Shown here piece by piece: positions 1 through 53,605 of a DNA stretch of 53,605 nt (positions within the stretch are counted from its first letter, which is position 1; each line of letters begins with the position of its first letter). The translations under genes were made by a program, and so were the position numbers. Source of the stretch: Actinomycetota bacterium (GTDB taxonomy: Bacteria > Actinomycetota > Actinomycetes > S36-B12 > UBA5976); the NCBI GenBank assembly GCA_041158245.1, contig JBEBBT010000134.1:1-53605 (forward strand), in the 5' to 3' direction. The notes under the pieces were generated by a model. The model made no database searches, was not told where the DNA came from, and was given only the letters and a program-made list of their open reading frames with translations.

Positions 1-975
1 ACTGGCTTGCAAATGTGGCTGGCTAACACGCTCGCTCATTTAAGTAGTGAGAACTCGGCTGCCTTGTTCGTTTACATTACTTGGCTAACGAATCTAATTC
101 TCATTGCAATTGCAGTTATGGTTTTCGCCAAAATTCGTAAACCAAATATTGAGGCCAATTGGTGGATGGCATTCTCACCTGCAATCTTTTTTGTCCTAGC
201 TATTAATTGGGATGCACTTCCAGTGTTAGCTGTGGTTTGCGCTTTGTTTTATTGGCAGCGAGATCGGCCTATCGCTTCAGGTGTAATGATTGCAATTGGA
301 ACAGCCGCGAAGCTCTTTCCTGCCTTGCTAATTCCAGCCCTTGCCCTTGATGCACTTCGCAAACGCAATTATTCGTCTGCATTGACCATGACTATTAGCA
401 GTGTCATTTTCTGGCTCTTAATAAATCTTCCGGTTTATGTGAATGCCAACGATGGTTGGTGGGAGTTCTACAATTTCTCGAAGTCGCGCGGAATAGATTT
501 TGGATCAATCTATCTCGCATTCAGAAATCTATTTGAGATAAGTATCTCAACCAATCTCGCGAATTCAATTGGTCTAGGTTCGGTAGTCGTAGCGTTTCTA
601 ATTGCATTGGTCTATCACCGAAAACTAAATGCAGCAGAAATTTTCTTGTTGTTGCTCGGAGCATTTCTTTTGTTTAACAAGGTTTATTCGCCACAGTATT
701 GGTTATGGCTAACTCCGATATTTGCACTAACTTTGCAAAGTCGCTGGCAATGGATCTTCTGGAATGCAACTCAGTTTCTTTATTTCTTCGGAATCTGGCG
801 CTATTTATTATTCTTACAAGACTCGTTAGCGAGCGGAGCGATCAACGAACAGATTTACAGCCTGATTCTGCTAGCGCAATGGTTCACAACATTTGTCTTA
901 ATTTTGTTGGTTTTGAAAAATGCAATTAAAGGTTCAGGTCGATCACGACTGGGGCGTGGTCGGACCCGCCTTTAG
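1..975 (+). CDS. Polytopic integral membrane protein, C-terminal part (5' end off-window); possibly a GT-C type glycosyltransferase (DUF2029/GT87-like)
   Basis: The frame is open from base 1. There are many hydrophobic helices and a KVYSPQYWLWL segment. It sits upstream of rpsF-ssb-rpsR-rplI, as recalled for Rv0051-type proteins. The family call is tentative. Confidence 0.45.
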   Translation, partial: TGLQMWLANTLAHLSSENSAALFVYITWLTNLILIAIAVMVFAKIRKPNIEANWWMAFSPAIFFVLAINWDALPVLAVVCALFYWQRDRPIASGVMIAIGTAAKLFPALLIPALALDALRKRNYSSALTMTISSVIFWLLINLPVYVNANDGWWEFYNFSKSRGIDFGSIYLAFRNLFEISISTNLANSIGLGSVVVAFLIALVYHRKLNAAEIFLLLLGAFLLFNKVYSPQYWLWLTPIFALTLQSRWQWIFWNATQFLYFFGIWRYLLFLQDSLASGAINEQIYSLILLAQWFTTFVLILLVLKNAIKGSGRSRLGRGRTRL

Positions 976-1705
976 CTTTTCGCTCATCGCGATCAATCCA
1001 AACATCTTTGGCTAGTTTTGTGAAAGTGGCGTTTGCATAAACCAAATCAATTCGCATGCCCATACCTTTTTGAAACATTAACGCTCGGTAGTCCCAAAAA
1101 GTAAATGGTTTCCCTTTCAATGTGCGCGGCATAATTTCAGTAAGTCCAACTTCATTAAGTTCCAAGACAGCTGCACGTTCAGCCGGAGTTACATGAGTTG
1201 CATTCTCAAAATCTTTTATATCCCAAACATCATCGTCATTGGGCGCGACATTGAAATCGCCAATAATTGCGTAAGGCAAATCCCCTGCAGCATTTTCTTT
1301 TTCTGCCGTGTTGCGCAGTGCTTTCAACCATTCGAGTTTGTAATTGAAATGATCGTGATCCACTTCGCGTCCGTTTGGAACATAGACACACCAAACCCGC
1401 ACTCCATTACAAGTAGCTCCAATTGCGCGAGGTTCAATTCCGTCTTCAAATACCGGTTGGTCAATTAAGTTTTCAACCACATCTCTTATGCCGACTTTTG
1501 AAATTATGGCAACGCCGTTCCATCTGCCAGTTCCGAGAGCCGCGACTTCATATCCAAGTTTTTCGAACTCGGCGGTCGGGAAATTTTCAGTCGTACATTT
1601 GAGTTCCTGCATCGCGACCACATCAGGTTGATTCGCCTCCACCCAAGCGACAACCCTTTCAAGTCTGGCTCCGATTGAATTCACGTTCCAAGTCACTATG
1701 CGCAT
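926..1705 (-). CDS. xthA: Exodeoxyribonuclease III (AP endonuclease, EEP family)
   Basis: 259-aa ORF with WNVNS, QELK, GDFNVAP and SDHAPV motifs typical of ExoIII. Confidence 0.9.
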   Translation of the reverse strand: MRIVTWNVNSIGARLERVVAWVEANQPDVVAMQELKCTTENFPTAEFEKLGYEVAALGTGRWNGVAIISKVGIRDVVENLIDQPVFEDGIEPRAIGATCNGVRVWCVYVPNGREVDHDHFNYKLEWLKALRNTAEKENAAGDLPYAIIGDFNVAPNDDDVWDIKDFENATHVTPAERAAVLELNEVGLTEIMPRTLKGKPFTFWDYRALMFQKGMGMRIDLVYANATFTKLAKDVWIDRDERKAKGGSDHAPVVIDLNL

Positions 1706-1845
1706 TCGCGGAGTCTAAGCGCAGGATTTGCGCACAAAATAAGCGGAAAGTTGGGCAAAATCTCCTTTTTGAGTACCCTTCGCCGGTTCATTACGAACCC
1801 CGAACGCACCTAGGTCAGATGCCTAACCGCGCCGGGAACGCAATG

Positions 1846-1889
1846 CCCTCCTGCCACGGAAAGACCGTGGCCGACAAGCCCGTAGGAGG
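1846..1889 (+). promoter_or_regulatory. Candidate structured rpsF 5' leader: anti-SD CCTCCT, an internal 7-bp hairpin, then SD AGGAGG
   Basis: CCTCCT (1847-1852) is the exact complement of the SD AGGAGG (1884-1889). The hairpin GCCACGG-AAAGA-CCGTGGC lies at 1853-1871. Ribosomal-protein leaders that bind S6:S18 are known for rpsF operons. Confidence 0.35.
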
Positions 1890-1900
1890 TGTTACTAAGC

Positions 1901-2191
1901 ATGCGTCATTATGAAGTTATGGTCATCCTTGATCCAGATCTAGAGGAACGTACCGTCGCGCCATCGCTCGATACCTATTTGAACGTCGTCAAAAAAGACG
2001 GCGGAACTGTCAACAAGGTTGATATTTGGGGTCGCCGCCGCTTGGCATTCGACATCAACAAAAAAGCCGAAGGCATTTATGCCGTGCTTGATCTCCAGTG
2101 CTCACCAGCCGCTGTAGCTGAGTTGGATCGTCAACTTAGCCTCAATGAGTCTGTAATGCGCACTAAGGTCATGCGACCAGATCAGCGCTAG
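1901..2191 (+). CDS. rpsF: 30S ribosomal protein S6
   Basis: [12 protein letters not shown]... matches the S6 family. ATG 1901 sits 11 nt after the AGGAGG SD, so the track start at 1889 is rejected because it overlaps the SD. Confidence 0.95.
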
Positions 2192-2209
2192 AGACAATAG
2201 AGGTAAATC

Positions 2210-2686
2210 ATGGCTGTTGGAGATATTCAGGTTACATTCATTGGCAACCTGACAGGTGATCCAGAATTACGTTTCACTCCATCAGGCGTTGCAGTTGCAA
2301 ACTTCACAGTTGCTTGCACACCACGTACGTTGGACAAGAACACAAACGAATGGAAAGACGGCGAAACCACTTTCTTGCGTTGCCAGGTTTGGCGCACATA
2401 CGCAGAAAACGTTGCTGAATCTCTAACTCGTGGAACTCGCGTCATCGTTACTGGTCGACTACGTCAACGCAACTACGAAACTAAAGAAGGCGAAAAGCGC
2501 ACTTCAATCGACATCGATGTAGATGATGTTGGTCCAGTGTTGCGTAACGCCACTGCAAAGATCTCTAAGAATGCTGGAAGTTCTGCCGCAGGTGGACGTC
2601 CAGCAGATTCCGGTTCCGAAGATCCATGGGCATCACAAGCTCCAGCATCAGCCTGGGGCGCCCCAACTGAAGAACCACCTTTCTAA
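2210..2686 (+). CDS. ssb: Single-stranded DNA-binding protein
   Basis: OB-fold N-terminus, a Gly/Ser/Ala/Pro-rich linker and the acidic tip EEPPF. It lies in the conserved S6-SSB-S18-L9 order. Confidence 0.95.
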
Positions 2687-2752
2687 ACCTTTAATCGGCC
2701 CATCCCGGCGTTAGAAAAACGACGGGCTACGTACAGAAATCGGAGCACCACG

Positions 2753-3019
2753 ATGGCCAGACCAGAACGTAACAATCGTTCAGACAAGAAAATGGATCTA
2801 CGTAAGCTAAAGAAAAAAGCTTGCCCATTTTGCAAAGAAGAAGCTAAGTCAGTTGATTACAAAGACATCAACTTGCTTCGCAAATACATTTCCGACCGCG
2901 GCAAGATTCGTGCTCGTCGCGTAACCGGCTGCTGCACCCGTCACCAACGTGACATCGCAATGGCAGTTAAGAACGCTCGCGAAGTTGCCCTACTTCCTTA
3001 CACATCAAGCGCACGCTAA
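2753..3019 (+). CDS. rpsR: 30S ribosomal protein S18
   Basis: 88 aa, basic, with a DYKD...[11 protein letters not shown] segment typical of S18. Confidence 0.95.
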
Positions 3020-3031
3020 GGAGATTGACTG

Positions 3032-3478
3032 ATGAAACTAATTCTTACCCAGTCAGTTGACGGCCTTGGAACCCCAGGCGATGTTGTTGAAGTTAAAGAC
3101 GGTTTCGGCCGCAACTTCCTAGTTCCACGCGGCTTTGCAGTTGCTTGGACAAAGGGTGGCGAACGTCAAGCAACCCAGATCAAGCGTGCAGAAAAAGCTC
3201 GTGAAATCCGCGGCGTTGAACACGCAAAAGAAGTTAAGGCTCAACTTGAAGGCCTAAACGTTGTCATCAAAACAAATGCTGGCGATAACGGACGTCTTTT
3301 CGGTTCAATCACCACTGCTGATGTTGTTCTAGCTGTTCGCCAAGCTGGCGGACCATCACTAGATAAGCGCGCAGTGAACATTGCAAAGCACATCAAAAAT
3401 GTTGGAAAGCACAAAGTTGGTGTGCGTCTGCACCCAGCAGTTGAAGCTTCATTCAATGTTGATGTTGTAGCAAACTAA
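3032..3478 (+). CDS. rplI: 50S ribosomal protein L9
   Basis: MKLILTQSV...GDVVEVKDGFGRNFLVPRG matches the L9 N-domain. Confidence 0.95.
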   Translation: MKLILTQSVDGLGTPGDVVEVKDGFGRNFLVPRGFAVAWTKGGERQATQIKRAEKAREIRGVEHAKEVKAQLEGLNVVIKTNAGDNGRLFGSITTADVVLAVRQAGGPSLDKRAVNIAKHIKNVGKHKVGVRLHPAVEASFNVDVVAN

Positions 3479-3485
3479 CAAAACT

Positions 3486-3525
3486 AAAAAAGGGCGATGC
3501 AGAGAAATCTGCGTCGCCCTTTTTA
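3486..3525. terminator. Bidirectional intrinsic terminator between rplI and the convergent phosphatase gene
   Basis: 11-12 bp GC-rich stem (3491-3502 pairing with 3509-3520, one G:U) with an A-run on the left and a T-run on the right. Confidence 0.7.
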
Positions 3526-3990
3526 TTTAGTTTTTAAGAATTCGATTAAACCATCACACGCTGCATTGACCATTGCAAACACTTCGAGATACGCGTTGTA
3601 ATCGCTGTAGTAAGGATCAGGTACTGCCGAACCTTTTGGTGAATTTGGATCATAATCTCGAAGCAGAGTAACTTTTTTCAAATCTTCACTTGTGCGAGCA
3701 AACTCTTTTATATCTTCCAAGTTCGTTTGATCCATCACGATTAGGTAGTCGTATTTTTCAAACCAATCGCTTGCGACTTGTTGGGCAGTGTGCTCAAAGG
3801 TGTAACCATTTTCTTGTAACACTTTTTGAGTTCTTGGGTGTGCGCCATTTCCCGCATGCCAACCGGCGGTTCCACCACTTACAACTTCTACGTCCAACCC
3901 TGCCAATGCCACCTTGCCACGCATTACGTGTTCTGCCATTGGCGAGCGGCAAATGTTGCCCATGCAGACCATCGCTACCTTGATTGTCAT
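3523..3990 (-). CDS. Low-molecular-weight protein-tyrosine phosphatase
   Basis: CMGNICRSP contains the C-X5-R-S P-loop, and DPYY is near the C-terminus. The start is moved to the ATG at 3990 (GAGGA SD upstream); the track ORF extends to 4071. Confidence 0.85.
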   Translation of the reverse strand: MTIKVAMVCMGNICRSPMAEHVMRGKVALAGLDVEVVSGGTAGWHAGNGAHPRTQKVLQENGYTFEHTAQQVASDWFEKYDYLIVMDQTNLEDIKEFARTSEDLKKVTLLRDYDPNSPKGSAVPDPYYSDYNAYLEVFAMVNAACDGLIEFLKTK

Positions 3991-4097
3991 GGGGGTATCC
4001 TCGCAAATGCCATCCCAAATTGTGAGAACTGCCAAATGGGTTTTTATCCACGGACTGGGGATAAAAATCACTCACAAAATGGCAGTTTTCCCCGTTT

Positions 4098-4106
4098 TTG
4101 TCCACA
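4098..4106 (+). promoter_or_regulatory. Exact DnaA-box-like 9-mer TTGTCCACA in the ptp/dnaB divergent region
   Basis: TTGTCCACA at 4098-4106 matches the Streptomyces-type DnaA box as recalled. A second 8/9 box, TTATCCACg, lies at 4044-4052 in the same orientation. Confidence 0.3.
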
Positions 4107-4247
4107 AGGTTCGGCAATCTTTACACAGGTGAATTGGCGTGTTTCCACCGTCTATTAACGGGATTTACACAGGTTTATCAACAGGGCTGTTGGATTTTTG
4201 TCACTCATCCTCGCTACAACTGCCCCCTATTCAATTAAGAGGTGAAC

Positions 4248-5597
4248 ATGAGCGTGCACGAGCTGCCGAATTACTCGGACCAAGCCGGACCAGATCGACT
4301 TCCACCTCAAGATATAGCCGCCGAAGCAAGTGTTCTCGGTTCGATGCTACTTTCAAAAGATGCAATCAATGATGTTGCATTTTTAAAACCTGAAGATTTC
4401 TACAGACCGAATCACCAGACCATTTATTCGGTCATGCAAATGTTATCTCTTTCAGATAGTCCAGTTGATGCTGTCACAGTTGCATCTGAACTTACAAAAC
4501 GTGGCGAACTAACAAAAGTTGGTGGCGCCGCATATTTGCACACACTTGTTTCAGGCGTTCCAACAGCTGCCAATGCTGATTACTACGCGCAGATTGTGCG
4601 TGACCGCGCAATCTTGCGTCGATTAGTTGAAGTTGGCACTCGCATCACTCAAATGGGATACAGCGGCACGGGTGAAGTTGACGACATTGTGGATCGCGCC
4701 CAATCTGAAGTTTTTGGCGTAAATGAAAGTCGCTCCGAAGATTTCAAACCATTGAGCGAAGTTATGCCAGTAATTTACGATGAACTCGAAGCAATGGGTC
4801 AAAGAAAAGAAGGCTTGATTGGTGTTCCAACAGGTTTCTACGAACTTGATGATGTAACCCAAGGATTTCAAAAGGGTCAGTTGATTATTGTTGCTGGACG
4901 TCCAGGTCAAGGTAAAACCACTTTGGGAATGGACTTTGTTCGTTCAGCATCTTTGAAGCACAACATGCCAACCGCATTCTTCTCACTTGAAATGTCGAAC
5001 TCAGAAATCGTTATGCGTATGTTGTCTGCTGAATCTGGAATTCCGCTAACAAATATTCGTCACGGAAAAATTTCTGAATCTCAATGGGGAACACTTGCAG
5101 TCAAGATGGGTGAAATTGCAGCTAAGCCGCTTTACCTAGATGATTCACCAAACCTAACCATGATGGAAATTCGCACTAAAGCTCGTCGCTTAGTTCAACG
5201 ACATGGAATTCGAATGATTGTGGTCGACTACATCCAGTTGATGACATCAGGAAAGAAAGTCGAAAGCCGCCAACAAGAAGTTTCGGAATTCTCACGTCAA
5301 ATGAAACTTATGGCGAAAGAACTAAACATTCCGGTTGTTGCGCTCAGCCAGTTAAACCGCGGTCCTGAAAACCGTGCAGACAAGCGCCCTGTTCTATCTG
5401 ACCTTCGTGAATCTGGATCTCTCGAACAGGATGCTGACATCGTCATCATGATTAGCCGTGAAATGGACAAAGAGAGTCCAAAAGCCGGAGAAGCAGAACT
5501 AATCATCGGTAAGCATCGAAATGGTGTGACCAAGGACATTCAGGTAGCGTTCCAAGCGCACAAGAGTTGCTTTACCGATATGCCTCGAGGAATTTAG
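4248..5597 (+). CDS. dnaB: Replicative DNA helicase DnaB (no intein)
   Basis: Walker A GRPGQGKTT, a RecA-like C-domain and a DnaB N-domain (IAAEASVLGSMLL). ATG 4248 is preferred because GTG 4242 overlaps the AAGAGG SD. Confidence 0.95.
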   Translation: MSVHELPNYSDQAGPDRLPPQDIAAEASVLGSMLLSKDAINDVAFLKPEDFYRPNHQTIYSVMQMLSLSDSPVDAVTVASELTKRGELTKVGGAAYLHTLVSGVPTAANADYYAQIVRDRAILRRLVEVGTRITQMGYSGTGEVDDIVDRAQSEVFGVNESRSEDFKPLSEVMPVIYDELEAMGQRKEGLIGVPTGFYELDDVTQGFQKGQLIIVAGRPGQGKTTLGMDFVRSASLKHNMPTAFFSLEMSNSEIVMRMLSAESGIPLTNIRHGKISESQWGTLAVKMGEIAAKPLYLDDSPNLTMMEIRTKARRLVQRHGIRMIVVDYIQLMTSGKKVESRQQEVSEFSRQMKLMAKELNIPVVALSQLNRGPENRADKRPVLSDLRESGSLEQDADIVIMISREMDKESPKAGEAELIIGKHRNGVTKDIQVAFQAHKSCFTDMPRGI

Positions 5598-5695
5598 TTC
5601 AAACACTTTGCAAATGTCTGACATTTTCTGTCTTGACTTAACAAAACAAAGCGAGCAGAGTTATCACCTTAAGATTCAAAAGTTTTAGGGTAAGA

Positions 5696-7060
5696 GTGAA
5701 CACAATAGATCCATCACGGCTGGCTGACTTAATCGCGCGCGAACGCGCTCTATATATAGAAAAGCACCCGAAGTCTCATGCGGCATTTAAAGCTGCAGAC
5801 AATCTATTTGGCCGAGTGCCAATGACTTGGATGAACAAATGGTCGGGCGGCTTCCCACTTTATTTAGACAGCGCACACGGAAATCGGATTAAAGACATCG
5901 ATGGAAATGAGATCATCGATTTCGCGCTAGGTGATACAGGCGCGATGACTGGTCATAGTCCAAAAGAAACCGTAGATGCTGTTAGAAACCGACTAGAAAA
6001 TTTAGGTGGCATCACCACCATGCTTCCAACCACTGATGCGCAGTGGGTAGGTGAAGAACTAACTCGAAGATTCGGTCTGCCACTTTGGTCTTTCACACTT
6101 TCGGCGACAGACGCAAATCGCTGGGCAATTCGACTCGCACGTTTGGCAACTGGCCGTGAAAAGATTTTAGTTTTTGCATACGCCTATCACGGCAGTGTTG
6201 ATGAAACTTTTGCAGTTCCAGATGAAAATGGAAAAGCTGTTTCGCGCCCAGGAAATGTTGCACCTCCAGTGCCACTTGATTTAACAACTCGAGTTGTTGA
6301 GTTCAATGACATCGAAGCAGTACGTCGGGAACTTGCAAATGGAGACGTGGCCGCAGTTTTAACAGAACCTGCAATGACAAACATCGGAATTGTTTTACCT
6401 CAATCTGGGTTTATGGATGAACTTAGAAAAGCCTGTGATGAAACCGGCACACTTTTGATGATTGATGAAACCCACACAATTTCTGTCGGACCAGGTGGTG
6501 CTACTAAAGCGTGGGGATTGAAACCCGACATTTTCATTATCGGAAAAGCAATTGGTGGTGGAATTCCATCTGGCACTTATGGAATCACAGAAAGCTTGGC
6601 TCGCAAAATTACTGCGCATGAAGAAGCTGACATCGTTGATGTTGGTGGTGTGGGTGGAACTTTGGCAGGAAATGCACTTTCAATAGCAGCAATGCGCGCC
6701 ACACTTGAGAGCGTGCTTACCGATGATTCTTGGCCAAGAATGATTGAACTTGCAACTGCATTTCGCGAAGGAGTTGAAAGCGCAATTGCAGAGTGCGATC
6801 TTCCTTGGACTTGCACGCAACTCGGAGCACGTGCTGAATACAGATTTGCGAATCCGGCTCCAGTCAACGGAAGTGAATCGGCTCAGGCCGCTGATGCAGA
6901 TCTTGAAGAGTATTTCCACTTATACACCGCAAATCGTGGTGTCCTGATTACTCCGTTTCACAACATGGCATTGATGTGTCGCGATACGCAAATGAGCGAT
7001 GTCGATAAGCACACTGAACTATTCCGTGATGCTTGCTTAGAACTTGTAGGCAACAAGTGA
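5696..7060 (+). CDS. Class-III PLP aminotransferase, glutamate-1-semialdehyde aminomutase-like
   Basis: 454 aa with IIGKAIGGGIP (PLP-lysine context of the GSA-AM family) and LMIDETHT. GTG start. Confidence 0.8.
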   Translation: MNTIDPSRLADLIARERALYIEKHPKSHAAFKAADNLFGRVPMTWMNKWSGGFPLYLDSAHGNRIKDIDGNEIIDFALGDTGAMTGHSPKETVDAVRNRLENLGGITTMLPTTDAQWVGEELTRRFGLPLWSFTLSATDANRWAIRLARLATGREKILVFAYAYHGSVDETFAVPDENGKAVSRPGNVAPPVPLDLTTRVVEFNDIEAVRRELANGDVAAVLTEPAMTNIGIVLPQSGFMDELRKACDETGTLLMIDETHTISVGPGGATKAWGLKPDIFIIGKAIGGGIPSGTYGITESLARKITAHEEADIVDVGGVGGTLAGNALSIAAMRATLESVLTDDSWPRMIELATAFREGVESAIAECDLPWTCTQLGARAEYRFANPAPVNGSESAQAADADLEEYFHLYTANRGVLITPFHNMALMCRDTQMSDVDKHTELFRDACLELVGNK

Positions 7061-7074
7061 CAAACAAAAGCAAC

Positions 7075-7518
7075 ATGGACGCAATTGACAAACAAATTTT
7101 GCGCGAACTCCAAATCGACGGACGTGCTTCATACGCAGATATTGCGGAGATTGTGAAATTAACACCGCCAGCTGTTAGAGCACGTATCCAAAAACTTCGT
7201 GACACTGGAGTGCTGCAGATAGTTGCCGTAACAGATCCGATTGCACTTGGTTATACCGAATCTGCAATCATCGGAATCCGAGTTGATGGCCTTGCAAAAG
7301 ATGTTGCTGACCGACTTGGTGAAATCAAGAACGTTATTTACATGGTTATGTCTGTTGGTGGATATGACATCATGTGCGAGATTGTCTGCCAAAGCCGAGA
7401 GGAATTCGCAGCAGTGTTACATAACCAAATTAGAAGCATCGAAGGCGTGCGCTCAGCCGACGCATTCCCATACACAAGCATTCATACCCAGCGATTTAGC
7501 TGGGATGTTCCAAACTAA
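7075..7518 (+). CDS. Lrp/AsnC family transcriptional regulator
   Basis: MDAIDKQILRELQIDGRASYADIA forms the HTH, followed by a C-terminal RAM/AsnC_trans_reg domain. An alternative GTG at 7057 overlaps the upstream stop (GTGA). Confidence 0.85.
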   Translation: MDAIDKQILRELQIDGRASYADIAEIVKLTPPAVRARIQKLRDTGVLQIVAVTDPIALGYTESAIIGIRVDGLAKDVADRLGEIKNVIYMVMSVGGYDIMCEIVCQSREEFAAVLHNQIRSIEGVRSADAFPYTSIHTQRFSWDVPN

Positions 7519-7527
7519 AGGTTGAAG

Positions 7528-8319
7528 ATGAAAAAAATCATTGTTGCAATTGCCCTGCTGTTTGCAATCACAGGTTGCGCAAATAATTCAGCATCTGATC
7601 CTTTGCCTACCGAATCAAATAGCGCATCGAGCGAGGAAATTGAAGTTTCTTCACTCGACAAACTTGTAGTTTCTACTTACTCCTTGCCGATGGATAAAAC
7701 TTACGATCACATCGATGCAGTGAAATTGACTGTGAAAGACGGTGCGGACGATGTGACTGTAAGAATTGCAAACGAAGTTAATTCTTGGATAGCGTCACAA
7801 ATTGCTGATTTTCAAGCTAACGCAGAGACTTTATATAAAAAAGATAAAAAGTCTGCGACAGTTTTAGAGTTCAACTTAACCTATGATGAATCAGCAATCA
7901 GTAAACGTGTTTATGCACTTACATTCACCGACTACCGATATGAAGGCGGAGCACATGGTTCTAGCACTGTGACCACCTTCGCCTTTGACCTTTCGGATGG
8001 ATCACGCTTTGATCTTGTCTCACAAATTGACCCAGCAAAGCGTGTTCAATTCAACGAAATGGTTGCAAGCGCATTAGGAGAACAAGCCGGAACTTTTGGT
8101 GTGGACTTAGATTCAAAAGAAGCCATCCTTTCTGCTTTAAATGACGACAAAAATTACAGCGCTTGGTTTGCTTCAAAAACCGATGGAATTGCAATAATTT
8201 TTCAACAGTATGCAGTAGGCCCATATTCCTCTGGTCAACCCACAATCGGTTTAAGCTGGGATGAAGTAAAGCAATTCTTAAAGTCTGATTCACTTTTGGC
8301 CTCGGAGTTTGCAAACTAA
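7528..8319 (+). CDS. Lipoprotein with DUF4163/DUF3298-like domain
   Basis: Signal peptide with lipobox ITGC. The YEGGAHGSS segment is typical of DUF3298 (RsiV-like extracytoplasmic domain). Confidence 0.65.
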   Translation: MKKIIVAIALLFAITGCANNSASDPLPTESNSASSEEIEVSSLDKLVVSTYSLPMDKTYDHIDAVKLTVKDGADDVTVRIANEVNSWIASQIADFQANAETLYKKDKKSATVLEFNLTYDESAISKRVYALTFTDYRYEGGAHGSSTVTTFAFDLSDGSRFDLVSQIDPAKRVQFNEMVASALGEQAGTFGVDLDSKEAILSALNDDKNYSAWFASKTDGIAIIFQQYAVGPYSSGQPTIGLSWDEVKQFLKSDSLLASEFAN

Positions 8320-9395
8320 TGAATAAACCAACAGTGCGCTCGGACCTACAAAGCTTGCCGGCTTACAAAGCGGGCCAAAAACTTCAACCGCGAGATGGTC
8401 TCGAAGTTTTTAAGCTCAGCAGTAACGAAAATACTTTTTCTCCGTTGCCTTCAGTGCTTGATGCAATAAATAAGGCAGCTGAAAATATCAATCGATATCC
8501 AGACCCGATGAACACTGAAATGATTTCAGCAATTGCTAAATCAATTGGCGTAGTGCCAGAGAACATTGCAGTTGGAACAGGCTCGGTTGCAGTTCTGGGT
8601 CATCTGATTCAGGCAATGGCCGGTCCAGGTGATGAAGTTATCTATCCATGGCGTTCATTTGAAGCTTATCCAATTTGGATGCAGTTGTGTGGAGTGACTA
8701 GTGTTCCTGTTTCATTGAAAGCTGATAATTCTCATGACCTAGAAGCAATGGCAAAAGCGGTAACTCCTAAAACCAAAATAATCATTGTTTGCACTCCAAA
8801 CAATCCAACTGGAAATGCAATCTCTGCCGCTGATCTTCATGAATTTATGGATTCTGTGCCAAGCCATGTATTAGTGATTATTGATGAAGCGTACGAAGAC
8901 TTCGTCACAGATCCGCAAATGGTCGCTGGAATGGATTTCTTTAAAAAGTATCAAAACGTTGCTTTGCTAAGAACTTTTTCAAAAGCGCAGGGCTTAGCGG
9001 GGATGCGGGTTGGCTATGCGGTAGCACAACCGGAAATAACCGACTTTGTTCGTCGAGTTTCACTTCCGTTTGGTGTGAACATTTTGGCTCAAGCTGCAGT
9101 CGTTGCATCTCTAACCGATGCCGCTAAACGAGAGTTGAAAGAAAGAGTAGATCAAATCTCAAAAGCCAGAGCTGAAATGCTGACTTCATTAAGAGTTGCC
9201 GGCTGGAAGATTGGACCACAGCACGCAAACTTTTTCTGGGTGAATACCGCACATGTTGAGGAACTTAAGAATGCATGCGAATCTGCAGGTGTGGCTGTGA
9301 GACCGTTTCCTGAGGGGATCCGAATCACAATAGGTGAACCTGAAGCAAATGAGAGAATTGTCAAACTGCTTTCAGAGTTTCCAAATAAGAACTAA
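8319..9395 (+). CDS. Histidinol-phosphate/aromatic amino acid aminotransferase (class II, HisC/Pat type)
   Basis: LSSNENTFSPLP, NPTGN and FSKAQGLAGMRVGY (PLP lysine) motifs. TAATG overlap with the upstream stop. Confidence 0.85.
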   Translation: MNKPTVRSDLQSLPAYKAGQKLQPRDGLEVFKLSSNENTFSPLPSVLDAINKAAENINRYPDPMNTEMISAIAKSIGVVPENIAVGTGSVAVLGHLIQAMAGPGDEVIYPWRSFEAYPIWMQLCGVTSVPVSLKADNSHDLEAMAKAVTPKTKIIIVCTPNNPTGNAISAADLHEFMDSVPSHVLVIIDEAYEDFVTDPQMVAGMDFFKKYQNVALLRTFSKAQGLAGMRVGYAVAQPEITDFVRRVSLPFGVNILAQAAVVASLTDAAKRELKERVDQISKARAEMLTSLRVAGWKIGPQHANFFWVNTAHVEELKNACESAGVAVRPFPEGIRITIGEPEANERIVKLLSEFPNKN

Positions 9396-9405
9396 ATCGG
9401 CCAAA

Positions 9406-9438
9406 CTGAGTTGGATAGGTATTTAACTCAGCATTTTT
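9406..9438 (+). terminator. Weak intrinsic terminator after the aminotransferase gene
   Basis: 7-bp stem CTGAGTT/AACTCAG (9406-9412 and 9425-9431), a 12-nt loop, then CATTTTT. Confidence 0.35.
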
Positions 9439-9455
9439 GGGACTAAAGACCCAAG
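9436..9455. promoter_or_regulatory. DosR/DevR-type palindromic box upstream of cydA
   Basis: tttGGGACTaaAGaCCCaag matches the recalled consensus TTSGGGACTWWAGTCCCSAA at 16/20 positions, and at 13/14 in the GGGACTwwAGTCCC core. A DosR-like regulator is encoded about 7 kb downstream. Confidence 0.45.
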
Positions 9456-9507
9456 ACTCCAACTAGCGCAAAACGGCAAGATTTGCGCATAAAAGTTGGA
9501 GGAAAAT

Positions 9508-10905
9508 ATGAGTTCGCTTGATCTCGCCCGTTGGCAATTCGGCATTACAACCGTTTACCACTTTCTATTTGTTCCAATCACCCTAGGCACTTCTTTCTTG
9601 GTGGCAATTATGCAAACCATTTGGGTGAGAACAAATGACGATAAATGGCTACGCGCAACGAAGTTTTTCGGAAAGTTGCTGCTAATCAACTTTGCAATGG
9701 GTGTGGTCACGGGAATTGTTCAAGAATTCCAGTTCGGTATGAACTGGTCGGAATACTCAAGATTTGTGGGCGACATATTTGGTGCCCCACTTGCGGTCGA
9801 AGGATTAGTTGCATTTTTCCTTGAGTCCACATTCTTAGGCCTTTGGATTTTCGGTTGGGATCGCTTGCCAAAGAAAGTTCATCTTGCGACCATTTGGTTG
9901 GCCGCAATCGGAACCGCGCTCTCTGCTTATTTCATTTTGGCTGCAAATGCTTTCATGCAACATCCAGTCGGCTTTGAAATCAATCCAGTAACAAACCGCG
10001 CTGAATTGACTGACTTCATTGCCGTCTTGACTCAAAACACTGCCTGGATTGCTTGGTTACACACTGAAGCATCTTCTTTCTTAGTTAGTGGTGCATTGGT
10101 AGCTGGCGTTAGTGCCTATCTGTTGATGAAAAATAAGGGTGCTGATGTTGCTCGCCTAACATTGAAGTTTGGTGCAATCACTACATTGGTGGCTGGTCTT
10201 GCAGTTGCAATTACTGGTGACATGGATTCAAAAATCATGGTTGTGCAACAGCCAATGAAGATGGCTGCAGCAGAAGCTCTCTACGAAACTGAATCCAATG
10301 CTGGATTTTCAATCTTTACGCTAGGAAATCTTGAAGGCACCCAAGCAACTACTGAGATTAAAGTCCCTGGGCTGCTTTCATTCCTATCCACCGGATCTAC
10401 AGCTGGTGAAGTAAAAGGCTTGAACGATTTACAAGCTGAATACACCCAGACTTATGGTGAAGGTTGGTACATGCCAAATATTCCAACAGCATATTGGTCA
10501 TTCCGTTTGATGATTGGCTTGGGTGGTCTCGCTGTTCTTTATGGAATTTTTGCACTTTGGATTACCCGAAATGGTGCAACTCCAAAATCAAAGTGGTTCC
10601 TGAGAGCTTCTATCGTGGTTCCATTCCTACCGCTGGCTGGTATTTCGTTTGGCTGGTTGTTTACTGAATTGGGTCGCCAACCTTGGTTGGTCTTTGGACA
10701 GTTAATGACTGCCCAAGGTGTTTCATCAAGTGTTGAAGCTGGTTCGGTTTTGTTCACAATGCTTGGCTTCACTTTGCTTTATGGCGTATTAGCTGTAATC
10801 GAATTTGGCTTGTTCACAAAAACCATAAAGCAAGGCCCACCAGATGTTGTTCAAGATCCGTTCAAAGATGAAGATGCAAACCGTCCATTGACGTTTGCGT
10901 ACTAA
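9508..10905 (+). CDS. cydA: Cytochrome bd ubiquinol/menaquinol oxidase subunit I
   Basis: LARWQFGITTVYHFLFVP and GRQPW motifs. ATG 9508 follows a GGAGGA SD; the track start at 9496 overlaps that SD. Confidence 0.95.
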   Translation: MSSLDLARWQFGITTVYHFLFVPITLGTSFLVAIMQTIWVRTNDDKWLRATKFFGKLLLINFAMGVVTGIVQEFQFGMNWSEYSRFVGDIFGAPLAVEGLVAFFLESTFLGLWIFGWDRLPKKVHLATIWLAAIGTALSAYFILAANAFMQHPVGFEINPVTNRAELTDFIAVLTQNTAWIAWLHTEASSFLVSGALVAGVSAYLLMKNKGADVARLTLKFGAITTLVAGLAVAITGDMDSKIMVVQQPMKMAAAEALYETESNAGFSIFTLGNLEGTQATTEIKVPGLLSFLSTGSTAGEVKGLNDLQAEYTQTYGEGWYMPNIPTAYWSFRLMIGLGGLAVLYGIFALWITRNGATPKSKWFLRASIVVPFLPLAGISFGWLFTELGRQPWLVFGQLMTAQGVSSSVEAGSVLFTMLGFTLLYGVLAVIEFGLFTKTIKQGPPDVVQDPFKDEDANRPLTFAY

Positions 10906-10918
10906 GAGAGTGATTTAA

Positions 10919-11974
10919 ATGTTTAATTTAGAGACCCTGCAAACAGTTTGGATTGTATTAATTGCAGTCCTTTGGATTGGCTACTTCGTTCTTGAAGGAT
11001 TTGATTTCGGTGTTGGTGTTTTATTGCCGATACTTGGAAAGAACGAAGCTGAGAAGCGCACGATGCTTACCACTCTCGGACCACTTTGGGACGGAAATGA
11101 AGTCTGGCTATTAGTAGCCGGCGGTGCTACTTTCGCTGCGTTTCCTGAATGGTACGCAACTTTGTTTAGTGGCTTTTACCTTCCACTCTTCTTGATTCTC
11201 TTCGCACTAATCATTCGCGGTGTAGCTTTTGAATATCGTAGTAAATACGGTGACTTGAAATGGCGTGCCCGCTGGGATTTAGCAATTGTGGTCGGATCAT
11301 TCTTGCCAGCACTTCTTTGGGGTGTTGCATTTGCGAATCTGGTTCGAGGAGTTGAACTCGAACAACTTAGTTCTGGTGGATTTATCTACGTAGGTGGATT
11401 TTGGGCACTATTAAATCCATTTTCTCTACTTGGTGGATTGGTCACTTTAACTTTGTTCTTGACTCATGGTGCAATCTTCATCTCACTTAAAACTGATGGT
11501 GAACTTAGATACCGAGCTCGAGCATTAGCAATTCGACTGGGACTTGTTGCGACAGTCTTGGCTGTTGTTTTCCTCCTTTGGGCACAAATTGCATACAGTT
11601 CTAATACCTGGACCTGGGCACCGGTTCTCATTGCAGCGGTTTCTTGGCTCGGTGGCCTTGCCGCAATGTATAGAGGCCGCGAAGGTTGGGCATTCACATT
11701 CAGTGCATTGACTTTGGCGATGGCCGTCACTTCGGTTATTGGATTTATGTATCCGAACGTGATGCCAAACATCGATCGTTCAGAGATTGGACTAACAATT
11801 GCAAATGCATCTTCAACTGAAGGTACTTTGAAGATTATGACAATTGTTGCTTTAGTGATGACTCCAATTGTTTTGGCTTATCAGGCTTGGACATATTGGA
11901 TTTTCAGAAAGCGCCTAACTGCCAGCATGATTCCAAGTCCTGAAAAAGGAACTTTGGATCATGTGAACGCATAG
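10919..11974 (+). CDS. cydB: Cytochrome bd oxidase subunit II
   Basis: 351-aa polytopic protein with FDFGVG and WDGNEVWL motifs, immediately after cydA. Confidence 0.95.
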   Translation: MFNLETLQTVWIVLIAVLWIGYFVLEGFDFGVGVLLPILGKNEAEKRTMLTTLGPLWDGNEVWLLVAGGATFAAFPEWYATLFSGFYLPLFLILFALIIRGVAFEYRSKYGDLKWRARWDLAIVVGSFLPALLWGVAFANLVRGVELEQLSSGGFIYVGGFWALLNPFSLLGGLVTLTLFLTHGAIFISLKTDGELRYRARALAIRLGLVATVLAVVFLLWAQIAYSSNTWTWAPVLIAAVSWLGGLAAMYRGREGWAFTFSALTLAMAVTSVIGFMYPNVMPNIDRSEIGLTIANASSTEGTLKIMTIVALVMTPIVLAYQAWTYWIFRKRLTASMIPSPEKGTLDHVNA

Positions 11975-11994
11975 CAGTCTGTCAAACTACGGCG

Positions 11995-13572
11995 GTGCGA
12001 CCATTTGATCCGAGATTGGCAAAAGAATTAAAGCCAATAAAGGGAGCAATTGGATTCACCGCCGTTTTGGCTTTTCTAGCGGCTATTGCTTTGATTTTTC
12101 AGGCAGTCCTTGCCGCAAAAGCTATTAATGATGCTTTCCTATTAGGGCGTAGCTGGAATGAAGTATTGCCGCTAATTCTCATCGCTGCTGCCGCTTGGGT
12201 TATACGAACACTTCTATCCAGCTTGAACGAATCATTAAGTCGAGAATATGGACTTCAGGCAGTTGCGAATGCCAGAGAAAAATCAGTAGCCCAAATAATG
12301 CAGACAAGAGAATTACCAATCCCAATTGGTGGGGCTGTCACATTGCTCACGCGCGGAATTGAAGGTTTAGAAGTTTATGTTTCTAAGTATCTTCCACAGT
12401 TAGTGATTTCCGCGATTGTTCCGGCCGGGATTGGCGCAGTAATTTTTTGGCTTGACCCATTAGCCGCTTTGATTTTGATCATAACTATTCCGCTAATCCC
12501 GCTCTTTATGGCTTTAGTCGGATGGTTCACTTCAGCAAACGTAGAGAAACATTGGCAGCAAGTCACAAGCCTTTCTTCAACATTGGCAGATTTGATGAAT
12601 GGGCTACCTGAACTGACGATTTTTAATCGAGCAAAGCAGCAAGCATCAGAAATCCACAGACTTGGAACTCTCCAACAAACCGCGACTATGAAAGTTCTAC
12701 GACTTTCATTTCTGTCAGCTTTTGTGCTCGAGCTACTTGCAACTATTTCGGTTGCGATTGTTGCGGTTGCAATTGGTCTGCGCCTAGTCAATGGCGAAAT
12801 AGAGTTTTGGAAAGGCTTAGCAGTTTTAATCCTGGCACCAGATGTTTACGCTCCACTTCGCATGCTTGGAGTGCATTTCCATGCTGCGGTTGAAGGAATG
12901 GAAGCTTGGAACCAAGTTAAATTGATTTTAGATTCACCGAAAGTTAGACGCGGAAAATCTGAAGAGAATATCTCGGAAATTCATTGGCCAAGCCAAGTGA
13001 TTTTCTTGGGCGAAAACAAGATTTCGATACCAGAAGGACATACTTCATCTGGAAAAGTCACTGTGGTTGTAGGGCCAAGTGGAATTGGTAAATCTACGCT
13101 TCTAAAGGTGATTTGTGGTGAACTGTCTGGAGAGGTGAGTTGCAACTCTTTGAGCCAATCCAGTTTTTCGAAGAATGTTGCGTTAGTTGATCAAAGTGCC
13201 CATTTGCCCGAGGGAACTGTTCGGGAGTTACTCCACTTTGGTCGACCGGAGCAGATTTCAGATTCAGAAATTGAGGCTCTGTTAAAGACTTTAGGATTGG
13301 AATTGTCACTAGATCAGGTGGTAAGTGATCGCAGTGTCGGTGTTTCAATTGGCCAAAGACGCAGGCTTGCAATTGCCCATGCACTTCTACGCAAACCTAA
13401 TATTTTGTTACTTGATGAACCAAGTGCAGCTTTAGATGAGCAAAGTGAACTACAAATAATCGAGTCGATACGAAGTTTTGCAGATGCTGGTGGTGCAGTT
13501 CTTGCAGTAGCACACCGTGAGACTTTTAGAAATATCGCAGATGAAATTATTGATTTTGCAGGTAGCAAATGA
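11995..13572 (+). CDS. cydD: ABC exporter CydD (thiol reductant export, bd oxidase assembly)
   Basis: 6-TM domain plus NBD with GPSGIGKST and ILLLDEP. The signature is VSIGQ rather than LSGGQ. Position after cydAB supports the call. Confidence 0.85.
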   Translation: MRPFDPRLAKELKPIKGAIGFTAVLAFLAAIALIFQAVLAAKAINDAFLLGRSWNEVLPLILIAAAAWVIRTLLSSLNESLSREYGLQAVANAREKSVAQIMQTRELPIPIGGAVTLLTRGIEGLEVYVSKYLPQLVISAIVPAGIGAVIFWLDPLAALILIITIPLIPLFMALVGWFTSANVEKHWQQVTSLSSTLADLMNGLPELTIFNRAKQQASEIHRLGTLQQTATMKVLRLSFLSAFVLELLATISVAIVAVAIGLRLVNGEIEFWKGLAVLILAPDVYAPLRMLGVHFHAAVEGMEAWNQVKLILDSPKVRRGKSEENISEIHWPSQVIFLGENKISIPEGHTSSGKVTVVVGPSGIGKSTLLKVICGELSGEVSCNSLSQSSFSKNVALVDQSAHLPEGTVRELLHFGRPEQISDSEIEALLKTLGLELSLDQVVSDRSVGVSIGQRRRLAIAHALLRKPNILLLDEPSAALDEQSELQIIESIRSFADAGGAVLAVAHRETFRNIADEIIDFAGSK

Positions 13573-15140
13573 AAATCTACTGGGCAATTGTTTTAACTTC
13601 TGCAACCATGCTGAGCGCAGTTGGTTTGGTCTCTACAGGGGGATGGTTGATCAGCTCGGCAGCTTTAATGCCACCAATCTTGGTTCTGCAGGTTGCGATT
13701 GTTGCAGTCAGATTTTTTGGAATTTCACGTGGTGTGTTCAGGTGGTCTGAGCGAGTGGTTTCCCATGATGTCGCATTGAGTGGAACCACACTTTTGCGAA
13801 TGCAACTTTGGAAAAAGGCGGCATCACTTGGTCCAGTTGGTGTATGGAGATTAAGAAGTTCCGATGCTTTCGATCGGCTCACCAGCGATACCGAAAATCT
13901 TCAAGATCAGATAACAAGAGTTAAGGTTCCGTTATATGCAGCAACAATGAGTGCGGTTTTGCTAAGTCTGCTGCAATTCCTTTTATTGCCACTAGCTGGC
14001 ATATTTTTCGCATTGTCATTTTTAGTTTCAGGAATAATAATCCCCAAGCTAATCACCAGAATTGAATTAAGAATTGCGCGGGAGGCTATTTCTGTAAGAA
14101 ATCAGATCACCGCAAATATTTACCAGGCAATCAATAACGCACCACAACTTAGAATCCTCAATCTAACGAGTAATCATCTTGAGAACCTCAGAATGTCAGA
14201 AAATTCACGGGTTAAAGTTGAAAGTCGCTCAAGTGTTTGGGCAGGTGTATCAAGTGCATTGAACGGAATAGTTTCAGGCACGGCAGTCTTCATTTCGCTG
14301 ATCGCTGGAACGGTTGCTTTCTCGCAAGGTGGGCTAAGCGGTCAAATGATTGCGGTAGTAACACTTTTGCCTTGGGCAAGTGCAGAAATAGTTGGCACAT
14401 TTAGCCTAGCTGCGAGTGCTAAAACCAGAACTATTTTGGCGAACGAACGAATATCTGACTTTCTAGTGAAAGAAAATGACTTACCAATTGATGAAACAAC
14501 AGATTTATCAAACCCTAGAAAGTTGATTCTTGAAAATGTCTCAGTTGGCTGGGACAAAGAGTTGGTTGTACAAAACTTTAATCTAGAAGTTAAACGAGGC
14601 GAAATCGTTGGCTTGGTCGGATCAAGCGGAAGTGGCAAATCAACAATTTTGAGCGCTATCTTGAGGTTAATTCCACATCAAGGGAATATCCGCATTGACG
14701 ACACTTCAATTTACAACATTAAGAATTTTGAAAATCAAATTACTGCACTATTGCAAACAACCTATATTTTTCACACAACTTTGCGCGAGAATTTAAAAAT
14801 AGCAAATGCGAATGCAATTGATTCAAAACTTCTAGAAGTTATCAATCAAGTTGGACTAGATTCTTGGTTCAAGAGTTTGGATAAGGGTTTAGACACTTTA
14901 ATTGGCGAACCCGATAGATCACTGAGCGGTGGAGAAATTCAGCGGATTGGAATTGCACGCACTATTTTGAGTCACACAAATTTTGTTCTACTTGATGAAC
15001 CAACGGAGCATCTCGATTTTGAAACCGCACAGTCGGTCTGGCAAGTGATTGAAAAGGTGTTTTTGGATAAGGGTGTAATTGTGATAACCCACGACCAAAG
15101 AATCGTCCAAAAGTTTCAAAAGACTGTATCTCTGGATTGA
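13569..15140 (+). CDS. cydC: ABC exporter CydC
   Basis: TM domain plus NBD with GSSGSGKST, LSGGEIQR and VLLDEPTEHLD. 4-nt overlap with cydD. Confidence 0.85.
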   Translation: MKIYWAIVLTSATMLSAVGLVSTGGWLISSAALMPPILVLQVAIVAVRFFGISRGVFRWSERVVSHDVALSGTTLLRMQLWKKAASLGPVGVWRLRSSDAFDRLTSDTENLQDQITRVKVPLYAATMSAVLLSLLQFLLLPLAGIFFALSFLVSGIIIPKLITRIELRIAREAISVRNQITANIYQAINNAPQLRILNLTSNHLENLRMSENSRVKVESRSSVWAGVSSALNGIVSGTAVFISLIAGTVAFSQGGLSGQMIAVVTLLPWASAEIVGTFSLAASAKTRTILANERISDFLVKENDLPIDETTDLSNPRKLILENVSVGWDKELVVQNFNLEVKRGEIVGLVGSSGSGKSTILSAILRLIPHQGNIRIDDTSIYNIKNFENQITALLQTTYIFHTTLRENLKIANANAIDSKLLEVINQVGLDSWFKSLDKGLDTLIGEPDRSLSGGEIQRIGIARTILSHTNFVLLDEPTEHLDFETAQSVWQVIEKVFLDKGVIVITHDQRIVQKFQKTVSLD

Positions 15141-15161
15141 TTCATATGCGAGACTTCTTCC

Positions 15162-16271
15162 GTGAGTGAGCCGCGCGAAACCGAGCTATTTAAAGCAGTC
15201 ATGAGTGTGGTTGCAGATTTGGACCTGCAATCAACACTTGAAACAATTGTTAAAACGGCAGTTAATTTGGTTGATGCTAAGTACGGCGCACTCGGAGTTT
15301 TATCGCCTAAAGGTGGTTTGCAAGATTTCTTTCATGTGGGGATGGAAGAAAACCAAGTGAAAAAGATTGGTCACACCCCAGCCGGCCGTGGGGTGCTTGG
15401 CCTACTCGTTCAATATCCGGAACCAATTCGACTTTCAGATTTAAGCAAACATCCAGCTAGCTTTGGTTTTCCTGAAAATCACCCGCCAATGAAATCCTTT
15501 TTAGGTGTGCCTGTGCGAGTCCGTGGTGAAGTATTTGGAAATCTATATCTAACCGAAAAAAAGGGTGAAGCCGAATTCACCGAACAAGATGAAGAGTTGG
15601 TTGTTGGACTTGCTGCCGCAGCTGGTTTGGCAATCGAGAATGCGAGGCTTTTTTCAAAAACTCAAGCAATTGCGGTGTACGAAGACCGCGAAAGGATTGC
15701 ACGCGACTTACACGATCTAGTAATCCAACAGTTGTTCGCAACTGGTATGACTTTGGAATCGATTGCTAGACGATCAGCTGATAGTCCAGAAGCTGAAAAA
15801 ATAAATCAAGCGGTCGAGGATTTAGACCGGACAATAAAACAAATTCGCCAAAGTATTTACGCATTGACAACGCCTGAAAACGACGGGGTGTCGCTGCGCC
15901 GCCGAGTGATGCATGAGGTGGAAAGTTACACAGTTTTACTTGGTACGACTCCTTCAATTTCCTTTGAAGGACCGGTTGATTCGATGACGAGTGATCGCGA
16001 AACCAATCAAGTGGTCGCTACATTGCGTGAATTACTTTCTAATGCAGTTCGACATGCGCAAGCAACAGCAGTTTCTGTGTCATTGCAGATAGTTGATCAT
16101 CATTTGGCACTCACAGTTTCGGATAACGGTGTGGGCATCCCGGAAACAGTTAGTCGTAGTGGATTAGAGAATTTGCGCAAACGAGCTGAGGCCATGGGCG
16201 GCAGTTTTGAAACCAACAAAGTAGAACCAAGCGGCACTAAAGCAAAGTGGATGATTCCGCTTAACAATTAG
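15162..16271 (+). CDS. Soluble single-GAF sensor histidine kinase, DosS/DosT (DevS)-like
   Basis: No TM segment. The GAF domain carries [27 protein letters not shown], which closely resembles the heme-binding GAF-A of DevS/DosT as recalled. HisKA_3 H-box is [13 protein letters not shown], followed by a C-terminal HATPase_c. Confidence 0.75.
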   Translation: [369 protein letters not shown]

Positions 16272-16918
16272 TCGCGGCCAGCTTCGCCAATTCCAAGCCG
16301 CGCAATAAATGCTGCTGCTTGACTTCTACGTTCCATGCCAAGTTTTGCGAGGACCGACGAGACATAATTCTTGATGGTTTTTTCTGCCAAAAACATTTGC
16401 TCTGCAATTTGGCGATTGCTCATTCCTTCGCCAATGAATTCAAGAACTCTGCGTTCTTGATCTGTTAAATCATCAAGCATTGAATAAACCGAACTTCCTT
16501 TTCGTAGGCGATTTCGAACCTGATCAACAGCTTTTTGATCTAACAAACTTTTACCAGTTGATACATCTTTAATCATTTGAATCAGGTCGCCACTTCGGAT
16601 ATCTTTCAAAACATATCCGTGTGCGCCAGCTAAGACTGCACTTAATAGTGCTTCATCATCAGCGTAAGAAGTCAACATCAATACATTGATTTCCGGTGCG
16701 AGTGCACGCAGGTCTCTACAAACCTCAATCCCAGATCCATCTGGAAGCCGAACATCCAGCACGGCAACGTCTGGTCGCTTTACCAAGATTCCTTGTAAAC
16801 CTTCGGCGCAAGTTCCAGCATCACCCACAACTTCCATGCCTGGCTCGGAGGAAATCAGATCAGATAGTCCACGACGGACCACCTCGTGGTCATCCATGAG
16901 AAATACCCGAATAGTCAT
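16268..16918 (-). CDS. NarL/LuxR-family response regulator, DosR (DevR)-like
   Basis: The REC domain (DDHEVVRRGL...VAVLDVRLPDGSGIE) and C-terminal HTH (LTDQERRVL...MFLAEKTIKNYVSSVLAKLGMERRSQAA) resemble DosR along the whole length, as recalled. Confidence 0.8.
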   Translation of the reverse strand: MTIRVFLMDDHEVVRRGLSDLISSEPGMEVVGDAGTCAEGLQGILVKRPDVAVLDVRLPDGSGIEVCRDLRALAPEINVLMLTSYADDEALLSAVLAGAHGYVLKDIRSGDLIQMIKDVSTGKSLLDQKAVDQVRNRLRKGSSVYSMLDDLTDQERRVLEFIGEGMSNRQIAEQMFLAEKTIKNYVSSVLAKLGMERRSQAAAFIARLGIGEAGRD

Positions 16919-16983
16919 TTTGATTCCCTTCCGCTGACGTATTGTGCCAAAGAAAGAGTTCGCTCGAGGACTATTCTTGATTT

Positions 16984-17775
16984 ATGGTCAAAGTTCGACT
17001 TCTGCAGGTCAAATCCGATGAAACCGAAGCTACTTCAAAGCGAATTGAGCGAGTTGTTGGCGAACTTCCACAACATTTAGCTGCGGCTGACTTTGTGGTG
17101 CTCCCTGAACTTTGGACATTACACGCTTTCAATTTGAAATCTCTTGAAGAAAATGCCTTAACGCTTGACGACAAAATCTTCAAAGATCTGTCCGCTTTGG
17201 CCAATAGCGCAAACACTTGGCTGCATGCGGGCACTTTCCCCATGAAGCATGTTGACGGGACTTTAACAAACACCGCTGTTGTTTTTGATTCACAAGGAAC
17301 TTTGCATTGTTTGTATTCAAAAATACATTTATTTGGTTTCGAAGATGGTGAAAGAAAATATCTGTCTTCCGGTAACCAGATTTTGGTTTCAAAGACTCCG
17401 TTTGGGCAAACCGGAATATCTACTTGCTACGACTTGCGCTTTCCAGAACTTTATCGTGAACAAACAGCGCGAGGTGCCGAATCTTTCTTGATCAGTGCTG
17501 GTTGGCCAACAATTAGATCAGACCACTGGAAAACTCTTTTGAAAGCCAGAGCTATTGAAAATCAAAGTTTTGTGATTGCTACTTGCGGACGTGGATTGGC
17601 CAATCAAATAGAGCTTGCCGGACAATCCATGGTTATCAATCCCAAGGGTGAAGTCTTAGCGCAAGCCAATATTGATGACGAGTTCATTGATGCTGAAATA
17701 GATATAGAACTAGTAAATAAATGGCGTAAAGAATTTCCAGTACTTGGCGATATTCGAGATTTACACAATCTCTAA
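16984..17775 (+). CDS. Carbon-nitrogen hydrolase family protein (nitrilase/amidase superfamily)
   Basis: 263 aa with VLPE (Glu), a K in YSKIHLF and the catalytic Cys in ISTCYDLRFPE. Confidence 0.8.
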   Translation: MVKVRLLQVKSDETEATSKRIERVVGELPQHLAAADFVVLPELWTLHAFNLKSLEENALTLDDKIFKDLSALANSANTWLHAGTFPMKHVDGTLTNTAVVFDSQGTLHCLYSKIHLFGFEDGERKYLSSGNQILVSKTPFGQTGISTCYDLRFPELYREQTARGAESFLISAGWPTIRSDHWKTLLKARAIENQSFVIATCGRGLANQIELAGQSMVINPKGEVLAQANIDDEFIDAEIDIELVNKWRKEFPVLGDIRDLHNL

Positions 17776-17843
17776 CATGTTTTAGCTATCAACAGATTTT
17801 TAAACCATATTTATAAAAACAGAGAGTTATCGAGAATGAATTA

Positions 17844-18434
17844 GTGACTTCATTTTCGATCTTTGGAACCCGAGGCGGAATCGGGACTTCAACTTTTGGG
17901 TGGGCTTTTGCTCAAGAAATCCAAGCGACTGCCTTTTTAGATTACTCAATTCATCAAAGTGCCGCTTGGATTTTTAATAACGTAGATTCTGATTTCTCTT
18001 GGCCGAATACTTTAGATTCAACTAGTTCTACTTTTCAATTATTCCAAACAATCCAAAAGGCACCCGAGGTCCATGGAATAAAGGTATTTTCAGGTGGAAT
18101 TCCCATTCCTACCGTCGAAGCAGATGACTCATTAACGCTCGTATTTGATGGTGATTGTGTAGCGGATTTTCGCCTTTTGCACACGACAAACAGCATTCAA
18201 GACATGGAAACAAGCTGGGACCAAAAAGATTTTCGATATGTGGTACTTAGAGAGGTATCAGGTGGAGTCCCAACAAAATTAATCCAAGAAAAATTTGACT
18301 ATTCATATCGAAGCGAACGAAGTGTTCACTTGTCCGTATCTAATGGATTGGGGTTACACCCACGATCGCATGTGAGCCGAACCGCTAGGAATATTTATGC
18401 AGACATTTGCCGAGATTTTCCACATAGTCATTAG
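17844..18434 (+). CDS. Short Ssd/TadZ(CpaE)-like protein with degenerate P-loop
   Basis: N-terminal FGTRGGIGTST resembles the lysine-less deviant Walker A of actinobacterial Ssd/CpaE homologs. It sits directly upstream of tadA. GTG start. Confidence 0.45.
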   Translation: MTSFSIFGTRGGIGTSTFGWAFAQEIQATAFLDYSIHQSAAWIFNNVDSDFSWPNTLDSTSSTFQLFQTIQKAPEVHGIKVFSGGIPIPTVEADDSLTLVFDGDCVADFRLLHTTNSIQDMETSWDQKDFRYVVLREVSGGVPTKLIQEKFDYSYRSERSVHLSVSNGLGLHPRSHVSRTARNIYADICRDFPHSH

Positions 18435-19431
18435 CGACATTCTCACCCTAGGTTCACAGCCTGATCAAACTCAAATTAGCGAAATTCTGGACAATCACAA
18501 ATGGCTATTAACTAAATCAGATTTTGAAAAACTTGAAAAAGCAATCGCAAACGAATTGTCAGGATATGGGCCACTCAATTCAGTGCTGTCTGAAAACGTA
18601 ACGGATGTTTTAGTCAATTCGCCAGATTCTGTTTGGGTTGATAGTGGCGGTGGCTTAACCCACTTCACGAATATTTTTGAAAGCGCTGATGAGATTGCTT
18701 TTTTAGCAAGACGCTTAGCTAGTTTGGCAAACTCCCGCTTAGATGATGTCGAACCATTTGTCGATGGGCTCCTTCCCGATGGAACTCGTCTACACGCCTT
18801 ACTTCCTCCGGTGGCAGGAAAGTGCGCCAAAATTTCTTTGAGGTTTCCAAGTCAAAAAATCATTCCGATTGAATCGTGGATGTTGGATTTAAATGAAACA
18901 GAGTTAGATTTACTGAACCGAGTGGTTCGTGGTGAATTGTCATTTGTAATCTCCGGAGCAACCGGTTCGGGCAAAACAACTCTACTCAAATCGATTATCA
19001 ATGCGCGGCCATCTGGACAAAGAATTTTGATACTCGAAGAAGCTTCCGAAATTCAGCTAACTAAACCCAACATAATTTCATTGGTCGCGCGCAACCCGAA
19101 CACAGAAGGGATGGGGGAGTTCACACTGCAGAAACTGGTTCGTCAGTCTTTAAGAATGCGACCAGATTCAATTGTGATTGGCGAAGTTCGTGGAATTGAA
19201 TTAATTGATTTTCTTTTAGCGGTGTCGAGTGGACATGGTGGTTCTGGCACCACAATCCATGCAAACCCTGGTTTTGTTGAACGGCGAATTGGGATTCTGG
19301 CTGGTCTTGCAAAAATGGATTCAAAGTTCGCTGTCGATTTGTTTAAAAGTTCGATAGATGTCGTGATTCATTGTGAACGTAGAAATGGGAAAAGAATTAT
19401 TACCACGATTGCGGAAAACCATCAGTGTTGA
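18397..19431 (+). CDS. tadA: TadA/CpaF-family secretion ATPase (T2SSE)
   Basis: Walker A GATGSGKTT, Walker B ILILEE, and GHGGSGTTIHAN (His box). The start is uncertain; as drawn it overlaps the upstream ORF by 38 nt. Confidence 0.85.
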   Translation: MQTFAEIFHIVISDILTLGSQPDQTQISEILDNHKWLLTKSDFEKLEKAIANELSGYGPLNSVLSENVTDVLVNSPDSVWVDSGGGLTHFTNIFESADEIAFLARRLASLANSRLDDVEPFVDGLLPDGTRLHALLPPVAGKCAKISLRFPSQKIIPIESWMLDLNETELDLLNRVVRGELSFVISGATGSGKTTLLKSIINARPSGQRILILEEASEIQLTKPNIISLVARNPNTEGMGEFTLQKLVRQSLRMRPDSIVIGEVRGIELIDFLLAVSSGHGGSGTTIHANPGFVERRIGILAGLAKMDSKFAVDLFKSSIDVVIHCERRNGKRIITTIAENHQC

Positions 19432-20531
19432 TGTTGGGAATTGTTTCTTTTGTAACTGTAGTGCTGGTGATGTATCCAATCAAAGTTATTGGCAATTCCC
19501 CTAAGATACTTGATAAAAGCGAATCAAAAACTCTTGAAGAACTATTTCGTTTACGGAGTTTTGCTCAAATTGGCAGGATAGAAAATTATCCAAATGTTAT
19601 TGACCCTTGGCAAAGGGAGATTTCATCTCTAAAAGATCTTCAGGAATCAACAGGCATAGGCGTCATTCCACTGATCGATCATTTAATTGATTGTGAACGG
19701 GACCTAGAAACTCTAAAAAGAGAATTCCGCACCAGAAGCTCTACAGCAACCGGGGCATCATTGACTTTAAGTTTCATGCCATTGTTGATGTGGTTGATTG
19801 GAATTTCTATCGGTGTAGATGTCTTTGGTTTTCTTTTATCATGGCTTGGTATAGCGGTTTTACTCATTGGTGGAATTCTCACACTCATTAGTCGACTATT
19901 ACTTAGGAGATTAGCTTTTCACGCGGTTTTAAAGCCAAAACTTAATAGTCGCAAAACATTGTCTCGCGACGCGGCAACACTTGTGGGCTTCGTGACGGTT
20001 ATTTCTTTTCAAACAAACTACTTTGGATTCGTAGTTGCGGTATTTGCGGCAATCGTCATCCACAATTCTTGGAACCTGGCTGCAAGCCAAAATCCAGATC
20101 TTCAGACTTTTGTTATTCGAGATCAACAGCACTTTGAACTGATTGCAATCTCTTGTCTAATAGATGCAGGGTTAACTTGGACTACTGCACTATCCAACAT
20201 GCAAAATCCAGAACTAATACGGATCTCGGAACGAATCCAAATGGGTTTTACAGCACAATCTGCATTCACTAGCTCGAGTCATTGGCAAGAAGTTGGCAAT
20301 TTAATTGCCGAATCAATGCAGAGAGGAACTCGAATAGCTCGCGACCTAAAAATACTTGCAAGCGAATATCGCCAACAATCACTCAACTATCGCATTCAAC
20401 ATTGCGAACGAATTGCTGGGAGATTGATAATTCCAGTCAATTTGCTGCAATTGCCAGCTTTTATATTGCTAGGGCTGGTTCCAATTGTGGCTCCACTACT
20501 TATGCAAACCCTTGATGCTTTCCACATTTAG
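19425..20531 (+). CDS. Fused TadB/TadC-like inner-membrane platform protein (T2SSF-like)
   Basis: 368-aa ORF made of two similar halves, each a soluble helical part followed by paired TM helices. It occupies the position of tadB and tadC in actinobacterial Tad loci. Confidence 0.55.
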   Translation: MLMLGIVSFVTVVLVMYPIKVIGNSPKILDKSESKTLEELFRLRSFAQIGRIENYPNVIDPWQREISSLKDLQESTGIGVIPLIDHLIDCERDLETLKREFRTRSSTATGASLTLSFMPLLMWLIGISIGVDVFGFLLSWLGIAVLLIGGILTLISRLLLRRLAFHAVLKPKLNSRKTLSRDAATLVGFVTVISFQTNYFGFVVAVFAAIVIHNSWNLAASQNPDLQTFVIRDQQHFELIAISCLIDAGLTWTTALSNMQNPELIRISERIQMGFTAQSAFTSSSHWQEVGNLIAESMQRGTRIARDLKILASEYRQQSLNYRIQHCERIAGRLIIPVNLLQLPAFILLGLVPIVAPLLMQTLDAFHI

Positions 20532-20623
20532 TTTGTTAACCGAGTTTCTTCACAGATGTTGAGTTACTTATTTTTCGTTGATTCGAATGGATTTACTTAT
20601 CTCCCATTCAAAGAAAGGAATAT

Positions 20624-20812
20624 ATGTTCATCAAAACTTTAATTCGCTTGCGAGATCTTCAAGAAGGAGCATTGACCGCGGAGTATGCAACGGTTGGTGT
20701 GGCTGCGTGTGGAGCGGCTGGAATTCTTTATAAGTTTTTCACAAGTACAAGTTTTGCAGCACTGCTCTCAAATATTTTCGAACAAGCTTTTACGTGGATA
20801 TTTAATCGATGA
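20624..20812 (+). CDS. flp: Flp-type prepilin (DUF4244-like)
   Basis: 62 aa. EG/ALTAEYATVGVAA fits the Flp processing motif G-XXXX-EY, followed by a hydrophobic helix. Confidence 0.75.
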   Translation: MFIKTLIRLRDLQEGALTAEYATVGVAACGAAGILYKFFTSTSFAALLSNIFEQAFTWIFNR

Positions 20813-21180
20813 AGAAATTATGGTTTCTGCGGTTTAGATCTCAGTCCGGTTCAGTAACCGCAGAAACCGCAATTTCAATTGCGTTCATAGTATTTGCGGG
20901 GTTCGTATTGATCAGCTGTCTTGGTTTTGCAATGCAGTTTCAAAGACTTCAAACACTCGCACAAGAATCTAGTAGAACTGCAGCTTCCTTAGAGAATCCA
21001 CTGCTTCTCGAAACCCAGATTAAAGATTTGCTTCACGGTGTCAATCCCAAGGTAAGTGTTAAGTTTGATTGGCAGACACAATATGTAACAGTGGTTTTAT
21101 CTGAGCCAACTAGCGGCCTTGTGAATATTTTGAAAAAGGAAATTGAGATTGCTGCTATTGCACCGAGGTGGAGTGGATGA
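20809..21180 (+). CDS. TadE-like pseudopilin
   Basis: SGSVTAETAISIAFIVFAGFVL is a TadE-type N-terminus (G-XXXX-E followed by a hydrophobic helix). 4-nt overlap with flp. Confidence 0.65.
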   Translation: MKKLWFLRFRSQSGSVTAETAISIAFIVFAGFVLISCLGFAMQFQRLQTLAQESSRTAASLENPLLLETQIKDLLHGVNPKVSVKFDWQTQYVTVVLSEPTSGLVNILKKEIEIAAIAPRWSG

Positions 21181-21521
21181 TCACGAATTCTGTAGTGGTG
21201 TGGCTTTGTGCATTTGCACTATTTACTTTTTCACTTATTTCAGGATTTTCGGTGGTAGTCCAATATCAAGAACTTCAACACTCAGCTGAAAATATTGCAA
21301 TTCAGGTGGCACGCTCGCAGGCGATAAATCCAGATATATCAATTCGAGATATCTGTATCACCCTGGCAAAGCCTGAAAACTCTGATCTAGAAAGTTGTGA
21401 AATTTCACCAAAATGGGTTCAGATTGCCATCTCAAAAAGGGTCTCGGCCCTTGGTAGGACCTTCAAAATTAGGGCAGATTCTCGGGTTGGATATGGTTTT
21501 TACTCACAAAATGAGGCCTGA
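21168..21521 (+). CDS. Second TadE-like / Rv3654c-family protein
   Basis: N-terminal hydrophobic helix, then QELQHSAENIAIQVARS resembling the conserved helix of the Rv3654c family. The call rests on position and weak similarity. Confidence 0.45.
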   Translation: MEWMITNSVVVWLCAFALFTFSLISGFSVVVQYQELQHSAENIAIQVARSQAINPDISIRDICITLAKPENSDLESCEISPKWVQIAISKRVSALGRTFKIRADSRVGYGFYSQNEA

Positions 21522-21659
21522 GAGCGGTTATTTCGGGAATTTGTGAGCGTTTACACTTCGCGCAGTGACTAATCAGCCTCATTTTGAGGCTTCCGCGCAG
21601 TGTGGCCGGGCAGCACGCCTGTTTCGCTGTTCGGTAAATAATTGAGGAGAACAATTCTT

Positions 21660-24014
21660 ATGTCGCATGCTCTCATTGCACTCGAGTCGGTTTCGATTTC
21701 AGGCAGCAACCTAATGGTTATTGTCGGTGTCGCAATCGTTGCACTCGCCGCTCTTGGTTTCGCGGGTTACCTTGTGAAAGAGGTGCTCTCTTCAGACGAA
21801 GGCACCGAACGCATGAAGGAAATTGCCGGCGCTGTCCAGGAAGGTGCTGCTGCATACCTGCAACGCCAATTCAAGACCCTCTCAATTTTCGTGGTCTTGG
21901 TTTTCTTCTTACTCTTCTTACTTCCAGCAGAAACTACTGCTGAAAAAATCGGTCGCTCTCTCTTCTTCGTAGTTGGTGCAGTTTTCTCCGCTACCACAGG
22001 CTACATGGGTATGTGGTTGGCAGTTCGAGGCAACGTTCGCGTCGCCGCCGCAGCTAAGGATCAAGGTGAAAACGCTGCAATGCGTATCGCATTCCGCACC
22101 GGCGGTGTTGCAGGCATGTTCACAGTTGGTTTGGGCTTGTTCGGTGCCGCGCTTGTAGTTTTGGTTTACAAAGCTGAAGCACCAAAAGTTCTTGAAGGAT
22201 TCGGATTCGGTGCAGCTTTGCTTGCAATGTTCATGCGCGTCGGTGGCGGTATCTTCACCAAAGCAGCAGACGTTGGAGCTGACTTGGTTGGAAAAGTTGA
22301 AAATGGAATTCCTGAAGACGATCCACGTAACGCTGCAACAATCGCAGACAACGTTGGCGACAACGTTGGTGACTGTGCTGGTATGGCAGCGGACCTATTT
22401 GAATCATACGCAGTAACACTTGTTGCAGCTTTGATTCTTGGTAAAGCCACTTTCGGTGAATTAGGTTTGGTTTTCCCACTAGTGGTTCCTGCAATCGGTG
22501 TATTAACAGCAGTGATTGGTATCTTGGCTGTCCGCCCACGCGAAACTGACAAGACTGGAATGCAAGCAATTAACCGTGGTTTCTTCTACTCAGCTGCTGT
22601 TTCTGCTGTGCTTGTCGCGGTTGCTTCATTCTTCATGTTGCCAGCTACTTTGGCTGAACTAAATCCAGTCGGTCTTGCTGCTGACATCATTGCAAATCCG
22701 GATCTTCCTTCGTTGAATCCACGCTATCTTGCAATCGGTGCAGTATTAATCGGTATTGCACTTGCAGCAGCAATTCAAATTCTTACTGGTTACTTCACTG
22801 AAACCCACCGTCGTCCAGTTGATGACGTAGCAAAATCTTCTGTAACTGGTCCAGCTACTGTTATTTTGAGTGGTATTTCACTTGGTCTTGAATCAGCTGT
22901 TTACTCAGCATTGCTAATTGGTGCAGCTGTGTACGCAGCCGCAACACTTGGTGGCGGTTCTGCAATTCTTGGATTGTTTGCAATTGCACTTGCCGGAACA
23001 GGTTTGCTAACAACGGTTGGTGTAATTGTTTCGATGGACACATTCGGTCCAGTATCCGACAACGCACAAGGTATTGCTGAAATGTCGAAAGATGTTCACG
23101 GCGAAGGCGCAGCAATTCTTACCCGTCTAGATGCAGTTGGAAATACAACTAAGGCAATTACAAAAGGTATTGCAATCGCAACTGCGGTACTTGCTGCAAC
23201 TGCGCTGTTTGGTTCATTCCGCGATGCAGTAACAGCTGCAGCATCTGGACTTGGTGAAAAAGCAGTTGAATTCCAAGGAGTTCTTGACGTTGCACAACCA
23301 AATAACTTGGTTGGTTTGATTATTGGTGCTTCTGTCGTGTTCTTGTTCTCTGGCCTTGCAATCAATGCAGTGTCACGTGCAGCAGGAGCTGTTATTCACG
23401 AAGTTCGTCGACAGTTCCGCGATCACCCAGGAATTATGGAAGGCACCGAAAAGCCTGAATACGGCAAGGTAGTCGACATTGTTACTTTGGATTCATTGCG
23501 CGAACTTGCGACTCCTGGTTTGCTAGCAGTTCTAACTCCAATTGCTGTTGGTTTCGGTCTTGGAATCGGCGCTCTTGGTTCATTCCTTGCTGGCACCATT
23601 GCAGCAGGTACTTTGATGGCAGTTTTCCTATCCAACTCTGGTGGAGCTTGGGACAACGCAAAGAAGTTTGTTGAAGATGGACACTTCGGTGGTAAAAATT
23701 CAGAAGCTCACGCGGCGACTGTTATTGGTGACACTGTTGGTGACCCATTCAAAGACACTGCAGGCCCGGCTATCAACCCACTCATCAAGGTTATGAACCT
23801 GGTTGCGCTACTAATTGCACCTGCAGTTGTAAGCGCTCAGGTTTCAGACAGCCCGACTGTTCGAATCATTGCAGTTGCAATCTCTGTCGGCGTAATCATT
23901 GCAGCAGTGTGGATCAGCAAGCGTCGTCCGCTAGCTGTAGCCGCAGAAGAAATGGTTATTCCAGCAGAAGATTTGGAATATGTAGTGACTCATAAGAACG
24001 AGCACTACTCTTAA
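21660..24014 (+). CDS. hppA: Membrane-bound H+-translocating pyrophosphatase, K+-independent type
   Basis: About 16 TM helices with DNVGDNVGD and GDTVGDPFKD motifs. GNTTKAITKG carries the Lys/Thr pair characteristic of K+-independent enzymes. ATG 21660 follows a GAGGAG SD. Confidence 0.9.
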   Translation: MSHALIALESVSISGSNLMVIVGVAIVALAALGFAGYLVKEVLSSDEGTERMKEIAGAVQEGAAAYLQRQFKTLSIFVVLVFFLLFLLPAETTAEKIGRSLFFVVGAVFSATTGYMGMWLAVRGNVRVAAAAKDQGENAAMRIAFRTGGVAGMFTVGLGLFGAALVVLVYKAEAPKVLEGFGFGAALLAMFMRVGGGIFTKAADVGADLVGKVENGIPEDDPRNAATIADNVGDNVGDCAGMAADLFESYAVTLVAALILGKATFGELGLVFPLVVPAIGVLTAVIGILAVRPRETDKTGMQAINRGFFYSAAVSAVLVAVASFFMLPATLAELNPVGLAADIIANPDLPSLNPRYLAIGAVLIGIALAAAIQILTGYFTETHRRPVDDVAKSSVTGPATVILSGISLGLESAVYSALLIGAAVYAAATLGGGSAILGLFAIALAGTGLLTTVGVIVSMDTFGPVSDNAQGIAEMSKDVHGEGAAILTRLDAVGNTTKAITKGIAIATAVLAATALFGSFRDAVTAAASGLGEKAVEFQGVLDVAQPNNLVGLIIGASVVFLFSGLAINAVSRAAGAVIHEVRRQFRDHPGIMEGTEKPEYGKVVDIVTLDSLRELATPGLLAVLTPIAVGFGLGIGALGSFLAGTIAAGTLMAVFLSNSGGAWDNAKKFVEDGHFGGKNSEAHAATVIGDTVGDPFKDTAGPAINPLIKVMNLVALLIAPAVVSAQVSDSPTVRIIAVAISVGVIIAAVWISKRRPLAVAAEEMVIPAEDLEYVVTHKNEHYS

Positions 24015-24025
24015 TTAATAAGTGA

Positions 24026-24066
24026 CAAACCCGCTATCACTCCAAGTGTTAGCGGGTTTGTTTTTT
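24026..24066 (+). terminator. Intrinsic terminator after hppA
   Basis: 11-bp stem CAAACCCGCTA/TAGCGGGTTTG (24026-24036 and 24050-24060) followed by TTTTTT. Confidence 0.8.
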
Positions 24067-24074
24067 AAAGCGAG

Positions 24075-25172
24075 GTGATTATGGTGGTATCAAGTTTTGA
24101 ATATCATGGTTCGATATTTCAACTTCAGCACGATGACCTCGCGGGCGAATCCCTAAATCCTGATGCAGTTTTAGGAGTTGGTGGCGCAACTAGAACTTTG
24201 TTGAATTTGATTCCAGTTCGACATTTTGAAAAAGTCTGGGACCTAGGTTGCGGCAGTGGCGCAATTTCAATCGCGGTTTCAACTCATTGTGAAAAAGTAA
24301 TTGCTACAGATATTTCTGAGCGCGCATTAGATTTCGCAAAACAATCTGCACACATAAATGAAATTGAAAACATTGAATTTCGTTTAGGTTCTTTAACAAA
24401 CCCAATCGAAAATGAAACCTTTGATTTGATTGTTAGCAATCCTCCATTTGTTATAGGTGATGTGACAAACCTTGAACATCGTGAATCTCCGTTTGAAGCA
24501 GATGGATTAACTCGCGAATTACTGCGAGCAATTCCAAAACATTTAGACGAAAACGGAATTGCCATTTTTCTTACAGCTTGGCTAGAAACCGAATCAGAAG
24601 ATTGGCAAGACCGTATTGAACAGATGTTGCCCGATGATGTACACGTGTTGGTTGGGCTTAGAGATCTTCAGGCAATTGATGAATATGTTGCGACTTGGCT
24701 GGCCGATGCCAAGATTGACGATGAAAACATGATGTCGAACTGGAAAGCCAAATTAAATGAATGGAAAGTTCGCCACGTGGCGTTTGGATTTGTAGTTCTA
24801 CAAAAAGATGTGTCAGTTGAGCCGTGCCATAATTTAAATGATGTGCGTAATGCGACCCGCTTACCAAATGGCGAGGAAGTCATCACCGCCATCACTCAAA
24901 TGAAACAAGCTAGTGCCTTGTCGGCCCTAAGTGTCATCACCTCAAGTTTTACTGCCGCCACCTCACAAAGTTGGCGGGGAGATGTGGCACTAGATGGGGT
25001 TTTGTCAGGGTTGCGGACAAATCTCAGCGCCGGGCTGGATTTTGAGGGGGCTGTCGAAAAGGTGGCAGCTGAGCTCAAACTCGACCCGGAAGACGTGAGG
25101 GTCTATGGACTCGTTGGGGTAAAAACCCTCGTATCCATGGGGTTATTAGCCCTCAACACGCCGAGGATTTGA
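24075..25172 (+). CDS. Class I SAM-dependent methyltransferase (NPPF-motif, HemK/RsmC-like core)
   Basis: DLGCGSGAIS (motif I) and SNPPFV (motif IV). The long C-terminal extension has no recognisable function. Confidence 0.7.
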   Translation: MIMVVSSFEYHGSIFQLQHDDLAGESLNPDAVLGVGGATRTLLNLIPVRHFEKVWDLGCGSGAISIAVSTHCEKVIATDISERALDFAKQSAHINEIENIEFRLGSLTNPIENETFDLIVSNPPFVIGDVTNLEHRESPFEADGLTRELLRAIPKHLDENGIAIFLTAWLETESEDWQDRIEQMLPDDVHVLVGLRDLQAIDEYVATWLADAKIDDENMMSNWKAKLNEWKVRHVAFGFVVLQKDVSVEPCHNLNDVRNATRLPNGEEVITAITQMKQASALSALSVITSSFTAATSQSWRGDVALDGVLSGLRTNLSAGLDFEGAVEKVAAELKLDPEDVRVYGLVGVKTLVSMGLLALNTPRI

Positions 25173-25254
25173 ATTTAGACCCCTCTGCAGGGCACACTAA
25201 ATAATAAGGTAAAGACAATTGAACGATACTGAGAATGGACAGAACGAGAAGAAA

Positions 25255-27900
25255 ATGGCGAAGTCAGGCAACAAACTGGTCATCGTGGAGAGCCCCGCGA
25301 AGGCTAAAACTATTGGCAAATATCTAGGCGACGACTTTGTAGTAATGGCCTCGGTCGGTCATATCCGCGACCTTCCGGGCAGCGCCACTGAGATGCCAAT
25401 CGAATACAAGGGTGAGTCCTGGGCCAGCCTGGCAATCAACGTGGATCATGAATTCGAAGGAATCTACGTAGCTGATCCAAATAAGAAGAAGTTGATCAGT
25501 GAACTTAAAGCTGCTTTGAAAGAAGCCGACGAGCTTTACCTCGCAACAGACGAGGACCGAGAGGGAGAAGCAATCTCGTGGCACCTGCTCGAACTACTGC
25601 AACCAAAAGTTCCAGTCCATCGAATGGTGTTTCACGAAATCACTAGCAAGGCGATTGCTAACGCGGTTGAAAATCCACGCGACCTCGACATGAATCTGGT
25701 TGAAGCCCAAGAAACTCGCAGAAAAGTTGACCGACTCTTTGGTTATGAAGTCAGCGAAGTTTTGTGGCGAAAAGTAAAACCAAGAATTAGTGCCGGTCGT
25801 GTGCAATCTGCAGCTCTGCGATTGATTGTAGATCGCGAACGTGAACGTATCGCTTTTATCAAGGGCTCATACGCTGACATTCTTGCGCAGATGACACTTG
25901 GCTTCAAAGCTGAATTGCATAGTGTCAATGATGTGCGCATCGCGGACGGAAAATCCTTTGATGAAAACGGAAAATTAGTTGCGAAAAATGTTGTACTAAT
26001 TACTCTGTCAGAGGCTGAACGCTTAGTAAGTGCAATTGATAAAGAAAAATTTACAGTTGCAAAAATCGAACAGAAACAACAAAACCGCAAACCATTTGCG
26101 CCGTTTACCACTTCTACTTTGCAGCAAGAAGCCGGAAAGAAATTCCGCTGGTCATCCAAGCGCACAATGGACTTGGCACAAGATCTTTATGCACGAGGTT
26201 TTATCACCTACATGCGTACAGACTCACCAACTCTGTCTGAACAAGCAACCACAGCAGCTCGCAAACAAGCAACCGAGTTGTATGGTGCAAACAATGTTGC
26301 AGATGCACCGCGTTTATATGGCGCATCCGCAAAGGGAGCGCAAGAAGCACACGAAGCAATTCGTCCAGCCGGTGAAAACTTTGCGACTCCAGACATGTTA
26401 CGGGCTGAACTAAATGCGGACTCATTCCGTTTGTATGACTTGATTTGGCGCCGCACTCTCGCATCGCAGATGGCGGATTCGCGTGAAGCCACCACAACTG
26501 CAACTCTTGAAACCACTGCTGGTTCTGGCGAAAAACTAAGTTTCCGCGCAAGTGGCACAGTGGTGCTATTTGCAGGTTGGCGTGCTGCTTACGACATCGT
26601 TGAAGAAGATGAAGACGACGAAAACTCAGAAAAGCGTTTGCCCGCTTTAACCGAAGGTCAAGTCCTTTCGGCTGACGAGTTGAAGGCAGTTGGTCACGAA
26701 ACTAAACCACCAGCTCGCTTCACCGAACCATCGTTGGTTAAGAAAATGGAAGAAATTGGTATTGGCCGACCATCAACATACGCTGCAACCATCGCTACAT
26801 TGTTAGATCGTGGTTATGTAAGTAAGCCAAAGGGTCCAGCCTTAGTGCCGAGCTGGCTTGCTATGAACGTTATTAAATTGCTAGAAACTCACTACATGCA
26901 TTTAGTTGACTATGCATTCACTGCAAACATGGAATTAAAGCTCGACCAAGTCGCAGAAGGAAATCTTTCGCAACTAAAGATTCTGAAAGATTTCTACTGG
27001 GGTGGTGGCGAAGACTTCGAAGGTTTGAAACCACTTTTGAAAAACTGGGCTGATGAAATCGATGCTCGTGAAATGGCGAGTATCTCGATTCCAAACGCAG
27101 ATGCGGTTGTGCGAGTCGGTAAGTACGGCGCATTTCTTGAACGTGGCGAAACAACTGCAAATTTGCCAGAAGATGTTTTGCCAGATGAGCTAACTCCTGA
27201 AAAAGTGCAAGAGCTTTTTGATGCGCCATCAGGTGATCGCGAACTTGGAGTACACCCAGAAACCGGATATCCAATTGTTGCGAAGGTCGGTCGTTTCGGT
27301 CCTTATGTCACTGAAGTTTTGCCAGAAGGTACAAAAACAAAAGGTAAAGGCGCAATTAAGCCAAAGACCGCATCGCTTTTGAAATCAATGGCTTGGGACA
27401 CAGTCACAATGGAAGACGCACTGATGTTGATGTCACTTCCACGCACTGTTGGGGTTGATTCAGAGGGTCGCACAATCACTGCACAAAACGGTCCGTTTGG
27501 TCCATACCTACTACGCGAAAAAGACAGCCGCTCCTTACCTGATGAAGAATCTATGTTCACAATTACAGTTGAGGGTGCTCTCGAACTTTATGCGCAACCA
27601 AAAACTCGTGGACGTGGAGTTGCGAAAGAGCCATTAGCTAGTTACGGCAATGACCCAGTTACAAATCAACTGATTACTTTGCGCGAAGGCCGTTTTGGTT
27701 TGTATGTAACGGACGGTGAAACCAATGCCTCACTTCGAGTCGGTGACAATGCCCAAAACCTCACTCCAGAACGCGCGGTTGAACTTTTGAGCGATCGCCG
27801 TGAACGTGGACCGGTTGAAAAGAAAAAGCGTCCGCGCAAAGCAGCGAAAACCGCAGCCACAAAAACTGCAAAGAAAACCACTAAGAAATCAGCCAAATAA
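25255..27900 (+). CDS. topA: DNA topoisomerase I (actinobacterial type, Zn-finger-less C-terminal repeats and Lys-rich tail)
   Basis: Toprim KLVIVESPAKAKTIGKYLG and DEDREGE motifs, catalytic Tyr context GFITYMRTDS, and the tail KKKRPRKAAKTAATKTAKKTTKKSAK. The alternative TTG start at 25219 is not excluded. Confidence 0.95.
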   Translation: MAKSGNKLVIVESPAKAKTIGKYLGDDFVVMASVGHIRDLPGSATEMPIEYKGESWASLAINVDHEFEGIYVADPNKKKLISELKAALKEADELYLATDEDREGEAISWHLLELLQPKVPVHRMVFHEITSKAIANAVENPRDLDMNLVEAQETRRKVDRLFGYEVSEVLWRKVKPRISAGRVQSAALRLIVDRERERIAFIKGSYADILAQMTLGFKAELHSVNDVRIADGKSFDENGKLVAKNVVLITLSEAERLVSAIDKEKFTVAKIEQKQQNRKPFAPFTTSTLQQEAGKKFRWSSKRTMDLAQDLYARGFITYMRTDSPTLSEQATTAARKQATELYGANNVADAPRLYGASAKGAQEAHEAIRPAGENFATPDMLRAELNADSFRLYDLIWRRTLASQMADSREATTTATLETTAGSGEKLSFRASGTVVLFAGWRAAYDIVEEDEDDENSEKRLPALTEGQVLSADELKAVGHETKPPARFTEPSLVKKMEEIGIGRPSTYAATIATLLDRGYVSKPKGPALVPSWLAMNVIKLLETHYMHLVDYAFTANMELKLDQVAEGNLSQLKILKDFYWGGGEDFEGLKPLLKNWADEIDAREMASISIPNADAVVRVGKYGAFLERGETTANLPEDVLPDELTPEKVQELFDAPSGDRELGVHPETGYPIVAKVGRFGPYVTEVLPEGTKTKGKGAIKPKTASLLKSMAWDTVTMEDALMLMSLPRTVGVDSEGRTITAQNGPFGPYLLREKDSRSLPDEESMFTITVEGALELYAQPKTRGRGVAKEPLASYGNDPVTNQLITLREGRFGLYVTDGETNASLRVGDNAQNLTPERAVELLSDRRERGPVEKKKRPRKAAKTAATKTAKKTTKKSAK

Positions 27901-28505
27901 TGTCTGGCTTCTTTATCGCTTTGGAAGGTGGCGACGGCGCTGGCAAGTCCACTCAGGTGAAACTGCTCGCCGCCGCCCTTCAAGGCAAACGCGAAGTGGT
28001 CATTACTCGTGAACCTGGCGGCTCTGATGTTGCAGAACACATCCGTGAGGTTTTGTTAAATCCAAACCATCGAATTGATGGCATGACCGAGGCTTTGCTG
28101 TTTGCTGCCGCAAGAGCTGATCACGTTAGCAAAGTAATTCGACCAGCTCTTGAGCGCAACCATGTTGTAATCAGTGACCGCTTTGTGGACTCATCAATTG
28201 CATATCAGGGTGTAGCCCGCAAACTAGGAATTGAAATGGTTCGCGAACTAAACATGATTGCAACCAACAACCTAGTGCCAGACCTAACAATCGTTTTGGA
28301 TGTCACGACTGACGCTGGACTTGCTCGCGCCCAAGAACCTAATCGAATGGAAAACGAGGGTGCTGACTTTCACGAAATCGTCAAAGATGCCTTTTTACGA
28401 TTGGCGGAACTCGAACCAAGTCGCTATCTTGTGATTTCTGCACATCAATCGCGTGAAGCGATTGCCGAAACTATTTTGCAAGAAGTAATGAAGCGGTTGA
28501 ATTAG
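27900..28505 (+). CDS. tmk: Thymidylate kinase
   Basis: FIALEGGDGAGKSTQ P-loop and a DRF motif. TAATG overlap with topA. Confidence 0.9.
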   Translation: MSGFFIALEGGDGAGKSTQVKLLAAALQGKREVVITREPGGSDVAEHIREVLLNPNHRIDGMTEALLFAAARADHVSKVIRPALERNHVVISDRFVDSSIAYQGVARKLGIEMVRELNMIATNNLVPDLTIVLDVTTDAGLARAQEPNRMENEGADFHEIVKDAFLRLAELEPSRYLVISAHQSREAIAETILQEVMKRLN

Positions 28506-28507
28506 AA

Positions 28508-29668
28508 ATGGCTGTATGGGATCGATTAGTTGGTCAAGCGAGAGCAATCGAGTTGCTCGATCGCGCAGCGAGAGACGCCCACACTCCCGATTCAAAATCT
28601 AATTCCATGACTCATGCTTGGTTGTTTACCGGCCCACCTGGTGCTGGTCGTTCAACTGCTGCGATTCTGTTTGCGGCTTCAATCCTTTGTGAAAACTTTG
28701 GCTGCGGCACTTGCTCAACATGCAAACAAGTTTTGAACGATCAACACCCAGATGTAAATAGATTCATTCCTCAGCAAATCACCATCACACGCGATGAAGC
28801 TGAAGGACTAATCCGAGAATCCAGCGTCATGCCACTTACAAGTAATTATCGAATCATCATCATTGAGGATGCAGATCGATTGAATGATGTCAGCGGAAAC
28901 ATGTTGCTCAAATCCATTGAAGAACCACATTCGCGCGCAATCTGGATTTTGTGCACACCAAGTGTTGATGATGTGCTGCCAACAATTCGCTCCCGCTGCC
29001 GAACACTTTCACTCGCGACTCCAGCTTGGAGTGAAGTTGCTGAACTTCTAACTAAAGAAGGAATCGAGCCAGCGATGGCGGCATATTCCGCCCGCGCAGC
29101 CCAAGGACATGTCGGCCGCGCACGCGGACTTGCAACTGATGAAGCAACAAGGCGCCGTCGCAACGAAATCTTGCAGATTCCAAGTCAACTTCACGATCTG
29201 CGTGCCTGCTTTGTGGCTGCTGAAAACATAGTGAGTGTTGCAACAGAAGAAGCAAACGCCGAGTGCGACCGCCGTGATGAGGCCGAAAAGAACGATGTTC
29301 TCGAACTCTTTGGAGTCGAAGCTGGTTCGAAATCCAAAGGTGAAAGAGCCGCACGACCAATCTTGCGTGAATTAGAAACTCGACAAAAATCCCGCCGAAC
29401 CCGCGCGGTCAGAGATCGGCTTGACCAGTCTTTAATCGATTTGATGTCATATTTCACAGATGTGATGAAACTTCAACTTATTGGCGAAGAAGCCGAATTA
29501 GTAAATGAAGATATGCGTGGACAATTAAAGGAATTCGCTAAAACTTCGACGGCCGCCAAAACACGAGCACGTATGGAAGCAATTGAACGGGCACGCAGAC
29601 AATTTGCATCAAATGCCCAGCCACAAATGATTATTGAAGCCCTAACAATTGAATTAGCAAGAGCATAG
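28508..29668 (+). CDS. holB: DNA polymerase III delta-prime subunit
   Basis: GPPGAGRST, the Cys cluster CENFGCGTCSTC and an SRC motif (TIRSRC). Confidence 0.85.
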   Translation: MAVWDRLVGQARAIELLDRAARDAHTPDSKSNSMTHAWLFTGPPGAGRSTAAILFAASILCENFGCGTCSTCKQVLNDQHPDVNRFIPQQITITRDEAEGLIRESSVMPLTSNYRIIIIEDADRLNDVSGNMLLKSIEEPHSRAIWILCTPSVDDVLPTIRSRCRTLSLATPAWSEVAELLTKEGIEPAMAAYSARAAQGHVGRARGLATDEATRRRRNEILQIPSQLHDLRACFVAAENIVSVATEEANAECDRRDEAEKNDVLELFGVEAGSKSKGERAARPILRELETRQKSRRTRAVRDRLDQSLIDLMSYFTDVMKLQLIGEEAELVNEDMRGQLKEFAKTSTAAKTRARMEAIERARRQFASNAQPQMIIEALTIELARA

Positions 29669-29675
29669 GAAAATA

Positions 29676-31175
29676 ATGAAAAAGGTAATCGCAGTTCTGT
29701 CAGTTTTTATGTTGGCCGCTTGTTCTTCAACTCCGTCACCCGATAACTCTTTGTCTGCCAAGACTTTGGATGATTACTACAACCAGACACTCACATGGAC
29801 CGAATGTGAAGGAACTTTTGAATGCGCGGAACTGACTGTTCCGCTTAATTATGAAAACCCGGCTGGTGAAACAATTCAGATTGCTCTCAAGAAATTTCCT
29901 GCTCTAGATCAAGATACAAAACTCGGATCAATCGTTGTAAACCCAGGTGGTCCGGGTGGAAGTGGTGTTGATTACGTAACTTATTACGACTATCAGTTTT
30001 CACAGGATCTTTACTCTGCTTATGACATAGTGGGATTCGACCCGCGCGGTGTTATGAAAAGCGCTCCAGTTGATTGTTTAACCGACTCAGAAATGGATGA
30101 ATATCTTTCAAGTGATGGAACTCCCGACACTTCACTCGAAGTTAGTGATTTCCTAAAAAGCTCTGAAGAATTTGCAAAAGCATGCGTGAAAAACACAGGG
30201 AACTCAATTAATTATGTTTCAACAATCGAGACCGCGCGCGACATGGATATTTTGCGTGCTGCACTCGGTGAGACCAAACTCAATTACTTAGGCAAGTCAT
30301 ACGGCACACAACTGGGTGCTGTTTATGCACACATTTTTCCAGATTTAGTTGGCAAATTTGTTTTAGATGGCGCTGTTGATATGTCGCTAGACACAAGTGA
30401 ATTAACTCTTGGACAGCTTAAAGGATTTAGTGTTGCGTTTGATCGCTTTGCGCAATATTGCGCTTATGGCGAAGCAGATTGCGCTCTTGGACATTCACCA
30501 GAAGAAGTAATCAAAACAGTTACAACATTGATGAAATCACTTGAATCAAATCCACTACCAACAGATCATGGTCGTGAATTAACTGAAGCACTAGCCTGGA
30601 CCGCAGTAATTGGTCCGCAATATGCACCTGCAGATGCGTGGGACTGGTTGATTATGGGACTTGAAGAAGCGGTGGATGGCGATGGCACCACACTGATGGA
30701 TATTGCTGATTGGTTTAACGGTCGAAACCAAGACGGAACCTATGAAGACAACTTAACTGAGGCATACTGGTCAATCACTTGTTCAGACGCCGGTCCGTCT
30801 ACAACTTCACCAGAAACTTTGCTTAGTGAATACACCAAAGTCGATTCACTCTTCGGTCCGATGTTTGCATGGAGTGAAGGCGGTTGTTACAACTGGCCGT
30901 TTGATCGAGGAATTAATTTGTCTGACGTTTCAGCACCAACTGCAGATCCCATTGTTGTCATCGGAACTACCTACGATCCAGCAACACCAGATGCATGGGC
31001 AAAAGCATTAGCTGCTCAACTTCAAGTTGGAATTTACGTCAACTTCAATGGTGATGGCCACACGGCGTACAAATCTGGTTCAAAGTGCATTGATGCTTTA
31101 GTTGATGATTACTTTATTAATGGAGTAGTACCAGCGGCAAACACTTCATGCGAACCAAACAAGCCTTTGCTTTAA
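29676..31175 (+). CDS. Secreted lipoprotein alpha/beta hydrolase, tripeptidyl-aminopeptidase (Tap, S33)-like
   Basis: Lipobox LAAC, nucleophile elbow GKSYGT and a C-terminal TAP-like region with a conserved His (DGHTAY). Confidence 0.75.
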   Translation: MKKVIAVLSVFMLAACSSTPSPDNSLSAKTLDDYYNQTLTWTECEGTFECAELTVPLNYENPAGETIQIALKKFPALDQDTKLGSIVVNPGGPGGSGVDYVTYYDYQFSQDLYSAYDIVGFDPRGVMKSAPVDCLTDSEMDEYLSSDGTPDTSLEVSDFLKSSEEFAKACVKNTGNSINYVSTIETARDMDILRAALGETKLNYLGKSYGTQLGAVYAHIFPDLVGKFVLDGAVDMSLDTSELTLGQLKGFSVAFDRFAQYCAYGEADCALGHSPEEVIKTVTTLMKSLESNPLPTDHGRELTEALAWTAVIGPQYAPADAWDWLIMGLEEAVDGDGTTLMDIADWFNGRNQDGTYEDNLTEAYWSITCSDAGPSTTSPETLLSEYTKVDSLFGPMFAWSEGGCYNWPFDRGINLSDVSAPTADPIVVIGTTYDPATPDAWAKALAAQLQVGIYVNFNGDGHTAYKSGSKCIDALVDDYFINGVVPAANTSCEPNKPLL

Positions 31176-31558
31176 ATATTATTTAAAGCATTTGAAATGA
31201 TGGCGTCGTGCACATACTGCGCTAAACCATCTGCTTGATCGTTGTAAAACTTTGCAAATCTTTCATCTGCAATGTACATCTGTGCCAATCCTGATTGCAT
31301 TTCATGACTGCAAGGGTAAAACCATTTATCAATCTGCAAGCGATGAGCTTCGGCTGCTTCAGCCGCCTCAGAACTATCGGCTGGCAATCCTGCGTTCATT
31401 GCATTGATAAACATATCAACTGCTGCTTGCTGTTCAGCTTTTTGGATTTCCCAATCAGTCTCTGAGTAGTTAGCTACGCGCGAAGTTGAAATCTTGTATG
31501 CATCAGTATCGCCCCAGCGTTCTTTCGCTTCGGCTTCATAAGGATTATTGATTGCCAC
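31172..31558 (-). CDS. Stand-alone TipAS antibiotic-recognition domain protein
   Basis: 128 aa. AEAKERWGDTDAY ... ADERFAKFYD is typical of the TipAS domain. There is no MerR HTH. GTG start. Confidence 0.7.
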   Translation of the reverse strand: MAINNPYEAEAKERWGDTDAYKISTSRVANYSETDWEIQKAEQQAAVDMFINAMNAGLPADSSEAAEAAEAHRLQIDKWFYPCSHEMQSGLAQMYIADERFAKFYNDQADGLAQYVHDAIISNALNNI

Positions 31559-31617
31559 AAACTGAGAGTAATACCCAGTGTTCTGAATGGTTAAACTTTG
31601 GACGCTCTTATGAGCAG

Positions 31618-31690
31618 GCCGCCTTAGCTCAGTTGGTAGAGCATCTCACTCGTAATGAGAAGGTCTGGGGTTCAATTCCCCAAGGCGGCT
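31618..31690 (+). tRNA. tRNA-Thr (anticodon CGT)
   Basis: Hand-folded cloverleaf: acceptor GCCGCCT/AGGCGGC, D-arm GCTC/GAGC, anticodon arm TCTCA-ctCGTaa-TGAGA, T-arm TGGGG-TTCAATT-CCCCA. CCA is not encoded. Confidence 0.9.
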
Positions 31691-31769
31691 CAGACGCGGG
31701 ATGTGGCCAGAAATGGAACTTAGTTCTAGTAATCTGCGCCCGTAAATTTGGGAAAAGGAATAAGAGCTC

Positions 31770-33563
31770 GTGGCTAAAAATAAGAAGAAAATTGCACTTA
31801 ATGCCATCACACTAGGCGGATTAGTTGCCTCGCAAGTTGGACTATTTGCTGGCCCAGCAAGTGCGGCCGCAGTGACTGTTACCAATTGCAATGACAGTGG
31901 CGCTGGATCATTGCGCCAAGCTCTCGAAGACAACAACTCAACCGGTGGTGCAACAATCTCATTTGATTTGAGCTGCGACACCATCACAGCTTTGAGCCCT
32001 CTATATATAGAGCGCAATGTAAGCATTTTTGGACCTGGCGCAGATGAACTAACCGTCAAATCAGATGATGCAAATGCCCAAGCTACTTTCATTATCAACG
32101 ACGACGGCGAAACAAATTTAGATTTAAGCAGTGTGGAATTTTCTGGCCTAACAATTGTTAGTGCAAGAGATGTTGTTGATGGTGTATCAACTTCTGCAAT
32201 TCGTGTTGGGCCAAATTGGCTGAGCAACCTAATGTCGCTAGATGAATTGGATTTAACCGTTACCGACTCAAAACTAATTGGTATCGGAAATGCTGGTCTA
32301 GGAATCAATGCGCTATTGACGGGCCAAAGCGTTGTAACAGTAGATAACACTGAATTTACTATTGGCGATGCTGCTGAATACCCAGGGCAAAATAATGCCT
32401 ACGGGATGGAAGTTTATGGCGCTGCAGAAGTCAACATCACCGACAGTTACATGCATGACTTAAATGGAACTGCATTGAACGCTATTGGTGCAAATGGTGT
32501 TCCTAGCAATGTGTCAATTGAAAACTCAAATTTCGATGGCGTAGGACGTATCTTCGTTCAAACCGAAGGAAATCTAGACATCACAAATTCATACATCGCA
32601 TCTCAGTCAGAAGGATCAATTAGTCTCGAAGCTCCTGGAACTGTCACTCTTACAAATTCAACTTTGATTGGCAATGTTTTCTCAGAAGGCACAATGATTT
32701 CGGCAGGGTATGAAATTCGTCTTTTTAGCGACACAATTGTCGTCAAAGACATCCCAAGTCTTTCTGCCTTCATGTATGCAGGAATCATCACGATGGCAGG
32801 AACAATTATTGCCAGCGAAACAGGCGATGACTTCAACTGTATGTACATGGGTGGAAACGACCTTGGTGGCAACCTTGCGACTAATAGCGGATGTGTTGTA
32901 AACGACAGCGGCGCATCAGCTAGCGGTGATTCCAGTGTTGTTTCCTGGGCAGATTTGGACCTTGGCGAACCTGGTCGAAATACCACGAATCCAACTAACT
33001 CGGGAAATATTTTCTCCATCCCAATTGGCGAGGAAAGTGTGGCGCGTGATTACTACACATACGACCAGTTGGATACGTTGAATCGTGGGGACTATGTCGC
33101 AGTAAACGCCGATGTTCGAGGTGTCTCGCGCCCAGCGAATGGCAAAAACGATGTTGGCGCTTATGAATACGCACAAGATGAAGTTCTTTGTGCTGCAACC
33201 CAAAAGCTTGGAACTGTTAACTTCGATGCATTCTCTTCAACTCTAAACAAGAAGGCGAAAATGAAACTTCGCAACATTGCACAAGAGATTGTTGCATCAG
33301 GATGTAGTTCAATCATTCTCAAGGGTTACACGTCAACAAATGTGTGGGGATCGAATAGCAAGAGCACTGCAAAGACCCTTGCAGCTAGCCGCACCAAAGC
33401 AGTTAAAAAGTTCCTTTCGAAACTGCTTGCAGATTCCCAAGTGACGGTTTCTTTCGAAAGAAAGGCAATTGGCAACTCAAAGCCAGTTGCAACAAATAAT
33501 ACTTTTGCGGGACGTGCAAAGAACCGTCGCGTAGAAATCATCGTCACTCCAACTGTTGGATAG
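31770..33563 (+). CDS. Secreted beta-helix-type repeat protein (choice-of-anchor-Q/CSLREA-like N-terminus) with C-terminal OmpA-like peptidoglycan-binding domain
   Basis: Signal peptide ending ASA/AAV. CNDSGAGSLRQAL resembles the CSLREA motif. Repetitive NxT/D-rich segments follow, and the C-terminus LKGYTS...ASRTKAVKKFL...NRRVEI is OmpA_C-like. GTG start. Confidence 0.6.
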   Translation: MAKNKKKIALNAITLGGLVASQVGLFAGPASAAAVTVTNCNDSGAGSLRQALEDNNSTGGATISFDLSCDTITALSPLYIERNVSIFGPGADELTVKSDDANAQATFIINDDGETNLDLSSVEFSGLTIVSARDVVDGVSTSAIRVGPNWLSNLMSLDELDLTVTDSKLIGIGNAGLGINALLTGQSVVTVDNTEFTIGDAAEYPGQNNAYGMEVYGAAEVNITDSYMHDLNGTALNAIGANGVPSNVSIENSNFDGVGRIFVQTEGNLDITNSYIASQSEGSISLEAPGTVTLTNSTLIGNVFSEGTMISAGYEIRLFSDTIVVKDIPSLSAFMYAGIITMAGTIIASETGDDFNCMYMGGNDLGGNLATNSGCVVNDSGASASGDSSVVSWADLDLGEPGRNTTNPTNSGNIFSIPIGEESVARDYYTYDQLDTLNRGDYVAVNADVRGVSRPANGKNDVGAYEYAQDEVLCAATQKLGTVNFDAFSSTLNKKAKMKLRNIAQEIVASGCSSIILKGYTSTNVWGSNSKSTAKTLAASRTKAVKKFLSKLLADSQVTVSFERKAIGNSKPVATNNTFAGRAKNRRVEIIVTPTVG

Positions 33564-33571
33564 CGCTAATA

Positions 33572-34963
33572 ATGGAACTCATGAATTCTCAAGAGTTTCA
33601 AGAAGACCATAGAAAAGTAGAAGTCTTGCAATTGCGAGACTTCTACTTTTCTTTATCTACAACTCCATGGGAAAATCAAGAAAATCTTCACTTAACTGAA
33701 TTTCTGCGAGTCCTCAATCATTCAAAGAGATCTCCTTGGTGGAATGAACGACTCAAGAATCTCGTTATTGATGAATCTTCCCTTGCCGCTGCTGTTAAGT
33801 CATTACCGCTCTTGACTCGCGAGCTCGTGCAAGAAAACTCGTTACCGATGCAGGCTTTGATTCCAAACAGCTCACGTGAAGACTATGCCCTACAAAAAAC
33901 CTCAGGATCTACATCTAAGCCGATTCAACTAATCAAACACCTGCCGACGTATTTCAAAGAGCAAGATGCAATTGCTTTATTGGAATGGCAATGGCAGAAA
34001 AGAAGTCCAAACGGGATATTTGGCGCTTTCCGGCTTGGAGTCAAGGACCGCGACAATGTGGAAGTTGCACCTCCATATTCGTACGTTGGCGTAAAAGAGT
34101 TCGCATTTCAACGTTCATCGGTTGATGCATCACCAGAAGAACTTCTGAATGCAATCGCAATCTTTAAACCGAACTATTTACTGACAAATCCCGTCTCACT
34201 TCGGCTGGCTATACATGAGCAACTACGCAATCCCCGGGAGATCTACAAGATAGAGCAGATTCTGACACTTGCTGATCGAGTTGACAGTTCTCTTCGCGAG
34301 CTCGCTCGCGAAGTCTTCGGTGCAAAGATTGTTGATCGATATTCCTCTGTTGAATTCGGAAACATCGCAATTCAATGCCCAGTACACGAACACCTGCATG
34401 TGGTTGCCCCAAGTGTTTTCGTAGAAATTCTTGATGAAAATGACCAACCCTGTGAAATTGGTCAACCTGGTCGGGTAGTAATAACTGGCTTACATGCATT
34501 CGCAAATCCACTGTTTCGTTACGAACAAGGTGATATCGCGCAGTGGGGTGAGCCTTGCGATGCCGGAATTACCTGGCCTGTTATTGATGAGGTCCATGGC
34601 AGGGTTCGAACAGTTTCTAGTGGGCCTGACGGAAAAGACCGACTGATCACTCTGTTTGGTGCGGACTTCATGCTTATTCGCACAATTGTCGACTACATGG
34701 TTGTGAAGTTTTCGGATTCAGTGGCATTCATTGCTCAAGTGCGCGAGCCATTAAGCTTAAGCGAACAAGATCGAATACGAAAATCTATGGCTGATGTTTT
34801 TAGACAAGAAGTAGATGTTCATTTCAAAATCACAGGCGAATCAATTGGTGAGCGAACTTACAAAGCAGCAGAGCTTTTTGTAGTGGACCAGCTTTTCAAT
34901 CCCGACTGGAATATCGCACAAATCAAAGAAGTTGTTTCTAACACTCCTCAAAGGTTCTTTTAG
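33572..34963 (+). CDS. Adenylate-forming enzyme, phenylacetate-CoA ligase/CapK/F390-synthetase-like
   Basis: 463 aa. KTSGSTSKP (compare SSGTTGKP of the PaaK family), YSSVEFG and RYEQGD motifs. It lies 8 nt downstream of the preceding gene. Confidence 0.6.
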   Translation: MELMNSQEFQEDHRKVEVLQLRDFYFSLSTTPWENQENLHLTEFLRVLNHSKRSPWWNERLKNLVIDESSLAAAVKSLPLLTRELVQENSLPMQALIPNSSREDYALQKTSGSTSKPIQLIKHLPTYFKEQDAIALLEWQWQKRSPNGIFGAFRLGVKDRDNVEVAPPYSYVGVKEFAFQRSSVDASPEELLNAIAIFKPNYLLTNPVSLRLAIHEQLRNPREIYKIEQILTLADRVDSSLRELAREVFGAKIVDRYSSVEFGNIAIQCPVHEHLHVVAPSVFVEILDENDQPCEIGQPGRVVITGLHAFANPLFRYEQGDIAQWGEPCDAGITWPVIDEVHGRVRTVSSGPDGKDRLITLFGADFMLIRTIVDYMVVKFSDSVAFIAQVREPLSLSEQDRIRKSMADVFRQEVDVHFKITGESIGERTYKAAELFVVDQLFNPDWNIAQIKEVVSNTPQRFF

Positions 34964-35027
34964 CCCTAAAAAGGTTTGGAAGGTCAAGAACCTCACAAAG
35001 ATTAAGTTGGGAGTAAAGTCAGCCCAC

Positions 35028-36893
35028 GTGTCTAATAGTTCGAAAGCTTCAGTAGGTATTCCCGCTCTCACATTTGGCGCTTTAGGCGTTGTTTATGGCG
35101 ATATCGGAACCAGCCCGATTTACGCATTAAAAGAGTCCTTAGCGAACGCTGGTACCGTCCAGAGTGAAGTGTTTGGGGTCGTCTCGCTACTTTTCTGGTC
35201 GCTGATGATTGTGGTCACAATCAAATACCTACTTTTTGTTCTTAGAGCTGACAACAATGGCGAAGGCGGAATCCTCGCCCTCTTTTCTCTACTACCTGCC
35301 AACATTCGCCGGCCCTCTAAGAGACTGAACATCACTATCTTTGCCTTAATGCTGCTCGGTACAGCCTTACTTTTTGGTGATGGTTTATTAACTCCCGCTA
35401 TTTCAGTTCTGTCTGCAACCGAAGGTCTTGCAACACTTAATCCAGAGCTCGGTGAATTAGCAGTTCCATTGACTATTGCAATCTTGATTGCCCTTTTTAG
35501 TTTTCAATACAAAGGCACCGAATCACTAGGAAAAGTTTTCGGTGTTGTTATTTTGATTTGGTTCACAGTGATTGGTTTATTGGGGCTCCGTGCGGTACTC
35601 GAAGTTCCAAGTGTGGTTGGTGCTCTATCCCCAACCTACGCGATTCAATTCATTTCTTCCAATGGCTTTCATACATTCATAATTATGTCGTCAGTAATTC
35701 TGGCAGTCACGGGAGCCGAAGCCCTGTATGCCGATCTTGGTCACTTTGGTGTGAAACCAATTCGCATCGGATGGTTCTTCATTGTGGGCCCGTGCCTTGT
35801 TTTGAATTATTTAGGCCAAGCGGCTCGAATGATGCAAAATCCAGAGAATCGCGAAAACCTATTTTTTAGTTTGGCAGAAAGTTCTACTGAAAAAGTTTTA
35901 CTTATCGCGATTGCAACTCTGGCAACAATTATTGCGTCCCAAGCACTAATCAGCGGTGTCGCATCCCTTGCACGTCAAGCTTCTCAGCTGGGACTATTCC
36001 CACGCGTCAACATTGTGCATACGAGCGAGAATCATGCAGGCCAAATCTACGTCCCAGCAATCAACACGATTCTTGCAATTGGCTCAATATTCCTAGTTAT
36101 CAATTTCAAAACTTCTTCTGCACTTGCACATGCCTATTCGTTTGCAATCACTGGTACGATGCTGATTACCACTATTGCATTTTCCATAATTGCTCTACAC
36201 CGATGGAAGTGGAATAAGTTAAGTGTCATCGCGTTTGTCTTGATTATTGGCACATTGGACGCGGTCTTTTTCCTATCTTCAGTAACAAAAATCTTGCACG
36301 GCGCTTGGGTCCCACTTCTAATAGCAATTGGCGTGGTTTACTTGATGTGGGTGTGGCGCAAAGGGCAGAACGTTTTGTCACAAAACCTGCGCACCAAGGG
36401 AAAGACCTGGCAGTGGCTTGAAGAAAGCGTCATTAGTGGTGAAGTGATTGAGACTGAATCTCTCGGCATCTTCTTATCCGCATCGCCAGACACAGTGCCG
36501 CAGGCCGCAGTGGCACAAGTACAAAATTTGCAAGCAATACCGCATCGAATGATCATCACCACTGTCGTAACAGACGATGTGCCATTCTCCACTAGAGCAC
36601 CTGAAATCAAGCAAATAAATAATCGAGCGAAGCTAGTTACGATTTATTGTGGTTTCATGGAATCACCAAATATTCCAAAAGCTCTCATTTCTTGCTGCAT
36701 CGATGCTGAAGTAGAGAAATCAGCAACTTATTTCTTGTCTGATCGAAAATTTGTTGGCCTTGAGAGTGGCGAACTTCAGGGTAATGCCGAAAAAGTATTT
36801 TCCTTCTTGCATCGAAACTCTGCAACTGCAGCCCACTATTACGGACTGCCACAAGAGAGAGTAATCACCCTCGCTGTGCAAATGGATCTATAA
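35028..36893 (+). CDS. kup: KUP/HAK/KT family potassium transporter
   Basis: GALGVVYGDIGTSPIYAL, 12 TM helices and a cytoplasmic C-domain. The start is uncertain (GTG 35028, TTG 35007 or TTG 34932); none has a strong SD. Confidence 0.85.
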   Translation: MSNSSKASVGIPALTFGALGVVYGDIGTSPIYALKESLANAGTVQSEVFGVVSLLFWSLMIVVTIKYLLFVLRADNNGEGGILALFSLLPANIRRPSKRLNITIFALMLLGTALLFGDGLLTPAISVLSATEGLATLNPELGELAVPLTIAILIALFSFQYKGTESLGKVFGVVILIWFTVIGLLGLRAVLEVPSVVGALSPTYAIQFISSNGFHTFIIMSSVILAVTGAEALYADLGHFGVKPIRIGWFFIVGPCLVLNYLGQAARMMQNPENRENLFFSLAESSTEKVLLIAIATLATIIASQALISGVASLARQASQLGLFPRVNIVHTSENHAGQIYVPAINTILAIGSIFLVINFKTSSALAHAYSFAITGTMLITTIAFSIIALHRWKWNKLSVIAFVLIIGTLDAVFFLSSVTKILHGAWVPLLIAIGVVYLMWVWRKGQNVLSQNLRTKGKTWQWLEESVISGEVIETESLGIFLSASPDTVPQAAVAQVQNLQAIPHRMIITTVVTDDVPFSTRAPEIKQINNRAKLVTIYCGFMESPNIPKALISCCIDAEVEKSATYFLSDRKFVGLESGELQGNAEKVFSFLHRNSATAAHYYGLPQERVITLAVQMDL

Positions 36894-36897
36894 GCTC

Positions 36898-37758
36898 TTA
36901 AGAGAGAACATCTTTTCGATCAAACTTTAAGACCGCCCACGTAACAAAAACCGCAAAGAAGATCAGGGCGTATGAGGATCCTCGAGCCATCTGGGTCCAG
37001 TCGATAGAACCTTCAAGAGCATCAGTCCATGAACGCGAATAGTGGCTTGGCAACCATTCGCGAATTCCACCAAGAGCCTCAATTGCATCAAGAATCTGGC
37101 TGATAATCGCAATCATCACCGCGGTACCAACGGCACCGAGTGGCACATCCGTAGATACGGACATCAAGAATGCGATTCCAGAAGTAAATAGCAGTGTAAT
37201 TCCAATATAGAACGCGATGATTGCAATTCGTTTCCAAGCTTCGCCTGATTCGTAAATCCCTCCGAGTGGATTTTGCAATCCAGAGTTACCAAATGCCAGC
37301 AAGCCAATTAAATATGAGGCAATGACCAACACCGCAAGTGACGCAAAACTTAAAGTTAAGCTCACTGAAAGTTTGATCATAAGCAGTCGCCGACGGGGTA
37401 CAGGTGAGGCGAGTAGATAGCGAAGTGTCGACCATGATGCTTCGCTTGCCACACTATCTCCGGTAAATAGCGCAAAAACAGTGGTCAATAAAAAGCCTGA
37501 ACCAAAAAGCAACATCACAAGTGTGAAATTGAATGCGCCATTTGTTGCCAAGCCAATCAGATTTGCACTTCCACTTCCGAAATTTCCGCCAGAGTCTCCA
37601 CTACCTCCAGACGATGGTCCAAATTTCACCGCGGCCACCACAATCAAAGGCAAAGCAATCATCAAAAGAAATGAAACCAATGTTCTCCGACGCTTTATTT
37701 GCCGCTTCATTTCTACTTTGTATGGAAGTGTTTTATTGGCACGATAAGAATTTGTCAT
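36898..37758 (-). CDS. ABC-2 type transporter permease
   Basis: 286 aa, 6 predicted TM helices, and a Gly/Ser-rich first external loop. Its ATG overlaps the stop of the upstream NBD-containing gene (ATGA). Confidence 0.7.
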   Translation of the reverse strand: MTNSYRANKTLPYKVEMKRQIKRRRTLVSFLLMIALPLIVVAAVKFGPSSGGSGDSGGNFGSGSANLIGLATNGAFNFTLVMLLFGSGFLLTTVFALFTGDSVASEASWSTLRYLLASPVPRRRLLMIKLSVSLTLSFASLAVLVIASYLIGLLAFGNSGLQNPLGGIYESGEAWKRIAIIAFYIGITLLFTSGIAFLMSVSTDVPLGAVGTAVMIAIISQILDAIEALGGIREWLPSHYSRSWTDALEGSIDWTQMARGSSYALIFFAVFVTWAVLKFDRKDVLS

Positions 37759-40220
37759 GATGATTTTCCAATCGTCAAATCTTCACCGACTGCATCTAGG
37801 AAGAAATCTTCCAGTCGCATGTTTTTGCGTCCAGATAGCAATTCATCAACTTTGCCCATAGTTACAAGCTGACCACGATGCATGACAATCACGTGCGAAC
37901 AAGTTTGCTCAACTTCACTAAGCATGTGAGATGAAACAATCACTGTTCTGCCAGATTCGGCGTACTTGTGTAAAACATCACGCATTTCGCGAATCTGTGG
38001 TGGATCAAGTCCGTTGGTAGGTTCATCGAGTAGCAAAAGTTTTGGCATTCCGAGCATGGCCTGTGCAATTCCTAGCCGTTGGCGCATACCCTGAGAATAG
38101 GTGCGAACTTTTCTTTCAACTGCCGTTCCTAGGTCAGCAATCTCGAGGACAACCTCATATTGAGGATCTCCAGAGCGACCACTTGCGCGCCAGAAAAGTT
38201 CAAGGTTTTCGCGTCCTGATAGATGAGGTAAAAACCCTGCGCCTTCGACCAAAGCTCCGATGTTGGCAAGCGCCGCATTCCCACTGCTAATGCGATGTCC
38301 AAATACGTAGACATCACCTTCGGTTGGCTGGATTAGGCCCATAACCATTCGCATTGTGGTGGTCTTACCAGCACCATTCGGACCTAGTAGGCCAATCACT
38401 TTGCCAGCCGGGATTTCCCAGGTCACATCATTTACGGCTCGAAAGCCATTTTTAAATTCTTTTACTAAGCCTTCAATGCGTAGCGGAGTCTCTTCCAATT
38501 CTTTACGGAATACATCTGCTGACTTCTTAGGTCGTTTGAAATGAACGAGCACAGCCAGGAACAAGATCAGAGCAAGAGCTCCAAAAAACCAAACGGCTCC
38601 CGATACTTCAGAATTAACGAGTCGAAGCTGAACTTTCGGGACCATCAACTCGCTATCGATTAAGTCAACTAAATAAGTGTTTGATTGTTGTGGTAGCCGG
38701 TAAGCAGAGTCGGTCGTGGTGATGACCAGCTGGATTTTGTCACCAGGATTTAGTGCTGCCGAGATGGCAGGAAGTGAAACCTCAAACTCTTGAGGAGTTG
38801 CACTCACATTTTCGATTCGGAACGCTGAAACCAAACCATTCGGAAAAATCGAGCGACCACCGTCACGAACAATTCGAAGCGAAGCGAAGAAAACTGCTTC
38901 GGGTGCTGGTTTGAGCGATGAGATCGCAACTGAAATTTTGCTAGACCCAACTAAATCCAATTTTGATTTCAAGACTGAAGTTTCAAAAACAGCGCCTTGA
39001 TTTGGTAAAACTCTGCCCAGCAAAGTTGCGGCACTTCCAAGTCCTGGAAGTATCGTGATGTTTGCCGGTACCCCGCCTGAAGGCGCAATTACCCGCTGAG
39101 GGTTACCGTCAAGTTTGAAAGATTCAAAATCATCAAATGTTGGGATTTCCTTAGTTTGATACAACTCAATCGAAACATTTGAATTATTTCCAACAACTGC
39201 ACCCTGAGTCCGGCTTACTTCAAACCCGGTTATTGCCTTCTCTTTCTTGAACAAAAAAGCGTTAAACCAAGACAGTATTTCAGAATTCAGTCGGTCACTT
39301 TCACTTACTCCACCATCATGACCACCTGCGTGCCAAATGAGTTTTAGAGGAGTTTTTGGATGTGCATCCTTGATTTGATTAGCGGTACTAAGCGCTTGAT
39401 CAAAAGGAAAAAGTGAATCGGCTTGCCCTGCCATCAAAAGGGTTGGGATATTGATGTTTTTGGTAACAGAGATTGGAGATGATGCAAACATCAAAGCTTT
39501 TGAGGCAGCACTTAGCGGTCTTCCTGAAGTTGCTTCTTGATAAGCCAAACACCATTCAATGCTGAATCGGCCACATTCATTAATAAGTTTTGGTGGGGTA
39601 GCCATTCCAACACTGAAGAAGTAGCCAGTCCACATTTCTTTAAATACGCCAGCGGAATTTGTTTCTGCTGACTGATTAAAAAGTGAAGTTTCTAGATTAT
39701 TCCATGTGATGTCAGCAGCGACTGCATCTATTCGTGAATCTTGGCCAGCTAATAACAGTGAAAGCGCACCGCCATAACTCCCACCAGCAACGCCAACCAA
39801 AGGATCGTTTTTCTTATCCCTAATTACAGCTTTTTGTTTTCCAAGATAGTCAACCAAAGCTTTTGCATCTGCAATCTCAAATTGCGGTGAGTTCATGCTG
39901 ATTGGCGCAATTGTCTTTCCAAAGCCACGTGCAGAAAAAGTCAAAACAACAAAACCATTTTCTTGAAGCTGTTGAGCCTGCCCATTTAGGGATTCTTTAC
40001 TGCCTCCGAATCCGTGCGCCAAAATTACGGCTGGGGCGGGAGTAGTTTCTGGCAAAAAGACTTTTGCATCAATCAAAACCGGCGTTGGATTACTAGCAGA
40101 AGTTGGTCCACCCGAAACTGAGATTTCCTTGGTTTTTTGGCCTTCAGCTTTTGCAGGCGCTGCAAATGAACTAAGCGCCAAAACAGCAAGCAAGAAAACT
40201 AAAACCAGGTGCTTTTGCAT
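37755..40220 (-). CDS. Fusion protein: signal peptide + CocE/NonD (S15)-type alpha/beta hydrolase + single TM helix + ABC transporter ATP-binding domain
   Basis: Signal peptide MQKHLVLVFLLAVLALSSFAAPAKA. Hydrolase motifs are HGFGGS, GGSYGG, GQADSLF and WHAGGHDGG. The TM helix is encoded at nt 38541-38600. The NBD has GPNGAGKTT, YSQGMRQRL, LLLLDEPTNGLD and SSHML. Confidence 0.75.
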   Translation of the reverse strand: MQKHLVLVFLLAVLALSSFAAPAKAEGQKTKEISVSGGPTSASNPTPVLIDAKVFLPETTPAPAVILAHGFGGSKESLNGQAQQLQENGFVVLTFSARGFGKTIAPISMNSPQFEIADAKALVDYLGKQKAVIRDKKNDPLVGVAGGSYGGALSLLLAGQDSRIDAVAADITWNNLETSLFNQSAETNSAGVFKEMWTGYFFSVGMATPPKLINECGRFSIEWCLAYQEATSGRPLSAASKALMFASSPISVTKNINIPTLLMAGQADSLFPFDQALSTANQIKDAHPKTPLKLIWHAGGHDGGVSESDRLNSEILSWFNAFLFKKEKAITGFEVSRTQGAVVGNNSNVSIELYQTKEIPTFDDFESFKLDGNPQRVIAPSGGVPANITILPGLGSAATLLGRVLPNQGAVFETSVLKSKLDLVGSSKISVAISSLKPAPEAVFFASLRIVRDGGRSIFPNGLVSAFRIENVSATPQEFEVSLPAISAALNPGDKIQLVITTTDSAYRLPQQSNTYLVDLIDSELMVPKVQLRLVNSEVSGAVWFFGALALILFLAVLVHFKRPKKSADVFRKELEETPLRIEGLVKEFKNGFRAVNDVTWEIPAGKVIGLLGPNGAGKTTTMRMVMGLIQPTEGDVYVFGHRISSGNAALANIGALVEGAGFLPHLSGRENLELFWRASGRSGDPQYEVVLEIADLGTAVERKVRTYSQGMRQRLGIAQAMLGMPKLLLLDEPTNGLDPPQIREMRDVLHKYAESGRTVIVSSHMLSEVEQTCSHVIVMHRGQLVTMGKVDELLSGRKNMRLEDFFLDAVGEDLTIGKSS

Positions 40221-40253
40221 GGCTCAACTCTAGGTGGTTTTAGCAGGATGTGC

Positions 40254-40616
40254 TTATTTTCGCAATATCTTTTCCATAGCTCGGCCCTTGGCGACTTCGT
40301 CAACCAATTTGTCGAGCATACGGATTTTCTTCATTAAGGGATCTTCGATTTCTTGGATTTTTACACCACAAATCATGCCGGTTATAAGTTCGGAATTCTG
40401 GTTAACTTTAGCCTTTGCAAAGAAATCTTCAAAAGTTGTTTCAGCCTTAAGATGCTTAAGTAATTCTGCTTTGGTGAAACCAGTGAACCAAAGAATCACT
40501 TTGTCTAAATCAGCTTTGGATTGACCTTTTCTTTCAACCTTAGCTACATACAGAATGTAAACCGAGTTGAAACTCATTTTGAATATTCTGCTCAATTCTT
40601 CACGACCCTTTGACAA
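40254..40616 (-). CDS. DUF2200 family protein
   Basis: RIFKMSFNSVYILYVAKVERKG... is typical of DUF2200. TTG 40616 gives about 120 aa, the usual family length; the track ORF extends to 40664. Confidence 0.6.
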   Translation of the reverse strand: MSKGREELSRIFKMSFNSVYILYVAKVERKGQSKADLDKVILWFTGFTKAELLKHLKAETTFEDFFAKAKVNQNSELITGMICGVKIQEIEDPLMKKIRMLDKLVDEVAKGRAMEKILRK

Positions 40617-40676
40617 TTTAATGCTTTTAGATACCGAGTCTAGGCATAAATGAGTTTTGCTCAATAGTCTTGTGCC

Positions 40677-41411
40677 ATGAGTTTCTCAATTTCGCCAGAT
40701 GAATTTTCTGAGTTTGTTCGCAGTCGTCGAAGCATTCGGAGTTTCAAACCAGATCCAATACCATGCGAGATTTTGAATCGGATTCTTGAAGATGCCAAGT
40801 GGGCGCCAAGTTGGACAAACACCCAACCGTATTTCTTAGCAATTGCAAGTGGCGAAACAACCAAACGTTTGGCCAAAGAGTATTTGCAGTTGTTTGATGA
40901 CTCCCTGCCCGCACAACACGGTAGCAAGTGGGCCATGGTGAAGATGTACCTAACAGGTAAAGGTAAACCGTCATGGGATTACCGAACCACCATTCCTTAT
41001 CCAGAAGTTTTAACACCGTATCGAAGAAAAACTGGTGCTGATTTATATGCACTCCTTGGTATTGACCGCAAAGACCGAAAAGCTCGTGATGCTGCATGGC
41101 GGCGCAATTTTGAATTCTTTGGCGCACCCACTGTCATCTTTGTATTTGTACATGATGGTCTAAAGCAGTTCGCTGCACAGGATGCCGGATTTATGGAACA
41201 AACCTTGATGCTTTCCGCCCTCGCAAACGGCCTAGGTACCTGTGCTCAAGGTGCTATTGCGACATGGGCAGGTCCGGTTCGCAAAGAATTTGATATTCCG
41301 GAAGGATATAAATTCATCACAGCTATATCTATTGGATATCCAGATAATCATATTGTTAATACGTTTAATGCAGGTCGAAGAGAAATAGATCGCCAAGAAA
41401 AATCCTCATGA
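40677..41411 (+). CDS. Nitroreductase family protein (FMN-dependent)
   Basis: RRSIRSFKPDPIP...ILEDAKWAPSWTNTQPY forms the nitroreductase N-terminal signature. Confidence 0.8.
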   Translation: MSFSISPDEFSEFVRSRRSIRSFKPDPIPCEILNRILEDAKWAPSWTNTQPYFLAIASGETTKRLAKEYLQLFDDSLPAQHGSKWAMVKMYLTGKGKPSWDYRTTIPYPEVLTPYRRKTGADLYALLGIDRKDRKARDAAWRRNFEFFGAPTVIFVFVHDGLKQFAAQDAGFMEQTLMLSALANGLGTCAQGAIATWAGPVRKEFDIPEGYKFITAISIGYPDNHIVNTFNAGRREIDRQEKSS

Positions 41412-41998
41412 AGATCGAAATAATGAATGAAGCGGATGAAAATTCCGTTTATAAATTAATGCACTTCGCTTTTGTTAGTGAAGGGAAAACAATCGAAAAT
41501 CTTTTACGAGATTTGTTTGTTCACCCTGCCGGCAAAGCTGGATGTGGGATTGTTGCAAGAGATGAAAAAAAGGTTGTTGGCTTTGTAATGCTGAGTATTG
41601 GCTTACTTGATACATTCGAAGAAAATGTGAAAGTGGGGATTCTTGGACCTCTAGCGGTTCACCCAGATTTTCAAAAACAAGGCATAGGCCAATCCTTAAT
41701 CGAAAGATTATTGGCTGAAGCAAAGCAGTTGCACTTGCCAATCGTGTTTCTTGAAGGGGATCCGGCTTATTACTCGAAAATGGGATTTGAGCCGGCAAAG
41801 AAATTCGGCATGCGAAAACCGTCAATACGAATTCCAGATGCGGCTTTTCAATGCATTTTGCTCGATGGATACGAGCCATGGATGCAGGGAACTGAGGTTT
41901 ACCCAGAACCATTTTGGACCAACGATTGTGTAGGCCTTCGCGATTCAGGATTTATCGCTTGGATAAAGCAAGAAGTTTCTGAAGGTCGCGAGCTTTAA
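41408..41998 (+). CDS. GNAT family N-acetyltransferase
   Basis: LAVHPDFQKQGIGQSLI contains the acetyl-CoA binding motif (Q/R-x-x-G-x-G/A). 4-nt overlap with the upstream gene. Confidence 0.75.
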   Translation: MKIEIMNEADENSVYKLMHFAFVSEGKTIENLLRDLFVHPAGKAGCGIVARDEKKVVGFVMLSIGLLDTFEENVKVGILGPLAVHPDFQKQGIGQSLIERLLAEAKQLHLPIVFLEGDPAYYSKMGFEPAKKFGMRKPSIRIPDAAFQCILLDGYEPWMQGTEVYPEPFWTNDCVGLRDSGFIAWIKQEVSEGREL

Positions 41999-42015
41999 AT
42001 TTCAGCTTTAAGGAC

Positions 42016-43200
42016 TTAGTTGTACACCGTTCCGTGTCCATTAACTTTGTAGACGCGAACGTAATCAATATAAGTTTTTGATGTTGTCCAGTTGCCCCAG
42101 AGGCCGCCGAAGCCACCACCTATTGGACCGATTGCATTGTTCAAAATCAAGAAGTATGGCTTGTTTCCTGGCCAAATCATGCCGTCGATGTTGTCTTTAG
42201 TAACTGTCCAAAAAGCAACTCGATCAACGTAAAGCGTCATCTGGTCTGGAGTCCATGCCAAACCAAATGTGTGGTAATCCTCGTAGAAGTTGTAAGACTT
42301 TGTCGTTTCGCCAAATTTATAGAAGTGGCCACCACCGCCATCTGCGTAGTGCAATGCAGCTGAGTTTCGTTTTGGTTGGTGTCCACCTTGTTCAGCAATA
42401 TCCATTTCACCAGAACGCGGCCAACTTACGCTTGTGATGTCTTGGCCCAGCATCCAAAATGCCGGCCAGTTGCCTTCGCCTTGTGGCATTTTTATTCGCG
42501 CCTCTATGTATCCGTACTTAAAGTTGACTTTGCCTTGTGTATCAAAACGACCACTCGTAAATGCACAGTTTGCGCCTAAACATGTTGCAGGTGCTGGAGG
42601 GGCTGAATTAACTCGAGTTGTAGTAATGACGGCTTTGCCGTTTTCAACTGAAATGGCTTCAGGGATGTACCACTGTGATTCGTTGTTGTGGCAAGTGCCA
42701 CCACCATTAGCACCACTATGACCGCAGTAGCGAGCCGTCCAATTGTCGGTATCAATCGAGCTTCCGGCATTGAATTCGTCAGACCAAATCATGTTGCCAA
42801 CTGTGAATCCTCCAGAAATTTCGGGTGTTATTTCAGATTCTGGCTGAGCAGGTGTTGTTATCAATCGTGTGACAGTCTTGACTCGATAGTCCTTGGAAGT
42901 CTGACGTAATTGAAATCTATAAGTGGTTTCGCCTTCAAGGCCCGTGATTTGGATCGGGCTTTTCAAAGTCTTAGTCCAATTGCGACCATCAATTGAATAA
43001 TGGATTGCTCGAATAAGTTTTGATTTTGCAGTGTCTTTTTTATATTTGACAACTATCTTGTCATGAGAGGGAGCACTGACCTCAATGATTGTTGGTGCTT
43101 TCAATTTTGCTGTGTATGGAGCAAGAGCAGTAGAAGGAATAGTTGCAAGCACAGAAAATAAAGCAACTAGAGTCAACAAGAATTTAATTTTCATTTTCAT
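42016..43200 (-). CDS. Secreted GH16 glycoside hydrolase (beta-1,3-glucanase/laminarinase-like) with N-terminal Fn3/Ig-like domain
   Basis: Signal peptide, then WSDEFN, WPAFWMLG and the catalytic GEMDIAE (ExDxxE). Confidence 0.8.
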   Translation of the reverse strand: MKMKIKFLLTLVALFSVLATIPSTALAPYTAKLKAPTIIEVSAPSHDKIVVKYKKDTAKSKLIRAIHYSIDGRNWTKTLKSPIQITGLEGETTYRFQLRQTSKDYRVKTVTRLITTPAQPESEITPEISGGFTVGNMIWSDEFNAGSSIDTDNWTARYCGHSGANGGGTCHNNESQWYIPEAISVENGKAVITTTRVNSAPPAPATCLGANCAFTSGRFDTQGKVNFKYGYIEARIKMPQGEGNWPAFWMLGQDITSVSWPRSGEMDIAEQGGHQPKRNSAALHYADGGGGHFYKFGETTKSYNFYEDYHTFGLAWTPDQMTLYVDRVAFWTVTKDNIDGMIWPGNKPYFLILNNAIGPIGGGFGGLWGNWTTSKTYIDYVRVYKVNGHGTVYN

Positions 43201-43206
43201 TTTCCT

Positions 43207-43220
43207 TCATACCGATTTTG
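43207..43220. promoter_or_regulatory. Weak half-matching copy of the locus palindrome just upstream of GH16 gene 1
   Basis: tcatacCGattttg: the right half matches the TGAAAsCGrTTTCA consensus and the left half is poor. Confidence 0.2.
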
Positions 43221-43226
43221 TGGTTC

Positions 43227-43268
43227 TAGCGAAAAGTCCCCCGGATTACCCCGAGGGACTTTTCGCTA
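43227..43268. other. Perfect 14-bp stem-loop between two same-strand genes (terminator/attenuator or RNA processing site)
   Basis: TAGCGAAAAGTCCC (43227-43240) pairs perfectly with GGGACTTTTCGCTA (43255-43268). The 14-nt loop is C-rich, and no U-tract follows on the transcribed (minus) strand. Confidence 0.5.
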
Positions 43269-43284
43269 TGAGAGTGAAACGAAC

Positions 43285-44244
43285 CTAGGAGACCTTCACC
43301 TTTGTTGAGTCACTGAACACGACGGTTGAGCCGCCTTCATTTGTTGCAGTAACACGAACACGGATGAACTTGCCCTTTTGAGCAGCCTTAAGAGTTAGCT
43401 TCTTTGCTTTTGCACCCTTGATTGCAGAGCAATCAGATGGTTGTGCAGAAGGATTGTTTGTGCCCTTCTTTGTGCAAGCAAACCAGCGGTAGGCGATAGT
43501 TTCTTCACCTTGTCCTGAGAATGCGTATCCCTTTGCAGTTAGAACTTTTCCAACCTTTACAGAACCGCTGATAGCAGGGTTCTTGGTCTTGACTGGAGCA
43601 GAAACTAGAGAAGGCAGTTCGGCACCATTGAGACCAATGTTGTCGATTGCATAAATCTGACCTGAAACCGCTTCAGTACCGCTTGCTGCTGATCCGAAGT
43701 TTGGAATCAAAACAACTGTTACGTAGTCAACATCTCCATTTAGATCAGAGAGTGTTTGGGTGTAGCGATTCCAGCCTGGAGCAGCATCAAAAGAAATTTC
43801 CTTGTTGATGTTTGGGTCTGCTGCTTCAACCTTTAGCAAAACGCTAACGTCATCAGCTTCTGGTGAATATAGATCGAATTCGATAGTTGCTGATGTGCCA
43901 GTTGAGACTCGGCGATCATCAAATTTTGCAAGAACTACACCAGACCATGCCTGACCATTCTTTGGCAAAGCCAAAACTTTTCCTGAAGCGCCATCAATTG
44001 TGCTTCCGTCAACGATTGCTGAAACCATTCCTTCGAATGAACCTTGTGGGTCACCATCTGCATTTGTTCCGGCAGCGTCTGCACCAATTGCATCGCCATC
44101 TTCGAATGTGATTAGTGTTTCAGTCGCAGGCAATGTGTTTGCAGCTGATGCTGGATTAATTGCGACAAGTGCGCCCGCGCCAACAAGTGACAAAGCGCTA
44201 AGTAGAGCGAAGAACTTTGTTCCTAGCTTTGTTGTTTTAGCCAT
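43285..44244 (-). CDS. Secreted protein: CBM-like beta-sandwich domain + C-terminal Ig-like domain, unknown function
   Basis: The start is moved to the internal ATG at 44244 (GGAAGGA SD), giving the signal peptide MAKTTKLGTKFFALLSALSLVGAGALVAINPASA. The ...GQIYAIDNIGLNG ending is typical of CBM4/9-like modules. The Ig-like repeat has the pattern AYRWF...GKFIRVRVTA. Confidence 0.55.
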   Translation of the reverse strand: MAKTTKLGTKFFALLSALSLVGAGALVAINPASAANTLPATETLITFEDGDAIGADAAGTNADGDPQGSFEGMVSAIVDGSTIDGASGKVLALPKNGQAWSGVVLAKFDDRRVSTGTSATIEFDLYSPEADDVSVLLKVEAADPNINKEISFDAAPGWNRYTQTLSDLNGDVDYVTVVLIPNFGSAASGTEAVSGQIYAIDNIGLNGAELPSLVSAPVKTKNPAISGSVKVGKVLTAKGYAFSGQGEETIAYRWFACTKKGTNNPSAQPSDCSAIKGAKAKKLTLKAAQKGKFIRVRVTATNEGGSTVVFSDSTKVKVS

Positions 44245-44310
44245 TGGTTTCCTTCCAAAGAGGCCGAATGAATTTTGGTCGTGCTCACACACGTAGGCGA
44301 AAAATAGCCC

Positions 44311-44374
44311 TGAAAGCGGTTTTATGGAAGCGGTTTCACGAGCCAAAATTGCATGTGTTGTGAAACCGTTATCA
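44311..44374. promoter_or_regulatory. Three copies of a 14-bp CG-centred palindrome (putative LacI-type operator)
   Basis: tgaaagCGgtttta (44311-44324), tggaagCGgtttca (44325-44338) and tgaaacCGttatca (44361-44374). Confidence 0.5.
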
Positions 44375-44392
44375 AGTTGCTCGAAACAGCAA

Positions 44393-45538
44393 TTAGTGGG
44401 TGATTAGCTGGCCTAAGCCATTGACTGAGTAGTAGCGAACATAGTCGATGGTGAACTGGCTTTCCATGAGGTCAAAGTCGATTAGGCCGCCCCAAATGCC
44501 ACCCATGGCTAGATTCAAAATCAGATATTGCTCTGAGTCGAAAACCCAGTCAGCATCCACTTTCTCGTATGTGTAGTACTTCTTGCCATCCACATACCAG
44601 TCGATCTTGTCCTCGAACCACTCAATTGCGTAGATGTGGAAATCTTCGGTTGTGCTTGGGTTAGTAACGCTCCAGTTTCCACCACGCCCAGGGCCGGATG
44701 AAAGCGGGCCATGAGCGGTACCCCAAAGACCGCCTGGCCAAGATCCTTTTAATTCCATGATGTCGATTTCGCCGCAGAATGGCCAGCCCTCTTCATCAAT
44801 ATTCGCGCCCAGGGTCCAGACTGCTGGCCAAGTGCCTTCACCCTTTGCTCCCTTGGCGCGTACCTCTAGTCGTCCGTGAAGAAATCCGAACTTATCTTTC
44901 GTCACAATCTTCGAGCTAATCCAGTGGCAATCTCCGTAATAGCAATCGTAGTTTGATGCACCAGTCTTGGTAGCAGTAATTACTAATTGGCCATTGCCAT
45001 TTAGTTTTCCTTGTGAATTCAAGTAATACTGTCGTTCTTCATTTCCCCAACCAGGGTTATCAAACTCAGGAGCACTTCCGTCTCCCTCTTGAGCTGTCCA
45101 ATTGATTGAATCAGCAGTTAAGCCACTCTCACCAGAAAATTCGTCTTGCCAAAGTAATTCGTATTTGCCAGAAAGAATTCCAGTTTGAATAAATTTGCGT
45201 GGTGCACTAATTGTTTTGGTTTTAAAGCCATTTTTCGTCAAGGTGAATCTTGCGGTGACAAATTTTCCACGATCTGCAGATTTCAAAACGTATGTGGTTT
45301 TCGTTGCACCTGCAATTGGATTACCTGCACGAAGCCACTGAATCTTCTTTTTTACTCCTGCAGTTTTAACTCTAGGCAAATTAACTTTGAGTGTGGTTTC
45401 TTGCAAGTTTGTGAACTCGATAGAAATGGAACCGCTAGTTGCAATTTTGGCTGCAGCTGATGCCCCACTTATTTGGGACAGCGAAATTGCAATTGCAATT
45501 GCAAACGCAGCGATTCCATTTCTATTCGAGATTTTCAT
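44393..45538 (-). CDS. Secreted GH16 laminarinase-like glycoside hydrolase with N-terminal Ig-like domain
   Basis: Signal peptide, WQDEFSG, WPAVWTLG and the catalytic GEIDIMELKG. Confidence 0.85.
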   Translation of the reverse strand: MKISNRNGIAAFAIAIAISLSQISGASAAAKIATSGSISIEFTNLQETTLKVNLPRVKTAGVKKKIQWLRAGNPIAGATKTTYVLKSADRGKFVTARFTLTKNGFKTKTISAPRKFIQTGILSGKYELLWQDEFSGESGLTADSINWTAQEGDGSAPEFDNPGWGNEERQYYLNSQGKLNGNGQLVITATKTGASNYDCYYGDCHWISSKIVTKDKFGFLHGRLEVRAKGAKGEGTWPAVWTLGANIDEEGWPFCGEIDIMELKGSWPGGLWGTAHGPLSSGPGRGGNWSVTNPSTTEDFHIYAIEWFEDKIDWYVDGKKYYTYEKVDADWVFDSEQYLILNLAMGGIWGGLIDFDLMESQFTIDYVRYYSVNGLGQLITH

Positions 45539-45543
45539 TTTTA

Positions 45544-46947
45544 CTACTTAACCTGTGCTTTAACGGTTTTCTTAACGCCATTGCAGATTACAACCACATT
45601 GTGCTTACCTTTTTTGAGTTTGAAGGTGTAGGTAATTGTGGTTTTGTCAGCAGCAGGAGTCTTGGTGTACTTCTTACCGTTGATTGTAATTTTCACAGAT
45701 TTTCCGTGAGGGTTATCAACTTTTACTGACACTTTTCCTTTAGCTGGAGTGACTTTAATTGCAGTCTTTGCAGCTGTTGGATCTGTGTAGAAGTGGAATT
45801 CCACCATGTCAGCAGCAACGTTGCTTGCTCCGGTCACAGTTGGGAATACCTGTGAGAAAAGCGCACCTGTGTCTGCGGTTAAGAATTCATCAATCCAAGA
45901 TGTTGGCTTGGCTTGACCAGTTAGATCAGTACTACGAGCTTTGAAAAGTACGTTACCGAATGCATCGGTCGTGCCTGTCCAAACTGCCTGATCTGCATCA
46001 GCTGCAGCAGATGTGTTTGTTGCAGTCACACCATCAGTCAATTTTGCGTTGCTTCGGCTGTTTGCCTTTCCAACACTCAGTGTTACCTCTTGGCCAATAA
46101 CTGGATATCCGTTGCCATCAACAATGTGGTAAGTCAGATTGATGCGACGTGATGCTGGTGCATACTTTTGGTAGAAGTGCAATCCATCTGTGTACCAGTC
46201 GTTGGTCACGGTGAATAACTCTTCTAAATCAGTACGACGGACAGAATTTGTGTCTTCAAAAACTGGTGTTGCTACACGAGCAAGCACTTCGTTCATGTCG
46301 TAGGTAGGTTCACTTGGTTCTTTGTAGAAGTGAATTTCAGTCATGTCTGCTTGGTCAATTGTTTGTCCAAGAACTTCTGGATAGATTTGAGTGTACAAAG
46401 AAACATTGCAATCAAAGTCAGAAACGTGTCCGCGTTCAGTGAATGAAACTGGCTTTGGTTCACCACACATATCCTGAGTATCTAGGCTTTCCATTGTAAA
46501 AGTCACAAAACCAAATGCGTCAGTCAATGCGTTAACCTGCAATTGATCCAGTGGGGCTTTGTCAACGCCATCAGTTGGACCTTGACCGTTTACTTTGACG
46601 ATTGAGTTAGCTACTGAGTAACCCTTATTAACGCGCAACTTAACGTTTGTGTTTGCAAGTGGTTCGTCAGTATCAGCATCAGTTACTAAGTAAGTGAAGT
46701 GAATTGTTGAGCCAGCTGGCGCCCAACCTTGACGGAAGGTGAAACCTTCAGCAAACCAGTTCTGACGAACCCAGTCAGCTTCCATTTCGGTGTCGCGCCA
46801 AGAATTTGTGTCGTCTAGTTGTGGAGTGATTAGGCGAATCTCCACATTTTCTGGCAAAGCACTTGCAGCACTAGAAAACGCTGGGATTGTTGCGAGTGCA
46901 AGCAATAGCGAAATCCAAAGTGCAACTTTGCGACTTACTTTTTTCAT
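45544..46947 (-). CDS. Secreted protein with two ~180-aa tandem repeats and a C-terminal Ig-like domain, unknown function
   Basis: The start is moved to the ATG at 46947 (AGGAAA SD), giving the signal peptide MKKVSRKVALWISLLLALATIPAFSSAASA. The track ORF's N-terminal extension overlaps the permease gene. Repeat anchors are TP..DTNS.R, TDAFG.V.F and ADM.E.HFY..P. Confidence 0.6.
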   Translation of the reverse strand: MKKVSRKVALWISLLLALATIPAFSSAASALPENVEIRLITPQLDDTNSWRDTEMEADWVRQNWFAEGFTFRQGWAPAGSTIHFTYLVTDADTDEPLANTNVKLRVNKGYSVANSIVKVNGQGPTDGVDKAPLDQLQVNALTDAFGFVTFTMESLDTQDMCGEPKPVSFTERGHVSDFDCNVSLYTQIYPEVLGQTIDQADMTEIHFYKEPSEPTYDMNEVLARVATPVFEDTNSVRRTDLEELFTVTNDWYTDGLHFYQKYAPASRRINLTYHIVDGNGYPVIGQEVTLSVGKANSRSNAKLTDGVTATNTSAAADADQAVWTGTTDAFGNVLFKARSTDLTGQAKPTSWIDEFLTADTGALFSQVFPTVTGASNVAADMVEFHFYTDPTAAKTAIKVTPAKGKVSVKVDNPHGKSVKITINGKKYTKTPAADKTTITYTFKLKKGKHNVVVICNGVKKTVKAQVK

Positions 46948-46985
46948 TTCATTTCCTAACTGATTGTTGAAATAAAGCTTTGGGC

Positions 46986-47843
46986 TTAGCCCTTGACTGC
47001 GCCATCCATAACGCCTTGGACCAACTTGCGTCCAACCAAGACGAATAGGAGTAGCAATGGAGCGGTCGCCATGAATGCGCCACCGAGATTCAGTGCGTAG
47101 TCGAGTACGTAACTCGCCTTCAACTGATTTACCGCAACCTGAGCGGTGAAATTGTCCGGACTTGTTAAAACAAGCGTTGGCCACAAGAAGTCGTTCCAGG
47201 AAGCCAAGAATGTAAATAAGCCAAGTACAAAAGAACTTTGACGAATGATTGGTAACACCACATGCCAGAAAGTTCTGAGCACACCAGCCTGATCGATGCT
47301 TGCCGCTTCGAGTAGTTCGTTTGGAACTTGAGCATCAATCACTTGCCGCATCCAGAACACACCAAAAGCAGAAACCAACGCTGGAACGATCAAAGCAGTG
47401 AGGCTGTCGATCCATCCAAGGCGAGAGACCATGATGAACAACGGAATGATGCCAAGTTGACTTGGAAGCATCATGGTTCCGATGACAAACAAGATCATGA
47501 ATCTGCGTCCACGGAAGTTGAGCTTTGCAAATGCAAAGCCAGCAAGTGCAGAGAACAACACCTGCGCAACCGCTACCGTGACACCAACAAACGCAGTGTT
47601 GAAAAGTGCACGAGTGAAGTCAACAACCTCATAAACGTGACCAATCACGGTTAAGAATCTTGGACCTGGGGTCAAAGATGGTGGCATTTTTGAAATTTCT
47701 TCAGTGCCGCTTGATGCAACTACAAACATCCAGTAGAAGGGGAATACTGAAAGGAAAGTAATCAAGCCAAGCGACAAGTAGCCACCGATTCTTACTCGGT
47801 GCCAACCTGGGGCAAAGTCATTGCGGAGGAAAGGCATTTTCAT
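46986..47843 (-). CDS. Carbohydrate ABC transporter permease (MalG/CebG-like)
   Basis: 6 TM helices and the EAA loop EAASIDQAGVLRTFWHVVLP. Confidence 0.85.
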   Translation of the reverse strand: MKMPFLRNDFAPGWHRVRIGGYLSLGLITFLSVFPFYWMFVVASSGTEEISKMPPSLTPGPRFLTVIGHVYEVVDFTRALFNTAFVGVTVAVAQVLFSALAGFAFAKLNFRGRRFMILFVIGTMMLPSQLGIIPLFIMVSRLGWIDSLTALIVPALVSAFGVFWMRQVIDAQVPNELLEAASIDQAGVLRTFWHVVLPIIRQSSFVLGLFTFLASWNDFLWPTLVLTSPDNFTAQVAVNQLKASYVLDYALNLGGAFMATAPLLLLFVLVGRKLVQGVMDGAVKG

Positions 47844-48826
47844 CGTGCGTCCTCACTTGCTAGTCGGCGAGTAATCGCAAAGTTGATTAGTGAAATTATC
47901 AAAACAATAACTGTGATTGCGATACCAATTGCTGCACCGTAACCCCAGTTAATGTTTGTAAACGCCTGCTCGAATAAGTAGAGAGTCAAGGTTGAGAACT
48001 GACGATCGCTACCGCCTGTTGCACTACCAAACACAAGAGGTTCAGCAAAGACTTGCAGGCCACCGATGGTTCCAACAATCAATACGAAAGTGATTGTGTT
48101 CTTTAGCTGTGGCAAAGTCACATAGCGGAATGTTTGCCAGCGGCTTGCACCATCAATTGAAGCCGATTCGTAAAGTTCGTTTGGAATTGCCAACATCGCT
48201 GCCAAGAAAATTAGCGCGTTGTAACCAACCCAGCGCCAAGTAATCATGGTTGCAATTGCAATGTGACCTGGAATTGTTTGTTCTTGAAAATCAATATTGT
48301 CAAAACCGAAAAGTCCAATAACCCAGTTGATCAAACCGTAATCGCGACCAAATAGCTGTTGGAAGATAATCGCTACTGCAAGAACAGAAGTGATGTTTGG
48401 TACCAAAAGAATTGTTCGCCACAGAGTTTTTGCACGCAAAGTTGGATTGCGCAAAATTGATGCCAAACCAATTGCCATCGCCATTTGTGGGAAAGTAGAG
48501 AATGCCCAAATGCTAAAGGTGTTCTTTACCGATAACCAAAAGTTCTCGTCATGCCAAAGTCGAATGAAGTTGTCGGTTCCAACAAAGACTTGATATGTAG
48601 GGTCTAGTGGATCCCAAGAGTAAAAAGCGATGTAAACCGAGTAAACAACTGGTAGTAAACCAAAAATGATGAACATGATGAAGAACGGTGCAGTGAATAA
48701 GTAAGCCCACCGGCCATTCAATGAACGAACACCGTTTACTTTTTCAGCTTTTGGTTTTTTATTTTGTGGTTTCCATGGAGAGGGAGCCGCAAAAATGCGG
48801 CTCCCCTTTGTTGCTTGTTGCGTCAT
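47840..48826 (-). CDS. Carbohydrate ABC transporter permease (MalF/CebF-like)
   Basis: 6 TM helices and the EAA loop ESASIDGASRWQTFRYVTLP. 4-nt overlap with the downstream permease. Confidence 0.85.
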   Translation of the reverse strand: MTQQATKGSRIFAAPSPWKPQNKKPKAEKVNGVRSLNGRWAYLFTAPFFIMFIIFGLLPVVYSVYIAFYSWDPLDPTYQVFVGTDNFIRLWHDENFWLSVKNTFSIWAFSTFPQMAMAIGLASILRNPTLRAKTLWRTILLVPNITSVLAVAIIFQQLFGRDYGLINWVIGLFGFDNIDFQEQTIPGHIAIATMITWRWVGYNALIFLAAMLAIPNELYESASIDGASRWQTFRYVTLPQLKNTITFVLIVGTIGGLQVFAEPLVFGSATGGSDRQFSTLTLYLFEQAFTNINWGYGAAIGIAITVIVLIISLINFAITRRLASEDAR

Positions 48827-48828
48827 GC

Positions 48829-50157
48829 TTAGCCGCCAACTGCGGTTGCAATTTCAGCAAGTGCCTTCTTCCATGCTGCAGCTGGTTTTTGCTTACCAGC
48901 CGCGATGCGAGCCAATGCGTTTCCGAAGGCGCTGTCAATCGCGCGTTGTTTCTTGCCTTCAAAAATTGGCTTCAGTTTTGAAACACCCTGTGCGTAAATC
49001 TTTCCGATTGGTGCGTTGTTGAAGAATTCAGATTTGAAGTTCAACAATGCTGGATCGTCGTACAGAGAGGTTGTGGTTGGGAAGAATCCGTAGGTCTTGA
49101 AAATCTTTAGCTGTTGAGCAGGTGCCAAGTACCACTGGATGAAGTCCCATGCAGCTTGACGATTTGCAGGATTGCCAGAGGTAGGAATTGAAAGTTGTGT
49201 TCCACCTTGGTTTCCGCCACCACCAGGAATAGCAGCGACATCCCACTTACCAGCTGTCTTTGGTGCTTGTTGCTTGATGTAATCAAGCATCCAAGCTGGT
49301 GCAAGGATGACAGCGAACTTGCCTTTTGTCATACCTACGTTCCAGTCAGAAGTGAATTGACCAACACGAGTTCCGATTTTCTTATTCAGCGCAACGACTG
49401 TCGCATCGAATGCGTCTTTAACGGACTTGTTCTTTTTGTAGATCAATACACCGTTTGGTGTGTTGTTATTACGGTAGTACTTTTCTTTACCTTGATTTAG
49501 TTTCGCAGCAAAGATTGTTCCTGCGTTATCCATAAATCCAAGTCCAGCCTTCTTTTCTTTAGCTGAAAGAGAGTTCATGTACTTCTCACCGACTGCAATA
49601 AATTTTTCCCAAGTCGGCCATAGCTTGCCAACTGCTACTCGATTAGTTGGAAGGCCTGCTTTTTTGAACAAGTCTGTGCGGTAGGCAACTTGAAGTCCGC
49701 CGACATCTGTCGGAATACCAATTACTGAACCGTTGTATGCCACGCCATTTGCCCAGCGCCATGGTAGGTAATCTTTTTTAATTGTCTTGGCACTCTTTTT
49801 GCCAACAGTTGTTTTCATGTTTCGAAGATCGACGAAGCATTGTGGGTATGAACGCCAGTAACCCGAGTATGCAATTTCAATTGCTGTGATGTCAGGTCCA
49901 CTTGAACCAGCAGTACATGCGGTTACAAGGTCGCGTCCATTTAGCGGATCCAAATCTGATTTCTTAATGTCGAGTGTGATTTCAGGATGCAGTGCTTTGT
50001 ATTCACGCACTAGTAGTGGCTGAATAACGTTACCGAACGTCCAAATCTTTAAAGTCTTTTCACCTGCTGCTTTTGCTGGTGACAAAGCTGTGTTTGATGC
50101 GATTAGTGATGTAGCCACTAGTGCGGATACCAAAAGTATCCGGAGTTTTGCCGACAT
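48829..50157 (-). CDS. Extracellular sugar-binding protein of ABC importer (family 1 SBP)
   Basis: The start is moved to the ATG at 50157 (AGGAGAG SD), giving a signal peptide MSAKLRILLVSALVATSLIASNTALSPAKA. Size and position before two sugar permeases support the call. Confidence 0.8.
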   Translation of the reverse strand: MSAKLRILLVSALVATSLIASNTALSPAKAAGEKTLKIWTFGNVIQPLLVREYKALHPEITLDIKKSDLDPLNGRDLVTACTAGSSGPDITAIEIAYSGYWRSYPQCFVDLRNMKTTVGKKSAKTIKKDYLPWRWANGVAYNGSVIGIPTDVGGLQVAYRTDLFKKAGLPTNRVAVGKLWPTWEKFIAVGEKYMNSLSAKEKKAGLGFMDNAGTIFAAKLNQGKEKYYRNNNTPNGVLIYKKNKSVKDAFDATVVALNKKIGTRVGQFTSDWNVGMTKGKFAVILAPAWMLDYIKQQAPKTAGKWDVAAIPGGGGNQGGTQLSIPTSGNPANRQAAWDFIQWYLAPAQQLKIFKTYGFFPTTTSLYDDPALLNFKSEFFNNAPIGKIYAQGVSKLKPIFEGKKQRAIDSAFGNALARIAAGKQKPAAAWKKALAEIATAVGG

Positions 50158-50189
50158 TGACTCTCCTGGAAAATTGGATTTCAATCTTA

Positions 50190-50235
50190 TGAAATCGGTT
50201 TCTTGTGTGTATAGTTAATCGTGAAAGCGATTTCT
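50190..50235. promoter_or_regulatory. Two copies of the 14-bp palindrome in the divergent SBP/GH16 promoter region
   Basis: tgaaatCGgtttct (50190-50203) and tgaaagCGatttct (50222-50235). Confidence 0.5.
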
Positions 50236-50346
50236 TGGCAATACTTTTTAAGAGCAGGCCTTGGAATTGTTACCAAGTCGTCACCAATGCGGAATTTGCA
50301 GTTTGCGGATACTGTTTTGGCACGTTAATCAACTCGAGGAGCAGAA

Positions 50347-51213
50347 ATGAGTCGCAGCAAATTAGCGATAATTACGATCCAAACAGCCATTTTGGCTCTC
50401 ATTTCAATTGCATTTATCCCTAATTCAAATGCCGCCTCCGCACCACTGGCTAAGAAATACCTGTGGCAGGTTGAATTCAATGGCAAGGCCGGACAGGCGC
50501 CCTCGAGCAAGTTTTTCAAATTTAACACCGGTGGCGGTGGCTGGGGTAACTCCGAAGAGCAGTTCTACGTGAATACCCGAAAGACTTCTGCAACCGACGG
50601 CAATGGAAAAATGGTTTTCACTGCCTCCAAGATCTCATACGACTCCCCAAGCAGTGACAAGTACTTCCCCTACAAGTACAAGAGCGCTCGTATTTACACC
50701 AAGGGCAAACTCAGCTTCAAATACGGCCGAATGGAAGCAAGAATTAAGTTGCCTGCGGGTGTTGGAACTTGGCCAGCATTCTGGATGTTAGGAACTGATA
50801 TCAGTTCAAACACTTGGCCTGACTGTGGCGAAATTGACATCATGGAAGCAAAAGGATCGCTACCTAACACCACTTTCGGAACCATCCATGGCCCTGGTTA
50901 CTTTGGTGGCGGAGGAATTTCCGGTGGCACAACTTTGCAAACACCTTTGACTGAGGGCTATCACGTTTATGCAATAAATTGGAAGCCAAATTCAATCGAG
51001 TGGTACATAGATGATCAGCTTTATCACAGCGTCACAAAAGATCAAATTGCATCCGAGTGGGTATTCAACAAGAGATTCTTCTTGATTTTGAACCTCGCAA
51101 TGGGTGGATTATTTACTGGAGAAATTGATCCATCAATCGAAGAAACCAAGATGTACATTGACTGGATTCGTTATTCCAAGTTCGATGGATGGGGACAGGT
51201 TTACTACAAATAA
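50347..51213 (+). CDS. Secreted GH16 laminarinase-like glycoside hydrolase (catalytic domain only)
   Basis: Signal peptide ending NAASA, then WPAFWMLG and GEIDIMEAKG. GAGGAG SD. Confidence 0.85.
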   Translation: MSRSKLAIITIQTAILALISIAFIPNSNAASAPLAKKYLWQVEFNGKAGQAPSSKFFKFNTGGGGWGNSEEQFYVNTRKTSATDGNGKMVFTASKISYDSPSSDKYFPYKYKSARIYTKGKLSFKYGRMEARIKLPAGVGTWPAFWMLGTDISSNTWPDCGEIDIMEAKGSLPNTTFGTIHGPGYFGGGGISGGTTLQTPLTEGYHVYAINWKPNSIEWYIDDQLYHSVTKDQIASEWVFNKRFFLILNLAMGGLFTGEIDPSIEETKMYIDWIRYSKFDGWGQVYYK

Positions 51214-51236
51214 CCCTGTAAAAATAAGGGTTTTTG
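51212..51236. terminator. Weak bidirectional terminator between convergent GH16 genes
   Basis: AACCCT/AGGGTT 6-bp stem (51212-51217 and 51227-51232) followed by TTTT. Confidence 0.3.
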
Positions 51237-51239
51237 TAA

Positions 51240-52031
51240 CTATGGGTGAATTACTTCACCGACTCCATCAATTGAGTAAACGCGAATGTAATCAATTGCA
51301 AGTTCTGCATGGTTTAGCTCTGGATCAATTGAACCTGTGAAATTTCCACCCATTGCAAGATTTGTAATGATGTAAAAATCGTGGTTGTAAACCCATTCAA
51401 GTGGAGCAATTTCTTCCGCAGTATTTTTGTGGTACATCACGCCGTCATAAAACCAACGGATTTCATTTGGCAACCACTCAATTGCAAATTCATGATACTG
51501 ATCAAACAATTCATCTGGAGATTGGAAAACTAAACCTTTTCCGTTATCGCCAAAATAACCAGGCCCGTGCAAAGTTCCGTAGACAGAGTGCGGTTGATCA
51601 CCGCGACTTTCGACGATATCAATCTCACCGCATTGTGGCCATGGAACTGTTTCGATATCGGTTCCGAGCATCCAAAGCGCCGGCCAGGTTCCTAAACCGG
51701 ACGGCAGCTTCAAACGTGATTCAAATCTTCCGTATCGAAAATGAACTTTGCCGAGAGTCGTTAATTTTGCGCTCGCCCATTCAGCTTTTCCGTAATACGC
51801 ATCTGGCTGTAATCCTTCTGGGATTCGATCAGCTGAAATCACTAGATTGCCATTGCCATCGCATGCGACATTCTTGTCTGTGTAGAACTCGCGCTCTTGA
51901 TTTCCCCAGCCTGGAATCCCGTATTCAGAGCCGTCACCAAGATTGAAATTCCAAACAGCAGGGTCTGGAAGTGTGCCGCTTGGTTCATTGAAATCTTGTT
52001 CCCAAATTAACTTGAGTTCAGGTTGGCTCAT
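51240..52031 (-). CDS. GH16 laminarinase-like glycoside hydrolase without signal peptide (probably cytoplasmic)
   Basis: MSQPELKLIWEQDFNEP starts directly at the catalytic domain. WPALWMLG and GEIDIVESRG are present. Confidence 0.85.
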   Translation of the reverse strand: MSQPELKLIWEQDFNEPSGTLPDPAVWNFNLGDGSEYGIPGWGNQEREFYTDKNVACDGNGNLVISADRIPEGLQPDAYYGKAEWASAKLTTLGKVHFRYGRFESRLKLPSGLGTWPALWMLGTDIETVPWPQCGEIDIVESRGDQPHSVYGTLHGPGYFGDNGKGLVFQSPDELFDQYHEFAIEWLPNEIRWFYDGVMYHKNTAEEIAPLEWVYNHDFYIITNLAMGGNFTGSIDPELNHAELAIDYIRVYSIDGVGEVIHP

Positions 52032-52066
52032 GGCTTTGCCTTTCGTGAAGCGGGCTAAAAAGTATC

Positions 52067-52184
52067 ACATAACGATTTCATCAAGAAACCGATTTCACAC
52101 CCATATTTCTTGCAGTTTATGCTCGACGGACCTAGCCTACGGCAGGTGAAACCGATTTCACGGTTCACCGAAAAACCGCTTTCC
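52067..52184. promoter_or_regulatory. Four copies of the 14-bp palindrome in the divergent GH16/GH1 promoter region
   Basis: acataaCGatttca (52067-52080), agaaacCGatttca (52084-52097), tgaaacCGatttca (52147-52160) and aaaaacCGctttcc (52171-52184). Confidence 0.55.
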
Positions 52185-52217
52185 GCAGGCCAAACTTTCG
52201 TCAAGGAGCTTCCAAAG

Positions 52218-53605
52218 ATGATTAACAACTTCCCGGCAGACTTCAAATGGGGCGTTGCAACTTCAAGCTACCAAATTGAAGGGGCGACAAACAAAGACGG
52301 TCGCGGAGTAAGCATTTGGGACACATTCGCAGCCACACCAGGGAAAGTTGTGAATGGCGAAACAGGCGATTTGGCATGCGATCACTATCACCTTTTCAAA
52401 GAAGACATCGCACTAATGAAAAAGCTTGGTGTGCAGACATACAGATTTTCAATTGCATGGCCGCGACTTTTCCCGCAAGGCGACAAAGTGCGCGAACAAC
52501 GCGGTTTTGACTTTTACAATCGTTTGATCGATGAACTCATTGCCAACGGAATTGAACCAATGGCAACTTTGTATCACTGGGATCTTCCACAAACTTTGCA
52601 AGACCGTGGTGGTTGGGCAAATCGTGAAATCGTTGATCACTTCGTTGACTATGCGACTAGTGCAGTTGAAGCATTTGGTGATCGAGTTTCAAACTGGATC
52701 ACAATTAACGAACCATGGTGTGTTTCATGGTTAGGTTACATGCTCGGTGTTCATGCACCTGGTGTTCAAAATCTAGATCACGCAATTGCAGCTTCACATC
52801 ACACAGCTCTTGCTCATGGTTTAGCCACACGTGCAATGCGTAATGTGAATCCAAACTTCAAAATTGGTATTGCGCCAAACATGACCAACTACCGAGTTGA
52901 TGATCCATCAAATCCAGAACTAATGGAATTAAGTGGGTTGATGGACTCGCACATCAACCGCTGGTGGATTGAAGCTTTTACTCACGGTCAATATCCAAAG
53001 AATCTTGCAGACTTTTATGGTGAGCGCCTTCAAAAATATGTTTTGCCTGGAGACATGGAGTCACTAAAAGTGCAAACAGATTTTCTTGGCATCAACTATT
53101 ACAGCGACTCATTCATTGGAACTCCGCGTCCAGAAGATAAGCCGATGTCGGAAGGTGGACTTTTCCCGTTCCCACAACGTTCAAATGGAACGCCACCAGA
53201 ACCACATACCGACATGGGCTGGCCAATCACTCCAAACGGAATGCGGGACTTGTTAGTACGCGTTGCAAAGGATTGGCCAAGCATTAAAGAAATTGCAATT
53301 ACTGAAAATGGCGCTGCATACCCTGAAGGTCCGGACGAGAATGGCGAAGTTCAAGACCATCGCCGAGTTGAATTCCTCGAGTCTCACATTGAGGCCGTAG
53401 GTCAAGCGATCTCTGAAGGTGCTCCAGTCAAGCGCTACTACGCCTGGTCGTTTATGGACAACTACGAATGGGCTGAGGGCTACGCCAAGCGCTTTGGAAT
53501 TGTTCACGTGGATTTTGATACGATGAAAAGAACTCCAAAAGAGAGTGCGAAAGTCTTCAGTTCTATAATCCACTCTCACAGTTCGTTCTGGGAGACTGTC
53601 AGTCA
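52218..53605 (+). CDS. bglA: GH1 beta-glucosidase (3' end off-window)
   Basis: Not in the ORF track because there is no stop in the window. My own translation from ATG 52218 (AAGGAG SD) gives MINNFPADFKWGVATSSYQIEG..., the acid/base motif TINEPW and the nucleophile motif ITENG. The frame stays open to base 53605. Confidence 0.9.
   Translation, partial: MINNFPADFKWGVATSSYQIEGATNKDGRGVSIWDTFAATPGKVVNGETGDLACDHYHLFKEDIALMKKLGVQTYRFSIAWPRLFPQGDKVREQRGFDFYNRLIDELIANGIEPMATLYHWDLPQTLQDRGGWANREIVDHFVDYATSAVEAFGDRVSNWITINEPWCVSWLGYMLGVHAPGVQNLDHAIAASHHTALAHGLATRAMRNVNPNFKIGIAPNMTNYRVDDPSNPELMELSGLMDSHINRWWIEAFTHGQYPKNLADFYGERLQKYVLPGDMESLKVQTDFLGINYYSDSFIGTPRPEDKPMSEGGLFPFPQRSNGTPPEPHTDMGWPITPNGMRDLLVRVAKDWPSIKEIAITENGAAYPEGPDENGEVQDHRRVEFLESHIEAVGQAISEGAPVKRYYAWSFMDNYEWAEGYAKRFGIVHVDFDTMKRTPKESAKVFSSIIHSHSSFWETVS

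Follow-up and report, generated by a model that had tools for sequence, protein, structure and literature searches.

The 20-mer tttGGGACTaaAGaCCCaag, located upstream of cydA at positions 9436-9455 of the window (the whole stretch of 53,605 nucleotides analyzed here), is, to judge from its sequence and conservation, almost certainly a genuine operator of the DosR/DevR type (Dev box). Very probably it is the operator of the DosR-type response regulator encoded in the same locus and serves to activate the cydABDC-dosS operon. On our best reading of these comparisons, the regulator and its operator belong to a known family, the differences lie in the principal target, the trimmed sensor, and the unusual layout of the operon, and the arrangement appears to be widespread outside mycobacteria. 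The features of the locus are collected in Table 1.

Table 1. Features of the cyd locus in the window
Feature	Position	Strand	Evidence and remarks
hisC-type histidinol-phosphate aminotransferase gene	8319-9395		Pfam/NCBIfam; upstream of the box
Terminator-like hairpin of the hisC-type gene	9406..9438	+	Terminator scan; stem-loop 9406-9431, T-run 9434-9438
Predicted DosR/DevR-type operator (Dev box) TTTGGGACTAAAGACCCAAG	9436..9455	.	Leave-one-out PWM and conservation; core 9439-9452, centre 9445.5
Inverted repeat GCGCAAA-N9-TTTGCGC	9466..9488	.	Overlaps the predicted -10 hexamer
Predicted -10 hexamer CAAGAT (cAnnnT class)	9477..9482	+	24 nt past the box core; genus-wide spacing
Shine-Dalgarno sequence GGAGGA of cydA	9498..9503	+	Conserved in two relatives (L002, L006)
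cydA, cytochrome bd oxidase subunit I	9508..10905	+	Pfam PF01654, E 3e-160
cydB, cytochrome bd oxidase subunit II	10919..11974	+	Pfam PF02322, E 2e-109
cydD, ABC exporter subunit for bd assembly	11995..13572	+	NCBIfam TIGR02857, 435.1 bits (cutoff 435)
cydC, ABC exporter subunit	13569..15140	+	NCBIfam TIGR02868, 413.9 bits (cutoff 329)
Single-GAF DosS/DosT-like haem sensor histidine kinase gene	15162..16271	+	Pfam GAF, HisKA_3, and HATPase
DosR/DevR-type NarL/LuxR response regulator gene	16268..16918	-	PDB 3c3w (DevR), E 9.5e-73

Compared with TTSGGGACTWWAGTCCCSAA, which we take to be the M. tuberculosis DosR consensus, the 20-mer is identical at 16 of 20 positions and its 14-bp core at 13 of 14. 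These are the counts given in the original prediction, which had also placed the site about 50 nt before the cydA start; the measured distance to the ATG (9508) is 52 nt from the end of the box and 62 nt from its centre. The half-sites read GGGACT on the left and, on the opposite strand, GGGTCT on the right, with the G and the C present in both. The sole mismatch in the core (T to A) concerns the A that stands between the essential G and C, and both of these are spared. It is the G5 and C7 of the 18-mer that are required in each half-site for DevR binding (Chauhan et al., PMC3177182).

The four genes cydA, cydB, cydD, and cydC form one string, with gaps of 13, 20, and -4 nt and with Pfam and NCBIfam scores above the cut-offs. 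The kinase gene, which begins 21 nt past cydC, probably belongs to the cyd operon as its fifth cistron. On the other side, the hairpin and the T-run of the hisC-type gene abut the box, which would thus head a new transcription unit. The kinase and regulator genes are convergent and their 3' ends overlap by 4 nt (16268-16271); since no terminator lies between them, the two transcripts would be mutually antisense.

The original prediction had described the two genes following cydC as encoding a DosR-like regulator and a DosS-like kinase, and alignments identify them as true DosR and haem-type DosS homologues. The regulator, composed of a receiver domain (Pfam PF00072) and a GerE/LuxR helix-turn-helix domain (PF00196), is 57% identical to M. 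tuberculosis DevR (PDB 3c3w) in a gapless alignment of 206 aa and 67% identical to it in the DNA-binding domain, the next-best PDB structure being VraR (E 1.5e-37). The receiver motifs DD, D (the phospho-acceptor), T, and K align identically with those of DevR, the pairs being MDDHE/VDDHE, VLDVRLPDG/VLDVRLPDG, LTSY/LTSY, and VLKD/VVKD for the regulator and DevR, respectively. The recognition stretch AEKTIKNYVS differs from AEKTVKNYVS of DevR by a single Ile-for-Val change and retains EKTxKN. Because only this residue differs in the reading helix, the DNA-contacting Lys, Lys, and Asn are retained; in DevR these are Lys179, Lys182, and Asn183, which contact the GGGAC bases in the DevR-DNA structure. 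NCBIfam has no DosR-specific model, and the best match of the regulator in that collection, MadR, is below the cut-off. A tblastn search of the 76%-complete assembly found no second regulator of the DosR kind.

The GAF domain of the kinase is 58% identical to GAF-A of DosT (PDB 2vzw, E 1e-49), also matches GAF-A of DevS, and retains both the proximal His (HPPM) and the distal Tyr (LYLT in FGNLYLTEK); from this homology to DosS and DosT, it is predicted to bind haem. The transmitter consists of the HisKA_3 (Pfam PF07730) and HATPase_c (PF02518) domains, and the ATP domain matches the DevS and DosT structures 3zxo and 3zxq. Pfam finds one GAF domain in the 369 aa of the protein, GAF-B being absent. 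Throughout the genus the kinase has a single GAF domain and a length of 369-378 aa (L031, L033, L034, L036, and L037), whereas other families of the order (L039, L046, L048, and L057) possess a two-GAF kinase of about 550 aa, which suggests that the loss of GAF-B is a derived feature of this streamlined genus.

The closest relatives of the genome are freshwater MAGs of Candidatus Nanopelagicales (NCBI), and the string of cydABDC and the kinase gene, convergent with the regulator gene, is retained in about 25 loci of this order. Genes cydABDC also adjoin the gene for a DosR homologue in Nocardiopsis, Streptosporangiaceae, and Nocardioidaceae MAGs. The original prediction had been made to depend on conservation of the motif upstream of orthologous cydA genes, and such conservation is observed. 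A core with at most two mismatches is present in 27 of the 45 upstream regions (200 nt each) from relatives, the expected number, derived from four such cores in the other 416 kb of these loci, being 0.08; as the compared sequences are related, Poisson and Fisher values calculated from them overstate the significance. Even within the genus, the box persists between flanks that cannot be aligned. An unseeded enrichment analysis of 6-mers in the cydA upstream regions placed GACTTT, GGACTT, GGGACT, and CAAAGT on top. In the boxes of 30 relatives, only columns G6, C8, G13, and C15 are invariant, and mismatches occur elsewhere at most core positions; these invariant columns correspond to the G and C on which DevR binding depends (PMC3177182).

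The occurrence of the box follows that of the regulator. Among genomes with a DosR orthologue, 16 have the box and 5 do not, whereas among those without it the numbers are 1 and 7 (Fisher p=0.003, overstated for the reason given above). Genomes G014, G027, G045, G048, G050, G055, and G060 possess cydA and lack both the DosR orthologue and the box; the lone box without a DosR orthologue comes from a fragmented MAG (G011). Beyond the order, the box was found in a Streptosporangiaceae MAG and in the cultured Nocardioides baculatus, where a 23.9-bit box lies 118 nt before cydA, a weaker box follows 23 bp downstream, and dosR is located elsewhere in the genome. In three Streptomyces genomes (L132-L134), all with a DosR homologue, no Dev box was found before cydA.

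Two further elements were observed in the compared upstream regions. In the same three Streptomyces genomes, the palindrome AATGTGAATACGTTCACAAG (TGTGAA-N6-TTCACA), presumably of the Rex-operator type, lies 48-55 nt before cydA. One relative (L027, genome G003) has two copies of the direct repeat GGACGTACCGCAA, located some 25-90 nt before its Dev box.

Given the base composition of the 1.2-Mb assembly (177 contigs, 76% complete), 0.57 cores with at most one mismatch and 3.9 20-mers with at most four mismatches are expected in it by chance, so that the match by itself is not significant genome-wide. The window site is the only core with at most one mismatch in the genome and also its best 20-mer, and it falls in the 112-nt intergenic region before cydA, where the expected count is about 5e-5. 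A log-odds matrix was constructed from the cydA boxes of 30 relatives, with the box of the window left out; on this matrix, which is biased towards the M. tuberculosis core because the boxes had been chosen by likeness to it, the window site scores 21.3 bits and the runner-up in the 1.2 Mb scores 13.7 bits. The four top matches in the genome are all intergenic. Thus the scan of the genome for such boxes, proposed together with the original prediction, returned one outstanding site. The same matrix gave 12.8 bits to a perfect palindrome, GAGACTTAGGTCTC, on another contig (C93:2596-2615, outside the window). It is situated about 50 nt before a small ORF (MAAMKPRTGDGPMEV...) that resembles a conserved actinobacterial DUF3117 protein, and may be the site of another factor.

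The position of the box relative to the candidate promoter is also conserved. In seven of the eight same-genus loci, exactly 24 nt separate the core from a downstream hexamer of the cAnnnT/aAnnnT type (CAAGAT, CAGGAT, CACCCT in two loci, AACCCT, CACGCT, and CACTCT), and in the remaining one (L003) the spacing is off by one base. TGn stands before the hexamer in five of the seven, as in extended -10 promoters. The centre of the box lies 31.5 nt before the predicted -10 hexamer of the window; if this hexamer is indeed the -10 element, transcription would start near position 9489 and the box would be centred at about -43.5. A scan for consensus promoters found no sigma-70 -35/-10 pair in the cydA upstream region, which fits an activator-dependent promoter. 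A search among RNA-seq and metatranscriptome runs gave none that contains this stretch.

In M. tuberculosis, boxes usually occur in tandem and in phase, those of the tgs1 promoter having their centres at -42.5 and -63.5; at least two tandem boxes are required at the DevR promoters of this species, the secondary ones being often unrecognizable by sequence (PMC3177182). The main formal departure from this rule is that in the window genus the strong box is the proximal one and has no recognizable partner: the next best site in the window scores -1.2 bits on the matrix. Other families of the order do have two boxes, a strong distal one (GGGACCAAAGTCCC) and, 21-23 bp downstream, a weaker, GGAC-containing one, with an aAGAAT hexamer about 31 nt past the centre of this proximal box.

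Several other elements near the box were considered and rejected. A weak second box at 9418-9431 (GGTATTTAACTCAG, 21 bp upstream) coincides with the descending arm of the hisC hairpin and has no consistent counterpart in relatives from the genus. The inverted repeat at 9466-9488 was considered as a second operator or a 5'-UTR hairpin; its arms are non-complementary in the closest relatives (L006 and L002), and it is probably fortuitous and non-functional. An interpretation of the box as an RNA hairpin or terminator was likewise dismissed, as the stem is poor and lacks a T-tail, and as it is the sequence rather than the pairing that is conserved.

These data also bear on explanations other than activation by the neighbouring regulator. 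The box might have arisen by chance or might have no regulatory function, being for instance a part of the hisC terminator, given that about 0.6 cores of such quality are expected per genome and that the hisC T-run overlaps the left flank of the box. However, the box would form a poor hairpin, its loop being 2 nt long and its stem interrupted by an A-A mismatch, and it is conserved as a sequence, without compensatory changes, between diverging flanks and at a fixed spacing to the -10 hexamer, which makes this explanation extremely improbable. That the palindrome serves another factor (another NarL/LuxR-type regulator or an unrelated dimer), its likeness to the Dev box being coincidental, is very unlikely as well. 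Another regulator could be missing from an assembly that is 76% complete, but the sole full-length NarL-type regulator with this helix in the assembly adjoins the operon, the box tracks DosR across genomes, and its invariant bases are those needed by DevR.

It is also conceivable, though unlikely, that DosR binds the box and represses or modulates the operon, for example by switching the bd oxidase off under the sensed condition. Regulators of the NarL family can repress, the transcription start is a predicted one, and the single box is unlike the tandem activating layout of M. tuberculosis. Yet the box is clear of the predicted -10 hexamer and start, and its fixed position 24 nt upstream of a weak -10 element without a -35 element is a signature of activator-dependent promoters; the geometry fits that of activating DevR boxes at -42.5, and a high-affinity oxidase turned on at low O2 makes physiological sense.

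For the reading that we favour, activation of the cydABDC-dosS operon by the DosR-type regulator, the following mechanism can be proposed. The soluble single-GAF kinase, with haem in the pocket of its GAF-A domain, would by analogy with its homologues be active at low O2 or with NO or CO bound, and would phosphorylate the conserved Asp of the regulator. The regulator dimer would occupy the GGGACT/AGaCCC palindrome, centred at about -43.5 relative to the predicted start of a promoter with a poor -35 element and a cAnnnT -10 element, and would recruit RNA polymerase there, as at the M. tuberculosis DevR promoters. Expression of the operon would then yield the bd oxidase, the CydDC exporter, and more kinase, the last amounting to positive feedback on the sensor. 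The regulator gene would be transcribed from a box-free promoter of its own; autoregulation of dosR was considered and rejected, the 65-nt region before the gene containing no box (best score -14 bits).

A natural deletion is found in a MAG of the same genus (L037, genome G005, positions 2100-3160), where the interval from hisC to the kinase gene lacks cydABDC and contains instead an EamA/DMT transporter gene on the opposite strand. The box (TTGCGGACTTTAGACCTATG) and the TGC-CACTCT element at 24-nt spacing are retained directly upstream of the dosS-like kinase gene. The retention of the box and the promoter before the kinase gene supports normal read-through to dosS and, with it, positive feedback on the sensor, while the retention of the box without cydABDC supports selection on the box tied to the two-component system.

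A second candidate member of the regulon was identified outside the window. The site CTTGGGACTTTAGACCAAAG (C171:10339-10358, 13.4 bits) lies between menG, encoding demethylmenaquinone methyltransferase, and menF, encoding isochorismate synthase. Its core is followed by 24 nt, the hexamer TAACCT, six nt, and the menF ATG, so that the box would be centred 43.5 nt before a predicted leaderless start. The -10 hexamer and the leaderless start of menF are widespread in relatives, and the box is confined to the closest ones (G004, G006, and G007; L140-L142), in one of them with an altered spacer. By these comparisons, menF is a probable recent recruit to the DosR regulon; menaquinol is the substrate of the bd oxidase.

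By contrast with menF, a gene for a ctpF-like P-type ATPase (C30:2465, 13.7 bits) was rejected as a target: a -10 hexamer at the proper distance is lacking, and the regions before its homologues in relatives, whose orthology, established with a 60-aa query, is weak, yielded no box. No other site in the matrix scan exceeds 13.7 bits, and a multi-operon regulon of the dormancy type is therefore not apparent. The circuit had been called minimal in the original prediction; this is plausible in view of the scan, with the qualifications that the assembly is 76% complete and that menF is a second likely target. The genome also contains a second cydAB pair on a 2.6-kb contig (C163:53-2475, outside the window; 57% and 52% identity), with no Dev box in the 166 upstream bases available. 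This pair may be a paralogue, several relatives having two copies, or a contamination of the bin.

With M. tuberculosis DevR/DosR and its class I promoters tgs1-Rv3131 and hspX (PMC3177182), the system shares the GGGACT half-sites with the essential G and C in both halves, a near-identical reading helix, and a box near -43, here predicted, by a weak promoter. The tandem boxes of M. tuberculosis resemble those of the relatives, which are about 21-22 bp apart, whereas the window genus has one recognizable box; further, the likely target here is cydABDC, and there is no box at the promoter of the regulator itself. In mycobacteria, the bd oxidase genes are turned on by hypoxia or CO but do not belong to the dos regulon (PMC8125079, PMC7719681), in agreement with the remark in the original prediction that cydABDC is not usually counted in the M. 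tuberculosis DosR regulon. The circuit may thus be termed rewired, as had been suggested, relative to M. tuberculosis. It is not special to this genome, however, as the synteny and the box span the order and recur in Nocardioides baculatus and the Streptosporangiaceae MAG.

The kinase resembles DosS (DevS) and DosT in being soluble and in having the same haem-type GAF-A domain with the His and Tyr residues and the same HisKA_3 and HATPase transmitter. It differs from them in having one GAF domain in 369 aa rather than the GAF-A/GAF-B tandem, and in the position of its gene, which probably closes the target operon and converges on the regulator gene instead of being co-transcribed with it. Other regulators of cyd operons in Actinobacteria include Rex in Streptomyces and Crp, which has been implicated in mycobacteria. 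The two-component system SenX3-RegX3 has also been implicated in the control of the mycobacterial bd oxidase (PMC3116866). All three tie transcription of the bd oxidase genes to the redox or oxygen status; in contrast, the sensor predicted here is a haem-based two-component kinase that would read the gas directly and is encoded inside the regulated operon.

Another DosR orthologue outside mycobacteria that has a Dev-box-like palindrome is OsdR of the OsdK/OsdR system of Streptomyces coelicolor, whose regulon is large, comprising stress and development genes, and includes no cyd genes among the reported targets (PMC5069765). In Streptomyces lividans, the OsdR regulon is co-expressed with cydAB, direct regulation having been left unclear (PMC6302529). 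Among the papers searched, we found none that links DosR or OsdR directly to cydA or to a Dev box before it; an earlier prediction of this kind in non-mycobacterial actinomycetes may exist.

Nanopelagicales have been described as the most abundant bacterioplankton order of lakes, and cytochrome bd, found in some Planktophila and Aquilimus, probably raises their tolerance of reduced oxygen; its regulation and the sensing of oxygen by these very small genomes were not addressed in that work (PMC12817590). For this low-oxygen trait, the window offers a predicted haem-based gas-sensing circuit with a specific operator and promoter geometry. In principle such a circuit is unsurprising, since a hypoxia sensor driving a high-affinity oxidase is logical. 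The single-GAF kinase constitutes a natural test of the need for GAF-B in signalling, and Nocardioides baculatus, a cultured bacterium with the box before cydA, could serve as a tractable model.

As the same wiring is seen across the order, in Nocardioides, and in Streptosporangiaceae, control of the bd oxidase could be an old and widespread role of DosR rather than a recent rewiring. We tentatively put forward, as a possibility on which we would not yet rely, that DosRS is here a self-contained respiratory switch with a regulon of cydABDC-dosS and perhaps menF, and that the control of the bd oxidase is an old DosR role lost in mycobacteria. If true, this would be the smallest DosR regulon known, and a one-GAF haem kinase would be encoded by the last gene of the operon that it induces. 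In many other Actinomycetota, the best-studied "dormancy" regulator of tuberculosis probably has a core task that is different and simpler.

Follow-up and report, generated by a model that had tools for sequence, protein, structure and literature searches.

Our main finding is a self-contained two-gene unit, widely conserved in Actinomycetota, in which a predicted extracellular serine hydrolase and an ABC ATPase share one polypeptide and an ABC-2 permease is encoded immediately downstream. The transporter half of this module is a type V (ABC-2) ABC machine. The explanation that best accounts for the whole is that the ABC-2 core would extract a substrate and the tethered hydrolase would cleave it, a plausible reading that we nevertheless hold with slightly more doubt than belief.

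In the window, that is, the whole stretch of 53,605 nucleotides analyzed here from an Actinomycetota bacterium (GCA_041158245.1, JBEBBT010000134.1:1-53605), the larger gene is a minus-strand ORF that the ORF list and translation give as 821 amino acids plus a stop codon (Table 1), with five parts on a single chain: a signal peptide, a CocE/NonD-type alpha/beta hydrolase, a PepX_C beta-sandwich, a transmembrane (TM) helix and an ABC ATPase, in that order. This architecture had been proposed in a preliminary description of the same DNA, and was borne out by Pfam, by translation and by homologues of the same build. Peptidase_S15 (PF02129, residues 48-301, 45.5 bits for a cutoff of 23), PepX_C (PF08530, residues 407-515, 24.5 bits for a cutoff of 22.5) and ABC_tran (PF00005, residues 596-736) were matched, and Abhydrolase_1 was also matched in the hydrolase domain. 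The motif coordinates of the fusion protein were re-derived by translation, which placed the TM helix at exactly the nucleotides given for it previously.

Table 1. Coordinates of the fusion gene, its domains and motifs, and the permease gene in the window
Feature	Coordinates	Strand	Basis or remark
Fusion gene	37755..40220	-	ORF list, Pfam, homologues of same architecture
Sec-type signal peptide, residues 1-25, MQKHLVLVFLLAVLALSSFAAPAKA then E	40146..40220	-	translation; judged by inspection
Alpha/beta hydrolase catalytic domain, residues 26-325	39246..40145	-	Pfam Peptidase_S15 and Abhydrolase_1, AF2, Foldseek
HG oxyanion motif	40011-40016	-	within hydrolase domain
Nucleophile elbow GGSYGG	39768-39785	-	Ser148 at 39777-39779
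Asp268	39417-39419	-	triad residue
His301	39318-39320	-	triad residue
Cys216; Cys224	39573-39575; 39549-39551	-	hydrolase domain
PepX_C-like beta-sandwich, residues 326-540	38601..39245	-	PF08530, AF2 secondary structure, spacing in 55 loci
Single TM helix GAVWFFGALALILFLAVLVH, residues 541-560	38541..38600	-	hydropathy 2.63; kept in most homologous loci
Basic cytoplasmic linker FKRPKKSADVFRKELEETP, residues 561-579	38484..38540	-	translation
ABC nucleotide-binding domain, residues 580-821	37758..38483	-	ABC_tran, 101 bits
Walker A	38361-38384	-	ABC domain
ABC signature YSQGM	38085-38099	-	ABC domain
Walker B and catalytic Glu (LLLLDE)	38022-38039	-	ABC domain
D-loop	38004-38015	-	ABC domain
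H-loop	37920-37934	-	ABC domain
ABC-2 (type V) permease, 286 aa	36898..37758	-	Pfam ABC2_membrane_2 and _4, AF2, Foldseek

The fusion is not peculiar to this assembly. A continuous ORF of about 820 amino acids is present in more than 120 independent full-length homologues and is kept in 70 of 70 complete genomic loci examined, finished chromosomes included; an assembly artefact is therefore ruled out, and the continuity of the reading frame, on which the preliminary description depended, is established. The fusion occurs in Nanopelagicales, Acidimicrobiia, Streptomyces, Rhodococcus, Saccharopolyspora and others, in two classes of Actinomycetota. The permease recurs with it, downstream in 69 of 80 loci and usually with a 4-nt overlap. 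All-against-all clustering of the ORFs within 6 kb in these 80 loci uncovered no conserved third gene, since every other neighbor is present in at most 16 of them. Searches of full-text literature and of family libraries found no characterized member with this fusion, in agreement with what had been said of it before. Members of the module are annotated merely as 'alpha/beta fold hydrolase' or 'ABC-2 ATP-binding protein', and such generic annotation currently hides the whole of a conserved function.

The hydrolase half is active-looking, and an esterase or peptidase activity is predicted for it. Ser148, Asp268 and His301, the GGSYGG elbow and the HG oxyanion motif are invariant in 68 of 68 fused proteins, as is the Cys216/Cys224 pair. 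The Ser/Asp/His triad reported earlier is thus intact, with one amendment: in the WHAGGHDGG segment the catalytic histidine is the second one, His301, while His297 is variable. For the AF2 model of the ectodomain (pLDDT 91), the best fold match found by Foldseek in the PDB is the PaL lipase (8yzn/8yzo, TM 0.73); cocaine esterase, alpha-amino-acid ester hydrolase and PepX are further matches (TM 0.60-0.71), and sequence identity to these fold matches is 11-19%. In sequence comparison, the closest proteins of solved structure are MHETase-like, PET46 and lipase entries, and Ser148 aligns with the region that holds the nucleophile in PaL and in a MHETase-like enzyme. The closest relatives of the ectodomain in both sequence and fold are esterases and lipases, not proven peptidases. 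PaL, a name given by its depositors, may be a Pseudomonas alcaligenes menthyl-ester lipase; literature searches returned nothing usable on its identity.

The ectodomain is built like the 505-residue PaL and the CocE/NonD proteins (MEROPS S15; cocaine esterase, alpha-amino-acid ester hydrolase, PepX, SACOL2612), from two domains: an alpha/beta hydrolase that carries a helical insertion and, C-terminal to it, a beta-sandwich. The fusion family and CocE/NonD also have in common a G-x-S-Y-x-G nucleophile elbow and a Ser-Asp-His triad, but an HGFGG oxyanion motif and the conserved cysteine pair distinguish the fusion family. As far as is known, characterized CocE/NonD members are soluble proteins and, unlike the protein described here, none of the PDB matches of the ectodomain is fused to an ATPase.

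A topology with the hydrolase outside and the ATPase inside, as proposed in the preliminary description, is supported as a prediction by several features. By inspection, the leader has n-, h- and c-regions and a cleavage-like AKA|E site, and homologues carry an equivalent hydrophobic leader with a small-x-small site at its end. The TM helix, hydrophobic by its hydropathy score, is followed directly by the basic stretch FKRPKKSADVFRK, in agreement with the positive-inside rule. Unfused relatives of the ectodomain bear C-terminal LPATG/LAETG sortase signals, or TM anchors, or no anchor; such sortase signals and C-terminal anchors place the hydrolase family outside the cell. The invariant cysteine pair was counted as indirect support for the same location. 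On the outer side, the hydrolase is joined to the TM helix without a flexible linker in our model: the last predicted strand of the beta-sandwich stops one residue short of the helix (AF2), and 37-49 residues (median 42, n = 55 loci) separate the TTD motif of the sandwich from the helix. Linkers are longer (55-61 residues) in three of the four anchored unfused relatives in which they could be measured. On the inner side, a median of 52 residues separates the end of the TM helix from Walker A across loci.

The ABC nucleotide-binding domain (NBD) proved to be complete, as previously described: in addition to the ABC_tran match, the Q-loop and D-loop were located in its sequence, the Walker A lysine, the Walker B Asp-Glu and the signature serine and glycine are invariant in 68 of 68 fused proteins, and the H-loop histidine is kept in 67 of 68. 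Since catalytic residues are invariant in both halves of the protein, both the hydrolase and the ATPase are under selection. The best PDB sequence matches of the NBD are eukaryotic ABCA NBDs (E 1e-60 to 1e-54); after them, NosF is the nearest bacterial relative (E 2e-44), and Rv1218c is also among the relatives. No NCBIfam model reaches its cutoff on the fusion protein, the best match of the NBD being the lantibiotic-protection ATPase TIGR03740 (189.3 bits for a cutoff of 309.75), and PmtA and PmtC being matched far under their family cutoffs.

Translational coupling of the fusion gene to an ABC-2 permease is supported by the ATGA at 37758-37755, read directly from the sequence, in which the stop codon of the fusion overlaps the start codon of the permease, as had been noted. 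ABC2_membrane_2 (35 bits for a cutoff of 27.2) and ABC2_membrane_4 were matched in the permease by Pfam. By sequence, the permease has no significant relative in the PDB (the best of eight matches at E <= 1 has E 0.085), so a model and a fold search were needed; against NCBIfam it has no match at E <= 0.01. The AF2 model, which is of moderate confidence (pLDDT 73), has an amphipathic helix at the N-terminus (13-22) and then six TM helices; the outer loop that joins TM1 to TM2 is rich in Gly and Ser. Among the 50 Foldseek matches listed, NosY ranks best and PmtCD next, followed by ABCH, ABCG2, ABCA1 and KpsM; the scores are modest (TM 0.45-0.60, E about 1e-3) because the model is only moderately confident.

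These relationships determine the systems with which the module should be compared. MacB, LolCDE and FtsEX are type VII transporters, with a four-helix permease of the FtsX type in which a large periplasmic domain lies between TM1 and TM2. The preliminary description had likened the module to them, but the analogy does not hold at the level of the transporter, which is of type V, with a six-helix permease resembling NosY and PmtCD. No type VII fold is among the 50 listed permease matches, and neither the fusion nor the permease has a Pfam match to FtsX or MacB_PCD. To our knowledge, the outer domain of a type VII system is part of the permease or a separate partner, and never resides on the ATPase chain. 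What the module and type VII systems have in common is a concept, ATP use inside serving work outside; in type VII mechanotransmission, ATP hydrolysis in the cytoplasm is defined as powering work outside the membrane (PMC10094684). The ABC-2 permease and the likeness to NosF, NosY and PmtCD make NosDFY, PmtCD and ABCA/ABCG, all of type V, the appropriate comparators.

NosDFY (7o0y, 7o0z, 7qba, 7znq), which functions in nitrous-oxide reductase assembly, resembles the module in carrying a sizeable extracytoplasmic protein outside a type V core. However, NosD is a stand-alone beta-helix protein rather than a catalytic domain on the ATPase chain, whereas here the outer domain is a serine hydrolase covalently attached to the NBD through an extra TM helix; no nos genes or NosD partner are found at this locus. 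PmtCD, of the staphylococcal PmtABCD system (6xjh, 9q2n), has a type V fold and is the second-ranked permease match (TM 0.56-0.62). PmtABCD exports phenol-soluble modulins, which are amphipathic, membrane-active molecules, but unlike the module PmtCD has no fused or associated hydrolase. A peptidase-type hydrolase on the polypeptide of an ABC-2 transporter does exist in TCDB family 3.A.1.145, in which an ABC-2 permease is fused to an M1 aminopeptidase, as in Myxococcus Q1D520; this family is uncharacterized (PMC3924187). In that family, a 13-TM permease bears the enzyme, a zinc M1 peptidase, at its C-terminus, whereas the module, which occurs in a different phylum, has a serine hydrolase at the N-terminus of an ATPase subunit. 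Finally, ABCA proteins (ABCA1, ABCA3, ABCA4, ABCA7) also have a type V membrane domain under a large extracellular domain. The latter, which receives extruded lipid and is not an enzyme, interrupts its chain between TM1 and TM2; in the module, the outer domain lies ahead of one additional TM helix, and the six helices of the permease belong to a different polypeptide.

The mechanism that we infer to be the most likely is extraction coupled to cleavage. Two fusion chains and two permeases would form the complex, an arrangement that would place two hydrolase domains right on top of the permease dimer, at its outer face. The ABC-2 core would spend ATP to lift an amphipathic or lipid-like molecule from the membrane and pass it to the tethered esterase or peptidase, which would hydrolyze it at the exit by breaking an ester or an amide bond. 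The extraction step is modeled by analogy on the nearest relatives, whose substrates are phenol-soluble modulins (PmtCD), lipids (ABCA, ABCH) and sterols (ABCG). Several observations were counted against extraction and cleavage: three unfused hydrolases have no ABC genes nearby, across the 80 loci no co-conserved gene hints at a substrate, and the permease model is of moderate confidence, with modest scores for its fold matches.

The main rival, which we consider rather unlikely, is that nothing crosses the membrane and that ATP gates catalysis. The ATP cycle would move the TM helix and the outer loops of the permease, opening and closing the lid or active site of the hydrolase, and the cell would thereby switch an extracellular enzyme on and off from inside, a form of mechanotransmission that has been proposed for NosDFY. 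NosF and NosY are near relatives of the NBD and permease, and their complex bears a periplasmic protein on the permease. Within NosDFY, ATP use is proposed to drive this outer protein by conformational change and not to transport a solute, which favors gating over extraction and cleavage. The linker-free junction of constant spacing between the beta-sandwich and the TM helix is what force transmission would need, and the ATPase motifs are strictly conserved. However, PmtCD, ABCA, ABCG and ABCH, also near relatives, are true extractors or exporters; a lone TM helix would be a weak lever unless tightly packed on the permease; and the unfused hydrolase relatives give no sign of needing regulation. 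It is improbable, in our estimation, that the fusion brings about co-localization only, anchoring a surface hydrolase or equalizing amounts while the two activities remain mechanistically independent. Relatives of the same hydrolase are indeed anchored otherwise, by sortase signals or a simple TM tail, and this variety makes anchoring a recurrent need of the family. An ATPase domain is nevertheless a costly anchor, and fusion, permease, spacing and ATPase motifs are conserved together across distant Actinomycetota. Moreover, no split form, with an anchored hydrolase adjoining a separate ATPase and permease, was found around three unfused relatives (P0152, P0143, P0199; a fourth, P0233, was left out of the count as its contig is too short). 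The lack of nearby ABC genes in these three neighborhoods indicates that the hydrolase has no intrinsic need of a transporter.

A specific case of extraction and cleavage would be self-protection, the ABC-2 core removing membrane-active peptides or lipopeptides in the manner of LanFEG or Pmt and the hydrolase destroying them. The NCBIfam matches of the NBD to TIGR03740, PmtA and PmtC and the high rank of PmtCD among the permease structures point in this direction, but the TIGR03740 score is far under its cutoff. No lantibiotic genes lie nearby, and no lantibiotic, two-component or biosynthetic genes are conserved around the module in the 80 loci. The module is retained in both Streptomyces and freshwater Nanopelagicales, two very dissimilar lineages, which speaks for a role in general housekeeping, and we give self-protection little credence. 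A last reading is that two genes were joined by mis-assembly or by a frameshift, or that the hydrolase has been reduced to a dead binding module. Errors of the former kind do occur, since one homologue (P0128) is frameshifted just past the TM helix; the continuity of the ORF among homologues and loci, and the invariance of triad, oxyanion motif and elbow, refute this reading and leave it with a negligible probability.

How ABC ATPases power events on the opposite side of the membrane is being actively investigated, the cases studied being NosDFY, MacB, LolCDE, FtsEX and Lpt. In each of these, as far as we know, the outer component is separate or part of the permease, and the output is hard to measure. 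A triad enzyme on the ATPase chain, on the other hand, fixes enzyme and ATPase at a ratio of one to one and provides a built-in readout, the rate of hydrolysis as a function of nucleotide state. The module could therefore be a natural test of coupling between ATP use inside and chemistry outside, and is very widespread in Actinomycetota, including the genetically tractable Streptomyces and Rhodococcus. It is conceivable, although doubtful, that it represents a natural ATP-gated ecto-enzyme, a membrane-spanning ATPase chain with an extracellular catalytic end, in which the turnover of ATP in the cytoplasm would directly control, or feed, hydrolysis outside, and that it is the first such ABC system. 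If so, its conservation from Nanopelagicales to Streptomyces and Rhodococcus would mark a core, unrecognized envelope-maintenance function of Actinomycetota, one possible role being to remove and destroy a lipid or peptide species embedded in the membrane.

A scan of the locus for promoters and terminators gave nothing above shuffled expectation. Beyond the fusion and the permease, the neighbors in the 80 loci reflect lineage-specific synteny only. In the window they are DUF2200, nitroreductase, GNAT, a GH16 protein and Kup; in Streptomyces, an aldehyde dehydrogenase, a TPP enzyme, KduI/IolB and an amino-acid permease; and in one freshwater lineage, DUF4349 lies directly upstream.

A single reading frame in the window encodes a predicted signal peptide, a CocE/NonD-type hydrolase, a PepX_C beta-sandwich, a transmembrane (TM) helix and an ABC ATPase, and is followed by the gene of an ABC-2 permease. 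The preliminary description had proposed this architecture, its coordinates and an overlap of the two genes, and all of these particulars proved correct when set against the reading frames, the Pfam matches, the translation and a direct reading of the sequence. All motif coordinates were derived anew by translation, the TM helix falling on the same nucleotides, and the expected Peptidase_S15, PepX_C and ABC_tran domains were all matched in Pfam; several general alpha/beta-hydrolase models match the fusion protein as well. At the junction, which reads ...ggaaaatcatcATGAcaaat..., the stop of the fusion gene and the start of the permease gene share ATGA (37758-37755).

Features of the fusion gene and the permease gene (nt, window positions; residues, fusion protein)
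Feature	Position	Strand	Basis or detail
Fusion ORF	37755-40220	minus	821 aa
Permease ORF	36898-37758	minus	286 aa
Leader MQKHLVLVFLLAVLALSSFAAPAKA	residues 1-25		translation
Peptidase_S15	residues 48-301		Pfam, 45.5 bits (cutoff 23)
Nucleophile elbow GGSYGG	residues 146-151		translation
Triad partners	Asp268, His301		translation
PepX_C	residues 407-515		Pfam, 24.5 bits (cutoff 22.5)
TM helix GAVWFFGALALILFLAVLVH	residues 541-560, nt 38541-38600	minus	translation
Basic stretch FKRPKKSADVFRK	directly after TM helix		translation
ABC_tran	residues 596-736		Pfam, 101 bits
Walker A	residues 613-620		translation
Signature YSQGM	residues 708-712		translation
Walker B LLLLDE	residues 728-733		translation
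H-loop	residues 763-767		translation
ABC2_membrane_2	permease		Pfam, 35 bits (cutoff 27.2); ABC2_membrane_4 also matches

The fusion is widespread. More than 120 full-length relatives (about 805-890 aa, 50-99% identity), all with an identical combination of Pfam domains, were found among 5.8 billion proteins. The window's protein was deposited from an Actinomycetota MAG under the name 'hypothetical protein'; the few named relatives, which come from Actinomycetota or Nanopelagicales, bear the labels 'alpha/beta fold hydrolase' or 'ABC-2 type transport system ATP-binding protein', and Streptomyces orthologues appear in RefSeq as 'alpha/beta fold hydrolase' adjoining 'ABC transporter permease'. 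A scan of one genome per species detected a relative in at least 230 species, and the best 80 loci were analysed. These span Nanopelagicales, Ilumatobacteraceae and Acidimicrobiaceae (class Acidimicrobiia), Streptomyces, Kitasatospora, Rhodococcus, Williamsia, Saccharopolyspora, Lentzea, Blastococcus, Geodermatophilus, Nonomuraea, Actinomadura and Herbidospora. In all 70 loci with a complete ORF, that single frame encodes the hydrolase together with the Walker A, signature and Walker B motifs, so that a frameshift or assembly artefact, against which continuity of the frame was to be checked, is excluded. In most of the 70, a crude hydropathy scan picks up a hydrophobic segment at the N-terminus as well as a TM segment before the nucleotide-binding domain (NBD); in about seven, one of the two is under threshold.

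Both active sites are conserved. In an alignment of 68 fused proteins, with ectodomain identity (hydrolase plus beta-sandwich) down to about 35%, Ser148 with its surrounding Tyr and Gly residues, Asp268 and His301 are invariant, in agreement with the intact triad read earlier from the window. The variability of His297 identifies the second His of WHAGGHDGG, His301, as the catalytic one. Also invariant are the His69-Gly70 oxyanion motif, Cys216 and Cys224, Walker A Lys619, Walker B Asp732-Glu733, and Ser709 and Gly711 of the signature; the H-loop His765 is found in 67 of them, the one exception being a gap at this column. Since the active-site residues of both halves are invariant, a dead hydrolase or a dead ATPase is very unlikely, and both halves appear to be under selection as enzymes.

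Four independent lines bear on topology. On inspection, the N-termini of all homologues run from a short basic stretch through a hydrophobic core to a small-x-small site, for example AKA|E, AIA|K or ARA|D. The TM helix of the window protein is followed by six Lys/Arg within 13 residues, and homologues have an equivalent RPR-rich stretch. The invariant Cys216 and Cys224, eight residues apart in the lid region, are as expected for a putative extracytoplasmic disulfide. Finally, a HMMER search with the ectodomain alone (1.84 billion cluster representatives; 2911 hits, 249 below 1e-30) found unfused relatives alongside fused ones. Some carry a sortase signal, that is, LPATG or LAETG, a hydrophobic stretch and a basic tail (P0182, P0199, P0236, P0250), others a plain C-terminal TM anchor (P0143, P0152, P0233, P0235), and others no anchor (P0198, P0210, P0214, P0237), which indicates a family of cell-surface or secreted hydrolases. 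These lines agree with the topology first proposed, and a hydrolase outside and an ATPase inside is thus a well-supported prediction; the NBD would have to be cytoplasmic. No ABC genes lie near the unfused relatives in the three readable neighbourhoods; the link of hydrolase to transporter appears to exist only as the covalent fusion, and the hydrolase fold as such would need no transporter.

The geometry of the fusion is tightly kept. In 55 fused loci, 37-49 residues (median 42) lie between the conserved TTD motif in the beta-sandwich and the beginning of the TM helix, and the helix end is separated from Walker A by a median of 52. Among four measurable anchored unfused relatives the first spacing is 55-61 in three and 37 in P0233, and several such relatives have visibly low-complexity linkers. 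The short, constant spacing suggests that the fused ectodomain is held fixed, very near the membrane surface, as would be expected were its placement with respect to the permease important.

The permease is the only constant partner. All-against-all clustering placed its family downstream of the fusion gene in 69 of 80 loci, and with a simple ORF picker the next gene downstream proved homologous to the window's permease in at least 54, mostly with the same 4-nt overlap; no other family occurs within 6 kb in more than 16 of the 80 loci. The recurrent non-permease neighbours are lineage-specific synteny. In about 10-16 Streptomyces and Kitasatospora genomes (loci L076, L078 and L080 among them), the region just upstream of the two genes holds an aldehyde dehydrogenase, a TPP enzyme, a KduI/IolB-family gene and an amino-acid permease, an inositol-catabolism-like cluster that looks like lineage synteny rather than a functional link. 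At locus L081, a DUF4349 gene (203 bits; 7065-7991, plus strand) precedes the fusion gene by 10 nt, in the same orientation. This arrangement belongs to one freshwater actinobacterial lineage (the P0116 loci, L081-L083); neither the window nor the other locus checked has a DUF4349 gene next to the fusion gene. In another lineage checked, no neighbour genes were shared.

The preliminary description had likened the system to FtsEX, LolCDE and MacB, the type VII class for which the term 'mechanotransmission' was coined (PMC10094684). This comparison did not hold. The permease model (pLDDT 73) has an N-terminal amphipathic helix and six TM helices, the first of which leads into a disordered outer loop rich in Gly and Ser. 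Closest to the model in fold are NosY, in NosFY and NosDFY, and PmtCD, then ABCH, ABCG2, ABCA1 and KpsM; by sequence the permease has no significant relative in the PDB. The NBD is closest to those of ABCA3, ABCA4, ABCA1 and ABCA7 (E 1e-60 to 1e-54), followed by NosF (2e-44), TM0544 and Rv1218c; its matches in NCBIfam (lantibiotic protection, DrrA, GldA, PmtA/PmtC) fall far short of the cutoffs throughout. The transporter half is a type V ABC machine.

In the ectodomain model (pLDDT 91, pTM 0.92), an alpha/beta core with a helical insertion leads to the C-terminal beta-sandwich, whose last strand stops one residue before the TM helix. Its best match among solved structures is the 505-residue lipase PaL (8yzn/8yzo; TM 0.73, 19% identity), with further matches to cocaine esterase, SACOL2612, alpha-amino-acid ester hydrolases and PepX; in a sequence comparison, a MHETase-like enzyme, PaL, the PET46 esterase and dienelactone-hydrolase-like enzymes come nearest among proteins of solved structure. 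With esterases and lipases as nearest relatives, esterase or lipase chemistry would be at least as likely as that of an X-Pro peptidase.

We infer a 2:2 complex of fusion chain and permease in which the permease dimer carries both hydrolase domains on its outer face; from comparative data, ATPase and hydrolase would be coupled. PmtCD, ABCA, ABCH and ABCG, most of the permease's fold relatives, extract amphipathic or lipid-like molecules from the membrane. The mechanism we favour, tentatively, is that the ABC-2 core would pull such a molecule from the membrane and the tethered esterase or peptidase would hydrolyse it at the exit. Defence against membrane-active peptides, a special case of this scheme, is improbable, as supporting gene context is absent and the two genes occur in very different lineages.

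The similarity to NosF and NosY, together with the rigid junction of beta-sandwich and TM helix, speaks for catalysis gated by ATP without transport, on the pattern of NosDFY, which we consider a less likely but serious competitor of extraction followed by cleavage. That hydrolase and transporter are merely co-localised is improbable, the joint conservation of ATPase motifs, permease and spacing being hard to reconcile with it.

In line with the initial impression that no member had been characterised, we found no paper on this hydrolase-ABC ATPase fusion; no curated family model names it, and database names are generic. The closest case on record, TCDB 3.A.1.145, joins an uncharacterised ABC-2 permease to an M1 aminopeptidase (PMC3924187), and differs in enzyme, carrier subunit and phylum. 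The domains are all of known kinds; what is new is their arrangement, an ATPase subunit predicted to cross the membrane and to end in an extracellular enzyme. An ABC specialist would not expect such an arrangement, which is widespread and lends itself to direct testing.

The window neighbours, unrelated to the two genes, comprise DUF2200, a nitroreductase, a GNAT acetyltransferase, a secreted GH16 protein and a Kup potassium transporter. Transcribed in the same direction as the fusion gene, the DUF2200 gene (161 bits; 40254-40664, minus) stops 33 bp before it, and the two could share a transcript; DUF2200 is absent from the recurrent neighbour families of the 80 loci. Its ORF is TTG-initiated and the Pfam match begins at residue 26, which makes the Met at residue 29 the probable start. 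The adjacent genes 42016-43200 and 43285-44346 (both minus) encode proteins with an N-terminal hydrophobic leader, the former a GH16 glycoside hydrolase extended at its N-terminus by ~150 residues, the latter a 353-aa protein with no Pfam match at E <= 0.001. The Kup ORF (34932-36893, plus), also TTG-initiated, overlaps by 32 nt the gene of a 463-aa protein (33572-34963, plus) whose sole match, to AMP-binding, is weak and sub-threshold; the Kup match begins at residue 46, so the real start is probably further downstream. Kup and the permease gene converge across a 4-bp gap that holds no terminator-like site.

A few homologues depart from the common form. After the TM helix, the 630-aa protein P0128 resembles an out-of-frame NBD translation (…SGCSGPTARARRPRCGWCSAC where GLLGPNGAGKTT… is expected), the product either of a pseudogene with a frameshift or of a sequencing error. 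At L056 (Nonomuraea fastidiosa, 7911-10844), ~180 residues separate the TM helix from Walker A, which suggests an inserted cytoplasmic domain, and L072 (7833-10787) appears to extend C-terminally past the NBD, judged by length and Walker A position. Two environmental MAGs labelled 'Bifidobacterium breve' and one record labelled 'Bacillus sp. AZ43 (UNVERIFIED_ORG)' (L002, L009, L040) carry both genes; their copies score alongside other uncultured Actinomycetota MAGs or Blastococcus, and the labels look wrong.

Follow-up and report, generated by a model that had tools for sequence, protein, structure and literature searches.

Short palindromes in the intergenic DNA of a glucan locus are, with a rough probability of 0.88, the operators of a local LacI-family repressor of 336 amino acids, whose gene lies next to that of a GH1 beta-glucosidase. 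The locus lies in the last part of the window (the whole stretch of 53,605 nucleotides that was analysed) and is a gene cluster for the utilisation of beta-1,3-glucan (laminarin-type) in a small freshwater actinobacterium. Computational support comes from the clustering of the sites, the conservation of both the sites and their spacing, the adjacency of the regulator gene, and the co-occurrence of motif and regulator. We infer physical binding, repression rather than activation, the positions of the promoters and the identity of the effector.

The genes and sites of the locus are listed in Table 1. Among the four GH16 genes, GH16 gene 3 is the one that was compared with solved structures, and its nearest matches are endo-beta-1,3-glucanases or laminarinases (3atg at 1.3e-59, 2hyk and 3azx). 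The protein of GH16 gene 4 is found in identical form on seven public contigs. A Pfam search of the locus detected no cellulase families and gave no match for the CBM-like protein. The true starts of the CBM-like gene and of GH1 were taken from the gene calls of contig L034, which comes from another sample; with these starts, three sites assigned to coding sequence by mechanical ORF calling become intergenic.

Table 1. Predicted operators and genes of the glucan locus, in window coordinates (distances are to start codons)
Feature	Position	Strand	Details
Predicted operator TGAAAGCGGTTTTA	44311..44324		strong; 1 mismatch; -67 to -80 from CBM-like gene (start 44244); identical in G007 and L034
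Predicted operator TGGAAGCGGTTTCA	44325..44338		strong; 1 mismatch; abuts 44311 operator, centres 14 bp apart; pair kept in G007
Predicted operator TGAAACCGTTATCA	44361..44374		strong; 1 mismatch to N-consensus; centre 36 bp from 44325 operator
Predicted operator TGAAATCGGTTTCT	50190..50203		strong; -33 to -46 from SBP (start 50157, minus strand); -144 to -157 from GH16 gene 3; conserved island across 4 genomes
Predicted operator TGAAAGCGATTTCT	50222..50235		strong; centre 32 bp from 50190 operator; -65 to -78 from SBP; -112 to -125 from GH16 gene 3; spacing of 31-32 bp kept in G006, G007 and G002
Weak candidate operator ACATAACGATTTCA	52067..52080		8.7 bits; -36 to -49 from GH16 gene 4 (start 52031, minus strand); kept in G006 and G007
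Predicted operator AGAAACCGATTTCA	52084..52097		strong; -53 to -66 from GH16 gene 4; overlaps -35-like TTCACA of candidate GH1 promoter; conserved island across 5 genomes
Predicted operator TGAAACCGATTTCA	52147..52160		strong; best copy, perfect match; -58 to -71 from GH1 (start 52218); centre 63 bp from 52084 operator; core invariant in 5 genomes, spacing of 62-63 bp kept
Weak predicted operator GGAAAGCGGTTTTT	52171..52184	-	11.3 bits; -34 to -47 from GH1; position kept in G006 (better copy, 16.4 bits) and G007
GH16 gene 1	42016..43200	-	downstream of conserved hairpin 43227-43268; without credible operator of its own
Secreted non-catalytic CBM-like protein gene	43285..44244	-	preceded by three predicted operators
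Putative operon	44393..50157	-	the next five genes; from Pfam and L034 gene calls
GH16 gene 2	44393-45538	-	putative operon
Secreted BIg21-domain protein gene	45544-46947	-	putative operon
Permease 2 gene	46986-47843	-	putative operon
Permease 1 gene	47840-48826	-	putative operon
SBP gene	48829-50157	-	putative operon
GH16 gene 3	50347..51213	+	288 aa; divergent from SBP operon
GH16 gene 4	51240..52031	-	263 aa; divergent from GH1
GH1 beta-glucosidase gene	52218..53605	+	Pfam GH1 1.8e-161; contig end cuts off last 7 nt

Seven copies of TGAAANCGNTTTCA, each with at most one mismatch and the central CG, lie within 523 bp of intergenic DNA, where 0.003 copies are expected (Poisson p ~ 5e-22). A scan of the 1.2-Mb assembly at the same stringency gave 14 matches in total; good intergenic copies occur only at the glucan locus, and the seven matches outside it are each inside a long ORF. 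When up to three mismatches are allowed, the whole window contains 34 matches against 24 expected, which is not significant, and the signal therefore resides in the good copies and their clustering. That loose count, which does not exceed those of shuffled sequences, is what could be said for chance matches, or for a small dispersed repeat without a regulatory role. Such an origin is effectively refuted by the Poisson probability of the good copies, by the lack of an extended repeat unit around the palindrome, and by the persistence of sites and spacing across genomes whose flanking DNA has diverged.

The motif derived from 28 sites in five genomes reads TGAAA-N-CG-N-TTTCA; its 12 specified positions carry 1.1-2.0 bits each, and the central CG 1.7. 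A weak preference for the flanking bases lengthens the palindrome to 16 bp, (G)TGAAANCGNTTTCA(C). Information content is about 0 bits beyond 3-4 nt from the palindrome, and there is therefore no extended repeat unit. A preliminary description of this DNA gave the variable positions as s and r; they are in fact C/G/T and G/C/A, with A rare at position 6 and T rare at position 9. The palindromes it listed are all present where it placed them. Of the nine to ten copies that it counted, seven are strong, and those at 52067 and 52171 are weak, but conserved in position; the copy at 52067-52080 is plausibly an auxiliary site of uncertain status. The remaining copy, at 43207-43220, was rejected: it scores 4.0 bits and is not conserved, since in G007 it has lost the central CG and carries a 2-bp indel.

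A survey of the LacI family describes operators as even palindromes with a central CG, typically located at -140 to -30 from the start codon (PMC4052901). The present system agrees in the type of palindrome, in the upstream location of the sites (all nine lie between -33 and -157 relative to start codons of flanking genes), and in its predicted local, autoregulated control.

In alignments of relatives, the sites appear as conserved islands in diverged intergenic DNA. Their spacings are also kept: 14+36 bp in the region with the abutting pair, and 31-32 and 62-63 bp in the other two, both of which are near whole helical turns. In other genera, pairs of sites separate GH16 from SBP genes next to the LacI orthologue, and motif and regulator co-occur in three genera. 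The co-occurrence was compared across 92 other genomes of the family. Exact motif copies are present in 20 of 20 genomes with the LacI orthologue (47 in total, 2.35 per genome), while 12 of 70 genomes without it carry the motif, in one copy each. The latter rate is background, similar to that of a reversed-pattern control, and the association is strong (Fisher p = 4e-12). The earlier assignment of the palindromes to LacI/GalR-type operators gains computational support from this co-occurrence, together with the central CG and the even symmetry. In relatives, single exact copies are also seen elsewhere, at a pullulanase/SBP region and in front of the genes for large Ig-like surface proteins.

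The window contains no regulator gene, as had been noted, and the accompanying prediction that a repressor is encoded outside it, possibly just downstream of GH1, is supported by contig L034. This contig is 99.63% identical to window positions 41830-53605 over 11,776 bp and extends past the window end, where the GH1 stop is followed by an 8-nt gap and a 336-aa LacI-family gene (1234-2244). Projected onto the window, the gene would start 16 nt past base 53605, at about position 53621. It is absent from the present assembly, and the regulator sequence was taken from L034. The far side of the assembly break joins C38, a contig of the present assembly, through 58 bp at 100% identity, and the aldolase protein is 99% identical. 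The lacI gene most likely falls in an assembly gap of about 2.2 kb just past the window end and would be the last gene of a GH1-lacI operon; the missing regulator would then be the result of an assembly break at the GH1/lacI junction. The order GH1 then LacI is found in at least nine relatives from three genera. The encoded protein has the Pfam domains PF00356 (LacI HTH), PF00532, PF13407 and PF13377 (Peripla_BP), and the orthologues in G006 and G014 have the same domains.

A search of PDB with the regulator gave 75 LacI-family matches, of which 5ysz_A is the best (E = 8.5e-67) and CcpA proteins are the second-best. The database entry of 5ysz_A is titled only 'Transcriptional regulator, LacI family'; we take it to be Thermobifida fusca CelR with cellobiose. 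The four orthologues from genera g1 and g5 share one recognition helix, GVSEATVSRVLNG, whereas that of the genus g3 orthologue (G014) has Pro for Glu. The hinge helix, NRIAAALASGKS, aligns with NAVARGLASKKT of CcpA and NRAARTLVTRRT of 5ysz, and its Leu is conserved. In the structures of LacI and PurR, this Leu inserts at the central CpG.

The similarity to CcpA raises the question of whether the palindromes might be cre-like boxes, bound by a CcpA-type global catabolite regulator or by another LacI paralogue instead of the neighbouring LacI. The motif is essentially the optimal cre palindrome of Firmicutes, TGAAAGCGCTTTCA (PMC5483248), and is a generic optimum of many LacI-family proteins, so that another paralogue could in principle bind it. 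Nevertheless, this is very unlikely. Firstly, CcpA is a global regulator that needs HPr-Ser-P, whereas the good sites here are confined to one locus of the assembled genome. Secondly, the presence of the motif matches the patchy occurrence of the GH1-linked LacI orthologue. Thirdly, the NCBIfam ccpA model TIGR01481 gives the regulator 180.7 bits, far short of its cut-off of 442, and identity with the ccpA equivalog was rejected on this score and on the confinement of the sites. Lastly, the only other LacI-type HTH in the assembly, on contig C92, has a divergent recognition helix (TASDALAG), lies among light-sensing genes, and has no Pfam match to a sugar-binding domain. The assembly is only 76% complete and may lack LacI paralogues or additional members of the regulon.

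Under control by the neighbouring LacI, repressor dimers would sit on two to four operators per control region as long as no inducer is present. There are three such regions: one precedes the CBM-like gene, and the other two are divergent, one shared by the SBP operon and GH16 gene 3 and the other by GH16 gene 4 and GH1-lacI. Each helix-turn-helix would contact one TGAAA half-site, the hinge helices would insert at the central CpG, and the bound repressor would stop RNA polymerase at the core promoters or a short way downstream of them. Oligosaccharides, released from laminarin-type glucan by the secreted GH16 endo-beta-1,3-glucanases, would be imported by the ABC importer and cleaved by GH1. 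A beta-glucoside disaccharide or oligosaccharide would free the repressor, with laminaribiose the most likely effector and cellobiose or gentiobiose possible. Because lacI sits behind the operator-controlled GH1 promoter, the system is predicted to be autoregulated. A promoter consensus scan found fewer promoter-like sites than in shuffled sequences, with only one near an operator.

The same LacI might instead bind as an activator or as a corepressor-dependent repressor, its ligand promoting binding as in PurR, which is one of the few family members that bind DNA only with ligand (PMC4052901). This is unlikely, since nearly all local LacI regulators of catabolic sugar loci are repressors that an inducer releases (PMC4052901), as are the nearest functional analogues CelR, CebR and GlyR3 (PMC3377646, PMC4358012, PMC5483248), and the location of the operators between promoter-like elements and start codons fits repression.

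The predicted regulon of the local repressor comprises the four GH16 genes, the ABC importer, the two secreted non-catalytic proteins, GH1 and the repressor gene. A regulon covering essentially the whole 42-53.6 kb block had been proposed, and it is supported by predicted operators at three regions; GH16 gene 1 would belong to it by inference only, depending on read-through of its upstream hairpin. The tests proposed alongside, namely a genome-wide scan, a search for a flanking LacI gene (found on L034 and in relatives) and a comparison of orthologous loci (sites conserved together with their spacing), all came out in favour of the operators.

The closest parallels are CebR of Streptomyces and CelR of T. 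fusca, LacI-family repressors that control cellulase genes and the uptake of cello-oligosaccharides. Like the present regulator they are actinobacterial and local, and they recognise a 14-bp even palindrome with a central CG (PMC3377646, PMC4358012). Their targets likewise include an ABC importer made up of an SBP and two permeases, with no ATPase of its own, as well as a GH1 beta-glucosidase, secreted glucanases and carbohydrate-binding proteins, and the regulator genes lie in the same cluster and are autoregulated (PMC3377646, PMC4358012). However, the CebR/CelR operator is TGGGAGCGCTCCCA, with the half-site TGGGA, which differs from TGAAA at two of five positions (PMC4358012, PMC3377646). 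The two recognition-helix residues are also different, with SEA here and GRG in 5ysz. The enzymes also differ: the present locus has four GH16 genes, of which gene 3 is laminarinase-like by structure match, in contrast to the cellulases and cellobiose uptake of the CebR/CelR regulon. Membership in that orthologous group was rejected on both operator and regulon content; these differences in operator, helix residues and enzymes therefore indicate that the regulator forms an orthologous group of its own and probably responds to a different effector.

GlyR3 of Clostridium thermocellum, also a LacI-family repressor, is encoded within a glucanase operon (celC-glyR3-licA) in which one enzyme belongs to GH16; its effector is laminaribiose, and its 14-bp sites are of the type TGAANNCGNNTTCA (PMC5483248). 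The organism is a Firmicute, the operon has no ABC importer or GH1, and the GlyR3 operators are much more degenerate. The BglR regulon of Thermotoga maritima (bglREFGKL-bglB-lamA) has the same gene content under one local repressor, with a laminarinase, a beta-glucosidase and an ABC importer that takes up laminaribiose and cellobiose (PMC3750489), but BglR belongs to the ROK family, whereas the present regulator belongs to the LacI family.

The proposed mechanism is textbook LacI-family control, newly documented for this lineage, and its value lies in annotation and ecology rather than in a new concept. It provides a testable model of how genome-streamlined freshwater actinobacteria may switch on the use of algal beta-1,3-glucan, naming the operator sequence, the regulator and a predicted regulon of some 11 genes that form 4-5 transcription units, and the motif offers a means of annotating this regulon in related MAGs. 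It is tempting to speculate that the regulator is a dedicated sensor of laminaribiose or other beta-1,3-gluco-oligosaccharides, and that the multi-operator layout makes a cooperative switch in streamlined freshwater plankton. If true, this would be the first such LacI-family regulator in Actinomycetota, as far as literature searches show, and the switch would respond to the appearance of algal storage glucan by inducing secreted glucan-binding proteins and laminarinases.

The palindrome TGAAANCGNTTTCA is present in seven copies at the glucan locus when at most one mismatch is allowed, and every string that had been read by eye in the preliminary description was found in place. Start codons taken from the gene calls of a near-identical contig, at 44244 for the CBM-like gene and 52218 for GH1, leave every site intergenic, at -33 to -157 relative to the flanking start codons. 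The three intergenic regions concerned (44245-44392, 50158-50346, and 52032-52217) amount together to 523 bp, in which 7 sites were observed against 0.003 expected (Poisson p ~5e-22). A scan allowing up to three mismatches has, taken alone, no significance. Over the entire assembly, 14 copies with a central CG are found at 0-1 mismatch; of these, the seven beyond the locus are each contained in a long ORF. The high-scoring matches elsewhere in the genome are deep within ORFs, apart from one that lacks the central CG and is located between two convergent gene ends; no additional regulon member in this genome is credible.

When 28 sites from five genomes are pooled, information content drops to about zero 3-4 nt outside the palindrome and none is left past ~16 bp, so a longer dispersed repeat or MITE is ruled out. 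The variable positions 6 and 9 read C/G/T and G/C/A, which is broader than the S and R first proposed. Two weak copies, 52171 and 52067, are positionally conserved in the nearest relatives. A third weak copy, at 43207, had been listed with them and is not an operator: its PWM score is 4.0, and the related genome G007 shows loss of the CG and an indel there.

The assembly (1.2 Mb in 177 contigs, 76% complete, 45% GC) contains the window as the entire contig C134. Its closest public relatives are MAGs from lakes and rivers, labelled Candidatus Nanopelagicales bacterium, Actinomycetota bacterium or Rhodoluna sp. Locus genes were defined by Pfam scans and by gene calls on the near-identical contig, L034.

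Features of the glucan locus and of related contigs (window coordinates unless a contig is named)
Feature	Location	Strand	Remark
GH16 gene 1	42016-43200	-	
Hairpin	43227-43268		perfect 14-bp stem
Secreted CBM-like protein	43285-44244	-	without Pfam match
GH16 gene 2	44393-45538	-	
Secreted BIg21-domain protein	45544-46947	-	
Permease 2	46986-47843	-	
Permease 1	47840-48826	-	
Solute-binding protein (SBP)	48829-50157	-	
Conserved 22-nt block	50264-50285		GGAATTGTTACCAAGTCGTCAC
GH16 gene 3	50347-51213	+	
GH16 gene 4	51240-52031	-	
Candidate GH1 promoter	52094-52123		TTCACA-18-TATGCT
GH1 beta-glucosidase	52218 to contig end	+	
LacI-family regulator, 336 aa	L034:1234-2244	-	contig ena:ERZ27315730:k119_1018385
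Predicted secreted protein, 319 aa	L034:231-1190		without Pfam match
LacI-type HTH protein	C92:7563-8504		truncated by contig end
Same-strand run headed by LacI-type gene	C92:861-8504		L001 covers 6900-8506

A repressor gene had been predicted outside the window, possibly just downstream of GH1, and the near-identical contig supports this. The exact protein of GH16 gene 4 was looked up in public assemblies and found on seven contigs. L034 (14,035 bp) aligns with window 41830-53605 at 99.63% identity, reaches the final base of the window and runs on: GH1 stops 7 nt further, and after a gap of 8 nt comes the gene of a 336-aa protein with a LacI HTH and a Peripla_BP domain. It is followed by a 319-aa hypothetical gene, convergent with lacI and placed after a class-I aldolase gene; no operator was found upstream of this secreted-protein gene. 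The final 58 bp of L034 equal the end of contig C38 of the same assembly at 100%, and the aldolase at the C38 end is 99% identical to that of contig L037, where it adjoins the same genes. Judged from these sequence matches, the regulator gene sits in an assembly gap of ~2.2 kb between C134 and C38. A tblastn search of the assembly with the regulator of the relative G006 gave no match. Since L034 lacks operators both in the GH1-lacI gap and upstream of lacI, the regulator gene is presumably co-transcribed with GH1 and autoregulated via the GH1 operators.

Several MAG assemblies of the genus end in or just after GH1 (window end 53605, G004:C41/C64, G007:C182/C145, G008:C24, and G010:C108). Such recurrent breaks suggest strain-level variation or a repeat, perhaps a second GH1 paralogue; one with 49% identity is present on C10 of the genome that contains the window.

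The sole LacI HTH match within the assembly itself is on contig C92. This protein was rejected as the locus regulator, being no orthologue (34% identity over just 53 aa); it has a divergent recognition helix, TASDALAG, and a C-terminal domain without Pfam match, in which no sugar-binding domain was detected. Its gene heads a run that includes SOUL haem-binding, heliorhodopsin, photolyase-related (DPRP), secreted repeat protein and bacteriorhodopsin-like genes, and it may regulate this light-sensing cluster.

The LacI gene that flanks the locus on L034 also does so in relatives. GH1 is directly followed by the orthologue in seven genomes of the same genus (G001, G002, G004, G005, G006, G007, and G009), in G022 of genus g5, and in G014 and G021 of genus g3. 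Overall, 20 of the 92 other family genomes encode an orthologue (45-93% identity). All 20 carry at least one exact TGAAANCGNTTTCA, with 47 copies in total, while a single exact copy is found in 12 of 70 genomes without the orthologue, equal to the rate of a reversed-pattern control (Fisher p = 4e-12 for co-occurrence). The recognition helix, GVSEATVSRVLNG, is the same in the four orthologues of genera g1 and g5; in that of G014 (g3), Pro replaces Glu.

The sites are likewise conserved in orthologous loci. In alignments of the three control regions, operators stand out as conserved islands amid diverged DNA, including in G002 and G008, where GH1 is 66-69% identical, and the centre-to-centre spacings of 14+36, 31-32, and 62-63 bp are kept. 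In g3 and g5, site pairs 23-24 bp apart occur in the divergent GH16/SBP region beside the LacI orthologue; that of G022 holds two overlapping sites, 12 bp apart. Additional sites in g3 lie upstream of large Ig-like surface proteins. Site clustering, co-occurrence, conserved islands and the regulator beside GH1 thus support the original interpretation of the palindrome as a LacI-type operator.

Isolated exact copies are seen elsewhere in relatives: L052 (G001:C10:8807), L051 (G009:C175:29947), L055 (G005:C194:16047), L056 (G008:C89:4091), and L026:15878 and 19093-19129. Their contexts are a divergent pullulanase/SBP region and the upstream regions of large Big_1, cadherin-like or fn3 surface proteins and of ~700-aa Pfam-less proteins. 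Such copies may mark further members of the regulon, or they may serve other LacI paralogues as operators.

A consensus promoter scan gave 7 promoter-like matches versus 15 in shuffles. The only match near an operator has its -35 within operator 52084, with the best operator, 52147, downstream; as a GH1 promoter it is suggestive only. Manual -10/-35 assignments in other regions were dropped as unconvincing. The hairpin that separates the CBM-like gene from GH16 gene 1 is near-invariant in G007 though its flanks vary, and it lacks a U-tract downstream; whether GH16 gene 1 shares the operator-controlled transcript depends on this hairpin. G006 and G007 retain the 22-nt block found in the leader or promoter region of GH16 gene 3, as G002 does for the most part, and the assembly contains it just once. 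It could be a promoter element, the site of a second regulator or a leader RNA element.

Among solved structures, those nearest to GH16 gene 3 are endo-beta-1,3-glucanases/laminarinases (3atg at 1.3e-59, then 2hyk and 3azx), which makes a laminarin-type beta-1,3-glucan the most likely substrate of the locus. The regulator matches 5ysz_A first (E = 8.5e-67), listed simply as a LacI-family regulator, and CcpA structures next. We take 5ysz to be T. fusca CelR with cellobiose.

The locus shares with the actinobacterial CebR/CelR systems a CG-centred 14-bp palindrome, a gene content of SBP, two permeases, GH1, secreted glucanases and binding proteins, and a regulator within the cluster (PMC3377646, PMC4358012). 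However, the half-site is TGAAA rather than TGGGA, the recognition helix has other specificity residues, and the enzymes are GH16 laminarinase-like rather than cellulases; the regulator thus does not belong to the CebR/CelR orthologous group. The motif also equals an optimal cre box, but the regulator is below the ccpA equivalog cut-off and, unlike those of CcpA, the sites are limited to one locus. Functional parallels are the laminaribiose-responsive GlyR3 of C. thermocellum (PMC5483248) and the BglR laminarinase operon of Thermotoga, although BglR belongs to the ROK family (PMC3750489).

A survey of ~1,300 LacI-family factors describes even palindromes with a central CG, a majority of sites at -140 to -30, ~90% local sugar regulators, and autoregulation in about three quarters of the local ones (PMC4052901). 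The features of the locus agree with it, and the system can be read by analogy as a local repressor released by inducer. With two to four operators in each region occupied by repressor dimers, the divergent promoters would be occluded; we infer both operator binding and the sign of regulation. Because the pathway would lead from GH16 laminarinases through the ABC importer to GH1, the effector would be a beta-glucoside oligosaccharide, most likely laminaribiose. This kind of system is already very well known and its mechanism unsurprising; its value is in the annotation of laminarin use in streamlined freshwater actinobacteria.
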